Shown: positions 1 through 64,000 of the stretch, in pieces
Numbering within the stretch: the stretch's first letter is position 1
Layout: each line of letters begins with the position of its first letter
Program-made: the position numbers and the translations under genes
Assembly: GCF_001677475.2 (NCBI RefSeq)
Contig: NZ_CP015229.1
Source of the DNA: Escherichia coli
GTDB lineage: Bacteria; Pseudomonadota; Gammaproteobacteria; Enterobacterales; Enterobacteriaceae
Length of the DNA: 64,000 nucleotides
Strand: one strand, 5' to 3'
Notes under the pieces: model-generated
Told to the model about the DNA's origin: nothing
Seen by the model: only the letters and a program-made list of their open reading frames with translations
Databases searched by the model: none

Positions 1-152
1 ATATACGGGTCTAATACATTGAAGTTGAAGTTGTACATGGTGCGGTTGAACCCTTCTAACGGGTCAGAACGCCCTTGCTGATCTGTACCGGAACTCGCAC
101 ACCCCACCAGAAGCGTAGTTCCCAGAGCAAGCGCCGACAGGCGAAGCTTCAT
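1..152 (-). CDS. mlaA: MlaA (VacJ) outer-membrane lipoprotein, N-terminal part only (gene continues beyond window start)
   Basis: Reverse-strand translation from ATG at 152 gives MKLRLSALALGTTLLVGCASSGTDQQ..., a lipoprotein signal with lipobox LVGC matching MlaA/VacJ; runs off the window edge. Confidence 0.8.
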   Translation of the reverse strand, partial: MKLRLSALALGTTLLVGCASSGTDQQGRSDPLEGFNRTMYNFNFNVLDPY

Positions 153-445
153 AAATGTCTCCCTGTTTTTTTATGGCTTATGCAGTTTGCCATCCATGAC
201 GGAACGATACCGTATCCGCCTGTTTAGGTGTGGGCGATTGTAACAGCACGTCAACTGATGTCCAGACGCCCTGATTTGCTGATTTGATCATAGCCTGGTA
301 ATCGCCGCCCTGTAGGCTACTTGATTCTATAGAAACAGAAAAAGGCAAACGCGGCCTTTTCTACATTTTCAGAGTAACTCCCGCCAGTTGCGAGCAAAAA
401 AGCCGCTACGCTTTAGCTATACGTGCTAATTCAAGAGAAGAGACC

Positions 446-1378
446 ATGGACAACGACAAAATTGATCAACACAGCGACGAAATTGAAGTTGAGAGCGAAG
501 AAAAAGAGCGTGGCAAAAAAATAGAAATAGATGAAGATCGACTCCCCTCCCGGGCGATGGCAATTCATGAGCATATCCGCCAGGATGGTGAAAAAGAGCT
601 GGAACGCGACGCAATGGCACTACTGTGGTCAGCCATTGCGGCGGGTCTGTCGATGGGCGCTTCGTTACTGGCAAAAGGGATATTTCATGTCGAACTGAAA
701 GGTGTGCCGGGTAGCTTCTTGCTGGAGAATCTCGGTTATACCTTTGGTTTTATTATCGTCATTATGGCCCGCCAGCAATTATTTACCGAAAACACCGTGA
801 CAGCGGTACTACCCGTCATGCAAAAACCGACAATGAGCAACGTTGGCTTACTTATGCGGTTATGGGGCGTCGTGCTGCTGGGTAATATTCTCGGGACAGG
901 TATTGCGGCGTGGGCATTTGAATATATGCCTATCTTCAATGAAGAAACTCGCGATGCATTTGTCAAAATCGGTATGGATGTGATGAAGAACACCCCCAAC
1001 GAGATGTTTGCCAACGCGATCATTTCCGGCTGGCTGATCGCCACTATGGTATGGATGTTTCCTGCAGCGGGTGCGGCAAAGATTGTGGTGATTATATTGA
1101 TGACCTGGCTTATTGCCCTGGGTGACACCACTCACATCGTTGTCGGTTCTGTTGAAATACTCTATCTGGTGTTTAACGGTACGCTGCACTGGAGCGATTT
1201 CATCTGGCCCTTCGCACTACCTACTTTAGCGGGGAACATCTGCGGCGGCACCTTTATCTTCGCGTTAATGAGTCATGCACAGATCCGTAACGACATGAGC
1301 AACAAGCGCAAAGCAGAAGCACGCCAAAAAGCAGAACGTGCGGAAAACATTAAGAAAAATGATAAAAACCCAGCATAA
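446..1378 (+). CDS. yfdC: Formate/nitrite transporter (FNT) family inner-membrane protein
   Basis: 310-aa ORF with multi-pass hydrophobic core; length and position immediately upstream of argW match YfdC. Confidence 0.85.
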   Translation: MDNDKIDQHSDEIEVESEEKERGKKIEIDEDRLPSRAMAIHEHIRQDGEKELERDAMALLWSAIAAGLSMGASLLAKGIFHVELKGVPGSFLLENLGYTFGFIIVIMARQQLFTENTVTAVLPVMQKPTMSNVGLLMRLWGVVLLGNILGTGIAAWAFEYMPIFNEETRDAFVKIGMDVMKNTPNEMFANAIISGWLIATMVWMFPAAGAAKIVVIILMTWLIALGDTTHIVVGSVEILYLVFNGTLHWSDFIWPFALPTLAGNICGGTFIFALMSHAQIRNDMSNKRKAEARQKAERAENIKKNDKNPA

Positions 1379-1453
1379 ATGGCGAGGGTTTAAGCAATCG
1401 AGCGGCAGCGTACTTACCCCGCAGTCCATTAGCGGGTATACTCATGCCGCATT

Positions 1454-1528
1454 GTCCTCTTAGTTAAATGGATATAACGAGCCCCTCCTAAGGGCTAATT
1501 GCAGGTTCGATTCCTGCAGGGGACACCA
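1454..1528 (+). tRNA. argW: tRNA-Arg (anticodon CCU)
   Basis: 75-nt sequence GTCCTCTTAGTTAAATGGATATAACGAGCCCCTCCTAAGGGCTAATTGCAGGTTCGATTCCTGCAGGGGACACCA with cloverleaf potential, CCT in anticodon loop and encoded CCA end. Confidence 0.9.
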
Positions 1529-1653
1529 GATACCCTTCTAACGATATCTACCTTCACCCCGTAAAAGATGGGTTTGGCAGCACACTTACCCTATATCTAC
1601 TCATTTTTACTGCAACAGGTTGAAATCTTAGCACTGTCAGAAAGCGCTGATGA

Positions 1654-1890
1654 CTAAACAACCCTGGGCCGGGCGATGTAACCATCACACAGAATCCTGA
1701 TAGCGAAATATGGCGTGACTCGATACTTCACTCCGCAATGTATTCCTTGATGAATTCGCAGGCCCGTGATACACGGGACAGGTCGCTGAATGACGACAAT
1801 GTCCTGGAAATCAGCGAACCGCGTATCCGAAGTACATTTGAGCGACTGTACCAGAACATGAATGAGGCGTTTGGATTAGGTGATTATTAG
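1654..1890 (+). other. Unassigned open frame (stop-to-stop about 78 codons, internal Met at 1738) in the segment between argW and cscB; possible gene remnant
   Basis: Frame open from TGA at 1651-1653 to TAG at 1888-1890; translation ...MYSLMNSQARDTRDRSLNDDNVLEISEPRIRSTFERLYQNMNEAFGLGDY; no family recognised. Confidence 0.2.
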
Positions 1891-1969
1891 CAGGGCTAAG
1901 CATTTTAGTATTATTATTTTCCGGTTGAGGGATATGGAGATATCGACAACAACCGGAAAAAGTTTACGT

Positions 1970-3217
1970 CTATATTGCTGAAGGAACAGGCGTTTCCATA
2001 ACTATTTGCTCGCGTTTTTTACTCAGGAAGAAAATGCCAAATAGCAACATCAGGCAGACAATACCCGAAATTGCGAAGAAAACTGTCTGGTAGCCTGCGT
2101 GGTCAAAGAGTATCCCAGTCGGCGTTGAAAGCAGCACAATCCCAAGCGAACTGGCAATTTGAAAACCAATCAGAAAGATCGTCGACGACAGGCGCCTATC
2201 AAAGTTTGCCACGCTGTATTTGAAGACGGATATGACACAAAGTGGAACCTCAATGGCATGTAACAGCTTCACTAATGAAATAATCCAGGGGTTAACGAAC
2301 AGCGCGCAGGAAAGGATACGCAACGCCATAATCACAACACCGATAAGTAATGCATTTTTTGGCCCTACCCGATTCACAAAGAAAGGAATAATCGCCATGC
2401 ACAGCGCTTCGAGTACCACCTGGAATGAGTTGAGATAACCATACAGGCGCGTTCCTACATCGTGTGATTCGAATAAACCTGCATAAAAGACAGGAAAAAG
2501 TTGTTGATCAAAAATGTTATAGAAAGACCACGTCCCCACAATAAATATGACGAAAACCCAGAAGTTTCGATCCTTGAAAACTGCGATAAAATCCTCTTTT
2601 TTTACCCCTCCCGCATCCGCCGCTACGCACTGGTGATCCTTATCTTTAAAACACATGTTGATCATCATAAATACAGCGCCAAATAGCGAGACCAACCAGA
2701 AGTTGATATGGGGACTGATACTAAAAAATATGCCGGCAAAGAACGCGCCAATAGCATAGCCAAAAGATCCCCAGGCGCGCGCTGTTCCATATTCGAAATG
2801 AAAATTTCGCGCCATTTTTTCGGTGAAGCTGTCAAGCAAACCGCATCCCGCCAGATACCCCAGGCCAAAAAAGAGCGCCCCCAGAATTAGACCTACAGAA
2901 AAATTGCTTTGCAGTAACGGTTCATAAACGTAAATCATAAACGGTCCGGTCAAGACCAGGATGAAACTCATACACCAGATGAGCGGTTTCTTCAGACCGA
3001 GTTTATCCTGAACGATGCCGTAGAACATCATAAATAGAATGCTGGTAAACTGGTTGACCGAATAAAGTGTACCTAATTCCGTCCCTGTCAACCCTAGATG
3101 TCCTTTCAGCCAAATAGCGTATAACGACCACCACAGCGACCAGGAAATAAAAAAGAGAAATGAGTAACTGGATGCAAAACGATAGTACGCATTTCTGAAT
3201 GGAATATTCAGTGCCAT
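1970..3217 (-). CDS. cscB: Sucrose:H+ symporter (MFS, LacY-like oligosaccharide:H+ symporter family)
   Basis: 415-aa 12-TM-type ORF recognised as CscB; adjacent to cscK/cscA/cscR. Confidence 0.9.
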   Translation of the reverse strand: MALNIPFRNAYYRFASSYSFLFFISWSLWWSLYAIWLKGHLGLTGTELGTLYSVNQFTSILFMMFYGIVQDKLGLKKPLIWCMSFILVLTGPFMIYVYEPLLQSNFSVGLILGALFFGLGYLAGCGLLDSFTEKMARNFHFEYGTARAWGSFGYAIGAFFAGIFFSISPHINFWLVSLFGAVFMMINMCFKDKDHQCVAADAGGVKKEDFIAVFKDRNFWVFVIFIVGTWSFYNIFDQQLFPVFYAGLFESHDVGTRLYGYLNSFQVVLEALCMAIIPFFVNRVGPKNALLIGVVIMALRILSCALFVNPWIISLVKLLHAIEVPLCVISVFKYSVANFDRRLSSTIFLIGFQIASSLGIVLLSTPTGILFDHAGYQTVFFAISGIVCLMLLFGIFFLSKKREQIVMETPVPSAI

Positions 3218-3288
3218 AATTACCTGCCTGTCGTTAAAAAATTCACGTCCTATTTAGAGATAAGAGCGACTTCGCTGTTTACTTCTCA

Positions 3289-4203
3289 CTATTCCAGTTC
3301 TTGTCGACATGGCAGCGCTGTCATTGCCCCTTTCGCCGTTACTGCAAGCGCTCCGCAACGTTGAGCGAGATCGATAATTCGTCGCATTTCTCTCTCATCT
3401 GTAGATAATCCCGTAGAGGACAGACCTGTGAGTAACCCGGCAACGAACGCATCTCCCGCCCCCGTGCTATCGACACAATTCACAGACATTCCAGCAAAAT
3501 GGTGAACTTGTCCTCGATAACAGACCACCACCCCTTCTGCACCTTTAGTCACCAACAGCATGGCGATCTCATACTCTTTTGCCAGGGCGCATATATCCCG
3601 ATCGTTCTGTGTTTTTCCACTGATAAGTCGCCATTCTTCTTCCGAGAGCTTGACGACATCCGCCAGTTGCAGCGCCTGCCGCAAACACAAGCGGAGCAAA
3701 TGCTCGTCTTGCCATAGATCTTCACGAATATTGGGATCGAAGCTGACAAAACCTCCGGCATGCCGGATCGCCGTCATCGCTGTAAATGCGCTGGTACGCG
3801 AAGGCTCAGCAGACAACGCAATTGAACAGAGATGTAACCATTCGCCATGTCGCCAGCAGGGCAAGTCTGTCGTCTCTAAAAAAAGATCGGCACTGGGGCG
3901 GACCATAAACGTAAATGAACGTTCCCCTTGATCGTTCAGATCGACAAGCACCGTGGATGTCCGGTGCCATTCATCTTGCTTCAGATACGTGATATCGACT
4001 CCCTCAGTTAGCAGCGTTCTTTGCATTAACGCACCAAAAGGATCATCCCCCACCCGACCTATAAACCCACTTATTCCGCCTAATCTGGCGATTCCCACCG
4101 CAACGTTAGCTGGCGCACCGCCAGGACAAGGCAGTAGCCGCCCGTCTGATTCTGGCAAGAGATCTACGACCGCGTCCCCTAAAACCCACACTTTGGCTGA
4201 CAT
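3289..4203 (-). CDS. cscK: Fructokinase (PfkB/ribokinase family)
   Basis: 304-aa ORF with PfkB-type N-terminal GDAVVD and C-terminal GAGDAF motifs; in csc cluster. Confidence 0.85.
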   Translation of the reverse strand: MSAKVWVLGDAVVDLLPESDGRLLPCPGGAPANVAVGIARLGGISGFIGRVGDDPFGALMQRTLLTEGVDITYLKQDEWHRTSTVLVDLNDQGERSFTFMVRPSADLFLETTDLPCWRHGEWLHLCSIALSAEPSRTSAFTAMTAIRHAGGFVSFDPNIREDLWQDEHLLRLCLRQALQLADVVKLSEEEWRLISGKTQNDRDICALAKEYEIAMLLVTKGAEGVVVCYRGQVHHFAGMSVNCVDSTGAGDAFVAGLLTGLSSTGLSTDEREMRRIIDLAQRCGALAVTAKGAMTALPCRQELE

Positions 4204-4308
4204 TTTTTTCCCTTAGATTCATCTGACTTACGCATAGTGATAAACCTCTTTTTCGCAAAATCGTCATGGATTTACTAAAACATGCATATTCGATCACAAA
4301 ACATCATA

Positions 4309-4320
4309 GTTAACGTTAAC
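4309..4320. promoter_or_regulatory. Perfect 12-bp palindrome GTTAACGTTAAC in cscK-cscA divergent promoter region; candidate CscR operator (copy 1)
   Basis: Read directly in sequence; self-complementary; second identical copy 64 bp downstream. Confidence 0.5.
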
Positions 4321-4372
4321 ATTTGTGATATTCATCGCATTTATGAAAGTAAGGGACTTTATTTTTATAAAA

Positions 4373-4384
4373 GTTAACGTTAAC
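4373..4384. promoter_or_regulatory. Perfect 12-bp palindrome GTTAACGTTAAC; candidate CscR operator (copy 2)
   Basis: Identical to 4309-4320; lies about 25 bp upstream of cscA start codon. Confidence 0.5.
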
Positions 4385-4409
4385 AATTCACCAAATTTGC
4401 TTAACCAGG

Positions 4410-5852
4410 ATGATAAAAATGACGCAATCTCGATTACATGCGGCGCAAAACGCACTAGCAAAACTTCACGAGCGCCGAGGTAACACTTTCTATCCCCATT
4501 TTCACCTCGCGCCTCCTGCCGGGTGGATGAACGATCCAAACGGCCTGATCTGGTTTAACGATCGTTATCACGCGTTTTATCAACATCACCCGATGAGCGA
4601 ACACTGGGGGCCAATGCACTGGGGACATGCCACCAGCGACGATATGATCCACTGGCAGCATGAGCCTATTGCGCTAGCGCCAGGAGACGAGAATGACAAA
4701 GACGGGTGTTTTTCAGGTAGTGCTGTCGATGACAATGGTGTCCTCTCACTTATCTACACCGGACACGTCTGGCTCGATGGTGCAGGTAATGACGATGCAA
4801 TTCGCGAAGTACAATGTCTGGCTACCAGTCGGGATGGTATTCATTTCGAGAAACAGGGTGTGATCCTCACTCCACCAGAAGGAATCATGCACTTCCGCGA
4901 TCCTAAAGTGTGGCGTGAAGCCGACACATGGTGGATGGTAGTCGGGGCGAAAGACCCAGGCAACACGGGGCAGATCCTCCTTTATCGCGGCAGTTCATTA
5001 CGTGAATGGACTTTCGATCGCGTACTGGCCCACGCTGATGCGGGTGAAAGCTATATGTGGGAATGTCCGGACTTTTTCAGCCTTGGCGATCAGCATTATC
5101 TGATGTTTTCCCCGCAGGGAATGAATGCCGAGGGATACAGTTATCGAAATCGCTTTCAAAGTGGCGTAATACCCGGAATCTGGTCGCCAGGACGACTTTT
5201 TGCACAATCCGGGCATTTTACTGAACTTGATAACGGGCATGACTTTTATGCACCACAAAGCTTTTTAGCGAAGGATGGTCGGCGTATTGTTATCGGCTGG
5301 ATGGATATGTGGGAATCGCCAATGCCCTCAAAACGTGAAGGCTGGGCAGGCTGCATGACGCTGGCGCGCGAGCTATCAGAGAGCAATGGCAAACTCCTAC
5401 AACGCCCGGTACACGAAGCTGAGTCGTTACGCCAGCAGCATCAATCTATCTCTCCCCGCACAATCAGCAATAAATATGTTTTGCAGGAAAACGCGCAAGC
5501 AGTTGAGATTCAGTTGCAGTGGGCGCTGAAGAACAGTGATGCCGAACATTACGGCTTACAGCTCGGTACTGGAATGCGGCTGTATATTGATAACCAATCT
5601 GAGCGACTTGTTTTGTGGCGGTATTACCCACACGAGAATTTAGACGGCTACCGTAGTATTCCCCTCCCGCAGCGTGACACACTCGCCCTAAGGATATTTA
5701 TCGATACATCATCCGTGGAAGTATTTATTAACGACGGGGAAGCGGTGATGAGTAGTCGAATCTATCCGCAGCCAGAAGAACGGGAACTGTCGCTTTATGC
5801 CTCCCACGGAGTGGCTGTGGTGCAACATGGAGCACTCTGGCTACTGGGTTAA
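4410..5852 (+). CDS. cscA: Sucrose-6-phosphate hydrolase / invertase (glycoside hydrolase family 32)
   Basis: 480-aa ORF with GH32 N-terminal WMNDPNG catalytic motif and RDP motif (FRDPKV). Confidence 0.9.
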   Translation: MIKMTQSRLHAAQNALAKLHERRGNTFYPHFHLAPPAGWMNDPNGLIWFNDRYHAFYQHHPMSEHWGPMHWGHATSDDMIHWQHEPIALAPGDENDKDGCFSGSAVDDNGVLSLIYTGHVWLDGAGNDDAIREVQCLATSRDGIHFEKQGVILTPPEGIMHFRDPKVWREADTWWMVVGAKDPGNTGQILLYRGSSLREWTFDRVLAHADAGESYMWECPDFFSLGDQHYLMFSPQGMNAEGYSYRNRFQSGVIPGIWSPGRLFAQSGHFTELDNGHDFYAPQSFLAKDGRRIVIGWMDMWESPMPSKREGWAGCMTLARELSESNGKLLQRPVHEAESLRQQHQSISPRTISNKYVLQENAQAVEIQLQWALKNSDAEHYGLQLGTGMRLYIDNQSERLVLWRYYPHENLDGYRSIPLPQRDTLALRIFIDTSSVEVFINDGEAVMSSRIYPQPEERELSLYASHGVAVVQHGALWLLG

Positions 5853-5859
5853 CATAATA

Positions 5860-6861
5860 TCAGGTGGAACAACGGATCAACAGCGGGCAAGGGATCCGCG
5901 TCACTCTTCCCCCTTCACGACCTTCAATAATATGCAATGCAGCTTCCCGCCCGATAATGTCATGTGGAAGCTGAATTGTGGTCAGCGGCGGTAAAAACAG
6001 ATGCCCGACGCCAACCAGATTATCAAAGCCCATTACGGCGACATCCTGCGGGATACGTACCCCCTTCGCCAGGAGAACCTGATAAGCGACAAAGGCTGCG
6101 CGATCGTTACCACATATCAGAACATCAAAATCTGGTTTGCCAGATTGGAAGTGGGCATTGAGTAAACTTGCGAGATCGGTGTAGTGATCATCACCTGTTG
6201 CCATGTGAAATTGTTTCACCTCAGCCAGATCTCGTCCAGCATCACGCCAGGCCTGCTCAAATCCCTGCCGACGATACCCTGTTGCCAACGCACTTTCCGG
6301 TAGCCAGAAGCATAACGGTTGACGATAGCCCGCCGCGAGCAAATGCTGTGTTGATTCATATTGTGCAGTGTAATCATCAGGGATATAACTGGGTAACACT
6401 GGGTCATCCGCCACACAGTTCGCCAATACAATATTTTCACCATACAGAGACTCAGGCAGCGTGATATGTCGCAGCCCCATTGTAGTATAGATAATGCCAT
6501 CCGGACGGTGGGCAAGCAGCTGACGTGCCGCGCGGGCAGCGTCATCTTCAGAAAAAATATTGATTAAAAAACTATTCCAGCCGAACTCGCTGGCGGTTTG
6601 CTCAATGGCAAGCAGAATATCAACAGAGAAAGGAGTGGTAGCAGTGTCCTGCGCCAGCACGGCGAGAGTCGACGGCTTACGTCCTTGAGCGCGCATCTTA
6701 CGGGCGGAAAGATCAGGAACATAATTCAGGGTCTGGATTGCCTGCAATACGCGGTCACGCGTTGCAGGACGCACAGATTCTGCATTATGCATCACCCGGG
6801 AGACTGTCATCATCGACACTCCCGCCAGGCGTGCGACATCCTTTAATGAAGCCATACCCAT
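5860..6861 (-). CDS. cscR: LacI-family transcriptional repressor of csc genes
   Basis: HTH (MASLKDVARLAGVSMMTVSRVMHN) then periplasmic-binding-protein-like sugar domain; 397-aa ORF in track is probably 5'-extended, start placed at internal Met (6861 or 6855). Confidence 0.85.
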   Translation of the reverse strand: MGMASLKDVARLAGVSMMTVSRVMHNAESVRPATRDRVLQAIQTLNYVPDLSARKMRAQGRKPSTLAVLAQDTATTPFSVDILLAIEQTASEFGWNSFLINIFSEDDAARAARQLLAHRPDGIIYTTMGLRHITLPESLYGENIVLANCVADDPVLPSYIPDDYTAQYESTQHLLAAGYRQPLCFWLPESALATGYRRQGFEQAWRDAGRDLAEVKQFHMATGDDHYTDLASLLNAHFQSGKPDFDVLICGNDRAAFVAYQVLLAKGVRIPQDVAVMGFDNLVGVGHLFLPPLTTIQLPHDIIGREAALHIIEGREGGRVTRIPCPLLIRCST

Positions 6862-7097
6862 GCCGTTTGCCGTAAAACGGGCACTGTAGCAGAAACAGAC
6901 GTCACTGGCGAGATCCAACGATATTCTTAACGCCCTATCACCCGACACGGCAATACAATAAAAAATAACAATAATTGCCGGATAATTGTACCCAATTCCG
7001 CCCCTGTTCTCGCCAACGAGTAACCATATAGGCAAGTAAGTAAAACATGCCAACTGACATCGCCAACCTGGATAAGAAAATATAAATATGGATCATT

Positions 7098-7316
7098 GTG
7101 CTGCCGCTGTATCCCGACATCAGCCCGGAAATTATTGCGATTGCTATCGGTTCAGGTGCGATTGGCTGCACGATCGTTACGGACTCGCTTTTCTGGCTGG
7201 TGAAGCAATATTGCGGCGCTACGCTTAATGAAACATTTAAACACTATACGACAGCGACATTTATCGCTTCAGTCGTCGCTCTGGCGGGCACATTCCTGCT
7301 GTCATTTATCATCTAA
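7098..7316 (+). pseudogene. dsdX: 3' remnant of D-serine permease gene dsdX (GntP family); 5' portion and dsdC absent
   Basis: 72-aa ORF ...[42 protein letters not shown] resembles a GntP-family C-terminus; sits directly upstream of dsdA where dsdX is expected. Confidence 0.65.
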
Positions 7317-7333
7317 GCGCAAAGAGACGTACT

Positions 7334-8662
7334 ATGGAAAACGCTAAAATGAACTCGCTCATCGCCCAGTATCCGTTGGTAAAGGATCTGGTTGCTCTTA
7401 AAGAAACCACCTGGTTTAATCCTGGCACGACCTCATTGGCTGAAGGTTTACCTTATGTTGGCCTGACCGAACAGGATGTTCAGGACGCCCATGCGCGCTT
7501 ATCCCGTTTTGCACCCTATCTGGCAAAAGCATTTCCTGAAACTGCTGCTACTGGGGGGATTATTGAATCAGAACTGGTTGCCATTCCGGCTATGCAAAAA
7601 CGGCTGGAAAAGGAATATCAACAACCGATCAGCGGGCAACTGTTACTGAAAAAAGATAGCCATTTGCCCATTTCCGGCTCCATAAAAGCACGCGGCGGGA
7701 TTTATGAAGTCCTGGCACACGCAGAAAAACTGGCTCTGGAAGCGGGGTTGCTGACGCTTGAAGATGACTACAGCAAACTGCTTTCTCCGGAGTTTAAACA
7801 GTTCTTTAGCCAATACAGCATTGCTGTGGGCTCAACCGGAAATCTGGGATTGTCAATCGGCATAATGAGCGCCCGCATTGGCTTTAAGGTGACAGTGCAT
7901 ATGTCTGCTGATGCCCGGGCATGGAAAAAAGCGAAACTGCGCAGCCATGGCGTTATGGTCGTGGAATATGAGCAAGATTATGGTGTTGCCGTCGAGGAAG
8001 GACGTAAAGCAGCGCAGTCTGACCCGAACTGTTTCTTTATTGATGACGAGAATTCCCGCAGGTTGTTCCTTGGGTATTCCGTCGCAGGCCAGCGTCTTAA
8101 AGCGCAATTTGCCGAGCAAGGTCGTATTGTCGATGCTGATAACCCTCTGTTTGTCTATCTGCCGTGTGGTGTAGGCGGTGGTCCTGGTGGTGTCGCATTC
8201 GGGCTTAAACTGGCGTTTGGCGATCATGTTCACTGCTTTTTTGCCGAACCAACGCACTCCCCTTGTATGCTGTTAGGCGTCCATACAGGATTACACGATC
8301 AGATTAATGTTCAGGATATTGGTATCGACAACCTTACCGCAGCGGATGGCCTTGCAGTTGGTCGCGCATCAGGCTTTGTCGGGCGGGCAATGGAGCGTCT
8401 GCTGGATGGCTTCTATACCCTTAGCGATCAAACCATGTATGACATGCTTGGCTGGCTGACGCAGGAAGAAGGTATTCGTCTTGAACCTTCGGCACTGGCG
8501 GGTATGGCCGGGCCTCAGCGCGTGTGCGCATCAGTAAGTTACCAACAGATGCACGGTTTCAGCGCAGAACAACTGCGTAATGCCACTCATCTGGTGTGGG
8601 CGACGGGAGGTGGAATGGTGCCGGAAGAAGAGATGGAGCAATATCTGGCAAAAGGCCGCTAA
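7334..8662 (+). CDS. dsdA: D-serine ammonia-lyase (D-serine dehydratase), PLP-dependent
   Basis: 442-aa ORF; PLP-lysine region SGSIKARGG; recognised as DsdA. Confidence 0.9.
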
Positions 8663-8770
8663 TTAATTTTCAATGCAGCATCGCCATCCTTTCCCTAGGT
8701 GAGCGATGCTGCCGATGGCGCAGGCTTAAGATTCTACCGTCTTACCTGCTATAGCTCTCTCTTTTTACCA

Positions 8771-10309
8771 TCACCCAACACCTTTCGCTGTAAACGGCGG
8801 TTTCGCAAACCAAACCAATACCGTAAGTAAGATAAAAGCAATAGCCGCCATACGGAAAATCTCATTTGCAGAAATTGAAAGTGACTGCTGAGTTATTTCA
8901 TTATTAATTTCATTAAGAACCCCTGAAAGCGAACCATAGTATTTATCCATAATTTGTGACGATGAATTAAACACGGGGTTAAATTGATCGATTGTTGCTG
9001 TCAACTGACTATGGTGTAATGATTCTCGGCGTCCCCACAGCGTCATTGTCAACGACGTACCAACGGATCCTGACAAGGTACGAAAAAAATTACTCATACT
9101 CGAGGCATTGGCAAATTTATTATCTGGCAAACCTGAAAACGAAATCGTTGTTAAGGGTAAAAAGAAACAGGCGACGGCGAATCCCTGAAAAAACTGTGGC
9201 AAAATGATGCCTGTAAAATCAATCGTTGGCATAAATGTCACAGAACGCCAGTAATAGCAAACCGCATACATTAAAAAACTAAATGTCACCAACAACCGCA
9301 TATCAATTTTGTTGCCATAACGTCCTATCAAAGGTGATATTAATAGCGGCATGATGCCGATGGGCGCATAGGCAAGTCCGGCCCATATCGCATTATACCC
9401 CATCGTTTCCTGGAGTAACTGCGGCATAAGGACTATCGCCCCAGAGTAAAATAAATACGCGCATGTGATACTCACAATACCAATGGTGAAATTACGGGAC
9501 TTAAACAAACTGAGATCAAGAATCGGATTCTCTGAGGTCGACTCCCAAATGACTAAAGAAATCAGAGAAATAACTGACACTACTGTTAGTATTATTATTG
9601 TACTCGAGTTGAACCAATCCAGATCGCGCCCTTTATCAAGCATTATCTGCAAGCCACCAACACCGAGCACTAACAGGGTCAGTCCTGGTAGATTCATTTT
9701 GACCGGTGAAGTCTCAGTTTCTCTTCCTTTAAGTAAGGTTAAGCATAATGTCAGAACGATAATCCCCATAGGGACATTGATTAAAAATATCCAACCCCAG
9801 CTAAAGTTGTCACAAATATAGCCGCCCAATATCGGCCCACATATCGGAGCGATAATTACGGTCATTGACCATAATGCCAAAGCAAATGTTCTTTTTTCTG
9901 GCGGATAATTCCTTAATAATAAACTCTGTGACAGTGGAATTAACGGCCCCGCCATTAACCCCTGAACGACTCTAAAAAATATCAACACATCAAGATTGGT
10001 CGATAGGCTACACATTAATGAAGACAGCGAAAAAAAGGTTACTGAAAGTAAAAATAATCTTAATTCGCCTATTCTTTGTGCCAGCCTGCCGGTAACAGGG
10101 ATCGCAATGGCATTTGCTACGCCAAACGAGGTGATAACCCAGGTGCCTTCGTCTGTTGATGCTCCCAGAAAGCCAGATATTGTCGGTATTGCGACGTTAG
10201 AAATAGTGGAATCCAACATTTGCATAAACGTCGCTAATGACAATGCAATAGTGACGCACCATAACGTCCCACCGGTTAATGGTGCCGGAGTTGATTTAGT
10301 GATTGCCAT
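8771..10309 (-). CDS. emrY: MFS multidrug efflux pump (EmrB paralog)
   Basis: 512-aa 14-TM-type MFS ORF; 1-bp overlap with upstream emrK suggests translational coupling. Confidence 0.9.
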   Translation of the reverse strand: MAITKSTPAPLTGGTLWCVTIALSLATFMQMLDSTISNVAIPTISGFLGASTDEGTWVITSFGVANAIAIPVTGRLAQRIGELRLFLLSVTFFSLSSLMCSLSTNLDVLIFFRVVQGLMAGPLIPLSQSLLLRNYPPEKRTFALALWSMTVIIAPICGPILGGYICDNFSWGWIFLINVPMGIIVLTLCLTLLKGRETETSPVKMNLPGLTLLVLGVGGLQIMLDKGRDLDWFNSSTIIILTVVSVISLISLVIWESTSENPILDLSLFKSRNFTIGIVSITCAYLFYSGAIVLMPQLLQETMGYNAIWAGLAYAPIGIMPLLISPLIGRYGNKIDMRLLVTFSFLMYAVCYYWRSVTFMPTIDFTGIILPQFFQGFAVACFFLPLTTISFSGLPDNKFANASSMSNFFRTLSGSVGTSLTMTLWGRRESLHHSQLTATIDQFNPVFNSSSQIMDKYYGSLSGVLNEINNEITQQSLSISANEIFRMAAIAFILLTVLVWFAKPPFTAKGVG

Positions 10310-11472
10310 TAAAGTTGTCCATTATGCGAAATAATGTTGCTAATTTCTTTTTCTATCGGACTGGTATCGATAACTAAAGCCTTACTGGTATAAGCCGGCA
10401 TGGACGTCACGGTTGAAGCCAGATCAGGCATCTCAGCAATGTCTTCGTCCTTCGTATCAATAGTTGCAGTCATCGATAAACCAATGCGCAAGGGGTGTTC
10501 CATGAGTTCTTTTGGATCAAGAGAAACTTCAACCGGTACACGCTGAACGATTTTGATCCAGTTCCCTGTCGCATTTTGTGCAGGTAATAAGGAGAACGCA
10601 TTGCCGGTTCCCATATTGATCCCTGTCACCCGGCCATGAAACACAACATTCTCACCATAAAGATCGCTGATAATATTGACCGATTGACCAATCCGTACAT
10701 CCGTGAGTTGTGTTTCTTTAAAGTTGGCATTAACCCACATTTGACGTGCCGGTACGACAGCCATTAACGATTGTCCGGGACTCACTGTTTCGCCGACCTG
10801 AACACTTCGCTGGGCAATATAGCCGGTAACCGGACTCTTAATATCCGTACGTTTAAGCGCCAACCAGGCTTCTTTGGTTGCATCCGCAGCTTCAACGACT
10901 TGTGGCTGACGGTTTAATGGTGTGTTCATTACTAAAGCTTTATTCGCTTTATAAGCCTGGATAGCGGCATTCAATGCCGCTTTGCTACTTATTAACGTAT
11001 CTTTGGTATGCTCCAGCGTTTCTTTTGAAATAACCCCCTGCTTCGCTAACGGCACTCGACGGTTATAATCTTCTAAAGATTGTTGATACTGAATACGTGC
11101 TGAAGCGACTTCGGCACTGTATTGTTTATCCTGTAAGTATAGTTTATTCGTTTGCCGAACAATATTTGCCAGATTATTTTTAGCTTTATTGAGTGCGATA
11201 GTGGCATCAGTTTTATCCAGTGAAACTAAAATGTCACCTTGTCGAACGTAGTTCGTATCTTTATGATTAACTACAGTGACACTACCTGAGACTTGTGCAG
11301 AAATTGGATCTGCATTCCCCGTGACATAGGCGTCATCTGTACTAATCATGTCTTCTAATTCCATTGACCAATAGGCATAGGCACCTGAAAACGCAATAAA
11401 TAAAACTACCGCCAATAAAGAAAAGTATTTTCTTCTGTTAGAATGTTTTTTATTTGAATTAATCTGTTCCAC
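10309..11472 (-). CDS. emrK: Membrane fusion protein (EmrA paralog) of EmrKY pump
   Basis: 387-aa ORF with N-terminal TM anchor and coiled-coil/HlyD-like body. Confidence 0.85.
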   Translation of the reverse strand: MEQINSNKKHSNRRKYFSLLAVVLFIAFSGAYAYWSMELEDMISTDDAYVTGNADPISAQVSGSVTVVNHKDTNYVRQGDILVSLDKTDATIALNKAKNNLANIVRQTNKLYLQDKQYSAEVASARIQYQQSLEDYNRRVPLAKQGVISKETLEHTKDTLISSKAALNAAIQAYKANKALVMNTPLNRQPQVVEAADATKEAWLALKRTDIKSPVTGYIAQRSVQVGETVSPGQSLMAVVPARQMWVNANFKETQLTDVRIGQSVNIISDLYGENVVFHGRVTGINMGTGNAFSLLPAQNATGNWIKIVQRVPVEVSLDPKELMEHPLRIGLSMTATIDTKDEDIAEMPDLASTVTSMPAYTSKALVIDTSPIEKEISNIISHNGQL

Positions 11473-11645
11473 TATTATCTCTCATTTCGCATAGATGAAA
11501 TTTATGAATTGAATGAAAAGAGTATTCATTCTTCATATCAAACACAGTGCATGTGTTGCACATTATCCCAGGAACGTTGGAGGCCTAATTTAAATGAGGT
11601 GCAAAAAAAACAACAGAGGACTAAACCGTGGCTTTTGCAATACAA

Positions 11646-11664
11646 TTCTTACGCCTGTAGGATT
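11646..11664. promoter_or_regulatory. EvgA-box-like inverted repeat (TTCTTACGCCTGTAGGATT) in emrK-evgA divergent intergenic region
   Basis: Matches the EvgA consensus TTCYTACA-N2-TGTARGAA as I recall it; read directly in sequence. Confidence 0.5.
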
Positions 11665-11887
11665 AGTGAGAAGACTTATAGTGCTAATGTGAAACTATAA
11701 ATCATCGGTACAATCCCTGATTTTATTGTTGACATTTCATATATGCCGACTATTTATATGGTATACTTGTCGAATTATCTTAAAGGAAGCTCAAATTTTC
11801 TTATTTTTATTGAGAAAATGAGATGATGCCTTATGTCTGTATTACTACAGGGAGAAGGGAGATGCTTCATTGCAAAGGGAATAATCT

Positions 11888-12502
11888 ATGAACGCAATAA
11901 TTATTGATGACCATCCTCTTGCTATCGCAGCAATTCGTAATTTATTGATCAAAAACGATATTGAAATCTTAGCAGAGTTGACTGAAGGCGGAAGTGCCGT
12001 TCAGCGGGTGGAAACACTTAAGCCTGATATCGTCATCATTGATGTCGATATCCCCGGAGTTAACGGTATCCAGGTGTTAGAAACGCTGAGGAAGCGCCAA
12101 TATAGCGGAATTATTATTATCGTCTCCGCTAAAAATGACCATTTTTACGGGAAACATTGTGCTGATGCTGGCGCTAATGGATTCGTGAGTAAAAAAGAAG
12201 GCATGAACAATATCATTGCGGCTATTGAAGCTGCAAAAAATGGCTACTGCTATTTCCCCTTCTCTCTCAACCGGTTTGTTGGAAGTTTAACGTCCGACCA
12301 GCAAAAACTCGACTCCTTATCGAAACAAGAAATTAGTGTCATGCGGTATATTCTTGATGGCAAGGATAATAATGACATTGCTGAAAAAATGTTCATCAGC
12401 AACAAAACTGTCAGCACGTATAAAAGTCGCCTGATGGAAAAATTAGAATGTAAATCACTGATGGATCTTTACACATTCGCGCAACGTAACAAAATCGGCT
12501 AA
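11888..12502 (+). CDS. evgA: Response regulator EvgA (NarL/FixJ family)
   Basis: 204-aa ORF with receiver domain and C-terminal LuxR-type HTH. Confidence 0.9.
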   Translation: MNAIIIDDHPLAIAAIRNLLIKNDIEILAELTEGGSAVQRVETLKPDIVIIDVDIPGVNGIQVLETLRKRQYSGIIIIVSAKNDHFYGKHCADAGANGFVSKKEGMNNIIAAIEAAKNGYCYFPFSLNRFVGSLTSDQQKLDSLSKQEISVMRYILDGKDNNDIAEKMFISNKTVSTYKSRLMEKLECKSLMDLYTFAQRNKIG

Positions 12503-12506
12503 TCAC

Positions 12507-15500
12507 ATGAAGTTTTTACCCTATTTTTTTCTTCTCTGTTGTGGTCTTTGGTCGACCATAAGTTTCGCAGACGAAGATTACATCGAATATCGTGGCATCA
12601 GTAGTAACAACCGTGTCACACTTGATCCACTACGTCTGAGCAACAAGGAATTACGTTGGTTAGCGAGCAAAAAAAATCTTGTGATTGCAGTACACAAGTC
12701 CCAAACGGCTACGTTGTTGCATACCGATTCGCAGCAACGGGTTCGTGGTATTAATGCTGATTATTTAAATCTTTTAAAAAGAGCGTTAAATATCAAATTA
12801 ACACTCCGGGAATACGCCGATCATCAAAAAGCAATGGACGCGCTGGAAGAAGGTGAAGTCGATATAGTGTTATCACATTTAGTTACTTCGCCGCCTCTTA
12901 ATGATGACATTGCTGCAACCAAACCACTGATAATTACCTTTCCGGCGCTGGTCACCACCCTTCACGATTCAATGCGACCGCTTACCTCATCAAAACCAGT
13001 AAATATTGCTCGAGTAGCAAACTATCCCCCTGACGAGGTAATTTATCAATCATTTCCAAAAGCAACAATTATCTCTTTTACAAATTTATATCAGGCATTA
13101 GCATCCGTCTCAGCCGGACAGAATGATTACTTTATTGGTAGTAACATCATTACCAGCAGTATGATTTCCCGCTATTTCACTCACTCCTTAAATGTAGTGA
13201 AATATTATAACTCACCGCGTCAATATAATTTTTTCTTGACCAGAAAAGATTCAATCATTCTTAATGAAGTACTCAATCGATTTGTTGATGCTTTAACAAA
13301 TGAAGTTCGCTATGAAGTATCACAAAATTGGCTTGATACAGGAAACCTGGCCTTTCTGAACAAGCCATTAGAACTCACTGAACATGAAAAACAGTGGATT
13401 AAGCAGCATCCCGATTTAAAGGTGCTGGAAAATCCTTACTCGCCCCCCTATTCTATGACGGATGAAAATGGCTCGGTTCGGGGCGTTATGGGGGATATTC
13501 TTAATATTATTACCTTGCAAACAGGTTTAAATTTTTCTCCGATCACCGTTTCACACAATATCCATGCTGGAACACAGCTGAATCCCGGCGGATGGGATAT
13601 ATTACCCGGTGCTATTTATAGTGAAGATAGAGAAAATAATGTTTTATTTGCTGAAGCCTTCATAACAACGCCTTACGTTTTTGTCATGCAAAAAGCGCCT
13701 GACAGTGAACAAACATTAAAAAAAGGAATGAAAGTTGCCATTCCATATTATTATGAGCTGCATTCGCAATTAAAAGAGATGTATCCGGAGGTAGAGTGGA
13801 TAAAAGTCGATAACGCCAGCGCTGCATTTCACAAGGTCAAGGAAGGTGAACTTGATGCTCTGGTCGCGACACAGTTAAATTCGCGTTACATGATCGACCA
13901 TTACTATCCTAATGAACTGTATCATTTTCTTATTCCCGGCGTTCCGAATGCATCGCTTTCGTTCGCTTTTCCTCGCGGAGAACCGGAACTTAAGGATATT
14001 ATTAATAAAGCACTGAATGCAATCCCCCCAAGCGAAGTTCTGCGCCTGACGGAAAAATGGATTAAAATGCCCAATGTGACCATTGACACATGGGACCTCT
14101 ATAGCGAGCAATTTTATATTGTTACGACATTATCCGTTTTATTAGTTGGCAGTAGCCTTTTATGGGGATTCTACCTGTTACGCTCAGTTCGTCGTCGTAA
14201 AGTCATTCAGGGTGATTTAGAAAACCAAATATCATTCCGGAAAGCGCTCTCGGATTCCTTACCGAATCCAACTTATGTTGTAAACTGGCAAGGTAATGTC
14301 ATTAGTCATAATAGTGCTTTTGAACATTATTTCACTGCGGATTACTACAAAAATGCAATGTTACCATTAGAAAACAGTGACTCACCCTTTAAAGATGTTT
14401 TTTCTAATGCGCATGAAGTCACAGCAGAAACGAAAGAAAATCGAACAATATACACACAGGTATTTGAAATTGATAATGGCATCGAGAAAAGATGCATTAA
14501 TCACTGGCATACATTATGCAATCTGCCAGCCAGCGATCATGCTGTTTATATTTGTGGTTGGCAAGATATTACCGAGACGCGTGATTTAATTCATGCACTC
14601 GAAGTAGAGAGAAATAAAGCGATCAATGCAACTGTCGCAAAAAGTCAGTTTCTGGCAACAATGAGTCACGAAATAAGAACACCAATAAGCTCCATTATGG
14701 GCTTCCTGGAACTTCTGTCGGGTTCTGGTCTTAGCAAGGAACAACGGGTGGAGGCGATTTCACTTGCCTACGCCACCGGACAATCACTCCTCGGCTTAAT
14801 TGGTGAAATCCTTGATGTCGACAAAATTGAATCGGGTAACTATCAACTTCAACCACAATGGGTCGATATCCCTACTTTAGTCCAGAACACTTGTCACTCT
14901 TTCGGTGCGATTGCTGCAAGCAAATCGATCGCATTAAGTTGCAGCAGTACATTTCCTGAACATTACCTGGTTAAGATCGACCCTCAGGCGTTTAAGCAGG
15001 TCTTATCTAATTTACTGAGTAATGCTCTCAAATTTACCACCGAGGGGGCAGTAAAAATTACGACCTCCCTGGTTCATATGGATGACAACCACGCTGTTAT
15101 CAAAATGACGATTATGGATTCTGGAAGTGGATTATCACAGGAAGAACAACAACAACTGTTTAAACGCTATAGCCAAACAAGTGCAGGTCGTCAGCAAACA
15201 GGTTCTGGTTTAGGCTTAATGATCTGCAAAGAATTAATTAAAAACATGCAGGGCGATTTGTCATTAGAAAGTCATCCAGGCATAGGAACGACATTTACGA
15301 TCACTATCCCGGTAGAAATTACCCAACAAGTGGCAACTGTCGAGGCAAAAGCAGAACACCCCATCACACTACCTGAAAAGTTGAGCATATTAATCGCGGA
15401 TGATCATCCGACCAACAGGCTATTACTCAAACGCCAGCTAAACCTATTAGGATATGATGTTGATGAAGCCACTGATGGTGTGCAAGCGCTACACAAAGTC

Positions 15501-16100
15501 AGTATGCAACATTATGATCTGCTTATTACTGACGTTAATATGCCGAATATGGATGGTTTTGAGTTGACTCGCAAACTCCGTGAGCACAATTCTTCCTTAC
15601 CCATCTGGGGGCTTACAGCCAACGCACAGGCTAACGAACGTGAAAAAGGGTTAAATTGCGGCATGAACTTATGTTTGTTCAAACCGTTGACCCTGGATGT
15701 ACTGAAAACACATTTAAGTCAGTTACACCAGGTTGCGCATATTGCACCTCAGTATCGCCACCTTGATATCGAAGCCCTGAAAAATAATACGGCGAACGAT
15801 CTACAACTGATGCAGGAGATTCTCATGACTTTCCAGCATGAAACGCATAAAGATCTACCCGCTGCGTTTCATGCACTAGAAGCTGGCGATAACAGAACTT
15901 TCCATCAGTGCATTCATCGCATTCATGGTGCGGCTAACATCCTGAATTTGCAAAAGTTGATTAATATTAGCCATCAGTTAGAAATAACACCTGTTTCAGA
16001 TGACAGTAAGCCTGAAATTCTTCAGTTGCTGAACTCTGTAAAAGAACACATTGCAGAGCTGGACCAGGAGATTGCTGTTTTCTGTCAACAAAATGACTAA
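12507..16100 (+). CDS. evgS: Hybrid sensor histidine kinase EvgS (periplasmic binding domains, HisKA/HATPase, receiver, HPt)
   Basis: 1197-aa ORF; H-box SHEIRTP, receiver LIADDHPTNR...DVNMPNMDG, C-terminal HPt. Confidence 0.9.
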   Translation: MKFLPYFFLLCCGLWSTISFADEDYIEYRGISSNNRVTLDPLRLSNKELRWLASKKNLVIAVHKSQTATLLHTDSQQRVRGINADYLNLLKRALNIKLTLREYADHQKAMDALEEGEVDIVLSHLVTSPPLNDDIAATKPLIITFPALVTTLHDSMRPLTSSKPVNIARVANYPPDEVIYQSFPKATIISFTNLYQALASVSAGQNDYFIGSNIITSSMISRYFTHSLNVVKYYNSPRQYNFFLTRKDSIILNEVLNRFVDALTNEVRYEVSQNWLDTGNLAFLNKPLELTEHEKQWIKQHPDLKVLENPYSPPYSMTDENGSVRGVMGDILNIITLQTGLNFSPITVSHNIHAGTQLNPGGWDILPGAIYSEDRENNVLFAEAFITTPYVFVMQKAPDSEQTLKKGMKVAIPYYYELHSQLKEMYPEVEWIKVDNASAAFHKVKEGELDALVATQLNSRYMIDHYYPNELYHFLIPGVPNASLSFAFPRGEPELKDIINKALNAIPPSEVLRLTEKWIKMPNVTIDTWDLYSEQFYIVTTLSVLLVGSSLLWGFYLLRSVRRRKVIQGDLENQISFRKALSDSLPNPTYVVNWQGNVISHNSAFEHYFTADYYKNAMLPLENSDSPFKDVFSNAHEVTAETKENRTIYTQVFEIDNGIEKRCINHWHTLCNLPASDHAVYICGWQDITETRDLIHALEVERNKAINATVAKSQFLATMSHEIRTPISSIMGFLELLSGSGLSKEQRVEAISLAYATGQSLLGLIGEILDVDKIESGNYQLQPQWVDIPTLVQNTCHSFGAIAASKSIALSCSSTFPEHYLVKIDPQAFKQVLSNLLSNALKFTTEGAVKITTSLVHMDDNHAVIKMTIMDSGSGLSQEEQQQLFKRYSQTSAGRQQTGSGLGLMICKELIKNMQGDLSLESHPGIGTTFTITIPVEITQQVATVEAKAEHPITLPEKLSILIADDHPTNRLLLKRQLNLLGYDVDEATDGVQALHKVSMQHYDLLITDVNMPNMDGFELTRKLREHNSSLPIWGLTANAQANEREKGLNCGMNLCLFKPLTLDVLKTHLSQLHQVAHIAPQYRHLDIEALKNNTANDLQLMQEILMTFQHETHKDLPAAFHALEAGDNRTFHQCIHRIHGAANILNLQKLINISHQLEITPVSDDSKPEILQLLNSVKEHIAELDQEIAVFCQQND

Positions 16101-16102
16101 AT

Positions 16103-16138
16103 AGCGGCTCCCACAATATTCAAATGTGGGAGCTATTT
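16103..16138 (+). terminator. Stem-loop after evgS (GCTCCCACA...TGTGGGAGC); putative terminator between convergent evgS and yfdE
   Basis: 9-bp inverted repeat with 9-nt loop read in sequence. Confidence 0.4.
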
Positions 16139-16155
16139 ACCAGCACATCTTACAT

Positions 16156-17301
16156 TTATGATGAGAACTCCTGGCGAATTTGTTCCCCATGCTGGTCGAG
16201 CGTTGCCGCTCCCGGCATAACATGCGGGTCCGCGCAGCCGCTGATTTTTATCGGATTACCCGGCATCATTATTCCCCCGGCTTCAATCAACATATTTCTC
16301 GCCTGAGTTTGTGGCAAATTAATGGCCTCAGCCACACTTAATAACGGCGCGACGGGCACACCAACTTCATGTATTTTGGCTAACCAAACTTCAGCTGCCT
16401 GCGTTTTTAACATCCGCTCAATATATTGTTTAAGAGTAGCCTGGTTTTGTACGCGTAAAATATTGCTGCTAAATCGGGGATCATTAACCAGTTCCGTAAG
16501 CTCCAGTGCCTGGCATAACGCAGAGAAAAGCTTGTCATTACCACAACAAATCGTAATCGGCTTATCCTGAGTATCGAAAACATCAAAAGGTGCCATGTAG
16601 GGATGGCGATTTCCCAGGCGTTGTGGTGACTTCCCTGTCGCAATATATGCCATCAGACCATGCTCCAGAAAACTCAGCGTGGCATCAAACATCGCTATAT
16701 CGACATGCGCCCCTCTCTGGCTCTTTTCGCGGCCATAAAGTGCACTTACTATTCCACTGAATAAATAGACACCGCCACATAGATCCGCAAGAGAAGTACC
16801 AACGCGCACTGGCGGAGCATCAGGGTATCCCGTTTCCATCATTATCCCGCTCATTGCCTGAATGATGGTATCGTAGGCAGGAGCATCTTTTAGCGGACCG
16901 GTATGTCCGAAACCTGACGATGAAGCATATATGAGGCGCGGGTTGATTTCTTGTAACCTTTCCCATGAAAACCCCAGTTTTTCCATTGTACCTGGGCGAA
17001 AATTCTCAGCTAATACATCAGCTTGTTTGAGCATATTTATAAATATACTTTTATCGTGATCATTCTTTAAATCAAGAACCACACTCTCTTTGCCATGATT
17101 AATAAAACTGTAATAGAGTGACTGTCCATCCACATAGGGACCAAATGTGCGGGTATCATCACCATGACCCGGCGGCTCAACTTTAATTACCCTTGCACCC
17201 ATATTACAAAGAAGTTGAGTTCCGAAAGGTCCATTAAGGACATGTGTCATATCGATAACTAATAAGCCTTCAAACGGCCCTTTGCTTTCATTATTTGTCA
17301 T
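16156..17301 (-). CDS. yfdE: Acetyl-CoA:oxalate CoA-transferase (family III CoA-transferase; Frc paralog)
   Basis: Family III CoA-transferase N-terminus; ORF in track (394 aa) likely 5'-extended, start placed at MTNNESKGPFEGLL. Confidence 0.8.
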   Translation of the reverse strand: MTNNESKGPFEGLLVIDMTHVLNGPFGTQLLCNMGARVIKVEPPGHGDDTRTFGPYVDGQSLYYSFINHGKESVVLDLKNDHDKSIFINMLKQADVLAENFRPGTMEKLGFSWERLQEINPRLIYASSSGFGHTGPLKDAPAYDTIIQAMSGIMMETGYPDAPPVRVGTSLADLCGGVYLFSGIVSALYGREKSQRGAHVDIAMFDATLSFLEHGLMAYIATGKSPQRLGNRHPYMAPFDVFDTQDKPITICCGNDKLFSALCQALELTELVNDPRFSSNILRVQNQATLKQYIERMLKTQAAEVWLAKIHEVGVPVAPLLSVAEAINLPQTQARNMLIEAGGIMMPGNPIKISGCADPHVMPGAATLDQHGEQIRQEFSS

Positions 17302-17374
17302 TTGCTTATGCCTTGAAAAAAGCCGAAGGTGAAAAGACACTTCGGCATTTATGTAAAATCAATAACATGATTAA

Positions 17375-18319
17375 TTATGAAACCAGTCGACTGACATAAA
17401 TCCACAAGGGAGCCGTGACGACAAAACCCAGTACGCTCACAGCCAATGACGCTGTACCTGTGCGGGTGTAGACATTAAACCGGCTGGCAATAATGATTCC
17501 GGAGAATGCCGGCGGTAATGCGCCTGCCAGTACCATCATCTGCAAATGTTCGCTGTTCAGATGACATGCCATACCAACGAGAAGCAGCGCCAGTGGCATC
17601 AGAATCAGCTTCAGGAAGGTGTTATAAGCAATTTCGGCACTGAACTCGAATTTATGTGCAGCCAGAGTCAACCCCGCAGCGAATACCGCTACCCCTGAGT
17701 TAGCCTTCGCAATCAGATTAAAGGTTGGGTCCCATGCTGCCGGAATTTTTACCCCAACCAGCACCAGGATCGTTGCCAGAACAGGTGCCCATACTACTGG
17801 CTCCTTTGCCGCAGAAATTAATGCGCTCAGATTACTATTCTTCTTACCATCCGCTCCTGAGGAAGGATTCAGCAAATACAGACCAATAGGAATAGTAATT
17901 GCGTTAACAATAATAGAAATAATTGCTACCACTAAACCTGTTGATACGGAATCACCATAAATAGGATCGAGAACTGCAAACCCCAGGAATCCAATGGTAG
18001 GTGAACCTGCAATTAATGCACATACTGCTGCTTCTGCATGGGTACGTTTAAAAAATTTGTAGCAACCGAACCAGGAGAAAAAGAAACATCCGACAATAAC
18101 CACAAGTGATACAAGGGTCAGACGAGTGTCCGCAAAAATCATTTCCCTGTTTGCCCGGGTAATAGATACAAATAGAGCCGCAGGAAGCGCGTAGTTTAAT
18201 ACCAGTTTATTAAATGCCCGAGCTTGATCTTCTGAAAATGTTTCTCGTCTGCCGCTAAAATAACCCAACAGCATGATTACGATAATAGGCAATAAATCGC
18301 CAATAAAAAATGTTAGCAT
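17375..18319 (-). CDS. yfdV: Auxin-efflux-carrier (AEC) family transporter, putative oxalate/formate-related
   Basis: 314-aa polytopic membrane ORF in frc-oxc operon. Confidence 0.8.
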
Positions 18320-18388
18320 AATAGTATTTCCGATAAGGGTCCCCTCACCATCGCATAATGAGTTGGCAAGAGGAGACGATGTCAGTAT

Positions 18389-20083
18389 TTAATTACCAGC
18401 GACTTGTTTTGGGTTCAGTTTGGTAATATGGCCACTTTCAGTTCCTGCTGCAGGGTCGATGACCACATTAATAATGGTCGGTTTGCGCGACTGAATACCG
18501 GTGGTTAAAGCATGACGAAGTTCATCTGTCGTGGTGACGTTATAGCCAACACCACGAAACGCATCCATTAATTTGTCATACCTTGCATGGTGCAACAGAT
18601 CCGTTGGTGATGGTGCACCAGCGCCACTGAGATCAACACCGTCTCCTCTGTAGATGCCGCCATTATTAAAAATAACGATCGTCACCGGAAGGTTATATCG
18701 ACAAATCGTTTCAATCTCCATCCCACTGAAACCAAAAGCACTATCACCTTCAATGGCGACAACTGGAGAACCAGAGGTCACGCTAGCACCGATGGCATAG
18801 CCCATACCGATGCCCATGACACCCCAGGTACCACAATCCAGACGACGACGAGGTTTATACATATCAATAATATTTCGTGCATTATCCAGGGTATTTGCAC
18901 CTTCATTAACTAAATAAATATCCTGGTTCTCGCGCAATACATCGCGCACAGCACTTAATGCATTAAAGTAATTCAATGGTTGGGTATCTGTACTTAATTT
19001 TTCATGCATTTTTTGTGCATTTTGCTGCTTGTGGATATTTAAAATATCGCGCCACACCAGTGGAGTCGTAAATGTGTTTTGTTTCAATTCTGCCAGCATA
19101 CCTTGCATACTGGATGCAATATCACCAACGACTGGCACTGCAATGGGGCGGTTGCTGTCAATTTCCTGCGGTTCAATATCCAGTTGAATAAACTGTGTAT
19201 CTGCCGCCCATCCTTTTTTACCGTGTGCCAATAACCAATTCAGTCGTGCACCAACAAGCATGACAACGTCAGCATTTGCCAGGGCAAACGAACGCGCAGC
19301 TGCCGCAGAAAGTGGATGCGTATCTTCAAGGATCCCTTTCGCCATAGACATTGGCAGGAATGGAATCTGAGCACTTTCAATAAATTCACGAAGCTGTTCA
19401 TCAGCTTGTGAATACGCCGCGCCTTTGCCAAGGATAATTAATGGCCGTTCAGCTTTTGCTAAAAGCGAAATTGCGCTAGTGACTGACTTCGGGCATGGCA
19501 ATAATGCTGGCGACGGATTTTCAACTTTAACAATCGTGGTTAACGCTTCGTCTTTTTCCATCGTCGCGGCCAGGACATTTGCTGGCAAATCAAGATAAAC
19601 TCCGCCAGGGCGACCCGATACTGAGACCCGGATAGCGCGTGCCAATGCAATGCCAAGATCCTGCGGCTGATTAACGCGGAATGCTGCTTTGGCATACGGT
19701 TTTGCCGCATTCATTTGGTCCAGCTCTTCATAATCACCTTGTTGTAAGTCGACGATCGCGCGGTCGCTGGAGCCGCTAATCATGATCATCGGAAAACCAT
19801 TTACCGTTGCGTTGGCCAATGCGGTCAAACCATTAAGGAATCCTGGCGCAGACACTGTCAGGCAGATCCCCGGTTTTTGGGTAAGAAAACCGCTTGCCGC
19901 AGCGGCATAGCCTGCCGACTGCTCATGACGAAAACCAATATAACGAATGCCTTCCGCCTGGGCATGGCGTGCCATATCCGTCACAGGAATACCTACAACA
20001 CCATAAATAGTGTCAATATTATTCTGTTTTAATGCTTCAACGATGATATGCATACCATCTGTCATTTGAAGTTGATCTGACAT
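18389..20083 (-). CDS. oxc: Oxalyl-CoA decarboxylase (thiamine-diphosphate dependent)
   Basis: 564-aa ORF with TPP-enzyme three-domain architecture (GDSAF...NN TPP-binding motif). Confidence 0.9.
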   Translation of the reverse strand: MSDQLQMTDGMHIIVEALKQNNIDTIYGVVGIPVTDMARHAQAEGIRYIGFRHEQSAGYAAAASGFLTQKPGICLTVSAPGFLNGLTALANATVNGFPMIMISGSSDRAIVDLQQGDYEELDQMNAAKPYAKAAFRVNQPQDLGIALARAIRVSVSGRPGGVYLDLPANVLAATMEKDEALTTIVKVENPSPALLPCPKSVTSAISLLAKAERPLIILGKGAAYSQADEQLREFIESAQIPFLPMSMAKGILEDTHPLSAAAARSFALANADVVMLVGARLNWLLAHGKKGWAADTQFIQLDIEPQEIDSNRPIAVPVVGDIASSMQGMLAELKQNTFTTPLVWRDILNIHKQQNAQKMHEKLSTDTQPLNYFNALSAVRDVLRENQDIYLVNEGANTLDNARNIIDMYKPRRRLDCGTWGVMGIGMGYAIGASVTSGSPVVAIEGDSAFGFSGMEIETICRYNLPVTIVIFNNGGIYRGDGVDLSGAGAPSPTDLLHHARYDKLMDAFRGVGYNVTTTDELRHALTTGIQSRKPTIINVVIDPAAGTESGHITKLNPKQVAGN

Positions 20084-20136
20084 GATTAATAACCTCGAAA
20101 TTTTTATAAATTGGGAGCCAGAAGCCCCCGTTAATA

Positions 20137-21387
20137 TCAGATGGCGTGGTTTTGCTTCATTGCAGCAATTTCATCGTCGCTATAACCCAGCTCCTGCAAT
20201 ACAGCTGCGGTATGTTCACCTAATAGCGGCGCAGCTTTAATATCCGGCGTAAAGGCAGAGAATTTCATTGGACAACCAACTGTCAGATATTTTCCACGCA
20301 ACGGTTGTTCCACTTCAACAACACTGCCACTTTGGCGCAAAGAGGGATCTAGTGAAATTTCTTTCATACTTAAAACCGGTGCGCAAGGAATATCAAACTG
20401 AGTCAAATAGGCCACCGCTTCATGTTTATCAATAGTGACAGTGTATTTTTCGATTTCAGCAAAAATATCGAAAATATGTGGCTGTCGGGCATGGGCTGTA
20501 CTGTATGCCGGATCGGTAATCCATTCTGGTTTGCCGATGGCTTTACAGGTGTTTTCCCAATTTTGCTCCTGAATAGTGAAATAAATATAGGCGTTAGGAT
20601 CGGTTTCCCAGCCTTTACATTTCAGGATCCAGCCAGGCTGACCACCACCACCCGCATTACCACCGCGGGGAACTGCATCACCAAATGTACCATTCGGATA
20701 CTGCGGGTATTCTTCCAGATAACCCAATTTATCGAGACGCTGCTGGTCGCGTAATTTCACGCGGCAAAGGTTCAACACGGCATCCTGCATTGACATAGTG
20801 ACTCGTTGCCCACGCCCCGTTTTTTCGCGATGCAGCAAGGCAGCAAGTAAACCGATCAGCAAATGCATTCCGGTGTTGCTGTCACCCAACGCTGCAGCGC
20901 TTACCAGCGGCGGACCGTCCCAAAAACCCGTAGTAGATGCCGCGCCACCCGCTGCCTGAGCAACGTTTTCATAGGCTTTTACATTCACATAAGGCGAACA
21001 CTCATCAAACCCTTTGATCGAACCAAAAATCAGACGTGGATTGATTTCTTGAATATGCTCCCAGGTGAAGCCCATATGATCAATGGCCCCTGGATGAAAG
21101 TTCTCGACTAAGATATCAGCTTCGCGGATCAGCTTTTCCATTACCTCTTTGCCTTCCGCTGTTTTGGTATTTAATTCAATAGAACGTTTATTACTGTTAA
21201 GCATGGTGAAGTAAAGCGCATCGATATCAGGAATATCTCGCAGCTGGTGACGCGTTACGTCACCAACGCCGGGACGTTCAATTTTAATGACATCAGCGCC
21301 AAACCAGGCCAGCATCTGAGTACAAGATGGGCCAGATTGCACACCGGTGAAATCGAGAACTTTAATTCCTTGAAGTGGAGTTGACAT
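20137..21387 (-). CDS. frc: Formyl-CoA:oxalate CoA-transferase
   Basis: 416-aa family III CoA-transferase ([20 protein letters not shown]...). Confidence 0.9.
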
Positions 21388-21638
21388 AGCAATACCTATT
21401 AGTTAATTAAATATGTGTTAATTTAGCGTTTATTTAAGGCATAACGCCCTCTATAAATAATCCGCAAAATATCGTCGTAGCTGCACTCGATATTTTTAAA
21501 TTACTGTATCAAGTGCTGAAAATCATTTCATCGCTACTTCCAATTCCTTTCTGCATGGTAAGTAGTGAGGACGAAAAGAAGAATATGATAAATATTGGTT
21601 CGCGGTAATCAGAGAGAACCGCGACATTTGTGATGTTA

Positions 21639-21656
21639 TTCTTACAACTGTAAGAA
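21639..21656. promoter_or_regulatory. Perfect EvgA-box palindrome TTCTTACAACTGTAAGAA upstream of frc
   Basis: 18-bp inverted repeat read directly; matches EvgA consensus TTCYTACA-N2-TGTARGAA. Confidence 0.55.
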
Positions 21657-21899
21657 GCGCCGGTGATTGACAGGTAAGGGTATGATTACGCTTTTTAAAG
21701 CGTACCATAAAACATAACATAATAAATGATTTGTGATGACACGGGATTATTGCGGTTTAATTTGAGGAATATAAAATGCGAGTTTATAGCACCGCGAGCG
21801 CCAAATAATTTTATGACCACAACCTGTCGTATTGTGGTCATAAAAAATTGTCGGCTGGAGGGAGTTAAATCCTTTACCTCGATGTACTGCCTGTCAGCA

Positions 21900-22532
21900 T
21901 TAGTTCACAAACAGTGCTTCACTATCGACGATGATTCCATCTTCCGCACCTTTAAGCGCCAGATTTGCCTCGTAGTATTGCTTTTTATCAAGCAGTTTCT
22001 GCGCATCAGCAAGTGCATTACGAGTCTGTTTAAGCGGCATCAGATATTGGTTTTCCATTACGCCAACACCGGCCAGGCGAAGCTCTTCCATTGCGCCCTT
22101 TTTATCCCCTTTCGCCATTTTTTCATTGGCAATTTTTATCGCGGCTTCTTTTTCGGGTGTCGCTACATAACTCTCAGAAATTCCGACAGATGCATTAATG
22201 ACAATATATTGGTCATCATTGAGATTGGTCTTTTTACCTGGCTTAGCGAACTTTGCCCATTCGGTACTGTCATCTGACAACAAAGCGGAAGCTTCATTGG
22301 TCAGTTCTTTTGCCTTTTCTGGATCGCCATGAAACAGAGCCAGGCGCGCTACCTGCACGTCACGCATCGCATATAAACCTTGTTCAGAGATACGCTCTGC
22401 TGCTGCCGTTTTCTGGGTTTGCTGAACTTGCTGAGCTTGCTGTTGTGCCGCTACCGGTGCATTATCAGCAGCCCATACAGTTGAAGATGCCAGAATTGCT
22501 GTGACCATCGTAGCCATAATTAAACGTTTCAT
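21900..22532 (-). CDS. yfdX: Periplasmic protein YfdX (EvgA regulon, function unclear)
   Basis: 210-aa ORF with signal peptide [21 protein letters not shown] and Q-rich/helical body. Confidence 0.85.
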
Positions 22533-22627
22533 ACTTACCTCATTCTTTAACAGTTTTAGAAAACGCCGCCATCATATTGGGTGAGCATGAAATGAGAAAT
22601 CAGAGAGCAACGGTCATTTTGAAAGGG

Positions 22628-22685
22628 TTATCTTACAGTTGTAGTTATTATCGCAAGAAGTATTTTAGTCTTACAATTGTAGGAA
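22628..22685. promoter_or_regulatory. Two EvgA-box-like inverted repeats (TTATCTTACAGTTGTAGTTA and GTCTTACAATTGTAGGAA) in yfdX-ypdI divergent promoter region
   Basis: Both match TTCYTACA-N2-TGTARGAA with 1-3 mismatches; about 100-150 bp upstream of yfdX start. Confidence 0.5.
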
Positions 22686-22827
22686 TATGCTTCCTGTCAC
22701 AGAGAACTATTCTTATGTACCACAAAGAGATGTAATTTATTATATCGATGTAAATATTGATTAATTATATGTAAATACAGCCATAACATCGTACATTCTC
22801 AGTGAACCATTTTCAGGATAACTTTCT

Positions 22828-23103
22828 ATGAAAGTAAACTTAATGCTTTTTAGCTTATTTTTATTGGTCTCTATTATGGCATGCAATGTTTTTGCATTTT
22901 CCATTTCTGGTGGTGGAAGTGAGAGGAGCTATAAAGAGACTGAAAAAACATCAGCGATGACGACAACTCACTCTACAAAATTTCAGCCATCACAGGCGAT
23001 TTTGTTAAAAATGAGAGAAGATGCGCCACCATTAAACCTCACAGAAGAAATCACGCCCACTTATCCGACAAAGGCGAGTTATCTTATTCATCCTTTGCGA
23101 TAG
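22828..23103 (+). CDS. ypdI: Small putative lipoprotein
   Basis: 91-aa ORF; N-terminal signal with Cys (LVSIMACNVFA). Confidence 0.7.
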   Translation: MKVNLMLFSLFLLVSIMACNVFAFSISGGGSERSYKETEKTSAMTTTHSTKFQPSQAILLKMREDAPPLNLTEEITPTYPTKASYLIHPLR

Positions 23104-23179
23104 CGTCTGTCACATGGCAGGTGAACAATCATGTCTGATGCTGATGTGAACACCTGCCCAAATGAGCCATCCTGACCCA

Positions 23180-23422
23180 CTATCGCCTGCCATACCCCAC
23201 CATAAAGCGAATCATCAAGCCACAAGCCGGGGCAAGAAACATAAATATCCCCGTCACCAGTTCATTACCGCCAGTTAACCACATGGTGAAGTAATAAATG
23301 AGTGCAGCGAGGATCACCATGCCGAAGAAAGAAGAGACCGCCGATACCACGTTCAGTACCTGACCGATGTAGCCGCTGACGCAGACAATACACAGGGCGA
23401 GAAACATCCATAAATAAATCAT
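23180..23422 (-). CDS. yfdY: Small inner-membrane protein (DUF2545-like)
   Basis: 80-aa ORF with two hydrophobic helices. Confidence 0.7.
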   Translation of the reverse strand: MIYLWMFLALCIVCVSGYIGQVLNVVSAVSSFFGMVILAALIYYFTMWLTGGNELVTGIFMFLAPACGLMIRFMVGYGRR

Positions 23423-23774
23423 AGCTCAACCTCCTGCCGCGCTAAAAAACCTGTAACTTCAGTCACTTTAATAGTAAGACAATCCTTAACCTCTGGCAAT
23501 TTTTGCTAAGCATCAATGAAAACAATATGTTAAATGCAAGACTGTTATGCACGGAAAAATATTTACTTTGCACGATTAATAATCAGTAGCTGAAAGCAGT
23601 CAGCGAGTGATAAAGTACAAATACCGCATTCATGCTCCTCGTGGTTATGTCCTGACTAGTCTTTACACTCTTTACAGGAACCATTGTCGTACATGATGGC
23701 CTAATCAATTGAGTGTACCGCTGTCGACATGGAATCTTCTGCGATACAACAATTCGTATCTACAGAAGGTAACT

Positions 23775-24695
23775 ATGTTTCCACAATGCAAATTTTCCCG
23801 CGAGTTTCTGCATCCTCGCTACTGGCTCACATGGTTTGGGCTTGGTGTACTCTGGCTTTGGGTACAGCTTCCTTATCCTGTTCTCTGCTTTCTCGGCACG
23901 CGTATTGGCACAATGGCGCGACCATTCCTGAAACGTCGTGAATCTATCGCCCGTAAAAACCTGGAACTTTGTTTCCCGCAGCATTCTGCTGAAGAGCGCG
24001 AGAAGATGATTGCCGAAAACTTTCGTTCACTCGGCATGGCGCTGGTAGAAACCGGCATGGCATGGTTCTGGCCCGACAGTCGCGTACGTAAATGGTTTGA
24101 TGTTGAAGGGATGGATAACCTTAAACGCGCACAAATGCAAAATCGCGGCGTAATGGTTGTCGGCGTCCATTTTATGTCGCTGGAACTGGGCGGTCGCGTG
24201 ATGGGACTTTGCCAACCAATGATGGCCACCTATCGTCCCCATAATAATCAGCTGATGGAATGGGTGCAGACCCGTGGTCGCATGCGCTCTAACAAAGCGA
24301 TGATCGGCAGAAATAATCTGCGCGGCATTGTCAGTGCACTGAAGAAAGGTGAAGCGGTATGGTTTGCTCCCGATCAGGATTATGGTCGTAAAGGCAGCTC
24401 CTTCGCGCCGTTCTTTGCGGTGGAAAATGTCGCCACAACCAATGGCACCTATGTCCTCTCTCGTCTCTCTGGCGCAGCCATGTTGACCGTAACGATGGTA
24501 AGAAAAGCGGATTATAGCGGATATCGTTTGTACATCACCCCAGAGATGGAAGGCTACCCGGCAGATGAAAATCAAGCCGCTGCCTATATGAACAAGATTA
24601 TCGAGAAAGAGATCATGCGCGCACCGGAGCAGTACCTCTGGATCCACCGTCGCTTTAAAACGCGCCCGGTGGGAGAATCGTCGTTATACATTTAA
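23775..24695 (+). CDS. lpxP: Lipid A biosynthesis palmitoleoyl acyltransferase (cold-induced LpxL paralog)
   Basis: Late acyltransferase family; ORF in track starts upstream (23709), start placed at MFPQCKFSREFLHPRYWL giving about 306 aa. Confidence 0.85.
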   Translation: MFPQCKFSREFLHPRYWLTWFGLGVLWLWVQLPYPVLCFLGTRIGTMARPFLKRRESIARKNLELCFPQHSAEEREKMIAENFRSLGMALVETGMAWFWPDSRVRKWFDVEGMDNLKRAQMQNRGVMVVGVHFMSLELGGRVMGLCQPMMATYRPHNNQLMEWVQTRGRMRSNKAMIGRNNLRGIVSALKKGEAVWFAPDQDYGRKGSSFAPFFAVENVATTNGTYVLSRLSGAAMLTVTMVRKADYSGYRLYITPEMEGYPADENQAAAYMNKIIEKEIMRAPEQYLWIHRRFKTRPVGESSLYI

Positions 24696-25050
24696 CAAAC
24701 TGCTCTCACTCTTTCCCTCCTCAAATCAGCCATAATAACCTCATGGTTTTTATGGCTTTTTTCTTAAGGTTTTTTCCTTCGCTGAATATCTAATTATTAC
24801 CGTCAGAAATTAAACTGTCGCCGATATGAGACACCTGTAAGTTACTAAAAGTAAATAAGAAAATGCCTCTTGTCTCGTTTCAGTTTTAGGCGTACATTAG
24901 CGCCGTCTCGAGCAGTTTAGCTCAGAATTCTGGGGTGATGCCCACGGTAAAATACAGGACTTTTAAGGTCGTATTGCCCGGTGTCAACTCACTGTATCAG
25001 GTGTGATGAAGTCATTCAGGCGTAACAGTAATTACGCGGAGAGATGTAAA

Positions 25051-25122
25051 GTGAAATATTTCTTTATGGGCATTTCTTTTATGGTCATCGTTTGGGCCGG
25101 TACTTTTGCCCTGATGATCTAA
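25051..25122 (+). CDS. ypdK: Small (23-aa) hydrophobic membrane protein
   Basis: GTG-initiated ORF VKYFFMGISFMVIVWAGTFALMI; matches the known small protein between lpxP and alaC; below the 60-aa ORF-track cut-off. Confidence 0.6.
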   Translation: MKYFFMGISFMVIVWAGTFALMI

Positions 25123-25141
25123 AAGCAAACTGTGCAATGAA

Positions 25142-25167
25142 AAACAGGAGCCATCAGGCTCCTGTTT
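25142..25167. terminator. Bidirectional intrinsic terminator hairpin (CAGGAGCC-ATCA-GGCTCCTG) between ypdK and convergent alaC
   Basis: 8-bp perfect stem flanked by A-run upstream and T-run downstream. Confidence 0.6.
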
Positions 25168-25187
25168 GCATTTCTGACGACGGTTTT

Positions 25188-26426
25188 TTATTCCGCGTTT
25201 TCGTGAATATGTTTGCTGCTGGCTGGAAGTAAACCGTCGGCACGGAACATCGCTTTAATCCCACGAATCGCCTGACGAATACGGTCGCGGTTTTCTATCA
25301 GAGCAAAGCGCACATGCGTGTCGCCGTAGTCGCCAAAGCCAATCCCTGGAGAGACACAGACCTTCGCTTCGTTAAGCAATTTCTTGGCAAATTCCAGCGA
25401 GCCCATGGCAGCATACGGTTCCGGGATTTTCGCCCAGACATACATCGAAGCCTTCGGCATTTCGACCATCCAGCCCGCTTCATGCAGCCCTTTAACCAGT
25501 ACATCACGGCGGCGTTTGTACTGTTCGGCAATGTCGCGCACGCACTGTTGATCGCCCTCCAGCGCCGCAATTGCCGCCACCTGCAACGGCGTAAAGGTAC
25601 CGTAATCGTGATAGCTTTTGATGCGCGCCAGGGCGCTGACCAGCGTTTTGTTGCCAACCATAAAGCCAATACGCCAGCCTGCCATGTTGTAGCTTTTCGA
25701 CAGCGTAAAGAACTCGACTGCCACATCGCGTGCACCTGGTACCTGCATGATTGACGGCGCTTTCCAGCCATCGTAGACGATATCGGCATAGGCCAGGTCG
25801 TGGACCACCAGCACATCGTAGCGTTTCGCCAGCGCCACAACCTTCTCAAAGAATTCCAGTTCCACGCATTGCGCGGTTGGGTTTGACGGGAAGCCGAGGA
25901 TCATCATCTTCGGTTTCGGATAACTTTCACGAATGGCGCGCTCCAGTTCATTGAAGAAATCGACACCTTCCACCAGCGGCACTGAGCGTACCTGCGCCCC
26001 GGCAATCACCGCGCCGTAAATATGAATGGGGTAGCTTGGATTCGGCACCAGCACTGTGTCACCATGATCCAGCGTCGCCAGCATCAGGTGCGCCAGCCCC
26101 TCTTTCGAACCAATAGTGACGATGGCTTCTGATTCCGGGTCGATCTCAACGTCGTAGCGATCCTGATACCAGCGGGAAATGGCGCGACGTAACCGCGGAA
26201 TGCCGCGTGAAGTGGAGTAACCATGCGTGTCCGGGCGCTGGGCCACCGTACATAATTTTTCGACGATATGCGGTGGAGTCGCACCGTCCGGGTTACCCAT
26301 ACTGAAATCGATAATATCTTCGCCGCGCCGACGCGCAGCCATTTTCAGTTCAGCGGTAATGTTAAAAACGTAGGGCGGGAGACGATCAATACGCGTAAAG
26401 CGACGTTCAGGGCGAGTGTCAGCCAT
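25188..26426 (-). CDS. alaC: Glutamate-pyruvate aminotransferase (class I PLP aminotransferase)
   Basis: 412-aa ORF with class-I aminotransferase motifs ([10 protein letters not shown]). Confidence 0.9.
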
Positions 26427-26802
26427 AATTTCCTCAGATAAACGTTAGCGCCCGGACCGTCCGAGCGACGCTGCCACGATGGTGGCTGTTTTGAAAATAG
26501 CCTGATTAATTTCTGTCTGTCCAGCGTTTTAGAACATTTTTGTTAATGGCTTTAAATGAGGAACACTGCTTTAAAAACAGGAAATTTATCTACGCTAACA
26601 AGAAAATTACCACTCATTTTATTAACATTATAACTTCAATAAATTTACCAACCAGAAGTGCATTATCAAGAGATGCATTGCAAATACACCATTTATCTTT
26701 CAATCCCCTTTTAAAATTGTGGTTTTTCCTCAAAAACGGCCTGCTGGTCATCAGCCTTCAGGTTACCTATCATAGAGGTTTAATCCTTATTCAGAGTCAC
26801 CC

Positions 26803-28500
26803 GTGCACGAAATATTCAACATGCTGCTGGCGGTCTTCGATCGGGCAGCGTTAATGCTTATCTGCCTGTTCTTTCTCATCCGTATCCGCCTGTTTCGCGA
26901 GCTGTTGCACAAGTCGGCGCACTCCCCAAAAGAGTTGCTCGCCGTTACCGCCATTTTCTCGCTGTTCGCCCTGTTCAGCACCTGGTCCGGCGTTCCTGTA
27001 GAAGGCTCGCTGGTGAACGTACGTATTATCGCGGTGATGTCCGGCGGGATTCTGTTTGGCCCGTGGGTAGGCATCATTACCGGCGTGATTGCGGGTATTC
27101 ACCGGTATTTAATTGATATCGGCGGCGTGACGGCGATCCCCTGCTTTATCACCAGCATTCTGGCGGGTTGTATATCGGGCTGGATCAACCTGAAAATCCC
27201 CAAAGCACAGCGCTGGCGCGTCGGTATTCTCGGCGGCATGTTGTGTGAAACGTTGACCATGATTCTGGTGATTGTCTGGGCACCAACCACCGCGTTGGGG
27301 ATCGATATCGTCTCTAAAATCGGCATTCCGATGATCCTCGGCAGCGTCTGTATCGGCTTTATTGTGTTGCTGGTACAAAGCGTTGAGGGCGAAAAAGAGG
27401 CCAGCGCCGCGCGGCAGGCCAAGCTGGCGCTGGATATCGCCAACAAAACGCTGCCGCTGTTTCGCCATGTCAATAGCGAGTCATTACGCAAGGTCTGCGA
27501 AATTATCCGCGATGACATTCACGCCGATGCGGTGGCGATTACTAATACCGATCATGTGCTGGCCTACGTTGGCGTGGGTGAACATAACTATCAGAATGGC
27601 GATGACTTCATTAGCCCAACTACCCGTCAGGCGATGAATTACGGAAAAATCATCATTAAAAACAATGATGAAGCCCACCGCACACCAGAGATTCATTCCA
27701 TGCTGGTGATCCCATTGTGGGAGAAAGGCGTTGTGACCGGAACGCTGAAAATTTACTACTGCCACGCGCATCAGATCACTTCGTCATTACAGGAAATGGC
27801 GGTCGGTCTGTCGCAAATCATCTCCACGCAACTGGAAGTTTCACGCGCCGAGCAGCTACGTGAAATGGCAAATAAGGCAGAGCTTCGCGCCCTGCAAAGC
27901 AAAATTAATCCTCATTTTCTGTTTAACGCTCTGAACGCTATTTCATCGTCGATCCGTCTGAATCCGGATACCGCTCGCCAGCTGATCTTTAATCTGTCGC
28001 GTTATCTGCGCTATAACATTGAATTAAAAGACGATGAGCAAATCGATATCAAAAAAGAGCTGTATCAAATTAAAGACTATATTGCCATTGAGCAGGCCCG
28101 CTTTGGCGACAAGCTGACGGTTATCTATGATATTGATGAAGAGGTGAATTGCTGCATTCCCAGCCTGCTGATCCAGCCGTTGGTGGAGAACGCCATTGTC
28201 CACGGTATTCAGCCTTGCAAAGGTAAAGGCGTTGTCACCATCAGCGTTGCAGAGTGCGGTAATCGGGTACGCATTGCGGTGCGAGATACCGGGCACGGCA
28301 TCGATCCAAAGGTGATTGAGCGGGTCGAAGCGAATGAAATGCCGGGCAATAAAATTGGCTTGCTGAATGTCCATCATCGCGTGAAGTTATTGTATGGCGA
28401 GGGGCTGCATATCCGCCGCCTGGAGCCAGGGACGGAAATTGCGTTTTACATTCCTAACCAACGCACCCCAGTCGCCTCACAGGCTACGTTATTGCTTTGA
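26803..28500 (+). CDS. ypdA: LytS-type sensor histidine kinase (5TM-Lyt, GAF, His_kinase, HATPase)
   Basis: 565-aa ORF; N-terminal multi-TM domain, central GAF-like region, H-box [10 protein letters not shown]. Confidence 0.85.
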
Positions 28501-28514
28501 GCCGGAGTGATATT

Positions 28515-29249
28515 GTGAAAGTCATCATTGTTGAAGACGAATTCCTGGCACAACAGGAACTGAGCTGGCTAATTAAAGAGCACAGCCAGATGGAGATTGT
28601 CGGCACCTTTGACGACGGTCTGGACGTGTTGAAGTTTTTGCAGCATAACCGCGTCGACGCCATTTTTCTGGATATCAATATTCCGTCGCTGGATGGCGTG
28701 TTGCTGGCGCAAAACATCAGCCAGTTCGCCCATAAACCATTTATTGTGTTCATCACTGCGTGGAAAGAACATGCGGTAGAAGCGTTTGAACTGGAGGCGT
28801 TTGACTACATTCTCAAACCGTATCAGGAGTCACGCATTACCGCGATGCTGCAAAAACTGGAAGCGGCCTGGCAACAACAGCAGACCAGCAGTACGCCTGC
28901 CGCGACGGTAACGCGTGAGAATGACACCATTAATCTGGTGAAAGATGAGCGAATAATCGTCACGCCAATTAACGATATCTATTACGCCGAAGCGCACGAG
29001 AAAATGACCTTTGTTTATACGCGGCGTGAATCCTACGTAATGCCGATGAACATTACCGAATTTTGCAGCAAACTGCCGCCGTCGCATTTTTTCCGCTGCC
29101 ATCGCTCATTTTGTGTCAATCTGAACAAAATCCGCGAGATCGAACCATGGTTTAATAACACCTACATTCTGCGACTGAAAGATCTGGATTTTGAAGTGCC
29201 GGTCAGCCGCAGCAAAGTGAAAGAATTTCGCCAGTTAATGCATCTTTAA
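28515..29249 (+). CDS. ypdB: LytTR-family response regulator
   Basis: Receiver domain plus C-terminal LytTR DNA-binding domain; GTG start at 28515 chosen (track ORF starts 28497, overlapping ypdA stop). Confidence 0.8.
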   Translation: MKVIIVEDEFLAQQELSWLIKEHSQMEIVGTFDDGLDVLKFLQHNRVDAIFLDINIPSLDGVLLAQNISQFAHKPFIVFITAWKEHAVEAFELEAFDYILKPYQESRITAMLQKLEAAWQQQQTSSTPAATVTRENDTINLVKDERIIVTPINDIYYAEAHEKMTFVYTRRESYVMPMNITEFCSKLPPSHFFRCHRSFCVNLNKIREIEPWFNNTYILRLKDLDFEVPVSRSKVKEFRQLMHL

Positions 29250-29261
29250 TCGGGAACTTTC

Positions 29262-30119
29262 ATGAAAGCACCAGGCTTGCCCGCCGATCAACAATTTTTC
29301 GCCGATCTGTTCAGCGGCCTGGTGCTTAACCCGCAACTACTGGGGCGCGTCTGGTTTGCCAGCCAGCCTGCCTCGTTGCCGGTGGGCAGTTTATGTATTG
29401 ATTATCCCCGTCTGGATATCGTGCTGCGCGGCGAATACGGCAATCTGCTGGAAGCAAAGCAGCAACGTTTGGTGGAAGGAGAAATGCTGTTTATTCCGGC
29501 GCGCGCGGCTAATTTACCGGTCAACAACAAACCGGTGATGCTCTTAAGCCTGGTGTTCGCACCGACCTGGCTTGGGTTATCGTTTTACGATAGCCGCACC
29601 ACGTCGTTGTTGCACCCTGCTCGCCAGATCCAGCTTCCCAGCATGCAACGCGGTGAAGGTGAAGCGATGCTTACCGCCCTCACCCATCTTAGCCGTTCGC
29701 CGCTGGAGCAAAATATCATTCAGCCGCTGGTGTTAAGTTTGCTGCATCTTTGCCGTAACGTGGTGAATATGCCGCCGGGCAATTCGCAGCCGCGCGGCGA
29801 TTTTCTCTATCACAGCATTTGTAACTGGGTTCAGGATAATTATGCCCAGCCGCTCACCCGCGAGAGCGTGGCGCAGTTTTTTAATATCACGCCCAATCAT
29901 CTGTCAAAACTGTTTGCTCAGCATGGAACGATGCGTTTTATCGAATATGTGCGTTGGGTGCGAATGGCGAAGGCGAGGATGATTTTGCAGAAATATCATC
30001 TGTCGATTCATGAAGTGGCGCAGCGTTGCGGCTTTCCGGATAGCGACTATTTTTGTCGCGTCTTCCGGCGTCAGTTTGGCCTGACGCCGGGAGAGTACAG
30101 CGCCCGTTTTCAGGGCTAA
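29262..30119 (+). CDS. ypdC: AraC/XylS-family transcriptional regulator
   Basis: 285-aa ORF with C-terminal AraC-type double HTH (HLSKLF...FPDSDYFCRVFRRQFGLTPGEY). Confidence 0.8.
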   Translation: MKAPGLPADQQFFADLFSGLVLNPQLLGRVWFASQPASLPVGSLCIDYPRLDIVLRGEYGNLLEAKQQRLVEGEMLFIPARAANLPVNNKPVMLLSLVFAPTWLGLSFYDSRTTSLLHPARQIQLPSMQRGEGEAMLTALTHLSRSPLEQNIIQPLVLSLLHLCRNVVNMPPGNSQPRGDFLYHSICNWVQDNYAQPLTRESVAQFFNITPNHLSKLFAQHGTMRFIEYVRWVRMAKARMILQKYHLSIHEVAQRCGFPDSDYFCRVFRRQFGLTPGEYSARFQG

Positions 30120-30121
30120 CA

Positions 30122-32616
30122 TTAGAAGGTTAATTCCGTTTCCAGCAGAGTCAGGATGCTTTGTGCGTCTTGCGCGGCGAACAGCGACTGGCGGAAGTTT
30201 TTATTCACCAGTTTGCGCGCCAGCTGCGAGAAGACCTTCACATGGTTCATCCCTTCGCTAGCGTCCAGCGTCAGCATGATCACCAGTTCGACTTCGCCCA
30301 TTTCTGACTGCCAGTCAACCGGTTTCGCCAGCCGGGCAATGCTGATACTGGAATGACGGATCCACTGAGATTTGGTGTGCGGGATCGCCACGCCAAAACC
30401 AACGCCAGTAGTAACAATCTCTTCCCGTTGCCAGACATCCTCTTCCAGCTCGAACGGATGTTCAGTGCGCCCGTTAACGCCGAGGTTACCGCACAGGAAC
30501 TGGATCGCCTGCTCTTTATTGCTAAAGGCCTGATCAACGAAGATATTCTCCAGCGCCAACAATGGGTGAACGTCTTCTTCCGGCGTAAAGGCGGTGAGTA
30601 ACGCTTCAATTTCCTGCGCGCTGCGACATTCACACGCCTGACGTGCCAGTTCCCGACACGCCTCGCTATCCAGTTGACGAAGCTGGCTTTTCACCGCCGG
30701 AATGCGCGGGCTACTCATACTCAGCTCATCCAGGCCCAGCCCAAGCAGTAGCGGCAGATAACGGCTTTCACCGCCCAGTTCACCGCAAATGCCTACCCAT
30801 TTGCCCCGCTGATGCGCAGTGGTAACTATTTGCTGCAACATGCGCAGGAACGATGGCGTAATCGGGTTATATAGCGGCGATACGCGCGGGTTATTACGAT
30901 CGACCGCATACAGATACTGGGTCATATCGTTGGAGCCGATACTGAAGAAATCGACCTCATCGCAGAAGTGATCGATGATGTAGCACACCGACGGCACTTC
31001 CACCATGATACCCAGCGTAATCGTCTCTGCATGACGCAGGCCATCGCGCTTAAGCTCAACGATCGCTTTTTGGATCTCGCCCTTCACCCATAAGATCTGA
31101 TCGAGGCTGTGGACCATCGGGATCATCAACTGGGCGTTGCCGAAACTGGCGGCGCGCAAAATGGCCCGCAGTTGAGTGCGGAACAGGCCAGCAAATTCCG
31201 GGTAAATACGTACCGCGCGATAGCCGAGGAACGGGTTCTCTTCCTGGGGAATATTCAGATAAGGAATGCTTTTATCGCCGCCGATGTCCATTGTGCGGAA
31301 GATAATCGGCTTGTCGCCCGCTGCCAGTAGCACCTGCTGGTAGGCTTCAAATTGCTCCTGCTCGTCCGGCGCGCTGTCGCGATCCATATAGAGCATTTCG
31401 GTACGGAACAGCCCGACGCCTTCCGCGCCGTTGGCAAACGCGCCAGGCGCTTCCAGAGCGGTGCCAATATTCGCCGCGATATCAATACGCTTGTTATCAC
31501 GGGAATAAGCCAGCTGCGCGGCAGCCTGCGCCTGTTGTTTTTGGCGTTTATCTGCCAGCGTCTGCGCGACCTGATAATAACCGCTCACCGCGTCATTCGG
31601 GTTAATCGCCAGCACGCCGCACTGGGCGTCAAGCACTGCAGGTTGCCCGGCATAGCGCGCGATCGCATCCAGCGGCAGGCCGCTCAAAACCGGGATCGCC
31701 GAGGCACGGGCCAGAATCAGGGTATGCGAGGTGCGCCCGGTTTTCTCCAGAATCATACCTGCAAGATTTTTTAAATCGAGGCTCAAAAACTGGCTTGGGG
31801 TTAAATCCTCGGCCACCAGAATAGTCGGTTTTTCCAGCACCAGATTGTTGCGCGGCTTCAGTTCCGGCCAGGTGATATGCAGCAACTGTTCGCTAACATC
31901 GCGAATGTCGCTAACACGTTCGCGCAGATAATCGCTGGCAGAAGCAGAAAGCTTGGCGCAAACCTGCTCCATATTGCTGATGATCGCCGCCCCAGTCCCT
32001 GATGCTGTTCCGCCATAAGGCGACGGATATTGCCCGCGAACTCATCATCCTGAATCAGCGACAAATGGGCGCTGAGGATGGTTTTGCTTTCGCCGTCACG
32101 CTCGCGCAACTGCTGGTTCAGTTGCTCGGCAAGCGTTGCCAGGCTGTGCTCCAGCCAGGTGGAATCTTGCGCACTGGCCGGGATCGCCCGATAACTGTCG
32201 AGGCTGTCGCTCTGTAACAGGGTCAGTGTACCCACGCCGACGCCGCTTGCCAGCACATTGCCGTACAGTAAATCCGGGTTAAGGCGGCTTAATGAACGCG
32301 GCAGCGGATGCGCCGTCAGTTCTGCCTGCGTCGGCTGAACGCTGTCGCTGTCGATAAAGCGCACCTGGATGTACTCTTCCAGCACGCGCCGCGCCTGCTC
32401 TTCATCGCTGCCGCTAATGTTCAGGCTGCAACTGTCATTAAATAAGGTGCCGGTGCCAATCAGCGCCAGTGAACTTTTGGCATCGGCCTTTGCGTTCTGG
32501 CGATGGTTAATAAAAGTGATTTCGCTTTGCCACTGGCTGCACTGCTCTTTAAGTTCCCACGCCGGACGAGCATGTAGACCGTTAGGCAAAGGACAGAGAA
32601 ATTGAATCGTTAACAT
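30122..32616 (-). pseudogene. fryA: PTS multiphosphoryl transfer protein FryA (HPr-EI-EIIA fusion), apparently disrupted by a 1-bp frameshift
   Basis: Two overlapping minus-strand ORFs in different frames (32616-31858, HPr plus EI N-terminus; 31972-30122, EI His domain GRTSHTLILARAS plus EIIA). Frames rejoin if one G is added to the GGGG run at plus-strand C-tract 31990-31993. Confidence 0.6.
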
Positions 32617-32640
32617 AACCGCTCCGGGTTAATCAGGAGA

Positions 32641-33678
32641 TCATCTGAAATCCGTCAGTTGAACAACCGTCTCACGCGTAAGACGTTGAATAAGGGCAGA
32701 TAAAAGCTGCTGCATCTGCAAGATGTCGCGGCAGTCGGCAATCGATGCGGCGCAATGTCCATGGCGGGTTGCTGGCCCCATCACCACTGTGGGTACGCCA
32801 GTACCGGTTAAGTGAACCGCTCCACCGTCCGTGCCGCCGTTACTGAACATATCCGCCTGTAACGGCACGCCAATTTCTGCCGCCACGGTTTCGATCCAGG
32901 CGGTGAGTTTTGGCGGCGCAATCAGTGACTTGTCGCTTAACACCAGCATCGGGCCGTTACCAATCTGGCGATGGTTAGCCGTGCCATAATCAAAGTTTTT
33001 CGCCCAGCAGGCGGTATCAAGCACAATGGCGACGTCCGGCGACACCGCGCGGGTGGCAGTTTGCCCGCCGCGTAATCCCACCTCTTCGCTCGAACTTGCC
33101 ACCAGCCACACTTCCGCAGGCAGTTCGGCGTCGTGCAGCTCACGTAGTAACGTCACCAGCAGATAGCAACCGAGGCGGTCATCAAAAGCTTTCCCCATCA
33201 CTCGCTGGTGGGGGAGAACCTGAAAAGTAGTATCAAACGTGACGCGATCGCCTGGGCGAATTCCCGCCTGCATCACTTCGTCATACGAGCGCGCACCAAT
33301 GTCCACGCGCATGGCGCTGACATCATTCCCCTGCCGGTCGCCGTCAAGCAGGCCGGGAATTTTGCACTCTTTACGGGTGGTGATGCGCACCGGCTGCAAC
33401 TGGCGGGCAGCCATGCGCACGTTGCCAACCGGCAGCACGTCAATAGCGCCTTCGCGGGAGATGCTGCGCACCATAAATCCCACTTCGTCCATATGCGCAC
33501 AGATCATCACTTTCGGACCTGTCGATTCATTGAGGCGGATCAGCACCGATCCCAGACCATCAAATCGCACTTCTTTTTGCAGGCGATCCGCTTCTTCCAG
33601 CAGGATCTGCCGCACTTCCTGTTCCGAGGAGGCGATCGCATCGGCCTCGCTCAACGCTTTTAATAGCGATAAATCCAT
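32641..33678 (-). CDS. ypdE: M42-family aminopeptidase
   Basis: 345-aa ORF with M42 metal-binding architecture; 1-bp overlap with ypdF. Confidence 0.85.
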
Positions 33679-34763
33679 TATGCCTCTCCCGTGAGCAACA
33701 CTGTTTTCGGCATGGCGTAGAGCACTTCTGCGCCTTGCGGGGTAACCAGCACAACATCTTCGATGCGCACGCCCCCTTGCCCTGGCAAATAAATCCCCGG
33801 CTCTACGGTCAGTAACATGCCAGGCTGTAGCGTCGTGGTGTCCCTCGGTGAAAAACGCGGATCTTCATGGACTTCAATGCCGATAGCATGACCGGTGTTG
33901 TGGCCAAAATAGTCGCCATAACCGGCTTCTGTAATGACCCGGCGCGCGGCATCGTCAACCTGCTGGCAGCGCACGCCGGGGCGAATCGCGGAGATTGCCG
34001 CGAGCTGTGCCTGCAGGACAATCTGATAGACGTTAAACAGCGGGTGAGATTCGGCGCTCACCCCTTCGCCATTCACCAGCAAGGTGCGCGTCATATCAGA
34101 GCAGTAGCCCTGATATAGCGCACCGAAATCGAGAGTGACAAACTCGCCCGCTGCAACAATCTTGTCGCTGGCTTTGCCGTGCGGCAGCGCCCCACGCCAG
34201 CCACTGGCGACAATGGTGTCAAAAGAGGCTTTTTCTGCGCCCTGCTGGCGCATAAACCACTCCAGTTCAGCGGCTATCTCGCGCTCGCTCATCCCCGCCT
34301 GAATAAAGCGGCGAATATGCTCCGCTCCGCGATCGGCAATCCCACAGGCGAGGCGGATTTTCTCCACCTCCTCTGGCGTTTTGATTTGCCGCAGCACATC
34401 CGGCGTGGCGCTTACCAGTTTCGCATTGAGTTCAGACTGCCAGCGGTGCGCGGTTTCCCAACTCACCTGCTGGCCTTCAAAACCGAGCGTTTGCAACTGC
34501 TCATCGGCAATGATTTGCCTGACGACGGTTGTAAGCGTGTGCGTCGCGTCAAGCAAATGCAGCGGGTAGCCTTGCGTGCGAGCTTCCACATCCGCGTAAT
34601 AGCGCGAATCCACCAGAATGTGCGCACTTTCACGGCTAATCACCACATAACCTGATCCGGTGGAGATCCCCAGATGCGGCTGTTTGTTCTGCCGTGAGGA
34701 GAGAAGCACTGCATCCAGTTGTTGCGCCTTAAGCCAGTCGCGCAGCGAAGCGAGTAATGTCAT
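33678..34763 (-). CDS. ypdF: M24B-family Xaa-Pro aminopeptidase
   Basis: 361-aa ORF with creatinase/prolidase-fold C-terminal domain ([13 protein letters not shown]). Confidence 0.85.
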
Positions 34764-34777
34764 CTGGATTTTCCTTC

Positions 34778-36025
34778 TTACAGGCTATCGATTAACAATT
34801 TACCTTTGCGGAACATCATCAGACGCAGGAACACCACCATCAGCGCAGTTATGACTGCCCCCAGCGCGATCCCCGCCATATAGACGCCCAGGTTAGTGAC
34901 CAGCGGCCATGCCCAGATAGCGGATTCCGGGAACCATTGCACTGCGCCCAGCCAGACAGCGGCGGTTGAGCCGACAATAGCACCGACCATATACGACGGA
35001 ATGGCGGTGATGGGACTTTCCAGCGCAAACGGAATCGCACCTTCACTGATCCCCATAAACGCCAGGAACATCGCGGTTTTACCCTGCGGATAAAGTTGGG
35101 CGTTGAACAGACGTTTGCCGGTTAAACGGCGGTCGATAATGGTCGCCAGACCCAGACCAATCGGCGGAATAACAATAGCGATGGAACGCGCGGTAACCGG
35201 TAATACGTGGTCAGTGGTAAAGCTGAAGGCAACGAAACCAGCTGCTTTGTTGATCGGGCCACCAAGGTCGATTGCTGTCGCCGCGGCGATCCCCATCGCG
35301 TACATCAGCGCGCCCTTCTCACCTGCGGCAGTCAGCACGGTACGGATACCGCCGTTGATCCAGCCACCAAAGGGGGTGATGACGTAGTACATCGCCAACA
35401 TGACAAAAATGGCGGAAAGAATCGGTAGCAAAAATGTGGTTTTGAACGCTAACAGGAATTCCGGTAACTGGATTTTCTGGTTCATCCACTTCACAAGGTA
35501 ACCAGCAACGATAGAAATAATCAGGGCACCAATGAAGGTGGACGGCACCGGCGAAGAGGTCGCCCATTGCATAGTGCTGGGATCGAAGTTCAGCAGTTGC
35601 GTCGGCTGGGTAGACATCAACCCGCCGATAAAACCAGCCGGGAACGCCAGTTTGCCACCGATAGAGTTCGCCACAAATGCAGCAAACATCGGAATGGCAA
35701 AACCAAACAACACGCCGCCGAAGGACTGCGACAACCAGGCAAATTTCAGTAAGGAGAGGTCGAAACCGGAGAATTTCCCGCTATTAAGAGCATCCATGAT
35801 GCCGATATCAGCAGGAATTTTAAGCCAGCTATAAGCAATCAGCTGGCTGAAAGCGAGGATCACACCGCCCATAATTAAGGTCGGCACCATGCGTGAAATC
35901 CCTGACATCACATGCTGCGGGAGTTCACCCCAGAAGCTGCTTTTAGAGGCCTGCGGATTCTTAACTGCCGCTGCCGCACCGGATGCGCCAGGCACAACGG
36001 TTGCACTGCGTTTTTTAATGGCCAT
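34778..36025 (-). CDS. fryC: PTS fructose-like EIIC permease
   Basis: 415-aa polytopic membrane ORF of the PTS EIIC fructose family. Confidence 0.85.
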
Positions 36026-36046
36026 AACAATTATCCCTGTCGAATA

Positions 36047-36373
36047 TTACTGTTGTTCAGAGGCAATCATCTCTTCGATTTCTTTGATGATGCCCGCAGC
36101 GTTTTTAATTGCGTCCTGCAAAGTGATTTCATAAACGTCGCGTGATTCGAAACGTTCGTTATCTTCCGGGGTAACTGCCACTGAGTGGATGATGATGGTC
36201 GCTTCGGCGATATCCTGCACCGTCAGGCGATTCTGGATGCCGTCCGCGCCCTGAGTTTCAATTTTCACTTCATAGCCTGCTTCCACCGCCGCTTCTTCCA
36301 GCGCCTGGGCTGCCATAAAGGTGTGAGCCAGACCCATAGGGCAGGCACATAAAGCAATCAGTTTCTTACTCAT
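36047..36373 (-). CDS. fryB: PTS fructose-like EIIB component
   Basis: Start placed at MSKKLIALCACPMGLAHT (active-site Cys motif); track ORF is 5'-extended. Confidence 0.8.
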   Translation of the reverse strand: MSKKLIALCACPMGLAHTFMAAQALEEAAVEAGYEVKIETQGADGIQNRLTVQDIAEATIIIHSVAVTPEDNERFESRDVYEITLQDAIKNAAGIIKEIEEMIASEQQ

Positions 36374-36549
36374 CGTTAATTCCTCGTTCAGTGATAGTTG
36401 ACGATTGAAATTATGAACGTGCAAAACAAATCGCCGTTACCAGACAAATAATGCATTTACTGGAGAATTAATCCCGCTGTACGGAAGTGTGACGCAGGTC
36501 GGCCTTGTGAGGAGGACACAAAGAAAAATTGAATTAACTGTATGATTTA

Positions 36550-36580
36550 AAAGATTATCGGGAGAATTACCTCCCGATAT
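36550..36580 (-). terminator. Intrinsic terminator hairpin downstream of glk (TCGGGAG-AATTACC-TCCCGA)
   Basis: Perfect inverted repeat followed by T-rich tract on the minus strand. Confidence 0.5.
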
Positions 36581-36592
36581 AACAGGAAGGAT

Positions 36593-37558
36593 TTACAGAA
36601 TGTGCCCTAAGGTCTGGCGTAAATGTGCACCGGAACCGAGAAGACCCGGATTGTCATGGACGATGAGATACACCGGAATATCATGGACATATTCTTTAAA
36701 GCGCCCTTTATCTTCAAATGCGGCACGGAAACCAGAGGCTTTGAAGAACTCAAGGAAGCGCGGCACGATACCGCCCGCAATAAACACGCCGCCAAATGTC
36801 CCTAGATTGAGCGCCAGATTGCCGCCAAAACGGCCCATAATGACGCAAAACAGCGACAACGCGCGGCGGCAATCGGTGCAGCTGTCAGCCAGCGCGCGTT
36901 CGGTAATATCTTTTGGCTTGAGATTTTCTGGCAGGCGGTTGTCGGCTTTAACAATTGCGCGATACAAATTCACCAGCCCAGGGCCAGAAAGCACGCGTTC
37001 CGCCGAAACATGGCCAATTTCCGCACGCAGTATTTCGAGGATAATGGCCTCTTCTTCACTATTCGGCGCAAAATCAACGTGACCGCCTTCGCCTGGCAAG
37101 CTTACCCAACGCTTATCGACATGGACCAGATGTGCAACCCCAAGCCCCGTTCCGGCACCGTAAACCGCAATAGGCTTACCTTCGACCGGTTCTGCGCCAC
37201 CAAACTGAATCAGATGCTCTTTTTTCAGCATCGGGATCGCCATCGATACAGCGGTAAAATCGTTAATAATTTCCAGATGGCTAAAACCGAGATTCTTTTT
37301 CATTTCGGCAATTGAGAACGCCCAGGTATGGTTGGTCATTGCCACCCAGTCACCGGTAATTGGGCAAGCGATGGCAATACAGCCGTCTTTCACCTCGACC
37401 TTATGTTCTTCAAGATAAACGCGAATGACCGCTTCGAGGCTGGGGTAATCAAGCCCTGAATAGGTCTTAGCCTGCGAGATTTCACCACTGGCAATATCAC
37501 ACAGAGCAAGACGTGCGTTGGTGCCGCCCACATCACCGACTAATGCATACTTTGTCAT
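36593..37558 (-). CDS. glk: Glucokinase (ROK-like)
   Basis: 321-aa [22 protein letters not shown]... with glucokinase ATP-binding N-terminus. Confidence 0.9.
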
Positions 37559-37761
37559 TCTTCAACTGCTCCGCTAAAGTCAAAATAATTCTTTCTCACA
37601 CTGTAAATTCCTGGGGGCATAACAACAACGCCGGAAAGGCAGGCTCCCTGTAAATATCGATCTGGGTCACACAATTACTTTATCGTTTCAGCACCAATTG
37701 CAGCGATGCCTTTTTGCAAGCTGGGCAAACTAAGTATCTGACCCCGCATAAGGAATAGAAC

Positions 37762-39018
37762 ATGCTCCATCCGCGAGCCAGAACCATGTTGTTATTATCG
37801 CTCCCCGCCGTGGCAATTGGGATTGCGTCCAGTCTTATTCTGATTGTGGTGATGAAAATCGCCTCGGTATTACAGAATTTGCTCTGGCAACGACTGCCGG
37901 GAACTCTGGGGATAGCCCAGGATTCACCTTTCTGGATCATCGCCATATTAACGCTAACAGGTATTGCGGTGGGGTTGGTTATCCGTTTCAGCCAGGGGCA
38001 TGCTGGACCAGACCCCGCCTGTGAACCGCTGATCGGCGCACCGGTTCCGCCCTCTGCGCTACCAGGACTTATCGTAGCATTAATTCTCGGTCTTGCTGGC
38101 GGCGTCAGCCTGGGGCCGGAACATCCGATCATGACCGTCAATATCGCCCTTGCCGTCGCCATTGGCGCTCGTCTGTTACCGCGCGTCAACCGAATGGAGT
38201 GGACTATTTTAGCCTCTGCCGGAACCATCGGCGCGCTGTTTGGCACACCTGTTGCGGCGGCGTTGATATTTTCGCAAACCTTAAATGGCAGTAATGAAGT
38301 GCCGCTATGGGATCGACTCTTTGCGCCGTTAATGGCAGCGGCGGCTGGTGCGCTGACGACAAGTCTATTTTTCCACCCCCATTTTTCGCTGCCCATTGCG
38401 CATTACGGACAGATGCAGATGGCAGACATTATCAGCGGTGCGATTGTAGCGGCGATTGCCATCGCTGCGGGGATGGTCGCCGTATGGTGTCTGCCACGGT
38501 TGCACGCAATGATGCATCAGATTAAAAACCCTGTGCTTATGCTCGGGGTTGGCGGGTTTATTCTCGGTATTTTGGGGGTTATTGGTGGGCCGGTTTCACT
38601 GTTTAAAGGGCTGGATGAGATGCAGCAAATGGTGATGAATCAGGCTTTCAGCACCAGTGATTACTTTTTACTGGCGGTGATTAAGCTCGCCGCTCTGGTC
38701 ATTGCCGCCGCCAGCGGGTTTCGTGGCGGGCGAATCTTCCCGGCAGTGTTTGTTGGCGTGGCGTTAGGTTTGATGCTACATGAACACGTTCCCGCAGTCC
38801 CGGCGGCAATTACTGTCTCCTGCGCTATTCTCGGTATGGTACTGGTGGTAACGCGCGATGGCTGGTTAAGCCTGTTTATGGCGGCAGTCGTTGTACCTGA
38901 TACCAATCTGCTACCGCTACTTTGTATCGTTATGCTTCCGGCATGGCTATTGCTGGCTGGCAAACCGATGATGATTGTGAATCGCCCGAAGCAGCAACCA
39001 CCCCACGATAATCTTTAG
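37762..39018 (+). CDS. yfeO: ClC-family voltage-gated chloride channel-like membrane protein
   Basis: 418-aa polytopic ORF with ClC-like GxxxGPxxP motifs (GVSLGPEHP). Confidence 0.85.
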
Positions 39019-39132
39019 CAAAAAATGCTCTCCATCATGATTTAAGAGTTATGGCGATGAAACGGGGCTTTACCTCCCCGTAATATTGCGTTAACAGGCC
39101 GCTGACGGCTTCGATCGTGAAGGAGAATATCA

Positions 39133-39459
39133 ATGTTCAGGTCACTGTTTCTGGCGGCCGCCCTGATGGCTTTTACCCCGCTTGCGGCAAACGCAGGTGA
39201 AATTACCCTACTGCCATCAATCAAATTACAAATTGGCGATCGCGATCATTACGGTAATTACTGGGACGGTGGTCATTGGCGCGACCGTGATTACTGGCAT
39301 CGTAATTACGAATGGCGTAAAAACCGCTGGTGGCGTCACGATAATGGCTACCACCGTGGCTGGGATAAGCGTAAAGCGTATGAGCGTGGCTATCGTGAAG
39401 GCTGGCGCGACCGTGATGATCATCGAGGGAAAGGCCGTGGACACGGACATCGTCATTAA
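39133..39459 (+). CDS. ypeC: Secreted low-complexity protein (DUF2502), rich in Trp/Arg/His/Asp/Gly
   Basis: 108-aa ORF with signal peptide [21 protein letters not shown] followed by repeats such as [34 protein letters not shown]. Confidence 0.75.
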
Positions 39460-39482
39460 ACACATCCACCAATGGAGCACGA

Positions 39483-39575
<93 letters not shown>

Positions 39576-39600
39576 TGTGCCTGGTACGACGCCAGTTGAA

Positions 39601-40848
<1,248 letters not shown>

Positions 40849-40851
40849 CTA

Positions 40852-40873
40852 AAACATAGCCTTTGCTATGTTT
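40852..40873. promoter_or_regulatory. MntR operator palindrome AAACATAGC-N4-GCTATGTTT in mntH leader
   Basis: Near-perfect inverted repeat 13 bp upstream of mntH start codon; matches the MntR box reported for mntH. Confidence 0.6.
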
Positions 40874-40887
40874 CATGCTATGCCAAA

Positions 40888-40912
40888 CGAGAATGATTAT
40901 CAAATTCATTTG
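40888..40912. promoter_or_regulatory. Fur-box-like sequence in mntH promoter
   Basis: Minus-strand CAAATGAATTTGATAATCATTCTCG resembles Fur consensus GATAATGATAATCATTATC. Confidence 0.45.
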
Positions 40913-41174
40913 AATGGATTGTGGTGATTTCTCTGATAGACCAGGATTATGACTACGAAAAGATTGATGACTTGAATGTTATGGTTATGTTTAATGTTAG
41001 CACATTTACATAACTTTCAGCTTCCATACACAACATAGCAGAAATGTATGACAGCTCACTATTTTTGAAGCTTGTCACAGGACGTCATTATAGTGTGTGT
41101 CAGATCTCGTTTTCCTTAACCATGTTACATAGAATGTGCACGGAAATTTAACCTGCCTCATATTTGGAGCAAAT

Positions 41175-42377
41175 ATGGACCGCGTCCTTCATTTTGTACT
41201 GGCACTTGCCGTTGTTGCGATTCTCGCACTGCTGGTAAGCAGCGACCGCAAAAAAATTCGTATCCGTTATGTTATTCAACTGCTTGTTATCGAAGTGTTA
41301 CTGGCGTGGTTCTTCCTGAACTCCGACGTTGGTTTGGGCTTCGTGAAAGGCTTCTCCGAAATGTTCGAAAAACTGCTCGGATTTGCCAACGAAGGGACTA
41401 ACTTCGTCTTTGGTAGCATGAATGATCAAGGCCTGGCATTCTTCTTCCTGAAAGTGCTGTGCCCAATCGTCTTTATCTCTGCACTGATCGGTATTCTCCA
41501 GCACATTCGCGTGTTGCCGGTGATTATCCGCGCAATTGGTTTCCTGCTCTCCAAAGTCAACGGTATGGGCAAACTGGAATCCTTTAACGCCGTCAGCTCC
41601 CTGATTCTGGGTCAGTCTGAAAACTTTATTGCCTATAAAGATATCCTTGGCAAAATCTCCCGTAACCGTATGTACACCATGGCAGCAACGGCGATGTCCA
41701 CCGTTTCTATGTCCATCGTTGGTGCATACATGACCATGCTGGAGCCGAAATATGTCGTTGCAGCGCTGGTACTGAATATGTTCAGCACATTTATCGTGCT
41801 GTCGCTGATCAACCCGTACCGTGTTGATGCCAGTGAAGAAAACATTCAGATGTCCAACCTGCACGAAGGTCAGAGCTTCTTCGAAATGCTGGGTGAATAC
41901 ATTCTGGCAGGTTTCAAAGTTGCCATTATCGTTGCCGCAATGCTGATCGGCTTTATCGCCCTGATCGCGGCGCTGAACGCACTGTTTGCCACCGTGACTG
42001 GCTGGTTTGGCTACAGCATCTCCTTCCAGGGCATCCTGGGCTACATCTTCTATCCGATTGCATGGGTGATGGGTGTTCCGTCCAGCGAAGCACTGCAGGT
42101 GGGCAGTATCATGGCGACCAAACTGGTTTCCAACGAGTTCGTTGCGATGATGGATCTGCAGAAAATTGCTTCCACGCTCTCTCCGCGTGCTGAAGGCATC
42201 ATCTCTGTGTTCCTGGTTTCCTTCGCTAACTTCTCTTCAATCGGGATTATCGCAGGTGCAGTTAAAGGCCTGAATGAAGAGCAAGGTAACGTGGTTTCTC
42301 GCTTCGGTCTGAAGCTGGTTTACGGCTCTACCCTGGTGAGTGTGCTGTCTGCGTCAATCGCAGCACTGGTGCTGTAA
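41175..42377 (+). CDS. nupC: Nucleoside:H+ symporter (CNT family)
   Basis: Start placed at [14 protein letters not shown] (400 aa); track ORF starts 39 nt upstream. Confidence 0.9.
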
Positions 42378-42388
42378 GCACCATACAT

Positions 42389-42420
42389 AAAAAAGCCGGG
42401 GATAATTCCCCGGCTTTTTT
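42389..42420. terminator. Bidirectional intrinsic terminator between convergent nupC and pdeA (AAAAAGCCGGGG-ATAA-TTCCCCGGCTTTTTT)
   Basis: Perfect GC-rich stem flanked by A-run and T-run. Confidence 0.7.
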
Positions 42421-42427
42421 ACGCCTG

Positions 42428-44617
42428 TTAATCAGCTAATGGCTGCGGGCGACCAATCAGATACCCTTGCAGATATTGCACCCCGAGCTTATGCAATAGC
42501 GCCTGTTGCTGTTGCGTCTCGACAAACTCCGCGACCACACTCAATGACTTCGCTTTCGCCAGATCGGTAATTGATCTCACAATCATCGCATCCAGCGTGT
42601 TCGTGACAATATCTTTCACAAAGACGCCATCAATTTTGATGATATCAGCCTGCAAACGCTTTAACCGTTCGTAGTTGGCATATCCGGTGCCAAAGTCATC
42701 AATCGCAATCCGGAAACCAAACTTATGCAGCTGCTCGATGTTGTACATGCTGCTTTCTGCGTTAGAAAACGCCTGCTCCTCGGTGATCTCAAGAATGACC
42801 GCCTGCGGGGAGATGTGATAACGCTTAAACAGACGAATAATCCGCCCGGCAATATTCTTTTGCAGCAGCGTGAGCGGCATTAAATTGACTGAAAAGCGCG
42901 GTCCTTTTTTGTCGCAAGGGTGTGTTGCCAGCCACTTCAACAAGGATTCCAGCACTTGCAAATCAAAACGCGCGCTAAGGTTAAACTGAGCAATAAGGGG
43001 CAGAAACTTATCCGGGGTCATAATGCCGCCGTCATACTTCAGTCGCGCGAGGATCTCATCATAACCTTCACCCTCTTTGTTGCGAATTGGCTGGGCGTAG
43101 AGCAGCAAATCACCCTGATCTAACGCCGTGCGAATGGTATTCAGCAATAGCACCTGTTTAGTGGTCTGCCCGGAAACCATCTCCTCTCTGCTATCCAGCG
43201 CCAGCACATGATGATGTGCACAGGATTGCTCCGCCAGCCAGCTTAACTGCCCCAACAAGGGTTGCAGGGTTTCCTGATTTCCATCAAAACGCCCCCAGGC
43301 AGCACCATAGCCCATATCCAGCCCGGTATTGTTCCAGTGAATTTGCCGACTATTCAGGATGTTAACCATATGCTGGAGTCGTCCTTCCGTTTCCGGTCCG
43401 CTCAGCACTAACAGCAGTTCACTACCCGGCAATTGATACAACTTTTCGTTTTCCTGCATCAACGGCAGCAGCGTACGGTAAATTGAGCGGATACAGTGAA
43501 CGCGCATCATTAACCCGTAATGACGACTCATAAACTCAAGATTATCAATGCGCAGGCAGCAAAAACTCTTGCCCGCCTCTTGCTCCGGCGCTTGTTCTAA
43601 CGCACGAAAGTTGGGTAGGAGCGTTAACGGATCGGTCAGCGCCTGCAAATGCCAGCGGCGATTAAGCCATTCACTGCGATGATAAATGCGCACCATATAG
43701 AGCAGGCAAACGCTAAAGGAAATCAGCACCGCAAGAATAAATGCCAGCGAATATTCGGTTTCCACCCCTTGCAAAAAGTTCTGGTTGTAATTCAGCAGGC
43801 AAAGCGTTGAAACAGCCCAGGTGAGATTTAAAAACGGATAGCGAAGCTTACCGACCCCGAGGGTAAAGATGATGAAGAAAACGGGTACCAGGTAACCGGC
43901 AATAAAGTCGTTTTCATAAGGTGTGCACAACAGAAGTAGCAGCACGCTTAACGCTGCCAGCCAGCTTAAGGTAAATGCGCGTTTCTCTTTGCCCAACGAC
44001 GGAGCGATATCCCTGCGCCACAATATCTGCGCAAAGTGGGGACTTACAATCATGCGAGTGAGATAGTAGAAAAGCATGTTGTAAATCAGCACAGCGGTGA
44101 AAAGGCTTAGCAAATCAACGACCGTGAAAATGGCATCCGCATCGCCGAAAAAGGTGGATATCTTTAGCGGGAAATCAAAGAAGCTCCCCACAAGATACAT
44201 GCTGCATTTGATGCCGATCGGCGTCACCAAACCAAGCCAGAACAGACGTTGCCAGACATATCGGCTGGTCAATCCATAACGCCAACGCGTCCCCAGCTGC
44301 CAGCGTAATATTGCGCAGGCACACAACACGACAAACGTCTGGCTGCCGAGCATGACCGCAGTCTGTAAAAAAGAGAGATGAAAGTTCCACAGATTGGTGC
44401 AAAACATCCCGCATAAAACGGGAACGACACCGCGCCAGCCAAAGATAAACAAGATTGATAGCATTACGCACAGTGGCATCCACGCCAGAAAGATATAACT
44501 GGAATGGATAATGGCAAGTGGCGAAATAAAACGGGATAGCTGAATAAGTACCACGGTGAGCGTAAACGCTAGTGTGAATATCTTGATATTTTTTATCAGG
44601 TTATGCTCCACAAACAT
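42428..44617 (-). CDS. pdeA: c-di-GMP phosphodiesterase (MASE1 membrane sensor, degenerate GGDEF, EAL)
   Basis: Start placed at MFVEHNLIKNIK (about 729 aa); C-terminal EAL domain motifs (EITE, DDFGTGY). Confidence 0.85.
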   Translation of the reverse strand: MFVEHNLIKNIKIFTLAFTLTVVLIQLSRFISPLAIIHSSYIFLAWMPLCVMLSILFIFGWRGVVPVLCGMFCTNLWNFHLSFLQTAVMLGSQTFVVLCACAILRWQLGTRWRYGLTSRYVWQRLFWLGLVTPIGIKCSMYLVGSFFDFPLKISTFFGDADAIFTVVDLLSLFTAVLIYNMLFYYLTRMIVSPHFAQILWRRDIAPSLGKEKRAFTLSWLAALSVLLLLLCTPYENDFIAGYLVPVFFIIFTLGVGKLRYPFLNLTWAVSTLCLLNYNQNFLQGVETEYSLAFILAVLISFSVCLLYMVRIYHRSEWLNRRWHLQALTDPLTLLPNFRALEQAPEQEAGKSFCCLRIDNLEFMSRHYGLMMRVHCIRSIYRTLLPLMQENEKLYQLPGSELLLVLSGPETEGRLQHMVNILNSRQIHWNNTGLDMGYGAAWGRFDGNQETLQPLLGQLSWLAEQSCAHHHVLALDSREEMVSGQTTKQVLLLNTIRTALDQGDLLLYAQPIRNKEGEGYDEILARLKYDGGIMTPDKFLPLIAQFNLSARFDLQVLESLLKWLATHPCDKKGPRFSVNLMPLTLLQKNIAGRIIRLFKRYHISPQAVILEITEEQAFSNAESSMYNIEQLHKFGFRIAIDDFGTGYANYERLKRLQADIIKIDGVFVKDIVTNTLDAMIVRSITDLAKAKSLSVVAEFVETQQQQALLHKLGVQYLQGYLIGRPQPLAD

Positions 44618-44824
44618 GAGTACACTACTCTCACTGATCGGGGTTTTCAGGCACACAAATAATAAGTTTATTCGCATCGCGAAGCAAACAGGGGCCAGCC
44701 TGTTGCCTATTTTTCATCCAATGATGCTTTCACCAGGCGGCGCTAACCCGGACGTAGACTGTATTACAAAAGCGGCAAAAAGCAGAGACAAAAAACCCCC
44801 GCTTTGCAGCGAGGGTTGGAAATT

Positions 44825-44900
<76 letters not shown>

Positions 44901-45119
44901 GTCACGTAAAGCTTGTCGAGTTGACGGGCGGCATCATATGAATTCCGCCCGAATGTGTCAACGGCAAATTGCAACGTGTAGTTTCAATCGCTGAAAAATC
45001 AGGCAAATGAACAATTTTGGAAAACCGCTCGCATTCAGTAGTTATTCATGTCACGGTTTCCTGTAAAGTGGTGTTATAAAATGAACTACTAATAGACCCC
45101 ATACATTCAGGGAATTGTT

Positions 45120-45479
45120 ATGTTCAAGGAGAGGATGACGCCAGATGAACTTGCCAGACTGACTGGCTATAGCCGCCAGACCATTAATAAATGGGTACGC
45201 AAGGAAGGCTGGACAACGTCACCAAAACCTGGCGTCCAGGGTGGCAAAGCCCGACTGGTTCACGTCAATGAACAGGTTCGTGAATATATTCGCAATGCTG
45301 AACGTCCGGAAAGTCAGGGAGAAACGCCTGCCCTTTCTGGTGATGCGCCGCTTGAAGTATTGCTGGTGACACTGGCGAAAGAGATGACGCCAGTCGAACA
45401 AAAACAGTTTACATCCTTACTTCTGCGGGAAGGGATTATCGGATTGTTACAACGCTTAGGGATTCGCGATAGCAAATAA
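45120..45479 (+). CDS. yfeC: Small putative HTH DNA-binding protein (YfeC/YfeD paralog pair, member 1)
   Basis: 119-aa ORF; N-terminal HTH-like LARLTGYSRQTINKWVRKEGW; paralogous to downstream yfeD. Confidence 0.8.
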   Translation: MFKERMTPDELARLTGYSRQTINKWVRKEGWTTSPKPGVQGGKARLVHVNEQVREYIRNAERPESQGETPALSGDAPLEVLLVTLAKEMTPVEQKQFTSLLLREGIIGLLQRLGIRDSK

Positions 45480-45480
45480 T

Positions 45481-45873
45481 ATGAAAAGATTACGCAATAA
45501 AATGACCACCGAAGAACTGGCTGAATGTCTCGGTGTGGCTAAACAAACTGTTAACCGTTGGATCAGAGAAAAAGGCTGGAAAACGGAAAAATTTCCCGGC
45601 GTGAAAGGCGGTCGTGCCAGACTTATTCTGGTCGATACGCAAGTTTGCGAGTTTATTCAGAACACGCCTGCGTTCCATAACACACCAATGTTGATGGAAG
45701 CTGAAGAGAGAATTGCTGAATACGCTCCTGGAGCACGCGCCCCGGCGTATCGACAAATCATCAACGCGATAGATAATATGACAGACATTGAGCAGGAAAA
45801 AGTCGCGCAATTTTTGTCACGTGAAGGAATTCGCAATTTCCTCGCCCGTCTCGATATTGACGAATCAGCATAA
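45481..45873 (+). CDS. yfeD: Small putative HTH DNA-binding protein (YfeC/YfeD paralog pair, member 2)
   Basis: 130-aa ORF; LAECLGVAKQTVNRWIREKGW...GGRARLILVDTQVCEFIQN parallels yfeC. Confidence 0.8.
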   Translation: MKRLRNKMTTEELAECLGVAKQTVNRWIREKGWKTEKFPGVKGGRARLILVDTQVCEFIQNTPAFHNTPMLMEAEERIAEYAPGARAPAYRQIINAIDNMTDIEQEKVAQFLSREGIRNFLARLDIDESA

Positions 45874-45875
45874 AT

Positions 45876-45915
45876 AAAAAACGGCAGGATATTATCTCCT
45901 GCCGTTTATCTTTTT
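45876..45915. terminator. Bidirectional terminator between yfeD and convergent gltX (AAACGGCAGG-ATATTATCT-CCTGCCGTTT)
   Basis: 10-bp perfect stem with flanking A/T runs. Confidence 0.6.
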
Positions 45916-45924
45916 ACACGCTAA

Positions 45925-47340
45925 TTACTGCTGATTTTCGCGTTCAGCAATAAAGGCCAGCGCTTTGTTGATACGCTCAATGCTACGTGTCTTACCGATC
46001 GCGTGAACGGTAACATCCAGTGCTGGAGACTGCCCCGCACCGGTTACGGCGACACGCAGCGGCATACCAACTTTACCCATACCCACTTCCAACTCATCCG
46101 CCGTCGCCTGAATAGCGTGATGAACGTTTTCAGCGGTCCAGTCAGTAATCGCGGCCAGTTTGTCACGAACCACTTCCAGCGGCTGACGCGCTACCGGACG
46201 CAGATGTTTTTTCGCGGCGTCGGCATCGAACTCTGCAAAATCTTCGTAGAAATAACGGCAGCTCTGTGCCATCTCTTTCAGCGTCTTGCAGCGTTCGCCC
46301 AGCAGTTTCACCAGATCAGCCAGCTGCGGGCCGTTACGGGTATCGATATTTTCCTGCTCAATGTGCCACTGTAAGTGAGTAGCAACATACTCCGGCGGCA
46401 GCGCGTTAATGTAGTGATGGTTCAGCCACAGCAACTTGTCGGTGTTGAACGCACTGGCAGATTTGCTGACGGCATTCAAAGTGAAGTATTTGATCATCTC
46501 TTCACGAGTGAAGATTTCCTGATCGCCGTGGGACCAGCCCAGACGCACCAGATAGTTCAGCAGTGCTTCTGGCAAATAACCGTCATCACGGTACTGCATT
46601 ACGCTGACCGCCCCGTGACGTTTGGACAGTTTTTTACCGTCATCGCCGTTGATCATAGAAACGTGCGCGTAAACCGGCACCGGCGCTTTCAGGGCTTTAA
46701 GAATGTTGATCTGGCGCGGCGTGTTGTTGATATGGTCTTCGCCACGGATAACATGGGTGATTTCCATATCCCAGTCATCAACAACCACACAGAAGTTATA
46801 GGTTGGGGAACCATCGGTACGGCGAATGATCAGATCATCCAGCTCCTGGTTGCTGAACTCAATCGGGCCACGGATCTGATCGTCAAAAACAACAGAACCT
46901 TCCTGCGGGTTAGCAAAACGTACAACGCACGGTTCATCATCAGCATGATGCTCATGGCTGTGGCGGCAGCGACCGTCATAACGCGGCTTCTCACCTTTCG
47001 CCATTTGTTCTTCGCGCAGCGCTTCCAGGCGCTCTTTAGAGCAATAGCATTTATAAGCAGTGCCCTCTTCCAGCATCTGATCGATCACCGCGTTGTAGCG
47101 ATCAAAACGTTTGGTCTGGAAGTACGGACCTTCATCCCACTCCAGGCTCAGCCAGTTCATGCCATCCATAATGGCTTCGATAGCTTCCGGCGTGGAACGC
47201 TCAAGATCGGTGTCTTCAATACGCAGCACGAACTCACCGCCGTGGTTACGTGCAAAAAGCCAGGAGTAAAGAGCAGTACGCGCGCCGCCAACGTGCAGAT
47301 AGCCTGTTGGGCTTGGCGCGAAGCGAGTTTTGATTTTCAT
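45925..47340 (-). CDS. gltX: Glutamyl-tRNA synthetase
   Basis: 471-aa class I aaRS with HVGG-type motif ([17 protein letters not shown]) and KMSKS-like KLSKR. Confidence 0.9.
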
Positions 47341-47553
47341 GAAATGGCCTTACGTTTAGAAAGATGCCGACAACCGGCAAATCCTGGAAAAATTGAGTGG
47401 GCGATATTCTATCACTCCCGCCTGATTCCTCAATGTAGTTCGGGTTTCTACCTTAAGCATTATTGTTTTCGTTGACAAATTGCGCAACACGGTCTGTTTT
47501 GCGATCATCTTGCTTAAATTTACGACGAACGAACAATTTCTTTAGAAAATGCG

Positions 47554-47581
47554 TTGACTCATTTTGAACTCTCCCTATAAT
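47554..47581 (+). promoter_or_regulatory. Sigma70-type promoter for the tRNA-Val/Lys operon (-35 TTGACT, 16-bp spacer, -10 TATAAT, GC-rich discriminator)
   Basis: Consensus hexamers read directly, about 18 bp upstream of the first tRNA-Val. Confidence 0.6.
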
Positions 47582-47598
47582 GCGACTCCACACAGCGG

Positions 47599-47674
47599 GG
47601 GTGATTAGCTCAGCTGGGAGAGCACCTCCCTTACAAGGAGGGGGTCGGCGGTTCGATCCCGTCATCACCCACCA
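47599..47674 (+). tRNA. valU: tRNA-Val (anticodon UAC), copy 1
   Basis: 76-nt GGGTGATTAGCTCAGCTGGGAGAGCACCTCCCTTACAAGGAGGGGGTCGGCGGTTCGATCCCGTCATCACCCACCA. Confidence 0.9.
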
Positions 47675-47718
47675 ACTACTTTATGTAGTCTCCGCCGTGT
47701 AGCAAGAAATTGAGAAGT

Positions 47719-47794
47719 GGGTGATTAGCTCAGCTGGGAGAGCACCTCCCTTACAAGGAGGGGGTCGGCGGTTCGATCCCGTCATCACCCACCA
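47719..47794 (+). tRNA. valX: tRNA-Val (anticodon UAC), copy 2
   Basis: Identical 76-nt sequence to copy 1, separated by a 44-bp spacer. Confidence 0.9.
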
Positions 47795-47798
47795 CTTC

Positions 47799-47874
47799 GG
47801 GTCGTTAGCTCAGTTGGTAGAGCAGTTGACTTTTAATCAATTGGTCGCAGGTTCGAATCCTGCACGACCCACCA
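47799..47874 (+). tRNA. lysV: tRNA-Lys (anticodon UUU)
   Basis: GGGTCGTTAGCTCAGTTGGTAGAGCAGTTGACTTTTAATCAATTGGTCGCAGGTTCGAATCCTGCACGACCCACCA. Confidence 0.9.
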
Positions 47875-47878
47875 ATGT

Positions 47879-47906
47879 AAAAAAGCGCCCTAAAGGCGCT
47901 TTTTTG
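47879..47906. terminator. Intrinsic terminator after tRNA operon (AAAAAAGCGCC-CTAA-AGGCGCTTTTTT), bidirectional with xapR
   Basis: Perfect stem with flanking A/T runs. Confidence 0.7.
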
Positions 47907-47982
47907 CTATCTGCGATTTGCGAAATTGCCTGATGCGCTTCACTTAGCAGACTACTATTTCCGGCAATTCCTGTCTCCTCAC

Positions 47983-48867
47983 CTACTGTGTCAATGCAGC
48001 CAACAGCTTAACCATCGCGGGCGTCACCTGCTGTGTTTCATAAACAATATATAAATCTGCAGGGATGCGCTGTTTGAGCGGACGGAAAATGACACCTGGC
48101 CAGTTCATTTGTGCGTAGCTGTCCGCTATCAATGTGATACCAATGCCCATACTGACCATGGCGAGTACCGTTTGCGGTTCATTAACTTCGCGAATAACAA
48201 CCGGTGAAAATCCCACCTGCTGGCAAACTCGCTGCAAAAAATCCCAGTCAGTGTACACGGGCGGCATTGTAACAAAATACTCGTCACGTAGCGCTTCCAG
48301 CGGGACGGTGGAAAATGATGAGAAATGATGCTCTTCAGGCATCGCCACCAGAAACGCCGATTCATGCAACCGTAAGCTGGTAAAACCTGCAGGTGGTTCT
48401 GTTGCCATTCGCCAGATACCGGCATCGAGTTCACGTCGTTCCAGCAGGGTCATTTGCATCGCGGGCATCTTTTCGCGAAAAAGAACGTCAACGTTAGGAT
48501 TTTCCCTGAGGAATCGCCGCATAACCGGGCGCATCCGTCCCCACATTGCCGTTCCCACTACGCCGAGTTCAATCCGCCCTGCTTCTCCCCGACCTATTTG
48601 TTCAACCCGAGCCAATACATTATTAGCATTCACCAGCAATCGACGCGATTCTTCCATCAAGATTTTGCCCGCGTGTGTCAGTACGACGCTGCGCGAATGG
48701 CGAATAAAAAGCTGCGTGCCGAGTTGATTTTCCAGCTCTTTAATATGAATACTGAGCGGAGGCTGAGACATATTTAAACGCGCTGCTGCGCGACCAAAAT
48801 GCAACTCTTCCGCTACGGCAAGAAAATAACGGAGCAACTTAAGATCTGTTCTGTATACGCGTTCCAT
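47983..48867 (-). CDS. xapR: LysR-family activator of xanthosine operon
   Basis: Start placed at MERVYRTDLKLLRYF (about 294 aa); N-terminal LysR HTH. Confidence 0.85.
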   Translation of the reverse strand: MERVYRTDLKLLRYFLAVAEELHFGRAAARLNMSQPPLSIHIKELENQLGTQLFIRHSRSVVLTHAGKILMEESRRLLVNANNVLARVEQIGRGEAGRIELGVVGTAMWGRMRPVMRRFLRENPNVDVLFREKMPAMQMTLLERRELDAGIWRMATEPPAGFTSLRLHESAFLVAMPEEHHFSSFSTVPLEALRDEYFVTMPPVYTDWDFLQRVCQQVGFSPVVIREVNEPQTVLAMVSMGIGITLIADSYAQMNWPGVIFRPLKQRIPADLYIVYETQQVTPAMVKLLAALTQ

Positions 48868-48907
48868 AATTAAGTGCTCCATATAATAAATACATCGTAT
48901 TAAATTA

Positions 48908-49069
48908 TCATGGCATAAAGTATTTCACCACCAGATATCCGACATACATAAACACAATGGATAATATACCTGGTAATACATTTGGTACAGGAATAGGCAA
49001 GCGCACGATTGTAAACAAAGCACCAATGCCAAAACCAACGCCGGAAGAAAATAAAATATCTTTCACTAA
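48908..49069 (-). CDS. Candidate small hydrophobic protein (53 codons, GTG start), unannotated
   Basis: Minus-strand ORF VKDILFSSGVGFGIGALFTIVRLPIPVPNVLPGILSIVFMYVGYLVVKYFMP with AAGG Shine-Dalgarno-like sequence about 8 nt upstream; two predicted hydrophobic segments; not in ORF track (no ATG). Confidence 0.25.
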   Translation of the reverse strand, partial: LVKDILFSSGVGFGIGALFTIVRLPIPVPNVLPGILSIVFMYVGYLVVKYFMP

Positions 49070-49118
49070 TTAACCTTTATCATAAAAGCAGCTCTGAAGA
49101 GCAGAGCTGCGAATCCTT

Positions 49119-50375
49119 TTAATGAGCCACCGCTCGATGCTTTATCTTTTCAGGGTCATGATTATATTTAAACCCAAAGAAAAATATCACTGCGAGAAAA
49201 AGAGCATATCCTGCAAACACCAGCCAGATAGTTTGCCAGTCTTTTACGCCATCCACCGAAAAGTAATCTACTGCCATACCGCTCAGAATCGAGCCAATCC
49301 ATGCGCCGACACCATTTACCATGGTCATAAAGAGCCCCTGCGCGCTGGCACGAATGCTGGAATCAACTTCCTGTTCGACAAATACCGAACCAGAAATATT
49401 GAAGAAATCGAATGCACAGCCATAAACAATCATCGACAGCAGCAGCAAAATAAATCCGGTTGTTGACGGATCGCCATAGGCGAAGAAGCCAAAGCGCAGC
49501 GTCCAGGCCACCATACTCATCAGCATGACGGTTTTAATTCCAAATCGCTTTAAAAAGAATGGGATAGTCAGTATAAAGCCCACTTCTGCCATCTGTGAAA
49601 CCGACAGTAAAATGGAGGGATATTTCACCACAAAACTGTCAGCAAACTCCGGGTTACGGGCGAAATCATGTAGGAACGGATTACCAAAAACGTTGGTAAT
49701 TTGCAGTACCGCACCCAGCATCATGGCAAAGAGGAAAAAGATGGCCATGCGTGGATTTTTAAACAGCACGAAGGCATCCAGACCCAGCTTGCTGGCAAGC
49801 GATGTGGTCGTTTTTTTCTCCGCAACCGGAATCTTCGGCAAAGTCAGCGCATAAGCCGACAGCAGCAATGACGCACCGGACGCGATATACAGCTGCAGAC
49901 TACTCAATTCCAGATGCAGCAGGCTTACTGCCCACATCGCGACAATGAACCCCACCGTACCAAAAACGCGAATGGGCGGGAAAGCGGTCACCGGGTCAAG
50001 CCCTGCCTGGGCAAGACAGGAATAAGAGACGCTGTTCGATAACGCAATAGTCGGCATAAACGCCATCGCATTGACTAACATCACCCAAAACATCATATCC
50101 GGATCAGTTACGGATGCCGCATAAAAAAGTACGCCCGCACACACCAGGTGACATAGCATGTATGCACGTTCTGCGCGCAGCCATTTGTCTGCGATGATCC
50201 CCATTATACCAGGCATAATAATCGCGGCGATCCCTTTGGAACTGTAAACCATGCCAACATTAGCGCCGGTGAAATGAAGGGTATTAATCATGTAAGAACC
50301 GAGGGTAACCAGCCAGCTCCCCCAGATAAAATATTGCAAAAAGGACATTACCTTTAAGCGCAAAGCGATGCTCAT
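49119..50375 (-). CDS. xapB: Xanthosine:H+ symporter (MFS nucleoside permease)
   Basis: 418-aa MFS ORF. Confidence 0.9.
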   Translation of the reverse strand: MSIALRLKVMSFLQYFIWGSWLVTLGSYMINTLHFTGANVGMVYSSKGIAAIIMPGIMGIIADKWLRAERAYMLCHLVCAGVLFYAASVTDPDMMFWVMLVNAMAFMPTIALSNSVSYSCLAQAGLDPVTAFPPIRVFGTVGFIVAMWAVSLLHLELSSLQLYIASGASLLLSAYALTLPKIPVAEKKTTTSLASKLGLDAFVLFKNPRMAIFFLFAMMLGAVLQITNVFGNPFLHDFARNPEFADSFVVKYPSILLSVSQMAEVGFILTIPFFLKRFGIKTVMLMSMVAWTLRFGFFAYGDPSTTGFILLLLSMIVYGCAFDFFNISGSVFVEQEVDSSIRASAQGLFMTMVNGVGAWIGSILSGMAVDYFSVDGVKDWQTIWLVFAGYALFLAVIFFFGFKYNHDPEKIKHRAVAH

Positions 50376-50435
50376 AATCGTTTCCTTGTCGCATCATATG
50401 GCCTCACTCAGTGAGGCCGTTTATTGTTGTTTTAC

Positions 50436-51269
50436 TCAGGCAATTTTGCGCAGAAAGCCGCAAATAAGATTAATAAAGTTTTGCTTTGAGAGTTCCGCTG
50501 CTGCCAGCGTTTGGGCATGAGAAAGCTTCACGTCACTCAGACCTTCCGCCATGTTGGTAATCGCAGAGACCGCAACGACTTTAAGGTCGCAATGGCGAGC
50601 TGAAATAACCTCAGGCACCACAGACATACCAACAACATCCCCACCAATAATTTGCATCATGCGAATTTCCGCCGCAGTCTCGAAATTCGGCCCCGGATAC
50701 GAGACGAACACGCCCTCCGTCAGAGAGAAACCCTCTTCTTTTGCCACTTTTTGTAACAGTGCGCGGTATTCCGCATCGTAGGCATTTGCCAGTGAGAAGA
50801 AACGCTCGCCAAAACGATCATCGTTAAGACCCACCATCGGCGTACCTGGCATGGCGTTGATATGATCTTTCAATGCGACCAGGCTGCCTGCCCCCACTTC
50901 CGGACGCAGCGAGCCTGCCGCATTGGTGCAGAACAGTAGCTCGCAGCCCAGCAGCTTAAAGGTACGAATTGCGTCAGTCATAATGGTCATTCCACGACCT
51001 TCGTAGAAATGTCCGCGACCTTTCATACATACCACCGGTACGCCCTGGAGATGGCCCAGCACTAACTCCCCCGCATGACCATGTACCGTACTTACCGGGA
51101 AGCCCGGCAGCTTTTCGTAGGAAATTGCGACAGCGTTCTCAATCTGATCGGCCAGCGCGCCCAGCCCGGAACCTAAAATAAAGGCCACTCGTGGCGTGAA
51201 ATCAGGTTTATAAGTCTTGATAATATCTATGCAAAACAGCGGGTTATGAGAAAATTGAACCTGAGGCAT
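50436..51269 (-). CDS. xapA: Xanthosine (purine nucleoside) phosphorylase II
   Basis: 277-aa PNP/MTAP family ORF. Confidence 0.9.
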   Translation of the reverse strand: MPQVQFSHNPLFCIDIIKTYKPDFTPRVAFILGSGLGALADQIENAVAISYEKLPGFPVSTVHGHAGELVLGHLQGVPVVCMKGRGHFYEGRGMTIMTDAIRTFKLLGCELLFCTNAAGSLRPEVGAGSLVALKDHINAMPGTPMVGLNDDRFGERFFSLANAYDAEYRALLQKVAKEEGFSLTEGVFVSYPGPNFETAAEIRMMQIIGGDVVGMSVVPEVISARHCDLKVVAVSAITNMAEGLSDVKLSHAQTLAAAELSKQNFINLICGFLRKIA

Positions 51270-51517
51270 ATATATCCTTTTTCTGTAGGGTGGAATCTAA
51301 CGCCTTTTTATAGCGAGGTTGTCCCGGCTCTTACCAATACACTTTTCTCACGCATTCAATAGCGATTCGATATCGATGGATTTATATCTTTTCTCTATTA
51401 ATCCACGGTAAAAACTGTATTGGCGATATTAATTCCTTTGCATTAACAATATGTCGTTTTTAGCAAACCACTTTATTAAGCAATCTACTAATAACGATCG
51501 GCATAGGGAATTATGCT

Positions 51518-52282
51518 ATGAAAAAACATCTTTTAACTCTGACACTTTCCTCTATATTAGCGATACCTGTTATATCTCATGCAGAATTTAAAGGCGGTTT
51601 TGCAGATATCGGCGTGCATTATCTGGACTGGACCAGCCGGACTACCGAAAAATCGTCGACCAAATCACACAAAGATGATTTTGGTTATCTTGAAATTGAA
51701 GGTGGCGCTAACTTTAGTTGGGGAGAAATGTACGGGTTCTTCGACTGGGAAAACTTCTATAACGGTCGCCATAATAAACCAGGTAGCGAGCAGCGTTATA
51801 CCTTTAAAAATACCAACCGTATTTACCTGGGTGACACCGGATTTAATCTTTACCTGCACACGTATGGCACCTACGGGTCTGCGAATCGTGTGAATTTCCA
51901 CGACGATATGTTCCTGTACGGTGTCGGCTACAATTTCACCGGCAGCGGTTGGTGGTTCAAACCGTTCTTTGCTAAGCGTTATACAGATCAAACCTATTAC
52001 ACTGGCGACAACGGCTATGTCGCCGGCTGGGTTGCAGGTTACAACTTTATGCTGGGCAGCGAGAAATTCACTCTTACCAACTGGAACGAGTACGAGTTTG
52101 ACCGTGACGCTACCTATGCAGCGGGTAATGGCGGTAAAGAAGGGCTGAATGGCGCAGTTGCACTGTGGTGGAATGCAACATCACACATCACTACGGGGAT
52201 TCAGTATCGATATGCGGATGACAAACTGGGCGAAGATTTTTACCAGGATGCGATAATCTACTCCATCAAATTTAACTTCTGA
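51518..52282 (+). CDS. yfeN: Putative outer-membrane beta-barrel protein
   Basis: 254-aa ORF with signal peptide and C-terminal aromatic residue (F); alternating-hydrophobic beta pattern. Confidence 0.75.
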   Translation: MKKHLLTLTLSSILAIPVISHAEFKGGFADIGVHYLDWTSRTTEKSSTKSHKDDFGYLEIEGGANFSWGEMYGFFDWENFYNGRHNKPGSEQRYTFKNTNRIYLGDTGFNLYLHTYGTYGSANRVNFHDDMFLYGVGYNFTGSGWWFKPFFAKRYTDQTYYTGDNGYVAGWVAGYNFMLGSEKFTLTNWNEYEFDRDATYAAGNGGKEGLNGAVALWWNATSHITTGIQYRYADDKLGEDFYQDAIIYSIKFNF

Positions 52283-52320
52283 TTGATTCCTGCCGGGGCT
52301 CCCGGCAGTATGAATTCACT

Positions 52321-53247
52321 CTATATCTGATACAACGGATCCCCTTCCCGCCCAGCCATTAGCGCATGGCCCTGGTCTCGTACCACGTCCCATAACGCTT
52401 GTGCGGCGGTGGAAAGTGAACGGTTCTTCCTGCGCACCAGCATCAACTGGCGTTCCACCACCGGCGTAATGCGCTTTACCACCAGCGGGCTACCTTCAGG
52501 TAACGGCAGCGCCAGTGCGGGAAGAATACTGATGCCGATGCCTGCGGCTACCATCGGGAACAGCGTCGCCGGATGTCCAATCTCCTGCACAATATTCGCC
52601 TGAATACCATTGCGCGCCAGCGCTGCGTCAATCAGCGGTCGGCTGCCTGACGCGTAATCCTGCAACACCAATTTCGCTCCCTGTAATGCCTGCCAGGGTA
52701 CATAATCTTCCACGGCCAAAGCGCTATCGCGATGGCAAAGCAGAAAGAAAGGCTCGGAAAGAATCGCTTCACATTGCAGATCGCCCACTGGGCCTGGATC
52801 GATGACGATGCCAAAGTCGACATCTCCCTGGCGAATACTTTCCATCACCCACTGCTGCGGACGATCGTGCAGGACAAACTGAATATCTGGATAGCGGCGA
52901 TGGCTTTCAGCAATGCATTGCGGAATAAGATGCGCGGAAATGGTCTGGCTGGCAGCGACGCGAACTTTTCCGCTCAGTTGTTGCCCCATACGCCCGGTAT
53001 CGCGCAACGTACTGTTAAGTTCATCCAGTAGTCGCTCAAGACGCAAAGCCAACTGCTGCCCTGCATCTGTAAGCACCACTTCACGCGTGGTTCTGTCCAG
53101 CAGGCGAACACCAGTATGATTTTCCAGCTCCTTCACACTGTGACTCACTGCCGACTGGCTCAGGCCGATACGCTCTCCTGCACGACTAAAACTTTTCTCC
53201 TGCGCTACTGTGACGAAAACCTTTAATTGTTTTAAAGAATAATTCAT
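52321..53247 (-). CDS. yfeR: LysR-family transcriptional regulator
   Basis: 308-aa ORF with N-terminal LysR HTH ([38 protein letters not shown]). Confidence 0.8.
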
Positions 53248-53336
53248 CTGTTTTCTTCATGAATGGATGCAATAAATCAATTTTATTTCTCAAACTGGAA
53301 GAAGCACAATAGAACCATCGATCATCTGGAGTCTTT

Positions 53337-54335
53337 ATGAAACTTTTTCGTATCCTCGATCCTTTCACCTTAACCCTGATCACGGTGGTGTTGCTGGCCT
53401 CTTTCTTTCCGGCCAGAGGCGATTTCGTCCCCTTCTTTGAAAATCTGACCACCGCAGCTATTGCCCTGCTGTTCTTTATGCACGGCGCGAAGTTGTCGCG
53501 TGAGGCGATTATTGCTGGCGGTGGTCACTGGCGACTGCATTTGTGGGTAATGTGCAGCACCTTCGTGCTGTTTCCGATTCTGGGTGTACTGTTTGCCTGG
53601 TGGAAACCGGTAAATGTCGACCCGATGCTCTACTCCGGTTTTCTCTACTTGTGCATTCTCCCCGCTACCGTGCAGTCTGCAATCGCCTTCACGTCAATGG
53701 CGGGCGGTAACGTCGCGGCGGCGGTTTGTTCTGCGTCAGCATCCAGCCTGCTGGGGATTTTCCTTTCGCCATTGCTGGTTGGCCTGGTGATGAATGTTCA
53801 CGGTGCAGGGGGCAGCCTTGAACAGGTCGGTAAAATTATGCTGCAACTGCTGCTGCCGTTTGTGTTGGGGCATCTTTCCCGGCCGTGGATTGGTGACTGG
53901 GTGTCGCGCAATAAAAAATGGATTGCGAAAACTGACCAGACGTCCATTCTGTTGGTGGTTTATACAGCGTTCAGCGAAGCCGTCGTTAATGGTATCTGGC
54001 ATAAAGTTGGCTGGGGATCATTGCTGTTTATCGTGGTGGTCAGCTGCGTTCTTCTGGCTATCGTGATTGTAGTTAACGTCTTTATGGCACGCCGACTGGG
54101 CTTCAATAAAGCAGATGAAATTACTATCGTCTTTTGTGGTTCGAAAAAGAGTCTGGCAAATGGCATCCCGATGGCAAACATTCTGTTCCCCACAGCGGTG
54201 ATCGGTATGATGGTGCTGCCCCTGATGATTTTCCATCAGATCCAATTGATGGTCTGTGCGGTGCTGGCGCGTCGATACAAACGCCAGACCGAACAGTTAC
54301 AGGCGCAGCAGAAAAGCCGCGCCAATAAAGCTTAA
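53337..54335 (+). CDS. yfeH: Bile acid:sodium symporter (BASS) family membrane protein
   Basis: 332-aa polytopic ORF. Confidence 0.8.
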   Translation: MKLFRILDPFTLTLITVVLLASFFPARGDFVPFFENLTTAAIALLFFMHGAKLSREAIIAGGGHWRLHLWVMCSTFVLFPILGVLFAWWKPVNVDPMLYSGFLYLCILPATVQSAIAFTSMAGGNVAAAVCSASASSLLGIFLSPLLVGLVMNVHGAGGSLEQVGKIMLQLLLPFVLGHLSRPWIGDWVSRNKKWIAKTDQTSILLVVYTAFSEAVVNGIWHKVGWGSLLFIVVVSCVLLAIVIVVNVFMARRLGFNKADEITIVFCGSKKSLANGIPMANILFPTAVIGMMVLPLMIFHQIQLMVCAVLARRYKRQTEQLQAQQKSRANKA

Positions 54336-54550
54336 AGCGGACGCTTCAGGGGCTGGACCAGTTGCGTCAGCCCCTCAGTTTTAATCAGCAGCGTGATTTG
54401 CATTAGCTCACCGAGCTTCCCTGCCGGGAACTCATCTTTGCGGGCAAACCACAGAAGATACTCCTCCGGCAGGTCGATTAAGCGACGCCCTTTGTATTTG
54501 CCAAACGGCATTATCGTATTGGCTATTTCAATCAGCTGCTCTTTTTCCAT
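54332..54550 (-). CDS. ypeB: Small DUF3820-type protein
   Basis: Start placed at MEKEQLIEIANTIMPFGKYKGRRLIDLPEEYLLWF (72 aa); track ORF is 5'-extended into ligA 3' end. Confidence 0.7.
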   Translation of the reverse strand: MEKEQLIEIANTIMPFGKYKGRRLIDLPEEYLLWFARKDEFPAGKLGELMQITLLIKTEGLTQLVQPLKRPL

Positions 54551-54551
54551 C

Positions 54552-56576
<2,025 letters not shown>

Positions 56577-56637
56577 TCAATGCTAAAAACCCCCGACAAG
56601 CGGGGGTTCGAAGAGGAGTTAATTTGCCTTAAGTGTA

Positions 56638-57636
56638 TCAGGCGTTGGCGTCTTTGACTTCGCGGATGATGTCCTGGTACTCGCGCAATTTCTGCGGAGT
56701 CATCATACGGCGCTGATCGTCAAGCACTACACCGCCCACTTCATCGGCAATATGCTGCGCAGATTGCAGCATCAGCTTGAAGTTCTGCAGCTCGTCACCG
56801 TAAGACGGTACCTGCATAAAGATAGTGACACCCGGAGTAGTGAAATCCTTCATTTCAGGATCAAAGGTTCCCGGTTTCACCATATTCGCCAGGCTAAATA
56901 ACGCCGGGCCGCTGCCATCCGGGCTAAGATGACGATGGTAAATATTCATATCGCCAAAAATGAAGCCCGCTTGTTGAATGCTGTTAAGAAGCAGTTCACC
57001 GTTTAGCTCGCTACCGTGATGCGCCGCGACGTTCATGATAATCACCGCTTCTTTGCGCTTCGGTTTATCCATAACTGGAGCCGGTTCCGCTACAGGCTCA
57101 GGCTGTGGTGCCGCTACAGGCTCTGCAGGCTGGAAAGCCTGTTGTGCCGGTTGCGGTGCTGAATGCACTGGCTGCGGCGCTGATGCGACCTGTGGCGAAA
57201 CTGGCTGCTGCAACGGCTGTTCAGGCTGCGGCTGATAGGCAGGCTGCTGCACGGGTTGCTGCACCGGCTGCGCTGGACGCGGAGCATGTTGCGGCGGTAC
57301 CTGCGCTTCAGGCGGCTGCTGGACCGGTTGACGCGGCTGTGCAGACGCATAAGGCGGTTGGTACTGGTGTTGCGGCGACGGACGAGCAGCCTCATGCTCC
57401 TGGGCGTTAGCCGGGGCATGATTCACGCGGTGAACACGAACCTCACCAACGCCCTCATCATCTTCGACATCCTCGTCATAAGAATCGTCGTCACGTTTTG
57501 ACTTCATTCGTTTTAATGGCCGATCGCGGAACATAGAAGATCGTTCTTTACGGCTGGTCCAGAAACCATGTACCAGTAAAGCGATTATGGCGATCGCGCC
57601 AACAATGATTAATATCAGACGCAAATCCTGCATCAT
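56638..57636 (-). CDS. zipA: Cell division protein ZipA (FtsZ membrane anchor)
   Basis: Start placed at [21 protein letters not shown]; N-terminal TM, P/Q-rich linker, C-terminal FtsZ-binding domain. Confidence 0.9.
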
Positions 57637-57865
57637 TATATTCTCTGTTGTTCTAACACCTTGCCACCACGGCAAACATTTACTCACTAAGAGTATTTGC
57701 CGATTACCTCAAGTGCAAGTGCACTATTAACTTTCACAGCACAAAGATAGATGAAATCGTGCTTTTTGCTGTTTTTTCGAACATATCCTAACTGTCCATT
57801 GCGCAATTACCCGGTAAAATACGCAGAATTTTCCTGGGATTGGTCAAAAGGAGCTCATCCTGATT

Positions 57866-58627
57866 ATGGTTTCATCATTCACATCTGCCCCACGCAGCGG
57901 TTTTTACTATTTTGCGCAAGGCTGGAAGCTCGTCTCGCAACCTGGGATTCGGCGTTTCGTTATTTTACCGCTGCTGGTCAATATTTTGTTGATGGGGGGC
58001 GCATTCTGGTGGCTCTTTACGCAACTCGATGTCTGGATCCCGACTCTCATGAGTTATGTTCCGGACTGGTTACAATGGCTGAGCTATCTGTTGTGGCCTC
58101 TGGCTGTCATCTCTGTGCTGTTAGTGTTTGGCTATTTCTTCTCAACGATTGCTAACTGGATTGCCGCTCCGTTCAATGGTTTATTGGCTGAACAACTGGA
58201 AGCACGATTGACTGGCGCTACACCGCCAGATACCGGGATTTTCGGTATCATGAAAGATGTGCCGCGAATCATGAAACGCGAATGGCAAAAATTTGCCTGG
58301 TATCTGCCGCGCGCAATTGTATTGCTAATTCTTTACTTCATCCCTGGTATTGGGCAAACCGTCGCGCCGGTACTGTGGTTCCTGTTTAGCGCCTGGATGT
58401 TAGCCATCCAGTATTGCGATTACCCCTTCGATAACCACAAAGTGCCGTTTAAAGAGATGCGCACCGCCCTGCGCACACGCAAAATCACCAATATGCAGTT
58501 TGGTGCTTTAACCAGTCTGTTTACGATGATCCCTCTGCTTAATCTGTTCATCATGCCCGTTGCCGTTTGTGGTGCGACGGCGATGTGGGTCGATTGCTAT
58601 CGCGATAAACACGCGATGTGGCGGTAA
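57866..58627 (+). CDS. cysZ: Sulfate transporter CysZ
   Basis: 253-aa polytopic membrane ORF. Confidence 0.9.
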
Positions 58628-58811
58628 CAATCTACCGGTTATTTTGTAAACCGCTTGTGTGAAACAGGGGTGGCTTATGCCGCCCCTTATTCCATCTTGC
58701 ATGTCATTATTTCCCTTCTGCATATAGATATGCTAAATCCTTACTTCCGCATATTCTCTGAGCGGGTATGCTACCTGTTGTATCCCAATTTCATACAGTT
58801 AAGGACAGGCC

Positions 58812-59783
58812 ATGAGTAAGATTTTTGAAGATAACTCGCTGACTATCGGTCACACGCCGCTAGTTCGCCTGAATCGCATCGGTAACGGACGCATTCTGGC
58901 GAAGGTGGAATCTCGTAACCCCAGCTTCAGCGTTAAGTGCCGTATCGGTGCCAACATGATTTGGGATGCCGAAAAACGCGGCGTGCTGAAACCAGGCGTT
59001 GAACTGGTTGAACCAACCAGCGGTAATACCGGGATTGCACTGGCCTATGTCGCTGCCGCTCGCGGTTACAAACTTACCCTGACCATGCCAGAAACCATGA
59101 GTATTGAACGCCGCAAGCTGCTGAAAGCGTTAGGTGCAAACCTGGTGCTGACCGAAGGTGCTAAAGGCATGAAAGGCGCAATCCAAAAAGCAGAAGAAAT
59201 TGTCGCCAGCAATCCAGATAAATACCTTCTGCTGCAACAATTCAGCAATCCGGCAAACCCTGAAATTCACGAAAAAACCACCGGTCCGGAGATCTGGGAA
59301 GATACCGACGGTCAGGTTGATGTATTTATTGCTGGCGTTGGCACTGGCGGTACGCTGACCGGCGTCAGCCGCTACATTAAAGGCACCAAAGGCAAGACCG
59401 ATCTTATCTCTGTCGCCGTTGAGCCAACCGATTCTCCAGTTATCGCCCAGGCACTGGCTGGTGAAGAGATTAAACCTGGCCCGCATAAAATTCAGGGTAT
59501 TGGCGCTGGTTTTATCCCGGCTAACCTCGATCTCAAGCTGGTCGATAAAGTCATTGGCATCACCAATGAAGAAGCGATTTCTACCGCGCGTCGTCTGATG
59601 GAAGAAGAAGGTATTCTTGCAGGTATCTCTTCTGGAGCAGCTGTTGCTGCGGCGTTGAAACTACAAGAAGATGAAAGCTTTACCAACAAGAATATTGTGG
59701 TTATTCTACCATCATCGGGTGAGCGTTATTTAAGCACCGCATTGTTTGCCGATCTCTTCACTGAGAAAGAATTGCAACAGTAA
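58812..59783 (+). CDS. cysK: Cysteine synthase A (O-acetylserine sulfhydrylase)
   Basis: 323-aa ORF with PLP-lysine motif (SVKCRIG) and GTGGT loop. Confidence 0.95.
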
Positions 59784-59804
59784 TGCCAGCTTGTTAAAAA
59801 TGCG

Positions 59805-59832
59805 TAAAAAAGCACCTTTTCAGGTGCTTTTT
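59805..59832 (+). terminator. Intrinsic terminator after cysK (AAAAAAGCACC-TTTTCA-GGTGCTTTTTTG)
   Basis: Perfect stem followed by T-run. Confidence 0.7.
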
Positions 59833-60166
59833 TGTGGCCTGCTTCAAACTTTCGCCCCTCCTGGCATTGATTCAGCCTGTCGGAACTGGTATTTAACCAG
59901 ACTAATTATTTTGATGCGCGAAATTAATCGTTACAGGAAAAGCCAAAGCTGAATCGATTTTATGATTTGGTTCAATTCTTCCTTTAGCGGCATAATGTTT
60001 AATGACGTACGAAACGTCAGCGGTCAACACCCGCCAGCAATGGACTGTATTGCGCTCTTCGTGCGTCGCGTCTGTTAAAAACTGGCGCGAACAATACAGG
60101 CTAAAGTCGAACCGCCAGGCTAGACTTTAGTTCCACAACACTAAACCTATAAGTTGGGGAAATACA

Positions 60167-60424
60167 ATGTTCCAGCAAGAAGTTACCATTACCGCTCCGA
60201 ACGGTCTGCACACCCGCCCTGCTGCCCAGTTTGTAAAAGAAGCTAAGGGCTTCACTTCTGAAATTACTGTGACTTCCAACGGCAAAACCGCCAGCGCGAA
60301 AAGCCTGTTTAAACTGCAGACTCTGGGCCTGACTCAAGGTACCGTTGTGACTATCTCCGCAGAAGGCGAAGACGAGCAGAAAGCGGTTGAACATCTGGTT
60401 AAACTGATGGCGGAACTCGAGTAA
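60167..60424 (+). CDS. ptsH: PTS phosphocarrier protein HPr
   Basis: 85-aa [23 protein letters not shown]..., active-site His15 context. Confidence 0.95.
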
Positions 60425-60468
60425 TTTCCCGGGTTCTTTTAAAAATCAGTCACAAGTAAGGTAGGGTT

Positions 60469-62196
60469 ATGATTTCAGGCATTTTAGCATCCCCGGGTAT
60501 CGCTTTCGGTAAAGCTCTGCTTCTGAAAGAAGACGAAATTGTCATTGACCGGAAAAAAATTTCTGCCGACCAGGTTGATCAGGAAGTTGAACGTTTTCTG
60601 AGCGGTCGTGCCAAGGCATCAGCCCAGCTGGAAACGATCAAAACGAAAGCTGGTGAAACGTTCGGTGAAGAAAAAGAAGCCATCTTTGAAGGGCATATTA
60701 TGCTGCTCGAAGATGAGGAGCTGGAGCAGGAAATCATAGCCCTGATTAAAGATAAGCACATGACAGCTGACGCAGCTGCTCATGAAGTTATCGAAGGTCA
60801 GGCTTCTGCCCTGGAAGAGCTGGATGATGAATACCTGAAAGAACGTGCGGCTGACGTACGTGATATCGGTAAGCGCCTGCTGCGCAACATCCTGGGCCTG
60901 AAGATTATCGACCTGAGCGCCATCCAGGATGAAGTCATTCTGGTTGCCGCTGACCTGACGCCGTCCGAAACCGCACAGCTGAACCTGAAGAAGGTGCTGG
61001 GTTTCATCACCGACGCGGGTGGCCGTACTTCCCACACCTCTATCATGGCGCGTTCTCTGGAACTACCTGCTATCGTGGGTACCGGTAGCGTCACCTCTCA
61101 GGTGAAAAATGACGACTATCTGATTCTGGATGCCGTAAATAATCAGGTTTACGTCAATCCAACCAACGAAGTTATTGATAAAATGCGCGCTGTTCAGGAG
61201 CAAGTGGCTTCTGAAAAAGCAGAGCTTGCTAAACTGAAAGATCTGCCAGCTATTACGCTGGACGGTCACCAGGTAGAAGTATGCGCTAACATTGGTACGG
61301 TTCGTGACGTTGAAGGTGCAGAGCGTAACGGCGCTGAAGGCGTTGGTCTGTATCGTACTGAGTTCCTGTTCATGGACCGCGACGCGCTGCCCACTGAAGA
61401 AGAACAGTTTGCTGCTTACAAAGCAGTGGCTGAAGCGTGTGGCTCGCAGGCGGTTATCGTTCGTACCATGGACATCGGCGGCGACAAAGAGCTGCCATAC
61501 ATGAACTTCCCGAAAGAAGAGAACCCGTTCCTCGGCTGGCGCGCTATCCGTATCGCGATGGATCGTAAAGAGATCCTGCGCGATCAGCTCCGCGCTATCC
61601 TGCGTGCCTCGGCTTTCGGTAAATTGCGCATTATGTTCCCGATGATCATCTCTGTTGAAGAAGTGCGTGCACTGCGCAAAGAGATCGAAATCTACAAACA
61701 GGAACTGCGCGACGAAGGTAAAGCGTTTGACGAGTCAATTGAAATCGGCGTAATGGTGGAAACACCGGCTGCCGCAACAATTGCACGTCATTTAGCCAAA
61801 GAAGTTGATTTCTTTAGTATCGGCACCAATGATTTAACGCAGTACACTCTGGCAGTTGACCGTGGTAATGATATGATTTCACACCTTTACCAGCCAATGT
61901 CACCGTCCGTGCTGAACTTGATCAAGCAAGTTATTGATGCTTCTCATGCTGAAGGCAAATGGACTGGCATGTGTGGTGAGCTTGCTGGCGATGAACGTGC
62001 TACACTTCTGTTGCTGGGGATGGGTCTGGACGAATTCTCTATGAGCGCCATTTCTATCCCGCGCATTAAGAAGATTATCCGTAACACGAACTTCGAAGAT
62101 GCGAAGGTGTTAGCAGAGCAGGCTCTTGCTCAACCGACAACGGACGAGTTAATGACGCTGGTTAACAAGTTCATTGAAGAAAAAACAATCTGCTAA
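60469..62196 (+). CDS. ptsI: PTS enzyme I (phosphoenolpyruvate-protein phosphotransferase)
   Basis: 575-aa ORF with [21 protein letters not shown] phospho-His region. Confidence 0.95.
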
Positions 62197-62236
62197 TCCA
62201 CGAGATGCGGCCCAATTTACTGCTTAGGAGAAGATC

Positions 62237-62746
62237 ATGGGTTTGTTCGATAAACTGAAATCTCTGGTTTCCGACGACAAGAAGGATACCGGAACTATTG
62301 AGATCATTGCTCCGCTCTCTGGCGAGATCGTCAATATCGAAGACGTGCCGGATGTCGTTTTTGCGGAAAAAATCGTTGGTGATGGCATTGCTATCAAACC
62401 AACTGGAAACAAAATGGTCGCGCCTGTAGACGGCACCATTGGTAAAATCTTTGAAACCAACCACGCGTTCTCTATCGAATCTGATAGCGGCGTTGAACTG
62501 TTCGTCCACTTCGGTATCGACACCGTTGAACTGAAAGGCGAAGGCTTCAAGCGTATTGCTGAAGAAGGTCAGCGCGTGAAAGTTGGCGATACTGTCATTG
62601 AATTCGATCTGCCGCTGCTGGAAGAGAAAGCCAAGTCTACCCTGACTCCGGTTGTTATCTCCAACATGGACGAAATCAAAGAACTGATCAAACTGTCCGG
62701 TAGCGTGACTGTGGGTGAAACCCCGGTTATCCGCATCAAGAAGTAA
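62237..62746 (+). CDS. crr: PTS glucose-specific EIIA (EIIA-Glc)
   Basis: 169-aa [39 protein letters not shown]... Confidence 0.95.
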
Positions 62747-62769
62747 TTCTTGCCGCAGTGAAAAATGGC

Positions 62770-62798
62770 GCCCATCGGCGCCATTTTTTATGCTTCCG
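62770..62798. terminator. Bidirectional terminator between crr and convergent pdxK (AAAAATGGCGCC-CATC-GGCGCCATTTTTT)
   Basis: Perfect stem with A/T flanks; overlaps pdxK stop codon. Confidence 0.7.
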
Positions 62799-63639
62799 CC
62801 AGCGGCGGCAAAATCAATTCATCGCTCTCATGCTGCTGGGTATAGCGCATCACCTCCAGCACACGTAATCCCGCGCTATGTACCGCGTCAGTTAATTCCT
62901 TACCTTTCAACAAGCCACTGATAAGCTGAGCACAAAACAGGTCGCCAGTCCCTTTCAGGTCAGTTTTAACCCGTGAATGGGAAATGACATTCACGCTGTC
63001 GGCACTGACCACCACCACCTGCATCTCCTGATTTTCTTCATTACCGGAGACGCTGGTAATCACCACCCATTTTAATGTGTCTGAAAGCAGACTTTTTGCG
63101 GCAGCAATGGCACTGTCGAGATCGCGGCAATTTTTACCGGTCAGGATTTCCAGCTCAAAAATATTGGGGGTAATTCCCTGCGCCAGCGGCAGTAAATATT
63201 GTCGATACGCCTCGGGAAGGTCAGGTTTGACATAAATTCCGCTATCAATATCGCCAATCACTGGATCGACCATGATCAATAGGTCAGGATGATCTTTGCG
63301 TAGTGCAGTCAGCCACTCGGCAAGGATTTTGATTTGCGATGCCGTTCCCATATAGCCCGTGGTTACAGCACGAAGTTGGCGCAACGCATCACGCTCCTGA
63401 AGCGCACGCAAATAGCCGCTAAACCATTCGTCCGGAATCGCACCACCGTAGAAAGTGTCATAATGCGGTGTATTGCTCAGCAATACAGTCGGCACGGCAA
63501 AGACATTCAAGCCGTTCTGTTTTATAGCAGGCACCGCAATGCTGTTGCCTACGCTGCCGTACACTACCTGCGACTGCACGGCGACGATATCCGCCTGCAA
63601 TGCCCTGCTCTTATCGTTAAACAACAACAAACTACTCAT
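62788..63639 (-). CDS. pdxK: Pyridoxal/pyridoxine/pyridoxamine kinase
   Basis: 283-aa ribokinase-superfamily ORF. Confidence 0.85.
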
Positions 63640-63652
63640 TTAATTTTTTCTC

Positions 63653-64000
<348 letters not shown>

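Follow-up and report, generated by a model that had tools for sequence, protein, structure and literature searches.

YpeC, encoded in the window analysed here (64,000 nucleotides of Escherichia coli contig NZ_CP015229.1), is best accounted for, in a reading to which we give an even chance, as a Sec-exported, soluble periplasmic envelope-stress protein whose aromatic core would serve as a binder or scaffold and whose His-rich tail would serve as a metal or proton sponge, apart from the neighbouring mntH unit. Earlier work had already recorded the gene, its family and the regulons to which it belongs; what is new here is descriptive, namely the core-plus-tail architecture, the lack of true repeats, the persistence of His-richness over charge in the tail, and the lack of a regulatory link to mntH. 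By published data, ypeC is among the genes most strongly induced in the Rcs envelope-stress response as well as a direct MarA/SoxS target, and knowledge of the ligand of its product would fill a gap in how the periplasm of enterobacteria is protected under antibiotic, antimicrobial-peptide and barrier stress.

The ypeC reading frame is intact (ATG to TAA, 108 amino acids plus stop) and is preceded by a Shine-Dalgarno sequence, AAGGAG, 8 nt 5′ of the start; the encoded protein is 100% identical to that of E. coli K-12. Pfam placed it in DUF2502 at 85.4 bits against a gathering cut-off of 27, with profile positions 1–90 of 90 covered. Family assignments other than DUF2502 were rejected, as Pfam gave none else even at E ≤ 5, and an NCBIfam search with YpeC matched no model. 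Gene order around the locus, glk (−), yfeO (+), ypeC (+), mntH (−), nupC (+) and pdeA (−), is that of K-12, and both identity and position between yfeO/gpr and mntH–nupC assign the protein to the YpeC orthologous group of Enterobacteriaceae. Current annotation reads “DUF2502 domain-containing protein YpeC” and nothing further, and in the literature searched, papers naming ypeC, b2390, DUF2502 or yaaX give transcriptome or ChIP data and do not study the protein itself; the initial annotation was thus right to call its function uncharacterised. Coordinates of the gene, of the parts of its product and of the surrounding elements are collected in Table 1.

Table 1 Coordinates in the window of ypeC, the segments of its product and the flanking elements
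Feature	Position	Strand	Basis
ypeC coding sequence, DUF2502 family	39133..39459	+	ORF list; Pfam PF10697, E=3.1e-24; protein identity to K-12 b2390
Sec-type signal peptide, residues 1–21, predicted cleavage between ANA and GE (mature start 39196)	39133..39195	+	Read from sequence
Mature N-terminal core, about residues 22–71: strand, core motif, Trp/Arg hairpin YEWR..RWWR	39196..39345	+	Conservation, AlphaFold2
C-terminal basic His-rich tail, about residues 72–108, ends GRGHGHRH, predicted disordered	39346..39456	+	pLDDT <50
Marbox GCATTTTTTGCTAAA (minus-strand reading), overlaps yfeO stop codon	39014..39028	-	Equal to published MarA/SoxS 15-mer
Conserved block GAGTYnnnnnCGATG within TTAAGAGTTATGGCGATG, candidate activator (RcsB?) site	39044..39059	+	Phylogenetic footprint
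Candidate -10, TAATAT	39081..39086	+	GTAATAT conserved in six genera
Weak candidate -35, ATGAAA	39057-39062	+	Accompanies candidate -10
REP pair (BIME) between converging ypeC and mntH	39484..39573	.	Inverted repeats, REP pattern, naRNA4, fold

The initial annotation described the product as secreted, and the parts of a Sec-type signal peptide are indeed discernible in its N-terminus: an n-region with R3, a hydrophobic core, and A-N-A at −3/−1 before G22, a layout that was judged by eye from the sequence and from homolog alignments, without a dedicated predictor, and that is kept in YpeC homologs in two alignments. No twin-Arg motif is present in the N-terminus, and YpeC has no lipobox (L-x-x-C) and zero Cys in the whole protein, so it is not a lipoprotein. 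The mature protein (87 aa) consists of 18% R, 15% G, 11.5% D, 10% H, 9% W and 8% Y; the enrichment of W, R and H is significant for each (binomial P 6e-5 to 2e-4), and W, R, H, Y, D and G together make up 72% of residues compared to about 25% expected from approximate E. coli background frequencies. With a net charge of about +7 at pH 7, a pI of about 10 and a GRAVY of −2.1, YpeC has the basic, aromatic and His-capped composition originally attributed to it, and the strings then quoted, together with the terminal GHGHRH, occur verbatim. Their description as repeats does not survive comparison with chance: the best internal split self-alignment scored 38, where shuffles averaged 44.7, with 165 of 200 composition-preserving shuffles matching or beating it, and internal repeats were rejected.

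When 1.84 billion representative proteins were searched with a profile, 115 clusters were returned at E ≤ 1e-3, and a word-indexed search returned 278 close relatives; by these searches DUF2502 is a small, narrow family. Named members come from Enterobacterales (Escherichia, Citrobacter, Klebsiella, Enterobacter, Cronobacter, Pantoea, Mixta and others), and a few Betaproteobacteria (Jeongeupia, Azonexus) carry the domain as well. Family-wide features are a signal peptide, a short strand with alternating hydrophobics, and then the core motif G-D-R-D-x2-G-x-Y-W-D-G-x2-W-R-D-x2-[YW]-W, within which G35, G41, Y43 and W44 are invariant and D38, D45, G46, W49 and W55 are at least 90% conserved across 30 diverse members. 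YpeC carries the core signature that we derived from the family alignment (a signal peptide followed by G-[DS]-[RQ]-[DN]-x2-G-x-Y-W-D-G-x2-W); a looser pattern, G-x-[RQK]-[DN]-x2-G-x-[YFW]-W, is found in 205 of the 231 retrieved proteins, and the YWDG unit is doubled in 16 of them.

Past about residue 70, DUF2502 proteins are hypervariable in length and sequence between genera. Tails are of the (GH)n type in most Enterobacteriaceae; elsewhere they are HDHD, Pro-rich or Gln-rich, or end in CPPGQAKKGNC, and about a fifth of members have one of the last three kinds in place of a His-rich tail. Among 62 non-redundant mature sequences, 43 have a His-rich tail, defined by at least four His among the final 15 positions, and His has a median of 12% of residues. 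Net charge in this set spans −14 to +12, with 11 members neutral or acidic and the core about neutral. His-richness, not charge, is the property of the tail that persists across DUF2502. In one subgroup (P0166, P0173, P0185, P0189 and P0204; e.g., L005 6001-6375), which includes betaproteobacterial proteins (Jeongeupia, Azonexus), a C-terminal CPPGQAKKG[NR]C replaces the His-rich end; Pfam recognised only DUF2502 in members with CPPGQAKKGNC tails and did not recognise the Cys motif. Several repeats of the large Ig-like repeat proteins P0182 and P0227–P0229 (Big_1 and others) weakly match the DUF2502 profile, over the strand and the D-x-x-G-N turn. These were rejected as DUF2502 homologs, being Big_1 or Ig-domain proteins, and the match is probably due to a strand-turn-strand element that is common in proteins, not to shared descent.

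The division into core and tail recurs in structure prediction. AlphaFold2 was run twice, independently, once with 17 full-length sequences and once with 62 mature ones, and in both runs pLDDT was 78–89 for precursor residues of about 30–71 (79–89 for the core motif) and below 50 for the last ~36 residues of YpeC; the whole-model mean of 58–62 corresponds to medium confidence. The predicted core comprises short strands, one helix and the YEWR/RWWR hairpin, and is nearly without aliphatic residues past the first strand. No sequence or fold match to YpeC was found in the PDB. Based on these models the core is probably a folded mini-domain, and the conserved motif together with the pLDDT profile thus resolves the stretch first labelled low-complexity into halves, a conserved mini-domain and a tail predicted to be disordered: that label does not suit residues 35–55, which form an invariant family motif and are predicted to be folded. 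On a bolder construction, which we consider unlikely, the core would be an undescribed periplasmic mini-fold in which Trp/Tyr–Arg cation-π stacking largely stands in for an aliphatic core and which, together with the His tail, would form a two-module envelope-stress effector, buffering transition metals or protons that leak in upon failure of the outer membrane and redundant with YaaX, the second DUF2502 protein of E. coli; such redundancy, if true, would explain the lack of an assigned phenotype.

Published data connect ypeC to envelope stress and to drug and oxidant stress. Inhibition of LolCDE raised ypeC 42–60x, which puts it among the genes that responded most, beside osmB, ycfJ, bdm and wca genes (PMC5105897), and disruption of rcsB in an O157:H7 strain lowered it 23.7x (PMC5343319). 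Acid shift induces the gene as well (PMC2270276), its expression rises during RP4 conjugation, and it recurs in multi-stress meta-analyses; a DUF2502 gene (ypeC or yaaX) was induced in soil at 4 °C upon long incubation, and a Serratia DUF2502 promoter serves as an Rcs reporter. Furthermore, GCATTTTTTGCTAAA is reported as the MarA site in E. coli on the strength of ChIP-seq and of binding in vitro at 0.3 μM (PMC5684230), and SoxS was located at this sequence in Salmonella by ChIP-seq and at ypeC in E. coli by ChIP-exo (PMC10268841). The suggestion that YpeC might be an envelope-interacting peptide, offered earlier as an alternative to metal binding, is consistent with this published regulation by MarA/SoxS, LolCDE inhibition and rcsB.

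Candidate counterparts of this regulation lie in the 114-nt yfeO–ypeC spacer, which is 95.6% identical to K-12 and thereby more similar than the ypeC coding sequence itself (93.6%). At 39014–39028 the window reads TTTAGCAAAAAATGC, the reverse complement of the marbox. Footprint alignment showed that this site is kept across six genera, and it is retained in Citrobacter, Klebsiella, Enterobacter and Cronobacter, where gpr rather than yfeO lies upstream; in this genome the marbox is putatively functional. The conserved block downstream of it (Table 1) holds a TAAGA half-site and is a candidate RcsB site; matches of RcsB type upstream of ypeC are weak, scoring 6/8 against the generic RcsB pattern and, at another position, 8/14 against the RcsAB box. 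Two TA[AG][GA]-like pentamers 7 nt apart occur both at 39043–39054 upstream of ypeC (TAAGA-GT-TATGG) and upstream of yaaX (TAGAG-AT-TAGGA; L017 1639-1652), and may represent a shared activator site, perhaps for RcsB. A consensus scan identified no canonical σ70 promoter upstream of ypeC, as expected for an activator-dependent promoter, and no intrinsic terminator.

The ypeC leader contains a sequence, CGATCGTGAAGGAGA, that is invariant in the six-genera footprint and might be a site of post-transcriptional control. Two hairpins can be drawn in this region. One (ACGGGG-CTTTACCT-CCCCGT, 39062–39081) lies between the candidate −35 and −10 elements and shows an apparently compensatory G-to-A/C-to-T change in Enterobacter; the other (GGCCGC-TGAC-GGCT, 39097–39110) lies in the leader and has a changed stem in other genera. 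A hairpin in the 5′ UTR as a special structure was rejected, since its folding energy (MFE −11 kcal/mol) is that of shuffled sequence (z=0).

Taken as a mechanism, the preferred reading runs as follows. ypeC is transcribed from its own upstream region, as published for E. coli or Salmonella, and would be deployed upon attack on the barrier or the envelope, under Rcs and Mar/Sox conditions; the product, predicted to be exported by Sec, would reside as a soluble protein in the periplasm. There it would act as a stoichiometric binder and not as an enzyme, with the aromatic core providing a conserved recognition or scaffold module, while the His-rich tail, judging from its composition, would bind Zn, Ni, Cu and/or protons weakly and at several places at once. 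Where the outer membrane is compromised and metals or protons enter the periplasm, the tail could then act as a sponge or buffer. YpeC showed no homology to any metal-binding family, nothing resembling an operator for Fur, MntR, Zur or NikR lies upstream of its gene, and what it shares with metal-binding proteins is a GHGHRH-type tail; composition lends weak support to metal binding. The family data bear on the chemistry of the tail, as retention of His in 43 of 62 members, despite charges anywhere between −14 and +12, speaks for chemistry that depends on His and less for plain binding as a polycation. Acidic HDHD and basic GHGH tails would share an affinity for divalent transition metals or protons and not for polyanions, and such a shared affinity favours the role of the tail as a sponge or buffer.

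The same observations bear on a tenable though unlikely alternative, in which YpeC is a polycationic Trp/Arg binder resembling an endogenous cationic amphiphile. From within the periplasm it would bind LPS, anionic phospholipid or peptidoglycan so as to stabilise the envelope or to compete against cationic antimicrobial peptides. The charge, pI, Trp and Arg content of YpeC, as well as its induction with a regulon that senses envelope damage, are what such a binder would call for, but the neutral or acidic members (11 of 62, down to −14) and the about neutral core are at odds with it, YpeC has no amphipathic segment, and many of the Trp and Arg residues fall within the predicted-folded segment and may therefore be structural. 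Rather improbable, in our view, is a generic periplasmic hydrophilin, that is, a disordered protectant with no specific ligand, assisting bulk hydration or preventing aggregation in osmotic, acid or desiccation stress. Although the GRAVY of −2.1, the glycine content of about 15%, the predicted disorder of the tail, and induction by acid shift, by many other stresses and (for ypeC or yaaX) in cold soil would all fit, the sharply conserved motif with its invariant G, Y and W residues and confidently predicted fold points to a specific structure.

A partnership with MntH, in which YpeC would be a periplasmic metal binder coupled in role and regulation to the transporter, for example in Mn/Fe delivery or buffering, we regard as very unlikely. 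The initial annotation had drawn attention to the adjacent Mn/Fe-regulated mntH locus and to a REP element in between. The REP element is there, as two REPs in opposite orientation (39484–39518 and 39544–39573; 2 matches to the REP pattern compared to 0.2 expected) that fold with an MFE of −62.3 kcal/mol (z=−5.9 vs shuffles) and give partial, sub-threshold Rfam matches to the REP-derived naRNA4, beyond which Rfam matched nothing. The argument from the neighbourhood is not supported, as ypeC and mntH converge, their 3′ ends facing, and the metal-responsive sites lie on the far side of mntH. Both the perfect MntR box AAACATAGCAAAGGCTATGTTT (22/22, 40852–40873) and a Fur-like box (15/19, 40889–40907) stand upstream of mntH, at a distance of 1.4 kb from ypeC. 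Upstream of ypeC, the search for Fur-, MntR-, Zur- and NikR-like sites gave none, the best matches being at chance level. Partnership could still draw on the His-rich terminus of YpeC, on the frequency of such tails in the family and on the order gpr–ypeC–mntH–nupC, an old arrangement which is kept even for homologs ~38% identical to YpeC. Against it stand the convergent arrangement without a shared promoter, the location of the MntR and Fur boxes, one Citrobacter locus in which PTS genes rather than mntH lie downstream, the unrelated contexts of yaaX and of the betaproteobacterial members, and the papers found, which report no metal-regulated expression of ypeC. His/Gly tails also suit Ni, Zn and Cu better than Mn. 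No recurrent operon partner was found in distant DUF2502 loci. We read the adjacency of ypeC and mntH in these sequences as conserved synteny and not as functional coupling, and the best explanation places ypeC outside the Mn/Fe-regulated mntH unit. A conserved small ORF of 29 aa, ypeD, lies over the mntH start (40820–40909, −) and is identical to K-12.

That ypeC encodes no functional protein, being an ORF that arose by chance or a low-complexity peptide in decay, is scarcely credible and already effectively refuted: long ORFs in four frames and an extreme composition might suggest it, but the 21 DNA differences from K-12 correspond to 21 synonymous and 0 non-synonymous codons, the protein belongs to a Pfam family with the relatives and clusters counted above, the Shine-Dalgarno sequence and 5′ UTR are conserved, and published expression is very strong and regulated. 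Relative to the neighbouring genes, in which 138 codon differences from K-12 are synonymous and 21 non-synonymous, this absence of non-synonymous change is mildly unusual (P about 0.05); ypeC is under purifying selection. The three further long ORFs over the gene (39182–39568) comprise one of 117 aa in another plus-strand frame and two on the minus strand, of 115 aa and 84 aa; most likely they arise from its CGN/GAY/TGG/CAY codon composition, which is poor in stops.

The locus as a whole (36593–40839) diverges very unevenly from K-12, with identities of 98.8% for glk, 96.4% for mntH, 93.6% for ypeC and 90.9% for yfeO. Across 5,426 complete E. coli genomes, the best identity over yfeO–ypeC was 92.9%, while the flank at 30000–36000 reached 97.2%. 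By this pattern, the source looks like an Escherichia lineage close to but outside E. coli, or else like one whose yfeO segment was imported locally or evolves fast. IS186C, which lies between nupC and pdeA in K-12 (L001 8274-9618), is absent in the window, where nupC ends at 42377 and is directly followed by pdeA (42428–44677, −). Outside Escherichia (L007–L010, L002 and L006), ipdC, encoding an indolepyruvate decarboxylase-like TPP enzyme, and gpr, encoding an aldo-keto reductase, are situated between yfeO and ypeC; as Escherichia lacks both, its yfeO stop codon abuts the ypeC marbox.

Among known proteins, YaaX (b0005) is the nearest to YpeC, being 62% identical to it over residues 2–66 (the signal peptide and core) and, like it, an exported, stand-alone member of the same Pfam family with a tail rich in His, in this case His/Pro-rich. 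Three studies place YaaX in the Rcs regulon. The two differ in that the tail sequences are unrelated, that yaaX lies in the context thrC–yaaX–yaaA, and that, unlike for ypeC, no marbox is reported in the papers found; YaaX is equally uncharacterised, so no function can be transferred from it to YpeC. The compositional palette of W, R, H, G and Y and the positive charge are shared with indolicidin, tritrpticin, lactoferricin and the histatins. Unlike those antimicrobial peptides, YpeC is about 87 aa long, is retained by its producer and contains a conserved motif that is predicted to fold, and as DUF2502 members can be strongly acidic, the likeness to cationic antimicrobial peptides is compositional only. 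SilE/PcoE, ZraP and the His-rich regions of ZinT/ZnuA, periplasmic metal sponges and stress proteins, are, like YpeC, small, exported, partly disordered, His-rich and stress-induced, and it is their mode of action that is proposed here for the YpeC tail. YpeC differs from them in having no sequence or profile similarity (Pfam found only DUF2502, and the PDB no sequence or fold match), no Met-rich or LTxxQ motifs and no known metal-dependent regulation. Lastly, OsmB, YcfJ, Bdm, YmgD/YmgG, Ivy, MliC and Spy form a set of small exported stress proteins that are co-induced with ypeC and unrelated to it in sequence, of which Ivy and MliC target lysozyme and Spy is a chaperone.

Follow-up and report, generated by a model that had tools for sequence, protein, structure and literature searches.

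Two kinds of described systems are closest to the nupC–pdeA spacer analysed here. The first is the bidirectional terminators that lie between convergent genes. As described in the SEnd-seq work of Ju et al. (2019), many of these elements in E. coli are weak on their own and depend on collisions between polymerases; some bidirectional elements of this organism are described as working mainly as pause sites for the colliding polymerases. The second is the insertion sites of IS186, among them that of IS186C at this very locus in K-12 MG1655; the preferred target of IS186 is given as 5'-GGGG(N6/N7)CCCC (PMC6925257). At another of these sites, a hot spot within the promoter of lon, IS186 enters at one position and in either orientation (PMC3045373).

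The spacer between nupC and pdeA shares features with both. Like the convergent-gene elements described by Ju et al. (2019), for example that of ynaJ-uspE, it has one shared stem-loop in a short spacer. That class, as described there, is unlike canonical intrinsic terminators and needs collisions, whereas the nupC–pdeA hairpin combines a strong G+C stem with a U6 tract in both directions, and by these features it looks like a two-way intrinsic terminator of the canonical type. It resembles the lon hot spot, as far as that site is described, in having the same target motif, one fixed insertion position and insertions in either orientation (PMC6925257, PMC3045373). The two sites differ in that the lon site is a promoter, where insertions are selectable owing to Lon deficiency, while the nupC–pdeA site is a putative terminator between two non-essential genes, and insertions into it are not known to cause a phenotype. 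We consider it very probable that the spacer is an intact, bidirectional, Rho-independent terminator common to nupC and pdeA, and that it is present here in the unoccupied, ancestral form of the site that holds IS186C in K-12.

The nupC–pdeA spacer and its hairpin

The window, i.e. the whole 64-kb stretch of E. coli DNA that was analysed, carries nupC and pdeA in convergent orientation (Table 1). Over residues 1–400, the translated NupC equals that of Escherichia orthologues (100% identity). The 729-aa PdeA protein is an exact match to a very common E. coli allele found on many NCBI genomes, and has the Pfam domains MASE1 and EAL. In thousands of E. coli genomes, the genes that match the window flanks are labelled nupC and pdeA, respectively, and from these matches the identities of both genes are regarded as secure. 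The pdeA stop codon (42428–42430) reads TTA on the + strand. The sequence-only reading had placed the two genes about 50 bp apart, with a single perfect hairpin and no insertion sequence between them. The ORF list gave exactly 50 bp with exact coordinates, the hairpin is a 34-nt palindrome, and a blastn search with IS186C as query found no IS186 sequence in the spacer or elsewhere in the whole 64-kb window.

Table 1. Positions of the genes, the hairpin and the IS186 target in the window
Feature	Coordinates	Strand	Remarks and basis
nupC CDS, nucleoside:H+ symporter	41175..42377	+	400 codons and TAA stop (42375-42377); ORF list
nupC–pdeA intergenic spacer	42378..42427	.	50 bp, bounded by two convergent stop codons
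Perfect 34-nt palindrome TAAAAAAGCCGGGGA-TAAT-TCCCCGGCTTTTTTA	42388..42421	.	Putative bidirectional intrinsic terminator; folds on both strands
A6 on the + strand, U-tract of the putative pdeA-direction terminator on the - strand	42389..42394	-	Sequence; minus-strand fold
G+C-rich core stem-loop GCCGGGGA / TAAT / TCCCCGGC	42395..42414	.	Sequence and fold
GGGGATAATTCCCC, unoccupied match to the IS186 target GGGG(N6/7)CCCC	42398..42411	.	Sole match in the 64-kb window
GGATAATTCC, 10 bp duplicated around IS186C in K-12 and in other IS-bearing strains	42400..42409	.	K-12 junctions; ten further strains sampled
T6 run, U-tract of the putative nupC-direction terminator	42415..42420	+	Read from sequence
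pdeA (yfeA) CDS, MASE1-EAL c-di-GMP phosphodiesterase	42428..44617	-	729 codons and stop; ORF list

The palindrome has the layout T-A6-GCCGGGGA-TAAT-TCCCCGGC-T6-A and is separated from the stop codons of nupC and pdeA by 10 nt and 6 nt, respectively. RNA folding of either strand yielded a perfect stem of 15 bp, whose G+C-rich core spans 8 bp, closed by a 4-nt loop. In 66-nt contexts, the fold energies were −27.1 kcal/mol (+ strand; z-score −6.0) and −32.5 kcal/mol (− strand; z-score −7.0), and of 200 shuffled sequences none folded equally well. A simple terminator scan reported the hairpin merely as a shortened 5-bp stem on the + strand; the full fold was used instead. Transcripts from either side would form one and the same G+C-rich hairpin with six U residues behind it, a combination that should release RNA polymerase just beyond each stop codon. 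At the DNA level the core of the hairpin, GGGG-ATAATT-CCCC, doubles as a consensus landing site for IS186. A weak promoter-like match (9 of 12 positions) was also seen inside the hairpin on the − strand; the number of such matches in the region is about that expected from shuffled sequence, and we attribute it to chance.

Conservation of the hairpin among Enterobacteriaceae

We compared at least 80 loci found with NupC, taking one genome per species; the end of nupC could be placed in 77 of them. In nearly all of these 77 loci the nupC stop codon is directly followed by an A-run, then a G+C-rich hairpin, then a T-run. Where a pdeA homologue is present, the distance between the two convergent stop codons is mostly 45–55 bp. 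The stem sequences themselves differ, for example GCCGGGC in Klebsiella, ACCGGGAGC in Enterobacter and GGGCCTGTAAC in Kluyvera. The locus of E. whittamii has a REP-like sequence downstream of its hairpin.

Covariation was counted by projecting the 15 base pairs of the window onto an alignment of 59 distinct sequences, and controls were obtained by sliding the partners by 1–3 columns. Standard pairs occupied 82% of the cells, compared to 47–67% with slid partners, and double-sided compensatory cells numbered 64 against 16–27 in the controls. The observed pairing or covariation score was not reached by any of 500 shuffles. RNAalifold predicted no pairs on the same 59-sequence alignment, since its consensus was disturbed by gaps in the variable loop, and the explicit helix count was used instead. 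The alignments indicate that a hairpin is kept at this position through compensatory change across about 60–77 species of Enterobacteriaceae.

The palindrome might also have a primary role other than termination: it might be a repeat of the REP/BIME type, a palindrome bound by a protein, or a piece of a small RNA from the 3'-UTR. Palindromes are indeed able to act as protein operators, and Rfam gave weak leader and sRNA matches over the hairpin. These matches all lie below threshold (the best has 31.6 bits, against a gathering score of 50), belong to models of unrelated families and cover the generic terminator stem alone. As the Rfam matches are all sub-threshold and terminator-like, no known RNA family was assigned to the hairpin. 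By direct reading, the REP consensus (GCCGGATG…-type) is absent from 42378–42427, and the hairpin sequence, including its core, occurs once in the window. Moreover, the stem sequence varies freely between species, while the pairing and the A/T tracts are retained, which fits a signal acting through RNA structure and not a sequence-specific protein site. A primarily non-terminator role is very unlikely in view of these observations. The stable G+C stem, the U-tracts on both strands, the convergent stop codons and the compensatory changes are all those of an intrinsic terminator, and termination is the most likely function of the hairpin as judged from sequence and covariation.

The IS186 site in its empty and occupied forms

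The match to GGGG(N6/7)CCCC in the hairpin is not significant by itself because about one such match is expected by chance per 64 kb; its relevance comes from the insertions observed in other genomes. The sequence-only reading had placed an IS186 copy between nupC and pdeA in K-12 MG1655. This statement is borne out by the reference (NC_000913.3), where IS186C with insL3 (b2394) is annotated at 2514273–2515617, exactly between nupC (b2393) and pdeA (b2395). An IS-free junction in K-12 would have contradicted the sequence-only reading; the alignment instead revealed the insertion together with a 10-bp target duplication, GGATAATTCC. The K-12 junctions read AAAAAAGCCGG(GGATAATTCC)CATAAGCGC on the left and GCGCTTATG(GGATAATTCC)CCGGTTTTTTT on the right of the 1339-bp IS186, with the duplicates in parentheses. 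Hence, the insertion is in the middle of the hairpin; counting the terminal C and G as target would lengthen the duplication to 12 bp.

Deleting IS186 and one GGATAATTCC copy from the K-12 sequence restores the hairpin. The locus and hairpin are the same in both strains, and the K-12 site so reduced equals the window sequence except for two small differences. At the foot of the 3' arm of the hairpin K-12 has GGT where the window has GGC; the hairpin of the window is perfect (…CCCCGGCTTTTTT). After the nupC stop codon, the window is one base longer (TAAGCACC compared to TAAGACC in K-12). The site in the window has the features of an unoccupied target: it matches the consensus, it is occupied with a duplication in other genomes, and neither IS186 ends nor an IS186 transposase gene are present in the window. 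The other two copies of MG1655, IS186A and IS186B, are also in GGGG-N6-CCCC sites; a 10-bp GG-N6-CC duplication was found for IS186A, for which both junctions were read, and the left junction alone was read for IS186B. IS186A and IS186B adjoin the hok/sok toxin loci hokC and hokE.

The empty state had been proposed to be ancestral, and the comparisons sustain this proposal. In the outgroups Escherichia sp. E1V33, Escherichia sp. MOD1-EC7003 and E. whittamii the core GGGGATAATTCCCC is uninterrupted (GCCGGGGATAATTCCCCGGC as in the window), and the hairpin is uninterrupted in every other enterobacterial genus sampled. Among the 5424 complete E. coli genomes with a match, the 1-kb region is uninterrupted in 4460 (82%). 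Natural isolates, for example NCTC11121 and SH19PTE6, have an empty site with flanks that are 100% identical to K-12 over 2 kb and differ by 1–3 SNPs over 6.5 kb. Empty sites on the K-12 flank haplotype mean that the IS186 insertion is younger than that haplotype. Because the outgroups and most E. coli are uninterrupted, and because empty sites occur on K-12-identical flanks, we take the empty site to be the ancestral state.

The same empty site could in principle be secondary, if an ancestor had carried IS186 and lost it by a precise excision that restored the perfect hairpin. A clean loss of the element and of one duplicate would leave no scar and be invisible in the sequence, and empty and occupied sites are found on near-identical flank haplotypes. 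Such a history is extremely improbable, given the uninterrupted sites of the outgroup Escherichia, of all Enterobacteriaceae sampled and of 82% of the E. coli genomes. In addition, IS186 is absent from the whole 64-kb window, and the window is about 260 SNPs per 6.5 kb away from every IS-bearing haplotype sampled.

Occupied sites were counted with junction-specific queries among the complete E. coli genomes (n = 5426). IS186 in the K-12 orientation (+) was recovered in 477 genomes by its left junction and in 476 by its right junction, and the opposite orientation (−) in 465 genomes by either junction. The insertion point is identical for both orientations. Flank SNPs were compared at thirteen sampled loci. 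A K-12-like haplogroup includes IS186(+) in MG1655, IS186(−) in EA7 and JNQH498, and IS4 in 23CRST047, as well as empty sites. A second haplogroup, about 1% away, has IS186(+) in 510016 and IS186(−) in E1535. In a third one (ws5-3 and QA-1986 83), the hairpin that holds IS186(+) is the variant GGGGATCATTCCCC and both duplicates show the variant base; an empty copy of this variant allele was found in a further locus, L102. The presence of the variant base in both duplicates, together with the empty variant allele, requires a separate insertion. The haplogroups point to at least three independent IS186 insertions at this site, and probably more.

An alternative history is that the ~940 occupied genomes all descend from one ancient insertion, which was later flipped in place through recombination of the 23-bp inverted ends of IS186 and was spread between strains by homologous recombination; on this view the site marks a single origin cleanly and is not a hot spot. 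Consistent with this, the insertion point and the duplication are common to both orientations, the flanks of most occupied genomes equal K-12 over 2 kb, and one sampled strain, 2017-01-4CC, looks recombinant. A single origin is nevertheless unlikely, as ws5-3 and QA-1986 83 have the variant allele in both duplicates while L102 has it empty, each of two flank haplogroups that differ by about 1% contains both orientations, and entry at one position in either orientation is documented for IS186 at lon (PMC3045373).

Other elements were observed at the same locus. E. coli 23CRST047 (NZ_AP045820.1) has a full 1426-bp IS4 in the same hairpin with a 13-bp duplication, GGGGATAATTCCC, corresponding to window positions 42398–42410. 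The IS4 target is described as AAA-N20-TTT, a pattern that the perfect allele AAA-GCCGGGGATAATTCCCCGGC-TTT fits. In E. albertii NBRC 107761 an AT-rich element of ~1.55 kb (about 4222–5771 of the extracted locus) lies in the equivalent hairpin between nupC and pdeA. Its ends are IS4-like (28 of 28 bases on the right; 17 of 17 and about 87% of a further 83 on the left), and neither a transposase gene nor, for the largest ORF, a Pfam match was found; the element may be derived from IS4 and non-autonomous. E. coli MEI003 has an IS3-family element with a programmed frameshift (4046–5370 of its locus) a few bases past the nupC stop codon (near window position 42384), upstream of an intact hairpin and with an apparent 3-bp duplication, CCA. 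In E. coli 720632 the right IS186 duplicate has a C-to-T change (GGATAATTCT), and pdeA is also split by an ISKpn26-like IS5 element.

It is a tentative and rather doubtful possibility that IS4-family elements use the hairpin repeatedly as a natural landing pad, and that it is not a one-off K-12 site. The observations in its favour are the three or more entries of IS186 in both orientations, once into a variant allele, the IS4 copy of 23CRST047 and the IS4-like ends in E. albertii. If it were true, palindromic two-way terminators with a G4-N6-C4 core would be preferred targets, and each insertion would end termination for both genes and create overlapping convergent transcription of the kind reported for insL3-pdeA in MG1655.

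Distance to K-12 and consequences of occupancy

The sequence-only reading had also suggested that the site could gauge how close the strain is to K-12. K-12 does differ at this position, but the marker is weak and its value was overstated, since the site is also empty on 2-kb flanks identical to those of K-12 and IS186 has entered it repeatedly. The presence of IS186 is homoplastic and its absence is common to most of the species, which makes the site a poor measure of closeness to K-12. As it was entered repeatedly and in both orientations, it is not a stand-alone lineage marker, and the presence or absence of IS186 here should not be used alone in that way. A direct SNP comparison is far more informative. 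Over the 35 kb left of the site the window is 97.3% identical to MG1655; the identity is 99.3% for pdeA and 98.6% beyond it on the right, and by these values the strain is judged not to be close to K-12. The best match among the 5426 complete E. coli genomes has about 97.5% identity over 30001–55000, 98.8% over 1–7100 and 98.5% over 46000–64000. The lineage of the window appears to be poorly represented among complete genomes and is possibly a cryptic clade; the window proteins that were checked are common E. coli alleles despite the low nucleotide identity.

Several other differences were observed. Window positions 1–7100 have no counterpart in the compared K-12 region, where K-12 carries the CPS-53 prophage; they match, at up to 98.8%, the csc genes for sucrose utilisation (cscA and genes for a transporter, a kinase and a LacI-type regulator) that lie beside yfdC in about 1400 E. 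coli genomes. Positions 38200–40000 (the 3' half of yfeO, ypeC and the 3' end of mntH) are 9–16% diverged from K-12, compared to 0.5–3% for their neighbours, which suggests that the segment was imported from an Escherichia lineage further removed. The xapABR genes lie to the right of gltX and a tRNA cluster, about 6 kb from the site, in K-12 and several strains; in 510016, QA-1986 83 and SMN197SH3 a direct junction to a flxA-like gene and yfeR takes their place. In E. coli ST2747, nupC is wholly missing, the region upstream of mntH is joined directly to the 3' end of pdeA, and pdeA is annotated as slightly longer (2214 bp).

An IS186 insertion would split the stem and leave both nupC and pdeA without their shared terminator in the IS-bearing strains. 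In K-12 the transposase gene of IS186C has the same orientation as nupC, and an RNA-seq survey of MG1655 lists insL3-pdeA and insL1-mokC among the convergent pairs with overlapping transcripts (PMC12288877). The insL3-pdeA overlap is consistent with the loss of the shared terminator; on its own it is circumstantial because reads from the three identical IS186 copies cannot be uniquely assigned.

Most of what is described here is already known, i.e. an ordinary conserved terminator and a K-12 IS186C polymorphism that is annotated in the reference genome. What is modestly new is solely that, in natural E. coli, the hairpin is a recurrent target of IS186 and has also been a target of IS4 and of an IS3-family element. 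Searching the literature for IS186 in combination with nupC returned nothing. The practical importance is small, as the window represents the normal state of a conserved putative terminator. It is K-12 that is atypical, in that its nupC and pdeA are without the shared putative terminator found in about 82% of complete E. coli genomes, and this state may have an influence on how 3' ends are formed, and on the antisense overlap at pdeA, in that reference strain.

Follow-up and report, generated by a model that had tools for sequence, protein, structure and literature searches.

The yfeC-yfeD locus

The genes yfeC and yfeD lie side by side in the window (the whole 64,000-nucleotide stretch of Escherichia coli DNA analysed here), and their positions are listed with those of the neighbouring features in Table 1. 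The two reading frames are found where the preliminary description had placed them, coding for 119 and 130 residues respectively. They are separated by a single base pair (the TAA of yfeC ends at 45479 and the ATG of yfeD begins at 45481), an arrangement that makes translational coupling of the two genes likely. The products are 38% identical over 127 columns of a BLASTP alignment (E 1e-27), and both match PF07037 (YfeC-like; formerly DUF1323) from end to end (profile positions 1-122 of 122), YfeC with 174.1 bits (E 1.7e-51) and YfeD with 213.5 bits (E 1e-63), above the gathering score of 22.9 bits. The proposal of a tandem paralogous pair is thus well founded, and the peptide stretches that had been singled out as similar between the two proteins are correct.

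The translational start of yfeC is annotated differently in different sources. The K-12 annotation begins translation at position 45135 of the window, the second ATG, giving a protein of 114 residues, and RefSeq PGAP gives the 119-residue form. Both ATGs are kept across genera, except that the upstream start is GTG in Cedecea. The internal methionine is replaced by L, V or I in the orthologues of Erwiniaceae and Chimaeribacter, whose starts lie further upstream, and this favours the start at 45120.

Table 1. Features of the yfeC-yfeD locus. Positions are those of the window.
Feature	Position	Strand	Description
Intrinsic terminator of the tRNA-Ala transcription unit	44794..44817	-	10-bp GC-rich stem followed by a T-run
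tRNA-Ala(GGC), alaW/alaX type	44825..44900	-	ARAGORN; Rfam tRNA, 63 bits
tRNA-Ala promoter	44933..44961	-	TTGACA-17-TATGAT with GC-rich discriminator; consensus scan, 11/12 positions; points away from yfeC
yfeC upstream regulatory region	44962..45119	+	Phylogenetic footprint of 24 intergenic regions
yfeC	45120..45479 (alternative start 45135, 114 aa)	+	Upstream paralogue, more conserved copy; PF07037
yfeD	45481..45873	+	Downstream paralogue, faster-evolving copy; PF07037
Bidirectional intrinsic terminator common to yfeD and convergent gltX	45879..45907		11-bp stem, T-runs on both strands
gltX (glutamate-tRNA ligase)	45925..47340	-	Conserved convergent neighbour; outside the operon

A gap of 219 bp separates yfeC from the tRNA-Ala gene, which is transcribed in the opposite direction, away from yfeC. 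The pair had been described as directly downstream of a tRNA gene, and this holds by position only; the tRNA gene is divergent, with its own promoter lying between it and yfeC. There is one tRNA-Ala copy here, whereas K-12 has two (alaX and alaW), as do 72 of the 80 related loci. When the 24 intergenic regions, each from a different genus, are compared, the tRNA-Ala promoter block is nearly invariant, and several further conserved elements are seen closer to yfeC: the block CAATCGCTGAAAAA at about 44986-44999, CTCGCA at 45028-45033, GTCAC..TTTC at 45050-45060, and an extended -10-like TGtTATAAA at 45072-45080. In most other genera the CTCGCA element forms the right half of an intact palindrome, TGCGAG-N4-CTCGCA, which is degenerate here. 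A simple promoter scan found no canonical sigma-70 promoter on the plus strand upstream of yfeC, so the assignment of the yfeC promoter is a putative one. We propose that yfeCD would be transcribed from a promoter within the 219-bp region, which it would share with the divergent tRNA-Ala promoter, and that transcription would end at the terminator shared with gltX. The only open reading frames within 42428-48882 are pdeA, yfeC, yfeD, gltX and yfeR, and an Rfam scan of 44000-48500 revealed no RNAs besides tRNAs.

Conservation and gene order

The yfeC-yfeD pair is present in 5425 of 5426 complete E. coli genomes. We also sampled 80 Enterobacteriaceae loci representing more than 20 genera, and yfeC and yfeD are adjacent in all 80; the divergent tRNA-Ala gene is positioned 215-237 bp upstream of yfeC in all 78 loci that could be assessed, and gltX is adjacent and convergent in 71 of those 78. 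The common gene order at the sampled loci is pdeA, tRNA-Ala, yfeC, yfeD, gltX and tRNA-Val-Lys. The pair is therefore conserved at this one locus across the Enterobacteriaceae, the outcome that the preliminary description had named as counting against a mobile origin.

The association with gltX extends further than that with the tRNA gene. A single yfeC-like gene occupies the corresponding slot next to gltX in Erwiniaceae (Winslowiella and Erwinia) and in Chimaeribacter, and in the Erwiniaceae a transporter gene lies between this orthologue and tRNA-Ala while gltX still abuts it. The family gene also adjoins gltX in Cedecea and in two metagenomic contexts. A family search returned 235 matches at E<=1e-3 among 1.84 billion representatives, and all eight of the distinct distant-member contexts that reach past the gene adjoin gltX; one further contig of 1 kb, which stops just after the gene, was left out of this count. 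All 51 of the members checked against the family profile match PF07037. The tRNA adjacency of yfeCD is ancestral gene order, and we conclude with considerable confidence that yfeC-yfeD is a two-gene operon, vertically inherited in E. coli and related bacteria as part of their stable core genome, and that it encodes two paralogous small transcription factors.

Duplication and selection

The preliminary description had proposed that the pair arose by an ancient tandem duplication, and a neighbour-joining tree (without bootstrap support) bears this out. All of the upstream copies form one clade, with the single-copy genes of the Erwiniaceae as its sister, and all of the core downstream copies form a second; both clades mirror genus relationships. 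Together with the single yfeC-like gene found at the same site in Erwiniaceae and Chimaeribacter, which points to one old event within the Enterobacteriaceae, this suggests a history in which the ancestor of Enterobacteriaceae, Erwiniaceae and a subgroup of Yersiniaceae would have carried one gene next to gltX, which would have been tandemly duplicated once, early in the Enterobacteriaceae. YfeC would have retained the ancestral sequence type and YfeD would have diverged faster. The downstream copies of Cedecea and of one sampled locus (L082), as well as the Chimaeribacter gene, have long branches near the root of the tree, so there may have been more than one duplication in basal lineages.

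Identities across genera are 65-85% for YfeC and 44-72% for YfeD. In 13 pairwise comparisons dN/dS ranges from 0 to 0.145 for yfeC and from 0 to 0.17 for yfeD, and both copies are under strong purifying selection.

Domain architecture and fold class

The N-terminal part of both YfeC and YfeD is predicted to fold as a winged helix-turn-helix like those of excisionases, MerR and Mu proteins; its signature is GW.T...GV(K/Q)GG(K/R)A. The middle is a poorly conserved, disordered linker, and the C-terminus is a conserved two-helix domain (L..LL.REGI.G.L.RLGI). An AF2 model of the YfeD monomer (pTM 0.46) has the winged helix-turn-helix at residues 7-61, a disordered segment at 74-85, and helices at 88-123. 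We infer that the C-terminal domain mediates oligomerisation. The earlier designation of these proteins as Cro-like does not fit a fold of this type.

Several known groups share the DNA-binding fold. The excisionases, or recombination directionality factors, including Pukovnik Xis (4j2n), TorI (1z4h), an AlpA-family protein (8c3t) and Tn916 Xis (1y6u), have the same type of winged helix, although these are single-domain proteins of about 55-80 residues encoded beside an integrase, whereas YfeC and YfeD are longer, carry the additional conserved C-terminal domain, and have neither an integrase partner nor a mobile context. Scores for the excisionase family TIGR01764 are 18.7 bits for YfeC and 27.7 bits for YfeD, below the cut-off of 28.8. 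BldC of Streptomyces and RacA of Bacillus are, like YfeC and YfeD, small, chromosomal and vertically inherited and are without a ligand-binding domain, but they belong to an unrelated sequence family in other phyla, and BldC lacks a C-terminal helical domain. YfeD is named a 'MerR family transcriptional regulator' in RefSeq. The MerR-family regulators do share the fold superfamily, but YfeC and YfeD lack their long antiparallel coiled coil and effector-binding domain, in place of which the model has a disordered linker and a short pair of helices. PF13411 (MerR_1) scores 12.6 bits with YfeC (E 0.15; cut-off 21.6), has no listed match with YfeD, and is found at E<=0.01 in only two of the 51 family members; the RefSeq name overstates the relationship.

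Relation to the phage Mu repressor

The YfeC-like family has a distant phage relationship, to the repressor c (Repc/MuR) of phage Mu. The phage protein family phrog_7148, of which Mu c is the prototype (E 6.9e-73), covers nearly the full length of basal family members with E values from 1.4e-10 to 4e-5, and hhalign aligns family residues 7-121 with residues 16-133 of Mu c (probability 92-94%, E 1.6e-7). Reciprocally, Mu c matches PF07037 at 23.1 bits, borderline against the cut-off of 22.9. The MuA I-alpha domain (1tns) is the top PDB sequence match. PF02316 (HTH_Tnp_Mu_1) is found at E<=0.01 in nine of the 51 members (best 2.8e-06) and is below its cut-off for the two proteins in the window (15.2 bits for YfeC versus 23.3).

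Mu c and MuA I-alpha share the winged helix-turn-helix topology predicted for YfeC and YfeD (beta-alpha-alpha-beta-wing-beta-alpha) and the signature GW.(T/K)...GVKGGKA, and the likeness to Mu c runs through the linker into the helical region, residues 100-133 of Mu c resembling ..MT..EQ..L..LL.REGI.G.L in YfeC and YfeD. The profile matches end at positions 118-124 of the 176 in phrog_7148 and at residue 133 of the 196 in Mu c. The YfeC-like family thus appears, by profile comparison, to be a distant homologue of Mu c over both domains, truncated after the central domain. In absolute terms the similarity is weak, with identity of only about 25%, and YfeC and YfeD (114-130 residues, against 196) are without the C-terminal third of Mu c, which comprises part of the multimerisation region and a ClpXP-sensitive regulatory tail. 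The gene order in Mu is c-ner-A-B, whereas yfeCD are chromosomal core genes flanked by tRNA-Ala and gltX, with no ner, A, B or Mu ends nearby.

The preliminary description had coupled such conservation with a lack of affinity to phage or ICE regulators as the outcome that would speak against its proposal; for phage regulators, the Mu c homology shows the opposite. The homology leaves room for an ultimate phage origin; if there was one, the source would be a transposable phage, and the tRNA adjacency would be irrelevant to it. The ancestral yfeC-like gene would then be a truncated c repressor that was captured from a Mu-like transposable phage before Enterobacteriaceae and Erwiniaceae split, and was recruited as a host regulator. 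The reciprocal profile homology over DNA-binding domain and central region is consistent with such a capture, as are a match of the N-terminus to the Mu-like transposase family phrog_310 (E 3e-9), the very narrow taxonomic range of the family for transcription factors, and the precedent of E. coli SfsB/Nlp, a host homologue of phage Mu Ner. However, the similarity is remote, other Mu-like genes and Mu ends are missing from the neighbourhood, the winged-helix superfamily is common among cellular regulators (BldC, RacA and MerR), and transfer in the opposite direction, from host to phage, is just as conceivable. We consider capture a possible origin, though a rather unlikely one. This scenario concerns origin only and is compatible with the core-operon explanation.

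Regulation by YfeC and YfeD

Both proteins have already been treated as transcription factors, with 50 YfeC and 36 YfeD sites identified by ChIP-exo (PMC8464067). Paralogy, family, synteny, selection, fold class and the Mu c homology were computed here; DNA binding in vivo and the regulon come from the literature. Deletion of yfeC alters expression of 205 genes, with yfeD increased by 4.3 log2 (PMC8464067). YfeC probably represses its own operon, although polarity of the deletion construct, and not relief of autorepression, could account for the 20-fold rise in yfeD. After an approximate coordinate conversion of +1977 bp, the published 'yfeC' peak (2516052-2516085 in NC_000913.2) falls not on the promoter but some 400 bp away from the start of yfeC, within the 3' end of alaX. 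ChIP signals at strongly transcribed tRNA genes can readily be artefacts. The reported YfeC motif consists of 'TTC-rich inverted repeats spaced by 6 nt' (MEME E 7.1e-10; PMC8464067). We sought this motif in the yfeC upstream region and in two of the ChIP-exo sites, located by the approximate conversion between NC_000913.2 and.3, and saw no convincing common motif.

We propose that YfeC and YfeD would bind a few dozen chromosomal sites as homo-oligomers, hetero-oligomers or both, tuning transcription up as well as down; YfeC:YfeD heteromers may form. A different possibility is that both are architectural or nucleoid-associated proteins akin to BldC or RacA, binding many sites with low specificity through cooperative head-to-tail multimerisation. 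BldC and RacA are among the nearest structural neighbours, YfeC and YfeD are similarly without a ligand-binding domain, and 40% of the YfeC ChIP-exo sites are intragenic, with functionally diverse targets and one site common to YfeC and YfeD (PMC8464067). Against this, the reported motif is significant, and the 36-50 sites fall short of the hundreds by which that study defines nucleoid-associated regulators (PMC8464067). We regard an architectural role as improbable.

A further proposition takes YfeC and YfeD to be Mu-type c repressors, truncated and domesticated, that would still be tied to Mu-type regulatory logic. They would either constitute a host-encoded remnant of a transposable-phage switch together with SfsB/Nlp, or act on infecting Mu-like phages, whose lysogeny or immunity they would influence by binding the phage operators. 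SfsB/Nlp, like YfeC and YfeD, is a small helix-turn-helix protein of the core genome with a Mu early regulator as its closest characterised relative, and differs in its Ner/Cro-like fold family. In ChIP-exo, YfeC and YfeD each have a peak in the 5' region of sfsB, assigned by the authors to ispB/sfsB, and a change in sfsB expression is not listed for the yfeC deletion (PMC8464067). A functional link to SfsB is speculative, and we think it quite improbable that the proteins retain a role of this kind.

Mobile-element and toxin-antitoxin interpretations

The pair had been suggested to be a fixed relic, comprising excisionase or regulator genes, of a prophage, ICE or genomic island inserted at tRNA-Ala. 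Its N-terminal fold is indeed excisionase-like (YfeD scores just under the TIGR01764 cut-off), the family is restricted to one lineage, and GC content is slightly lower in yfeCD (0.45-0.48) than in gltX (about 0.50-0.56), a mild dip inside the range of the window, pdeA having 0.47-0.53. Elements that target tRNA genes insert at the tRNA 3' end, whereas yfeCD lies beyond the 5' end of tRNA-Ala, on the side where this divergent gene has its promoter, and the tRNA-Val/Lys cluster likewise points away. The invariant placement across genera and the near-universal presence in E. coli also argue against insertion at the tRNA, as does the Erwiniaceae orthologue, which is parted from tRNA-Ala and yet remains at gltX, and purifying selection on both genes is not what decay would leave.

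Searches for the expected components of such an element gave the same picture. No integrase is found among the open reading frames of 42428-48882 or among the above-cut-off Pfam, PHROG and NCBIfam matches of YfeC and YfeD, a second copy of the 24-nt tRNA-Ala 3' segment is absent from the 64 kb with three mismatches allowed, and no direct repeats flank yfeCD. A tblastn search with YfeD against 50,697 phage genomes gave no match at E<=1e-3, and at E<=10 only chance-level helix-turn-helix fragments (best E 0.1). With its position 5' to the tRNA gene, fixed locus, purifying selection, and lack of integrase or att repeat, the pair is very unlikely to be a decayed tRNA-targeting element.

Copies in 13 plasmid records were considered as evidence of mobility and set aside, most of these being Mb-sized mislabelled chromosomes; the two smaller records inspected (K. 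pneumoniae, 229 kb, and Salmonella, 70 kb; H18 and H20) have the chromosomal nupC-pdeA-yfeCD-gltX context and are non-mobilizable. A PADLOC search for defence systems gave a weak mad1 helix-turn-helix match (E about 1e-5, over 30-40 residues), which we judged to be generic similarity.

It is hardly credible that the two genes form a type II toxin-antitoxin module in which one product is a toxin and the other a helix-turn-helix antitoxin. They are small, tightly coupled neighbours, RASTA-Bacteria (2007) ranked yfeD/yfeC as a high-confidence candidate (PMC2374986), and there are weak PF15943 (YdaS_toxin) matches under the cut-off. However, no toxin model reaches its cut-off, the partners are paralogues with one common two-domain architecture, unlike toxin-antitoxin pairs, and Erwiniaceae and Chimaeribacter have the gene without a partner. 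Inheritance of the pair is strictly vertical and at one locus, and yfeC deletion mutants grow normally despite the rise in yfeD.

Discussion

This is a cautionary case in which excisionase-like small helix-turn-helix genes beside a tRNA gene resembled the remnant of an island, whereas their orientation, their purifying selection and a synteny that spans three families show an ordinary core operon. None of the results overturns the current annotation of yfeCD. This is a known, ordinary core regulator operon, for which the homology to the Mu repressor alone is mildly new. Useful by-products are a dated and probably single tandem duplication with asymmetric divergence, YfeD being the faster copy, and a conserved upstream footprint that provides candidate operators. 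The YfeC-like family is narrow and poorly understood, and its apparent relation to the Mu repressor, which profile searches support reciprocally over both domains, suggests that the C-terminal domain may drive oligomerisation and offers a template for mutagenesis.

Paralogy and descent of yfeC and yfeD

The preliminary description placed two open reading frames 1 bp apart, and the coordinates of both were confirmed, with a single base between the yfeC TAA and the yfeD ATG. Pairwise alignment and HMM searching likewise bear out its claim of paralogy: YfeC and YfeD align over their full lengths (38% identity, E = 1e-27) and each matches PF07037 'YfeC-like' end-to-end (E = 1.7e-51 and 1e-63 respectively), and the relationship is therefore real and far past chance. 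Annotations differ in the start of yfeC, with the second ATG used in K-12 (114 aa) and the 119-aa start used by PGAP. Both ATGs are kept across genera, except in Cedecea, which has GTG at the upstream start; the internal Met is replaced by Leu, Val or Ile in the Erwiniaceae and Chimaeribacter orthologues, which begin about five residues upstream, and this favors 45120 as the start codon. We also observed a 17-nt direct repeat within yfeC (45134–45150 and 45383–45399, GATGACGCCAG..GAAC, 88% identity), with one copy coding for MTPDE where the N-domain begins and the other for MTPVE where the C-terminal helices begin; an M-T-x-x-E pattern is also present twice in YfeD. The repeat is probably a helix-capping motif and not an internal duplication.

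In a neighbor-joining tree of 54 proteins (without bootstrap values), all upstream copies group in a single clade, sister to the single-copy genes of the Erwiniaceae, and a second clade holds the downstream copies from core Enterobacteriaceae. Both clades repeat the groupings of E. coli with E. albertii, Salmonella with Citrobacter, Klebsiella with Raoultella, and Trabulsiella with Yokenella, which is the signature of one ancient tandem duplication whose copies then passed down vertically, and agrees with the duplication proposed earlier. Placement is unsettled near the root, where the downstream copies of Cedecea and of locus L082, and the Chimaeribacter protein, have long branches. Identity to the window proteins across genera is 44–72% for YfeD versus 65–85% for YfeC, and YfeD evolves faster than YfeC. 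The dN/dS values (NG86, 13 species pairs) are 0–0.145 for yfeC, 0–0.17 for yfeD and 0.006–0.033 for gltX; both genes are under strong purifying selection, with no decay.

Genomic context and the upstream region

A 1.4-kb yfeCD query is matched in 5425 of 5426 complete E. coli genomes, at a median of one place per genome, and nearly all of these places are chromosomal. A cross-species scan using one genome per species gave 106 confirmed loci; among the best 80, which were retained, yfeC and yfeD are adjacent in all 80, a minus-strand tRNA-Ala lies 215–237 bp upstream of yfeC in all 78 that could be assessed, and gltX is convergent and immediately 3' of yfeD in 71 of 78. The other seven are Kosakonia-group loci (L055, L065, L066, L067, L071, L076 and L079), which keep pdeA, tRNA-Ala, yfeC and yfeD, lack gltX in the 5 kb that follow yfeD, and have a rearrangement or insertion at the yfeD–gltX junction. 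Genera with the pair include Escherichia, Salmonella, Citrobacter, Enterobacter, Klebsiella, Raoultella, Kluyvera, Leclercia, Lelliottia, Trabulsiella, Yokenella, Pluralibacter, Phytobacter, Kosakonia and Superficieibacter, among others.

Distant members were found by exhaustive HMM search and traced to their contigs. Cedecea has the pair in the same gene context, and Winslowiella and Erwinia (Erwiniaceae) and Chimaeribacter (Yersiniaceae) have a single yfeC-like gene convergent with gltX, with an FNT-family transporter gene between it and two tRNA-Ala genes. The Enterobacteriaceae have no FNT gene in the gap between tRNA-Ala and yfeC, and instead have pdeA flanking the tRNAs on their opposite side. 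The family is very small, with 235 matches at E ≤ 1e-3 among 1.84 billion representatives, and all named members are from the Enterobacterales. The longest open reading frame of pdeA (yfeA, 42428–44677) is 749 aa, versus 2190 bp (729 aa) in the K-12 annotation; translation probably does not begin at the upstream in-frame start.

The pair had been described as lying directly downstream of a tRNA gene. Adjacency is correct, but tRNA-Ala is on the minus strand with its promoter on the yfeC side, and yfeCD is therefore upstream of it and divergent. Comparison of 24 genera shows the tRNA-Ala promoter and its GC-rich discriminator to be nearly invariant, with a conserved block, CAATCGCTGAAAAA, between this promoter and yfeC. 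A palindrome upstream of yfeC, TGCGAG-N4-CTCGCA, is whole in most genera, and Escherichia keeps only the right half (45028–45033). These blocks and those tabulated below are candidate operator and promoter elements.

The window has a single tRNA-Ala(GGC) and, at 47599–47874, two tRNA-Val(UAC) ahead of tRNA-Lys, compared with two tRNA-Ala and three tRNA-Val in K-12; two tRNA-Ala copies are present in 72 of 80 related loci (best 80 of 106). Tandem tRNA copies have been lost in the source strain, and only six E. coli genome records match this stretch at ≥99% identity. In Escherichia sp. E1V33 (L004 4344–4419) and Citrobacter sp. NCU1 (L011 4341–4416), whichever of the two tandem tRNA-Ala genes is nearer to yfeC has the anticodon TGC and not GGC, an apparent anticodon switch in one copy.

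Features of the yfeC–yfeD locus, related loci and the YfeD model
Feature	Coordinates	Strand	Remarks
tRNA-Ala terminator	44817–44794	-	
tRNA-Ala(GGC)	44825–44900	-	219 bp from yfeC, transcribed away
tRNA-Ala promoter	44961–44933	-	TTGACA-17-TATGAT, near-consensus; between tRNA and yfeC
GTCAC..TTTC	45050–45060		conserved block upstream of yfeC, 24 genera
TGnTATAA(A/C)	45072–45080		extended -10-like, upstream of yfeC, 24 genera
yfeC	45120–45479	+	119 aa
yfeD	45481–45873	+	130 aa
Bidirectional terminator	45879–45907	both	serves yfeD and gltX
Formate/nitrite-transporter-family gene	L089 4082–4870; L091 4062–4847; L093 4053–4841		Erwiniaceae/Chimaeribacter loci
Common YfeC/YfeD ChIP-exo site	NC_000913.2 3332954–3332983; L098 about 3432–3461		E. 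coli K-12
YfeD N-terminal domain	residues 7–61		beta-alpha-alpha-beta-beta-alpha, AlphaFold2
YfeD linker	residues 74–85		low confidence, pLDDT below 50, AlphaFold2
YfeD C-terminal helices	residues 88–98 and 102–123		confident, pLDDT about 90, AlphaFold2

Fold and relation to the phage Mu repressor

An AlphaFold2 model of YfeD was built from a 51-sequence family alignment (mean pLDDT 78). Its structural neighbors include the pSK1 Par DNA-binding domain (5.7), BldC (5.5), RacA (5.3), small terminase subunits (5.2–5.3) and the Mu repressor DNA-binding domain (1qpm, 5.0), with the TorI, AlpA-type and Tn916 excisionases scoring lower (3.9–4.2). The N-terminal fold is thus predicted to be a winged helix of the excisionase/MerR/Mu type; of the Cro/excisionase-like helix-turn-helix suggested previously, the excisionase likeness is retained and the Cro likeness is not. 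PGAP names YfeD a 'MerR family transcriptional regulator', which overstates the relationship because the Pfam MerR_1 match to YfeC and YfeD is below significance. The family profile also drew in long proteins of 300–1300 aa (P0174, P0179, P0181 and similar) consisting of 4–13 tandem copies of a short HTH unit, with an HNH-like motif at the end of P0174 (821 aa); this is an unrelated repeat-HTH architecture.

A PDB sequence search with the family profile gave the MuA I-alpha domain as best match, with the common signature GW.T...GVKGG(K/R)A. For the basal single-copy members, the match to phrog_7148 ('transcriptional repressor') covers nearly their entire length (P0402 residues 4–110 against positions 7–118 of 176, E = 1.4e-10), and they also match the N-terminal part of phrog_310, a Mu-like transposase family (E = 3e-9). 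Among 51 family members, 48 match phrog_4151, 16 match phrog_7148 and 19 match phrog_3037, the last through the C-terminal domain. The prototype of phrog_7148 is the Mu repressor c, taken from the phage Mu genome (E = 6.9e-73), which has a further match to phrog_3037. Aligning the YfeC-like family with Mu c using hhalign gave 92–94% probability (E = 1.6e-7) over family residues 7–121 and Mu c residues 16–133, and in the reverse search Mu c residues 42–132 match PF07037 (23.1 bits, gathering score 22.9). YfeC and YfeD thus appear to be distant homologues of the Mu repressor across both the DNA-binding domain and the helical region that follows it; our literature search found no paper linking yfeC with the Mu repressor. 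In Mu c, multimerization is driven by the region after the DNA-binding domain, and we infer from this homologous region that oligomerization of YfeC and YfeD may be mediated by their conserved C-terminal helices. The extreme C-terminus of Mu c is a regulatory, ClpXP-sensitive tail, and the last ~60 residues of Mu c are absent from YfeC and YfeD.

A proposed mobile origin for the pair

The preliminary description suggested that yfeCD may be the fixed remnant of an integrative element beside the tRNA, with no integrase or repeats remaining. The latter is accurate, as we found no integrase with yfeCD and no repeat of the tRNA-Ala 3' end within the 64-kb window (3 mismatches allowed); tblastn of YfeD against 50,697 phage genomes yielded no copy at E ≤ 1e-3. 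The relic interpretation itself is contradicted by these absences, by the location of the pair on the wrong side of tRNA-Ala, by its universal, position-fixed presence across three families, by the Erwiniaceae, in which the yfeC-like gene keeps gltX and not the tRNA as its neighbor, and by purifying selection on both genes. The two 'plasmid' matches to yfeCD that were inspected are chromosomal fragments and were rejected as evidence of mobility. Universal conservation without phage affinity had been named beforehand as grounds for refutation; the conservation was found, yet homology to Mu c is present, and for this reason we regard the preliminary interpretation as a whole as supported in part. 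Any mobile ancestor would be older than the Enterobacteriaceae–Erwiniaceae split and would be a transposable-phage repressor, for which the tRNA neighbor is without significance.

Elsewhere, window positions 446–8662 open with yfdC (an FNT-family transporter) and tRNA-Arg(CCT) (argW, 1454–1528), followed by what we take by eye to be csc sucrose-utilization genes (permease, fructokinase, invertase and LacI-type repressor) and then dsdA; no integrase-sized open reading frame was seen by eye in this interval. As a tRNA-linked variable region, it is more plausible than yfeCD.

Functional data

ChIP-exo has validated both proteins, with 50 YfeC sites, 36 YfeD sites and a YfeC motif (MEME E = 7.1e-10), and deletion of yfeC gives 205 differentially expressed genes, with yfeD up 4.3 log2 units (padj 5e-133) (Gao et al. 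2021, PMC8464067). The rise in yfeD fits autorepression, and polarity of the deletion could account for it equally well. The peak assigned by the authors to yfeC (2516052–2516085, NC_000913.2; PMC8464067) is at the 3' end of alaX by our +1977-bp coordinate conversion, and we therefore do not count it as promoter binding. An E. coli K1 yfeC mutant colonizes the neonatal rat small intestine more poorly and is less lethal (PMC5847654), and LEE1 transcription is unaffected by yfeC deletion in EHEC (PMC11508082). The pair has also been listed by RASTA-Bacteria as a yfeD/yfeC toxin-antitoxin candidate (PMC2374986), and yfeD was noted by Wolf and Koonin as a paralogy problem in orthologue calling (PMC3542571).

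One site, with the same left edge, is common to the YfeC and YfeD lists and was assigned to ispB/sfsB (PMC8464067). Of the 32 other transcription factors, YciT alone has a peak nearby, and sfsB is absent from the list of genes differentially expressed in the yfeC deletion. sfsB (nlp) is the host homologue of Mu Ner, and we think it very improbable that the Mu c-like YfeC and YfeD are still tied to Mu-type regulation, either via sfsB/nlp or via incoming Mu-like phages. The yfeCD locus is already known and annotated, a core-genome operon encoding two small transcription factors that are paralogues. The only additions, of modest novelty, are the reciprocal homology with the Mu repressor, the timing of the duplication and the unequal divergence of its copies, and the conserved footprint upstream of yfeC.

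Follow-up and report, generated by a model that had tools for sequence, protein, structure and literature searches.

The valU operon of the window

The window analysed here is a stretch of 64,000 nucleotides from an Escherichia coli genome (assembly GCF_001677475.2, contig NZ_CP015229.1). Between gltX and xapR it contains a short operon of two tRNA-Val(UAC) genes and one tRNA-Lys(UUU) gene (Table 1), in an intergenic region of 642 bp as assembled. The original prediction was of two identical tRNA-Val(UAC) genes with a 44-bp spacer between them, followed by tRNA-Lys(UUU). ARAGORN and Rfam agree on both Val genes at the predicted positions, and both also find the Lys gene behind the pair, where it matches lysV exactly. 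By exact string match the two Val genes have one and the same sequence, which is also that of valU, valX and valY of K-12. The second copy carries the valU-valX spacer on its 5′ side and the CTTC spacer of valY-lysV on its 3′ side. The operon is the orthologue of the valU-valX-valY-lysV stable-RNA operon of E. coli. The exact GltX protein of the window is present in many assemblies.

Table 1. Features of the gltX-xapR region (positions are those of the window)
Feature	Position	Strand	Evidence and remarks
gltX (glutamate--tRNA ligase)	45925-47340	minus	ORF list; gltX in matching E. coli records; divergent upstream flank
Sigma-70 promoter	47554-47581	plus	-35 TTGACT 47554-47559, 16-nt spacer, -10 TATAAT 47576-47581
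Discriminator GCGACTCC	47582-47589	plus	8 nt; read directly from the sequence
Leader, 9 nt	up to 47598	plus	inferred transcription start at 47590
tRNA-Val(UAC) copy 1, valU equivalent	47599-47674	plus	ARAGORN; Rfam tRNA 65.9 bits; exact K-12 match
Val-Val spacer, 44 bp	47675-47718	plus	same sequence as K-12 valU-valX spacer
tRNA-Val(UAC) copy 2, valX/valY recombinant	47719-47794	plus	ARAGORN; Rfam tRNA 65.9 bits; exact K-12 match
Val-Lys spacer CTTC	47795-47798	plus	4 nt, as in K-12
tRNA-Lys(UUU), lysV	47799-47874	plus	ARAGORN; Rfam tRNA 79.2 bits; exact K-12 lysV match
Rho-independent terminator hairpin	47877-47907	plus	RNA fold; same as K-12 terminator
Empty site of the 156-bp RtT-like unit	47857-47918	plus	alignment; BLAST boundaries; no Rfam RF00391 match
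xapR, 294 aa	47983-48867	minus	downstream flank; rare allele marking the window's lineage

The consensus sigma-70 promoter that had been predicted upstream of the operon scores 11 of 12 in a consensus scan and is base for base the same as in K-12. Its discriminator, described beforehand as GC-rich, has six G or C among eight bases. The mapped transcription start site of K-12 lies 9 nt before the mature valU sequence (PMC4176162). Transfer of this mapping to the window would place the start at 47590. At the other end of the operon the terminator hairpin (A6GCGCC-CUAAA-GGCGCU6) folds with -19.1 kcal/mol (z = -5.8), and none of 200 shuffled sequences was as stable. A simple terminator scan of the window did not pick up this hairpin behind lysV, probably since its A and U tracts are, as the fold implies, part of the paired stem. 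The predicted primary transcript would extend from 47590 to 47907 and thus comprise about 318 nt. The K-12 transcript is about 438 nt long (PMC4176162); subtraction of the 122 bp which are missing in the window (see below) gives 316 nt, to be compared with the predicted length. The polycistronic K-12 transcript is processed in an RNase P-dependent manner in the 3′ to 5′ direction, and RNase P takes off the terminator first (PMC4176162). The same processing is to be expected for the transcript of the window.

Differences from the K-12 operon

The original prediction gave valU-valX-valY-lysV as the K-12 arrangement, and this is the order which we find in the MG1655 record. The three tandem Val genes of K-12 are not present in the window, which has two and thus carries a copy-number allele of the operon. 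An alignment with K-12 reveals two clean indels and hardly any other change across the intergenic region of about 640 bp. The first indel is a 122-bp unit, that is, one Val gene together with the 46-bp valX-valY spacer, and the 44-bp valU-valX spacer is kept. The missing 122 bp are exactly one repeat period and both endpoints lie inside the identical Val genes. With the shared flanking bases added to the 76-bp Val genes, the identical block measures about 84 bp. The array differs from a pure tandem repeat in that the missing unit carries a unique 46-bp spacer, which reads CTTTCTCGCCAGCTAAATTTCTTGTAAAAATGTGAAGTACCGAAGT in K-12. This spacer was not found anywhere in the window even with up to six mismatches permitted.

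The second indel lies 3′ of lysV, where the window is without a 156-bp unit. The K-12 unit combines an RtT-like element (RF00391) with a second copy of the lysV 3′ end and of the terminator; the element itself (L001, 2860-2985) scores 47.3 bits against RF00391, for which the gathering score is 45. The block which is duplicated around RtT in K-12 and some other strains comprises the lysV 3′ end, the terminator and CTATCTGCGAT. In the window RF00391 has no match and the flanking block is single-copy. Presence of the unit after lysV was seen in K-12, BW25113, 19M19 and E2863 and its absence in the window, in O103:H2 12009 and in B2-type strains. All four combinations of Val number and RtT occur in closed genomes: three Val with RtT in K-12, three Val without RtT in APEC E16002, two Val with RtT in 19M19 and E2863, and two Val without RtT in O103:H2 12009. 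The RtT unit is polymorphic in its presence, independently of the Val number.

Number of Val genes in the Enterobacteriaceae

We scanned species-representative genomes for the exact pattern of the Val-CTTC-Lys junction and obtained 68 loci in Enterobacteriaceae. As evaluable we regarded the gltX-adjacent operons which were not cut by the edge of the locus (n = 50). Three Val genes are present in 38 of these 50, two in seven, one in four and five in a single operon. The three Escherichia species representatives that were matched all have three Val genes with spacers of 44 and 46 bp. Three Val copies appear to be the ancestral state, and the window therefore shows a loss. The operon with five tandem Val genes belongs to Intestinirhabdus alba; its spacers alternate between 44 and 41 bp, which suggests a duplication of two units. 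At least four tandem Val genes are found in Kluyvera sichuanensis, where the contig ends within the array.

Copy-number alleles in complete E. coli genomes

Junction-diagnostic megablast queries were used to count the alleles in 5,426 complete E. coli genomes. The junction of the window's two-Val allele (spacer 1-Val-CTTC-Lys) is present in 213 genomes. The reciprocal two-Val allele, recognized by the junction leader-Val-spacer 2 followed by Val-Lys, was detected in 133 genomes, and we verified it in JW5437-1 and 2013C-4538. A one-Val form (leader-Val-CTTC-Lys) occurs in 26 genomes and was verified in O157:H7 Xuzhou21. The junction spacer 2-Val-spacer 2, diagnostic for four or more Val genes, gave 79 genomes, a number to be read as an unvalidated upper bound only, as the top matches are laboratory-strain records and the one inspected, Rosetta2-DE3, is scrambled, with a 5S rRNA gene adjoining the Val genes. 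The remaining genomes with the second spacer have the K-12-type spacer (4,246) or a variant with two SNPs (1,180), and these sets overlap. Thus about 6% of the closed genomes have two Val genes, about 0.5% have one and more than 90% have three or more.

All 60 of the listed carriers (of the 213 with the window's allele) have the exact 240-bp two-Val geometry and are annotated with two Val genes and one Lys gene. The backgrounds of the listed carriers include O157:H7 FRIK944, APEC IMT5155, O2:H6, O78:H4, O103:H2, ETEC UMNF18 and mouse isolates. Since the allele of the window is found across unrelated backgrounds, the deletion is recurrent. Also within the K-12 pedigree a unit has been lost. The BW25113 reference (NZ_CP009273.1; L110, 9411-9688) has two Val genes in the arrangement leader-Val-46 bp-Val-Lys, and MG1655 has three. 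The independently assembled Keio strain JW5437-1 has two Val genes of the same type as BW25113. The difference between BW25113 and MG1655, together with the agreeing Keio strain, shows a real loss. In the literature we did not find an explicit statement of this valX copy difference between BW25113 and MG1655.

Among genomes of the O157:H7 type, one Val gene is found in Xuzhou21 and in a draft with O157-type neighbours (L090), two in FRIK944 and three in several drafts with O157-type neighbours, for example L081 and L084. One, two and three Val genes within the highly clonal O157:H7 are either very recent events or assembly differences.

The tRNA-Ala neighbour and other features of the window

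The Val reduction has a counterpart at a distance of 3 kb. At 44825-44900 (minus strand) the window has a single tRNA-Ala(GGC) gene at the place where K-12 and O103:H2 12009 have the alaX-alaW pair with a 39-bp spacer. A 156-nt junction query detected the single-Ala junction in 136 of the 5,426 complete E. coli genomes. A 251-nt Ala query, with 2,000 genomes at a coverage of at least 80%, was rejected as an artefact in which half-matches of two-Ala genomes had been joined. Three tRNA-Ala genes were seen in an unrelated 4.5-Mb ENA contig.

Elsewhere in the window fryA, which encodes a PTS multiphosphoryl transfer protein, has a 1-bp deletion relative to K-12 at about position 31990. The 831-codon gene is split into the overlapping open reading frames 30122-31972 and 31858-32616 on the minus strand, which could reflect either a pseudogene or a sequencing error.

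The lineage of the window

Over 24 kb the window reaches at best 97.9% identity to a genome among the 5,426 complete ones of E. coli, and none of the GTDB Escherichia species representatives is close to it. Identity to K-12 and to O103:H2 12009 varies between 96.4% and 99.3% by segment and is 96.4-96.7% across 24000-42400. The window belongs to E. coli taken broadly, with a lineage that is absent from the closed-genome collection. The XapR allele is rare, with 51 blocks in the assembly collection; the 299-aa form of the XapR open reading frame gave no record in this collection. The XapB allele was found in only 13 contigs of a large assembly collection. The alleles of GltX (11,813 blocks) and PdeA were dropped as lineage markers as both are too common.

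All identified members of the lineage are draft WGS assemblies. The closest one (L092/L112; GCA_033692955.1, 596-kb contig ABOXQW010000001.1) matches the window over 21,257 bp at 100.000% identity, with two Val genes and one Ala gene. An independent assembly (L093; GCA_018682815.1) has one mismatch in 7.5 kb, two Val genes and two Ala genes. Three Val genes and one Ala gene are found in L091, which shares the XapR allele and is 100% identical upstream and 99.5% downstream. L094, also with this XapR allele and about 99-99.8% identical, has three Val genes and the RtT unit. Thus the closest relatives have two Val genes and the more distant ones three, which maps the Val loss to the clone of the window and is the pattern that a real deletion specific to this clade would give. 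The nearest relatives of the window by flank have three Val genes, so the deletion in the window is probably independent of the O103:H2 12009-type clade and not inherited. The Val/Ala counts of the near-identical relatives are mixed (2/1, 2/2 and 3/1). The Ala count is discordant with relatedness: L092 has one Ala gene, L093, which is 1 SNP away, has two, and L091 again has one.

Several contigs of the lineage stop at the operon, namely L095 and L096 (same XapR allele, 99.4-99.9% identity) and the Logan contig L099/L113 of a 100%-identical clone-mate. Another contig, that of a clone-mate (L097/L111; GCA_033745465.1, ABOZJN010000010.1) is 100% identical to the window from 47799 to 60375. In this contig cpoB-pal-tolB and the seven-gene lysT operon run directly into the DNA downstream of lysV. 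We take the lysT and valU operons of K-12 to be on the same strand; for valU alone the orientation was confirmed from the record. Assuming this K-12 orientation, the join would be a deletion-type junction which removes about 1.7 Mb and would be non-viable. For this reason we regard a mis-join by the assembler, made through the Lys gene and terminator that are identical in the two operons, as the most likely origin of the contig.

Loss, gain or assembly collapse

The original prediction had left the choice between a real copy-number difference and a collapsed repeat. This caution was well founded, as two-Val operons are real in closed genomes and drafts related to the clone break or are mis-joined at this very place. 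The two Val copies of the window are taken from the assembled sequence. In our view the valU operon of the window has likely lost one 122-bp unit by recombination or slippage with the rest of the operon intact. We favour a real deletion because exactly one period is gone and the sequence is otherwise identical to K-12 including promoter and terminator, and because the same junction is present in 213 of 5,426 complete genomes and is shared by the closest relatives. It seems rather unlikely that the isolate carries a third Val gene (and possibly a second Ala gene) and that a short-read assembler crossed the Val node only twice. The loop with the 46-bp spacer would then have been dropped, left as a fragment of less than 200 bp and discarded. 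Such a collapse would have to remove unique sequence, beyond merging identical copies, and it would have to happen at an identical block which at about 84 bp is shorter than typical modern reads. Nevertheless, the contig ends and the mis-join at the operons of the clone-related drafts demonstrate that this operon is hard for the assemblers used, and all members of the lineage that were found are drafts. Two rare tandem reductions, of Val and of Ala, lie within 3 kb, and near-identical relatives disagree in their Val and Ala counts, as would result from stochastic collapse. Some records that are labelled complete are scrambled at the locus as well, for example Rosetta2-DE3. On the other hand, two separately accessioned assemblies (L092 and L093) both have two Val genes, and the allele of the window is frequent in closed genomes, one of which, O103:H2 12009, is finished. 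Three Val genes are resolved in drafts of related and unrelated strains (L081, L086-L089, L091 and L094). Draft assemblies are thus able to resolve three copies.

If the difference is real, the direction of the change could also be the reverse, with two Val genes as the ancestral state in the lineage of the window and a third copy gained by duplication in K-12-like strains. Tandem duplication would be possible via the same recombination mechanism, and arrays of at least four and of five Val genes are known in other genera (Kluyvera and Intestinirhabdus, see above). Nonetheless, we consider this gain highly improbable. Three copies are the rule in the Escherichia representatives (3/3), in the gltX-linked operons of the Enterobacteriaceae (38/50) and, as three or more, in over 90% of the complete E. 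coli genomes, and the nearest non-clonal relatives L091 and L094 have three as well. Moreover, the two spacers differ in sequence, therefore the third unit is old and not a recent duplicate.

Mechanism and meaning of the probable loss

Deletion of one period between direct repeats is a standard outcome of RecA-dependent unequal exchange or of slippage. We infer the mechanism of the deletion, the transcript with its processing and the neutrality of the change as follows. The identical 76-bp Val genes would serve as the substrate for unequal homologous recombination or replication slippage, with removal of the 122-bp unit as the result. From such an array one would further expect the reciprocal two-Val allele and the one-Val allele as products. 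The remaining operon would be intact and transcribed from the unchanged sigma-70 promoter into an RNA of about 318 nt, as against about 438 nt in K-12. RNase P would then remove the terminator and cleave from 3′ to 5′, which would set free the pre-tRNAs, two for Val and one for Lys. With two genes in place of three, the operon would contribute a modestly lower dosage of tRNA-Val(UAC) genes. Since K-12 has further Val(UAC) genes, identical to valU, valX and valY, in its lysT operon, the loss of one Val copy is expected to be nearly neutral with function unchanged apart from dosage. In K-12 the entire valUXY-lysV unit can be deleted; the lysT unit can not (PMC11480407).

One could go further and regard the valU operon and alaW/alaX as high-frequency copy-number switches with which the dosage of tRNA-Val(UAC) and tRNA-Ala(GGC) is tuned by selection in particular lineages and does not drift neutrally. 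Units would then be lost and gained so often that even near-clonal isolates differ. Such a reading would fit the mixed counts in the relatives, the difference between MG1655 and BW25113 and the scatter of the window's allele across unrelated serotypes. The same observations would follow just as well from neutral recurrent deletion together with some assembly error, and we think that tuning by selection is improbable.

The biological weight of the loss is small, as it concerns one fewer redundant tRNA gene in an operon which is wholly deletable in K-12. For annotation and tRNA counting some caution is advisable: even among closed genomes a few percent deviate by one unit in the valU operon and the tRNA-Ala pair, and short-read assemblies break or are mis-joined at both places. 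As structural markers, the two-Val alleles, the one-Val allele and the RtT indel could cheaply be used to type lineages or to check assembly quality at the locus.

Comparison with known systems

What we describe here is a well-known operon with a recurrent copy-number allele that has been seen before; an assembly collapse of the operon is less likely. With the valU-valX-valY-lysV operon of MG1655 (b2401-b2404) the window shares the position between gltX and xapR, the promoter, the leader, the Val and Lys genes, the 44-bp spacer, CTTC and the terminator; MG1655 has in addition the 122-bp unit of a Val gene plus 46-bp spacer and the 156-bp RtT-like unit. The finished genome of O103:H2 12009 has the same arrangement as the window (leader-Val-44 bp-Val-CTTC-Lys) and likewise lacks RtT, but its flanking DNA is about 1-1.5% different and it retains two tRNA-Ala genes. 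In BW25113 and 132 other complete genomes exactly one repeat unit of the valU operon is gone, as in the window. It is, however, the other unit: BW25113 keeps the 46-bp spacer, lacks the 44-bp spacer, has a valU/valX recombinant and retains RtT.

In the part of McDonald et al. 2015 (PMC4539685) that we draw on, it is called typical for E. coli and Shigella strains to differ by plus or minus one in the copies of a tRNA gene. The same class of event, plus or minus one in tandem arrays of identical tRNA genes, is described there, for example for glyVXY. That part of the study centres on the phage-borne gains argO, glyT and thrU and does not single out the valU operon, for which the window provides an instance of this event class.

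Follow-up and report, generated by a model that had tools for sequence, protein, structure and literature searches.

The small gene xapX between xapB and xapR of Escherichia coli encodes a conserved, predicted membrane-hairpin protein with a possible accessory role in nucleoside catabolism

A conserved small gene in the xanthosine cassette

The spacer between xapB and xapR of Escherichia coli contains a small gene, xapX, which by comparative sequence evidence is a genuine protein-coding gene under purifying selection at the protein level, and which is the fourth gene of the xanthosine cassette xapA-xapB-xapX-xapR. The explanation that best accounts for the observations together, and towards which we lean, is that xapX is a real gene of the XapX family whose product forms a predicted inner-membrane hairpin and may act as a dispensable accessory of nucleoside catabolism. 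The gene is already catalogued and is not novel. A previous sequence-only reading of this DNA had proposed a small two-helix membrane protein at this position, with a chance open frame as an equal possibility that sequence alone could not decide; purifying selection, membership of the family model TIGR03510 and the predicted fold all bear out the membrane protein. Coordinates refer to the window, that is, the whole stretch of 64,000 nucleotides analyzed, unless stated otherwise.

The features of the locus, all on the minus strand, are as follows.

50436..51269, minus strand: xapA, xanthosine phosphorylase (PNP_UDP_1), first gene of the cassette
49119..50375, minus strand: xapB, xanthosine:H+ symporter (MFS, NHS family), directly 5' of xapX; Pfam Nuc_H_symport confirmed in orthologues
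49074..49077, minus strand: Shine-Dalgarno-like AAGG of xapX, 7 nt 5' of the GTG
48908..49066, minus strand: xapX coding sequence, supported by the ORF list, TIGR03510, synonymous variation, dN/dS and the PGAP CDS WP_000651752.1
47983..48867, minus strand: xapR, LysR-type activator, starting 40 nt past the xapX stop and with its own GGAG at 48880-48877

The xapX frame begins at a GTG (49066-49064) and ends at a TGA (48910-48908), giving 52 codons plus the stop, and its 52-residue product is MKDILFSSGVGFGIGALFTIVRLPIPVPNVLPGILSIVFMYVGYLVVKYFMP. The minus-strand GTG frame and the peptide had been read correctly from the sequence alone, with an end placed at 49069, 3 nt beyond the true end at 49066. 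At 49069-49067 the frame reads TTA, with a TAA stop just before it; since this stop lies two codons 5' of the GTG, the GTG is the sole start that preserves the XapX N-terminus. The position of the start is constant between genera, with either ATG or GTG as its codon. The ribosome-binding site AAGG suggested earlier is present at a spacing of 7 nt, and purine-rich AAGG/AGGA motifs occur at like spacing in four to five other genera, including Salmonella, Phytobacter, Chimaeribacter and Entomohabitans. A GRAVY of +1.31 bears out the earlier description of the peptide as strongly hydrophobic.

We note that the length of the spacer depends on the xapR start that is chosen. The open frame of xapR extends upstream to an ATG at 48882 (MEHLIMERVY..., 299 residues), and the previously given gap of 236 bp is correct for that start; all annotations use the start at 48867 (294 residues, GGAG 9 nt 5'), for which the spacer measures 251 nt. 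Beyond the 3' end of xapR, an RtT sRNA repeat is annotated between tRNA-Lys and xapR in K-12-type loci (loci L001/L002, 1550-1675; window ~47750-47980). Divergent alleles (L004-L006) are without the RtT feature, and their tRNA-Val/Lys cluster is ~154 bp nearer xapR.

Conservation and variation of xapX

The length of the frame was not informative. Complete ORFs of at least 52 codons arose in 13.8% of 5000 dinucleotide-preserving shuffles of the 251-nt spacer, so that the length of xapX alone is not significant; because of this result we dropped the length argument, and the decision rests on comparative evidence. Base composition is also low in G+C, with 35% in the xapB-xapR spacer and 38% in xapX vs 48-51% in neighboring genes. 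The shuffles, the composition and the lack of any experimental detection of XapX in the E. coli Ribo-seq and protein-detection supplements examined would all suit a chance open frame in the AT-rich region upstream of xapR that was propagated by automatic annotation, but we reject this reading as having a negligible chance of being correct, given the pattern of synonymous variation, constant length and low dN/dS described below.

A 601-bp region around xapX was found in 4084 of 5426 complete E. coli genomes at 90-100% identity, and the exact 52-residue protein occurs on at least 1000 contigs. We aligned six alleles of the cassette from xapA to xapR, in which 5-13% of columns are variable depending on the segment, with differences at 5-9% of columns for the xap cassettes. 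Eight of the 159 xapX columns vary, every one at codon position 3 and every one synonymous, which argues against a chance frame; the probability that all eight sites share one given phase is ~1.5e-4. Read in alternative frames, all eight sites would be nonsynonymous, with the exception of one opposite-strand frame (six of eight synonymous). The same six alleles differ at 11 residues in XapA, 10 in XapB and 8 in XapR.

Across genera, the frame has exactly 52 codons and zero indels in E. coli, two Salmonella lineages, Chimaeribacter, Entomohabitans, Phytobacter and Pragia (counted here as seven enterobacterial genera). Nucleotide identity to E. coli xapX is 70-79% among these lineages and dS exceeds 1. 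Where dS was measurable, dN/dS ranged from 0.004 to 0.17, mostly 0.05-0.17, which is comparable to the 0.02-0.09 of xapB and xapA. Conservation and dN/dS had been put forward earlier as one way to check the frame, and frame-disrupting indels in close relatives as evidence against it; the dN/dS values (0.004-0.17) indicate purifying selection, and none of the seven genera has such an indel. Constant length at this degree of divergence is a further argument against a chance frame, as are homologues at 37-50% identity in other phyla and in archaea.

The cassette as a whole (window 47983-51269) falls into bands of identity, with 1064 records at 99% or more, 1645 at 95-99% and 1376 at 90-95%. Divergence of this degree is unusual for a chromosomal locus of E. 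coli and suggests old haplotypes or recombination. In two complete E. coli genomes, IS1 has taken the place of xapA, xapB and part of xapX, and xapR remains (L007, 4105-4888; L057, 4001-4761). Two protein variants (P0019 and P0034) have XapX fused in frame, after residue 28 or 40, to an apparent read-through of an insertion element, which we take to be IS1.

Annotation status and family membership

The annotation of xapX differs between resources. In two sets of evenly drawn E. coli RefSeq genomes, which included PGAP-annotated MG1655 records, 29 of 30 and 39 of 40 genomes carry it under the PGAP label "DUF1427 family protein" (WP_000651752.1); the single unannotated genome in each set has an IS1-associated deletion at xapX. 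The curated K-12 reference, NC_000913.3, has no feature between b2405 and b2406, where xapX occupies 2522518..2522676 on the minus strand. The exact XapX sequence appears as "xapX domain protein, TRANSMEMBRANE" in the supplement of a 2024 preprint that surveyed intergenic small ORFs of Enterobacteriaceae (PMC11188072). The earlier description of the frame as unannotated thus holds for NC_000913.3 only, and fails for PGAP, TIGR03510 and that preprint.

Family searches place the product in an established group. XapX scores 64.2 bits (E=5.8e-18) against the NCBIfam model TIGR03510 "XapX", for which the cutoff is 27.8, and aligns to model positions 2-48 of 49; it also has the two-helix hydrophobic layout and lies at the namesake site between xapB and xapR. 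A Pfam scan of E. coli XapX returned no family at E<=1, and the gathering score of PF07235 (DUF1427) was not reached. Among 28 aligned diverse relatives, all 28 match TIGR03510 and 24 weakly match PF07235 (best E=4.3e-6). A profile built from enterobacterial XapX recovered 56 clusters (50% identity) at E<=1e-3 in 1.84 billion proteins, and a profile of diverse members recovered 1728 proteins at the same threshold. By these searches the family is widespread in bacteria and archaea, and it is without assigned function; we found no paper on XapX function in the literature on XapX or DUF1427. The one paper found on DUF1427, from 2005, speculated about a plant-associated role (PMC554113), which is unsupported, as members occur in enterics, Vibrionaceae and archaea.

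The supplement of the 2024 preprint also lists a second, distinct XapX paralogue, MDIILSLIAGAIIGFIFTLIKLPIPAPAAWPGVFGIIGVLSGNQIFNYLFNK, in Citrobacter (NZ_CP022049.2, 13475-13634; PMC11188072). Entries there that cluster with this paralogue come from Kosakonia, Klebsiella, Enterobacter and Leclercia, and it differs from the xapB-xapR gene (PMC11188072).

Predicted fold

XapX is predicted to fold as an inner-membrane helical hairpin. The AlphaFold2 model, computed with an alignment of relatives as input, has helices at residues 2-20 and 31-50 joined by the loop VRLPIPVPNV, with a mean pLDDT of 94. The first helix is glycine-rich (GVGFGIGA). The core of the family reads G-x3-G-x-(L/F)-(F/Y)...(K/R)-L-P-I-P-A/V-P...G...G-I...G-Y, in which the helix-joining loop (R/K)LPIPxP is nearly invariant; across the 28 relatives, L23, P24, P26 and P28 vary little or not at all. 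A profile search of the PDB gave a best E of 0.21, with no solved relative by sequence, and a Foldseek search of the PDB with the model gave no match.

Expression signals

Two further features, both on the minus strand, bear on expression of xapX and xapR.

49084..49110, minus strand: hairpin of 9 bp (6 G-C) with a 5-nt loop, followed by TTTTAT, from a terminator scan; RNA fold -15.9 kcal/mol
48883..48911, minus strand: weak sigma-70-like match ATGATA-17-TATTAT (9/12), overlapping the xapX stop codon

The hairpin, which resembles an intrinsic terminator or attenuator, sits directly past the xapB stop and 20 nt before the start of xapX. Its position is kept in Salmonella and Phytobacter, its sequence is not; in Chimaeribacter the T-run is missing, and in Entomohabitans the hairpin is absent. 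Because xapR begins only 40 nt past the xapX stop, the two genes are probably co-transcribed. The gap between them is 39-51 nt in E. coli, Salmonella and Phytobacter and 111-119 nt in Chimaeribacter and Entomohabitans. The match at 48883..48911 is a possible xapR promoter; a transcript from it would be without the xapR GGAG. A promoter scan of the spacer yielded two matches, vs 2.0 expected in shuffles, and thus no convincing promoter for xapX or xapR. Judging from the site of xapX, past the xapB hairpin and 40 nt before xapR, its expression is probably low and linked to that of xapR.

Published data sets add some information on the interval. DirectRNA-seq with and without bicyclomycin placed an "orphan" Rho-termination region with its peak at 2522662(-), 14 nt inside xapX (window ~49052), and reads there were low in LB, with 42 upstream and 28 downstream (PMC7815308). 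The peak inside xapX fits weak translation in LB, and the region was classed as "orphan" because xapX is missing from the reference annotation. Genomic SELEX found a binding peak of the RpoN (sigma-54) holoenzyme in the xapB-xapR spacer (window 48868-49118; PMC8743547), in which no convincing GG-N10-GC motif was seen by eye. An Rfam scan of the spacer gave sub-threshold noise only and no known RNA element. XapX is absent from the accessible supplement entries of three E. coli studies (Stringer 2021, PIRT-seq and an acid-stress Ribo-seq study). Such missing Ribo-seq and protein entries are weak negative evidence, because the xap locus is nearly silent without xanthosine and barely transcribed in LB.

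Genomic context of XapX relatives

We surveyed the neighborhoods of XapX relatives in a small, non-random sample, with a locus search whose narrow alignment favors members carrying LPIPAPNVL. The order xapA-xapB-xapX-xapR is common to K-12, Salmonella, Chimaeribacter, Entomohabitans and Phytobacter. In Chimaeribacter the cassette lies at another chromosomal site, next to metG, and comparison of these loci shows xapX traveling with xapA-xapB-xapR when the cassette sits elsewhere in the chromosome. In Pragia, xapX and a deoC-family aldolase gene overlap by 16 nt, and the latter separates xapX from the LysR gene.

Short-form relatives (~50-65 residues) are found beside other nucleoside-catabolic genes. 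Aeromonas caviae has a NupC-type CNT nucleoside transporter gene followed by XapX and then deoC-deoA-deoB, and an Enterobacterales metagenome-assembled genome combines a CNT transporter, yjdM, XapX, an unknown ORF, a deoB-like gene and a nucleoside phosphorylase. In Salinivibrio and Photobacterium, XapX is immediately 5' of deoD or a related phosphorylase gene. The haloarchaeon Halomarina carries a nucleoside hydrolase gene, ECF transporter genes, a second nucleoside hydrolase gene and XapX with a 4-nt overlap, and in Natrinema XapX adjoins a 5'-deoxyadenosine deaminase gene. On a Yersinia frederiksenii plasmid, an MFS_2 transporter gene and XapX are separated by a 2-nt gap. XapX lies directly past a transporter gene in E. 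coli, in Aeromonas and on the Y. frederiksenii plasmid.

Longer XapX forms occur in different surroundings. These adjoin FmdA/AmdA amidases (15 of 16 neighboring ORFs) in Pandoraea, Cupriavidus, Afipia, Ancylobacter, Oxalicibacterium, Actinomycetota, Bacillota and others. The amidase clusters contain tandem XapX paralogues, the first of 75-85 residues and the second, ~10-30 nt later, of 63-64 residues (L024, 5001-5434; L019, 5001-5457; L022, 5001-5460), next to an FmdA/AmdA amidase gene and an AraC::FmdA fusion gene. This pairing suggests that the two paralogues may form a hetero-oligomer. In Rhizobium and Agrobacterium, a 96-residue form overlaps the gene of a 660-residue amidohydrolase. Other contexts include an FMN reductase and, in a nanohaloarchaeon, an unrelated neighborhood. 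Because many members are in non-nucleoside contexts, a nucleoside-specific role cannot be the general function of the family.

XapX was absent from the Y. pseudotuberculosis xapA-xapB-like locus, from the Mesobacillus locus of a nucleoside hydrolase and NHS permease, and from the Klebsiella nupG locus; NHS transporters in general therefore do not require XapX. The possibility of an obligate XapB subunit was rejected, given the existence of xapA-xapB-like cassettes without XapX.

Proposed role and alternatives

As a tentative proposal based on gene neighborhoods, XapX may be an oligomerizing, dispensable membrane accessory of nucleoside-catabolic modules rather than an obligate subunit of one specific transporter. 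We arrived at an accessory role because relatives are found with three unrelated transporter families and with phosphorylases or hydrolases, are coupled to soluble enzymes, occur as paralogue pairs and are absent from some xapAB-like loci. In this proposal, XapX hairpins would oligomerize through the small-residue faces of their helices, and the oligomer would serve nucleoside uptake and catabolism as a dispensable membrane accessory, either by associating with the transporter or by holding a soluble phosphorylase or hydrolase at the membrane. A wider form of the proposal, to which we give similarly limited credence, is that XapX could be a widespread bacterial and archaeal membrane module that partners cytosolic enzymes releasing small nitrogenous products. 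Its homo-oligomers, or hetero-oligomers of paralogues, would then tether the enzyme beside an uptake system or provide an exit for the product. The partner enzymes meant here are purine nucleoside phosphorylases, nucleoside hydrolases, FmdA/AmdA amidases and amidohydrolases.

The main rival to the accessory role is an autonomous small channel or efflux pore, which we regard as rather improbable. XapX hairpins, as homo-oligomers in E. coli and as paralogue pairs elsewhere, would release a catabolic product: xanthine or another free base from nucleoside breakdown, or, beside amidases, ammonia or acid. When nucleosides serve as growth substrates, E. coli consumes the pentose and excretes the base, as a pore of this kind would allow. 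The common denominator of the neighbors, a cytosolic enzyme that releases a small product rather than any one transporter family, is also consistent with a pore, and XapX is often translationally coupled to the enzyme and not to the transporter (4-nt overlaps; a shared stop/start with the amidohydrolase). Small-residue-rich helices and tandem paralogue pairs suggest oligomers. However, neither the PDB profile search (best E=0.21) nor Foldseek (no match) revealed likeness to a known channel, a nucleobase-selective pore made from a 52-residue hairpin would be unprecedented, and no one product is common to all XapX contexts.

Position in the operon raises a second alternative, that xapX is mainly a cis-acting leader ORF whose translation couples to xapR expression or shields the transcript from Rho, the peptide being incidental. 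The gene lies past a terminator-like hairpin and 39-51 nt before xapR, so that a separate promoter for xapR would have little space; the Rho-termination region peaks 14 nt into xapX (PMC7815308), and xapR is reported to be constitutive (PMC7205307). Yet the amino acid sequence of XapX is itself strongly constrained, and hundreds of relatives have no downstream xapR (Vibrionaceae, Aeromonas, archaea and amidase clusters). Pragia has a deoC-family gene between xapX and the LysR gene, and the gap widens to 111-119 nt in Chimaeribacter and Entomohabitans. Because the peptide is conserved in lineages without xapR, we consider a leader function improbable as the main role of xapX; an additional cis effect could exist.

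That XapX is a small toxin that damages membranes, or a holin-like peptide, after the fashion of type I toxins is highly improbable: XapX is short, very hydrophobic and two-helix, and 3 weak Pfam matches among the 28 relatives are to a phage holin family (2) or Hol_Tox (1), but such matches are typical of hydrophobic low-complexity similarity. XapX is also chromosomal and usually single-copy, and in many phyla it lies within catabolic operons, often with translational coupling, with no prophage or plasmid-addiction contexts and no known RNA element at its locus.

Significance for annotation and for the family

The practical point is modest, as xapX is no new kind of element. Still, NC_000913.3 omits a gene with clear purifying selection, its own NCBIfam model and near-universal PGAP annotation in the sampled genomes. 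The xapX interval counts as non-coding in analyses that rely on the K-12 reference genes, such as Ribo-seq ORF calls, transposon-insertion screens and the assignment of "orphan" 3'-ends. The gene encodes a small membrane protein within a well-studied model operon, and its relatives recur by nucleoside-catabolic genes in distant lineages. Study of E. coli xapX could provide a function for an entire domain-of-unknown-function family, and if the membrane-module reading is true, E. coli xapX would be a tractable model for that family.

Comparison with known systems

Several small membrane proteins are known accessories of E. coli transporters and complexes, including AcrZ with AcrB, KdpF with KdpABC, MgtS with MgtA and CydX with CydAB. 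Like XapX, these proteins have fewer than ~55 residues, are hydrophobic, are encoded beside the gene of a larger membrane protein or inside its operon, and were historically missed by annotation. Some lineages do without XapX, and accessory subunits are usually dispensable in this way. In contrast, the known proteins have one transmembrane helix, compared with two predicted in XapX, and share no known sequence relationship with it. XapX further differs in that it adjoins NHS/MFS, CNT and ECF transporters and is often found with soluble enzymes in the absence of a transporter.

Within its own family, the paralogue pairs of the amidase clusters in Pandoraea, Cupriavidus, Afipia, Ancylobacter and others share the domain and the invariant PIPAP loop with E. 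coli XapX. They differ from it by an N-terminal "YVYVGRxE", charged C-terminal tails, the tandem arrangement and the lack of nucleoside genes. The closest comparison is with the TIGR03510/PF07235 family as defined, of which E. coli XapX is the namesake and with which it agrees in length class, in the succession of glycine-rich helix, LPIPxP and glycine-rich helix, and in genomic site.

Follow-up and report, generated by a model that had tools for sequence, protein, structure and literature searches.

The analysed window is a stretch of 64,000 nucleotides from Escherichia coli, and the feature considered here is the zipA gene, located at 56638..57636 on the minus strand. According to the list of open reading frames, the CDS comprises 999 nt (332 codons and a stop) with a start that reads MMQDL. 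The ORF that contains it begins at a GTG further upstream and is longer (56638..57687, minus strand; 349 aa). MMQDL lies 17 codons into this ORF, and the RefSeq annotation does not include those 17 residues. For a strain whose zipA is 99.9% identical, RefSeq gives this 999-nt CDS as well. The gene order cysZ-zipA-ligA in the window corresponds to that of K-12 and of other annotated E. coli genomes, and the 332-aa protein is ZipA, the cell-division protein by which gammaproteobacteria tether FtsZ to the membrane.

The domains of the protein were delimited by reading the translation, by a Pfam match, and by the boundaries published for K-12. The N-terminal membrane anchor (residues 7-28; 57553..57618, minus strand) is a hydrophobic run in the translation, with K-12 boundaries according to PMC6904479. 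It is identical to its K-12 counterpart, as is the whole of residues 1-119, which carries the anchor and the charged segment. The domain at the C terminus that binds FtsZ (residues 198-321; 56674..57045, minus strand) matches Pfam ZipA_C (PF04354) with E=3.2e-46 and 156.8 bits versus a cut-off of 23, and its protein sequence is identical to that of K-12. The proline/glutamine (P/Q)-rich disordered linker, for which PMC6904479 gives residues 86-185 in K-12, occupies residues 86-189 in the window, i.e., the K-12 segment plus four extra residues (57070..57381, minus strand). Thus, its placement at 57100-57420 in the first-pass annotation was roughly right. The P/Q-rich character is evident from the composition, and the disorder is taken from the literature. 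PMC6904479, citing Ohashi et al. 2002, presents the P/Q domain of ZipA as an unstructured flexible tether. The P/Q linker is not mentioned in a ZipA paper published in mBio in 2021 (PMC8669495).

Two further features of the window were observed apart from the coding regions. On the minus strand, positions 56585-56609 hold a GC-rich hairpin, GAACCCCCG-CUUGU-CGGGGGUUU, which is followed by U residues and folds with -15.5 kcal/mol (z = -2.9). The zipA stop lies approximately 30 nt before it and the start of ligA approximately 18 nt after it. Judged from sequence and predicted folding, it resembles an intrinsic terminator, or an attenuator, placed between the two genes; a scan for consensus terminators gave no call here. 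A cluster of tRNA genes, Val(tac)-Val(tac)-Lys(ttt), is situated at 47599-47874. Strain AST215 carries three tRNA-Val genes, a Lys gene and an annotated RtT sRNA in this cluster, and strain O103:H2 has two Val and one Lys as in the window. These differences are strain-to-strain variation in tRNA copy number.

In the linker, the segment 57072-57420 (residues 73-188, 116 aa) contains 32 P, 27 Q and 21 A residues, is encoded mostly by the codons CAG, CCG, CCT, CAA and GCN, and has a G+C content of 66%. Reiterated PVQQP-type units had been noticed in the first-pass annotation, and these are real at the protein level, since PVQQP and QPVQQ occur three times each, a multiplicity matched by only 129 of 5000 composition-preserving shuffles. 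The DNA behind these units consists of short, degenerate repeats. A repeat search gave 32-nt copies that are only 63-75% identical, with one pair lying 12 nt apart, and Tandem Repeats Finder at a minimum score of 30 reported no repeat in 56900-57600, two degenerate 12-nt copies being below its reach.

Slippage in the repeat tract had also been proposed to account for the many spurious antisense ORFs predicted over the linker, and this part does not hold. The five non-coding frames over 57072-57420 contain 15 stops in about 580 codons, i.e., 2.6 per 100, compared to approximately 6 per 100 in the rest of zipA and 3.6 in ligA, and four of these other frames hold ORFs of 48-101 aa. Such ORFs occur because the composition of the linker as a whole lowers the number of out-of-frame stops, and not because of any 12-nt difference; the antisense ORFs of ligA are longer still (168 and 157 aa). 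For annotation, the additional ORFs over the zipA linker are therefore best regarded as by-products of composition.

Compared to ZipA of K-12 MG1655 (b2412, NP_416907.1; 987 nt, 328 aa), protein and DNA alignments place a single gap of 12 nt, or 4 aa, in the K-12 gene. The two proteins differ in both length and sequence, and the measured lengths of 332 and 328 aa bear out the earlier estimate of 331-332 versus about 328. Over the whole gene, 11 substitutions separate the window from K-12, of which nine are synonymous. The remaining two affect codon 120 (57277..57279, minus strand), which is CGT (Arg) in the window and CAT (His) in K-12, and codon 152 (57181..57183, minus strand), which is TCA (Ser) in the window and CCA (Pro, residue 148) in K-12. 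One antisense frame shares the wobble positions of zipA, so the substitutions are mostly synonymous in that frame as well, and the pattern does not discriminate for or against an antisense gene.

The length difference resolves into the copy number of a short tandem unit. Read along the coding strand, the sequence is CAG CCG GTG CAG CAA CCC GTG CAG CAG CCT in the window and CAG CCG GTG CAG CAG CCT in K-12. The first copy, CCGGTGCAGCAA (CCG GTG CAG CAA; 57256..57267, minus strand), encodes P124 V125 Q126 Q127, and the second, CCCGTGCAGCAG (CCC GTG CAG CAG; 57244..57255, minus strand), encodes P128 V129 Q130 Q131; both were located by sequence and K-12 alignment. Between the copies, two sites differ synonymously (CCG/CCC and CAA/CAG) and 8 nt are shared, GTGCAGCA, across which the 12-nt gap can be placed anywhere. 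The single K-12 unit, CCGGTGCAGCAG, is a hybrid: its 5' end corresponds to copy 1 (CCG) and its 3' end to copy 2 (CAG). The units are thus arranged head to tail, and the shorter allele lacks exactly one of them, as in a tandem-repeat polymorphism. The slippage in a repetitive tract suggested in the first-pass annotation agrees with this arrangement, in that the alleles differ by the copy number of a short in-frame tandem unit.

Repetitive sequence is generally difficult to assemble, and in a GC-rich tract of this kind the additional 12 nt might in principle reflect a sequencing or assembly artefact. This explanation has next to no probability and is refuted by the occurrence of the allele elsewhere. 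Of 5,426 complete genomes of E. coli in RefSeq, 2,027 contain the exact 46-nt junction of the two-copy form. The window and the draft assembly GCA_033745465.1 show 100% identity over 8,016 nt (51552-59567), including zipA; since this assembly is independent, the allele of the window is genuine and not an assembly error. Furthermore, E. coli strain AST215 has a RefSeq annotation for the 332-aa protein, WP_001317975.1, with 100% protein identity to the ZipA of the window. The zipA DNA of AST215 differs from that of the window by one synonymous base at 57340, and its flanking DNA is diverged by approximately 2.4%.

At this position the window carries a synonymous A (GCA, Ala99 of ZipA), and K-12, the other Escherichia species examined and all E. 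coli strains whose sequence was read carry G (GCG). No exact match to the window zipA at 57340 occurs among the complete RefSeq genomes; the draft assembly GCA_033745465.1 shares the A. Concerning the wider surroundings, the closest complete RefSeq E. coli genome is at most 98.5% identical over 45000-64000 (19 kb), and the lineage of the window seems to be absent from the set of complete genomes. AST215 differs from the window by one base in 56500-58000, yet its identity over 16 kb is 97.6%, a mosaic typical of recombination.

Both forms of the unit are very common. The 37-nt junction of the one-copy form was observed in 3,035 of the 5,426 complete genomes and is 100% identical in 3,033 of 3,036 records, which is consistent with one origin. 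A 201-nt query over 5,427 records gave approximately 2,378 full-length matches at an identity of at least 95% (two-copy form, about 44%) and approximately 3,048 that fall short of this by 12 nt, at 90-95% (one-copy form, about 56%), with about 62 records aligning over less than 80% of the query. Among the matches listed, O157:H7 and UTI89 carry two copies, and K-12, BL21, DH10B, O103:H2 and O111:H8 carry one. Given the phylogroups to which these strains presumably belong, the list puts the deletion on the A/B1 side, which fits a single deletion. Two zipA matches are situated on records labelled as plasmids and one of the 5,426 genomes gave no zipA match; these cases are probably due to mislabelled replicons or incomplete assembly. 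The 332-aa two-copy form is an ordinary, common and catalogued allele of a well-known gene, with nothing novel about it. In the literature on the length of the ZipA linker, we found no paper that describes a polymorphism in PVQQ copy number.

With regard to the direction of the change, the description of the protein as longer than in K-12 is accurate as to length, but the expansion in this strain that it implies is unlikely. For comparison, four non-coli Escherichia representatives (L004-L007) from a scan of one genome per species were considered as outgroups, using translations and a DNA alignment. At the site of the indel, the QPVQQP unit is present two or three times in E. albertii (L006), in L005, whose record is titled Escherichia coli, and in L007. 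In all three, the first unit ends with CAA and the last with CAG, the same order as in the window. Both the divergence of the copies and the CAA...CAG order in the outgroups suggest that the window form is the older one and the K-12 form is derived. L004, the closest outgroup, has a single unit that keeps CAA, and thus represents an event separate from that of K-12.

Conversely, an ancestor with one copy, as in K-12, could have given rise to the strain or lineage of the window through a slippage event that duplicated the 12-nt unit. Slippage can expand a tract as well as contract it, as a three-copy allele in one genome (700481) indicates, and the single copy of the closest outgroup would agree with a one-copy ancestor. 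A fresh duplicate, however, should consist of identical copies, yet the copies of the window differ at two of 12 positions, and these two synonymous differences argue against a recent duplication. The order of CAA and CAG, which the window shares with E. albertii and two further Escherichia species, and the retention of CAA in L004, which marks a different event, also speak against a gain, which we regard as unlikely. On the basis of these comparisons, the one-copy form of K-12 is probably a derived 12-nt deletion and not the starting point of an expansion in the window strain.

Two observations bear on how this polarity is to be read. The unit of the outgroups is 18 nt long (QPVQQP) and not 12 nt, and the two-copy allele of E. 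coli differs from the outgroups by 6 nt. The K-12 form could in principle have arisen by loss of 12 nt or by direct loss of one 18-nt unit from an outgroup-like ancestor; on both paths it would be the derived form. In addition, recombination is evident around zipA and could blur the reading of the deletion as having a single origin. If the K-12 form is indeed derived, K-12 is not an ancestral reference for E. coli at this site, as the laboratory strain would carry the derived, shorter allele of zipA.

Changes of length at this site have occurred more than once. The site holds one copy in 3,035 genomes, two in at least 2,027 and three in a single genome, and to these one independent deletion is added. 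The latter is present in strain GMM076, whose zipA also comprises 987 nt but has the junction GCG CAA CCC GTG CAG CAG, i.e., a long-type background that has lost 12 nt at other breakpoints. Strain 700481 carries the three units CCGGTGCAGCAA CCCGTGCAGCAA CCCGTGCAGCAG and encodes a ZipA of 336 aa. A larger change was observed in strain EM10-18-28 (L002, NZ_CP063476.1), in which zipA (1001-1888) encodes 295 aa due to an in-frame deletion of 37 aa in the linker. This putative deletion, which is unique among the 5,426 complete genomes, falls between two copies of CAGCAGCC. All length variants of zipA seen (888, 987, 999 and 1011 nt) are in frame. Hence natural isolates tolerate ZipA proteins of 295-336 aa, which is small evidence that the exact length of the tether is not critical.

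In 80 ZipA sequences taken from Escherichia and genera related to it in the Enterobacteriaceae, the linker measures 88-140 aa, whereas the parts on either side hardly vary in length (72-75 aa at the N-terminal and 144-151 aa at the C-terminal end). On average, identity to the window amounts to 0.90 for the N-terminal part, 0.88 for the C-terminal part and 0.59 for the linker. Neutrality of the 4-aa change is plausible from these sequence data, and it fits both the high frequency of the two alleles and the range of linker lengths among relatives.

Instead, the length of the linker might be under selection, with the 328- and 332-aa alleles tuning the distance between FtsZ filament and membrane, or filament bundling, and being kept by lineage. 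In this sense, the PVQQ copy number (1, 2 or 3) would be a selected knob for tether length that differs between A/B1 and B2/D/E and affects Z-ring geometry or FtsZ bundling. Both alleles are indeed frequent and appear to follow lineage, and the predominance of synonymous substitutions in zipA indicates that the gene as a whole is constrained. A frequency linked to lineage, however, is also what neutral inheritance predicts. The drift of linker length and sequence among close genera, the loss of 37 aa in an isolate whose genome is completely assembled, and the description of the segment as an unstructured flexible tether in PMC6904479, with reference to Ohashi et al. 2002, likewise argue against selection on length. 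Tuning of the membrane distance and a copy-number knob are therefore both considered very improbable.

Taken together, we favour, with a probability of about 85%, the reading that the window carries a common two-copy allele of zipA, that the K-12 unit arose from it by a slippage-type deletion of 12 nt, and that this change has little or no functional effect. Under this reading, the 8 nt shared by the copies, GTGCAGCA, would have been the place where unequal exchange or slippage during replication removed 12 nt and left the hybrid unit of K-12, and the tract keeps slipping in both directions within E. coli. The disordered P/Q linker joins the membrane anchor to the FtsZ-binding domain, and a change of four residues among approximately 100 disordered ones should affect function little, if at all.

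In comparison with known systems, the ZipA of the window agrees with that of K-12 in all respects other than this unit and a few substitutions. The proteins share 99% identity, the anchor, the charged region and the FtsZ-binding domain are identical, and the cysZ-zipA-ligA neighbourhood is the same; the window differs by the extra PVQQ (4 aa), by R120 in place of H and S152 in place of P148, and by nine synonymous differences. The locus differs from microsatellite contingency loci in that zipA has only two or three degenerate copies and no on/off switching. A phase-variable locus would be characterised by a frame shift or a switch in promoter spacing, and zipA does not follow this pattern, the unit being 12 nt long and all variants seen remaining in frame. 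With so few copies, mutation at this site of zipA is probably much rarer than at true microsatellite contingency loci. The resemblance is instead to slippage-generated in-frame tandem-repeat polymorphisms, as the 12-nt unit of zipA occurs in one, two or three copies within a segment described as disordered.
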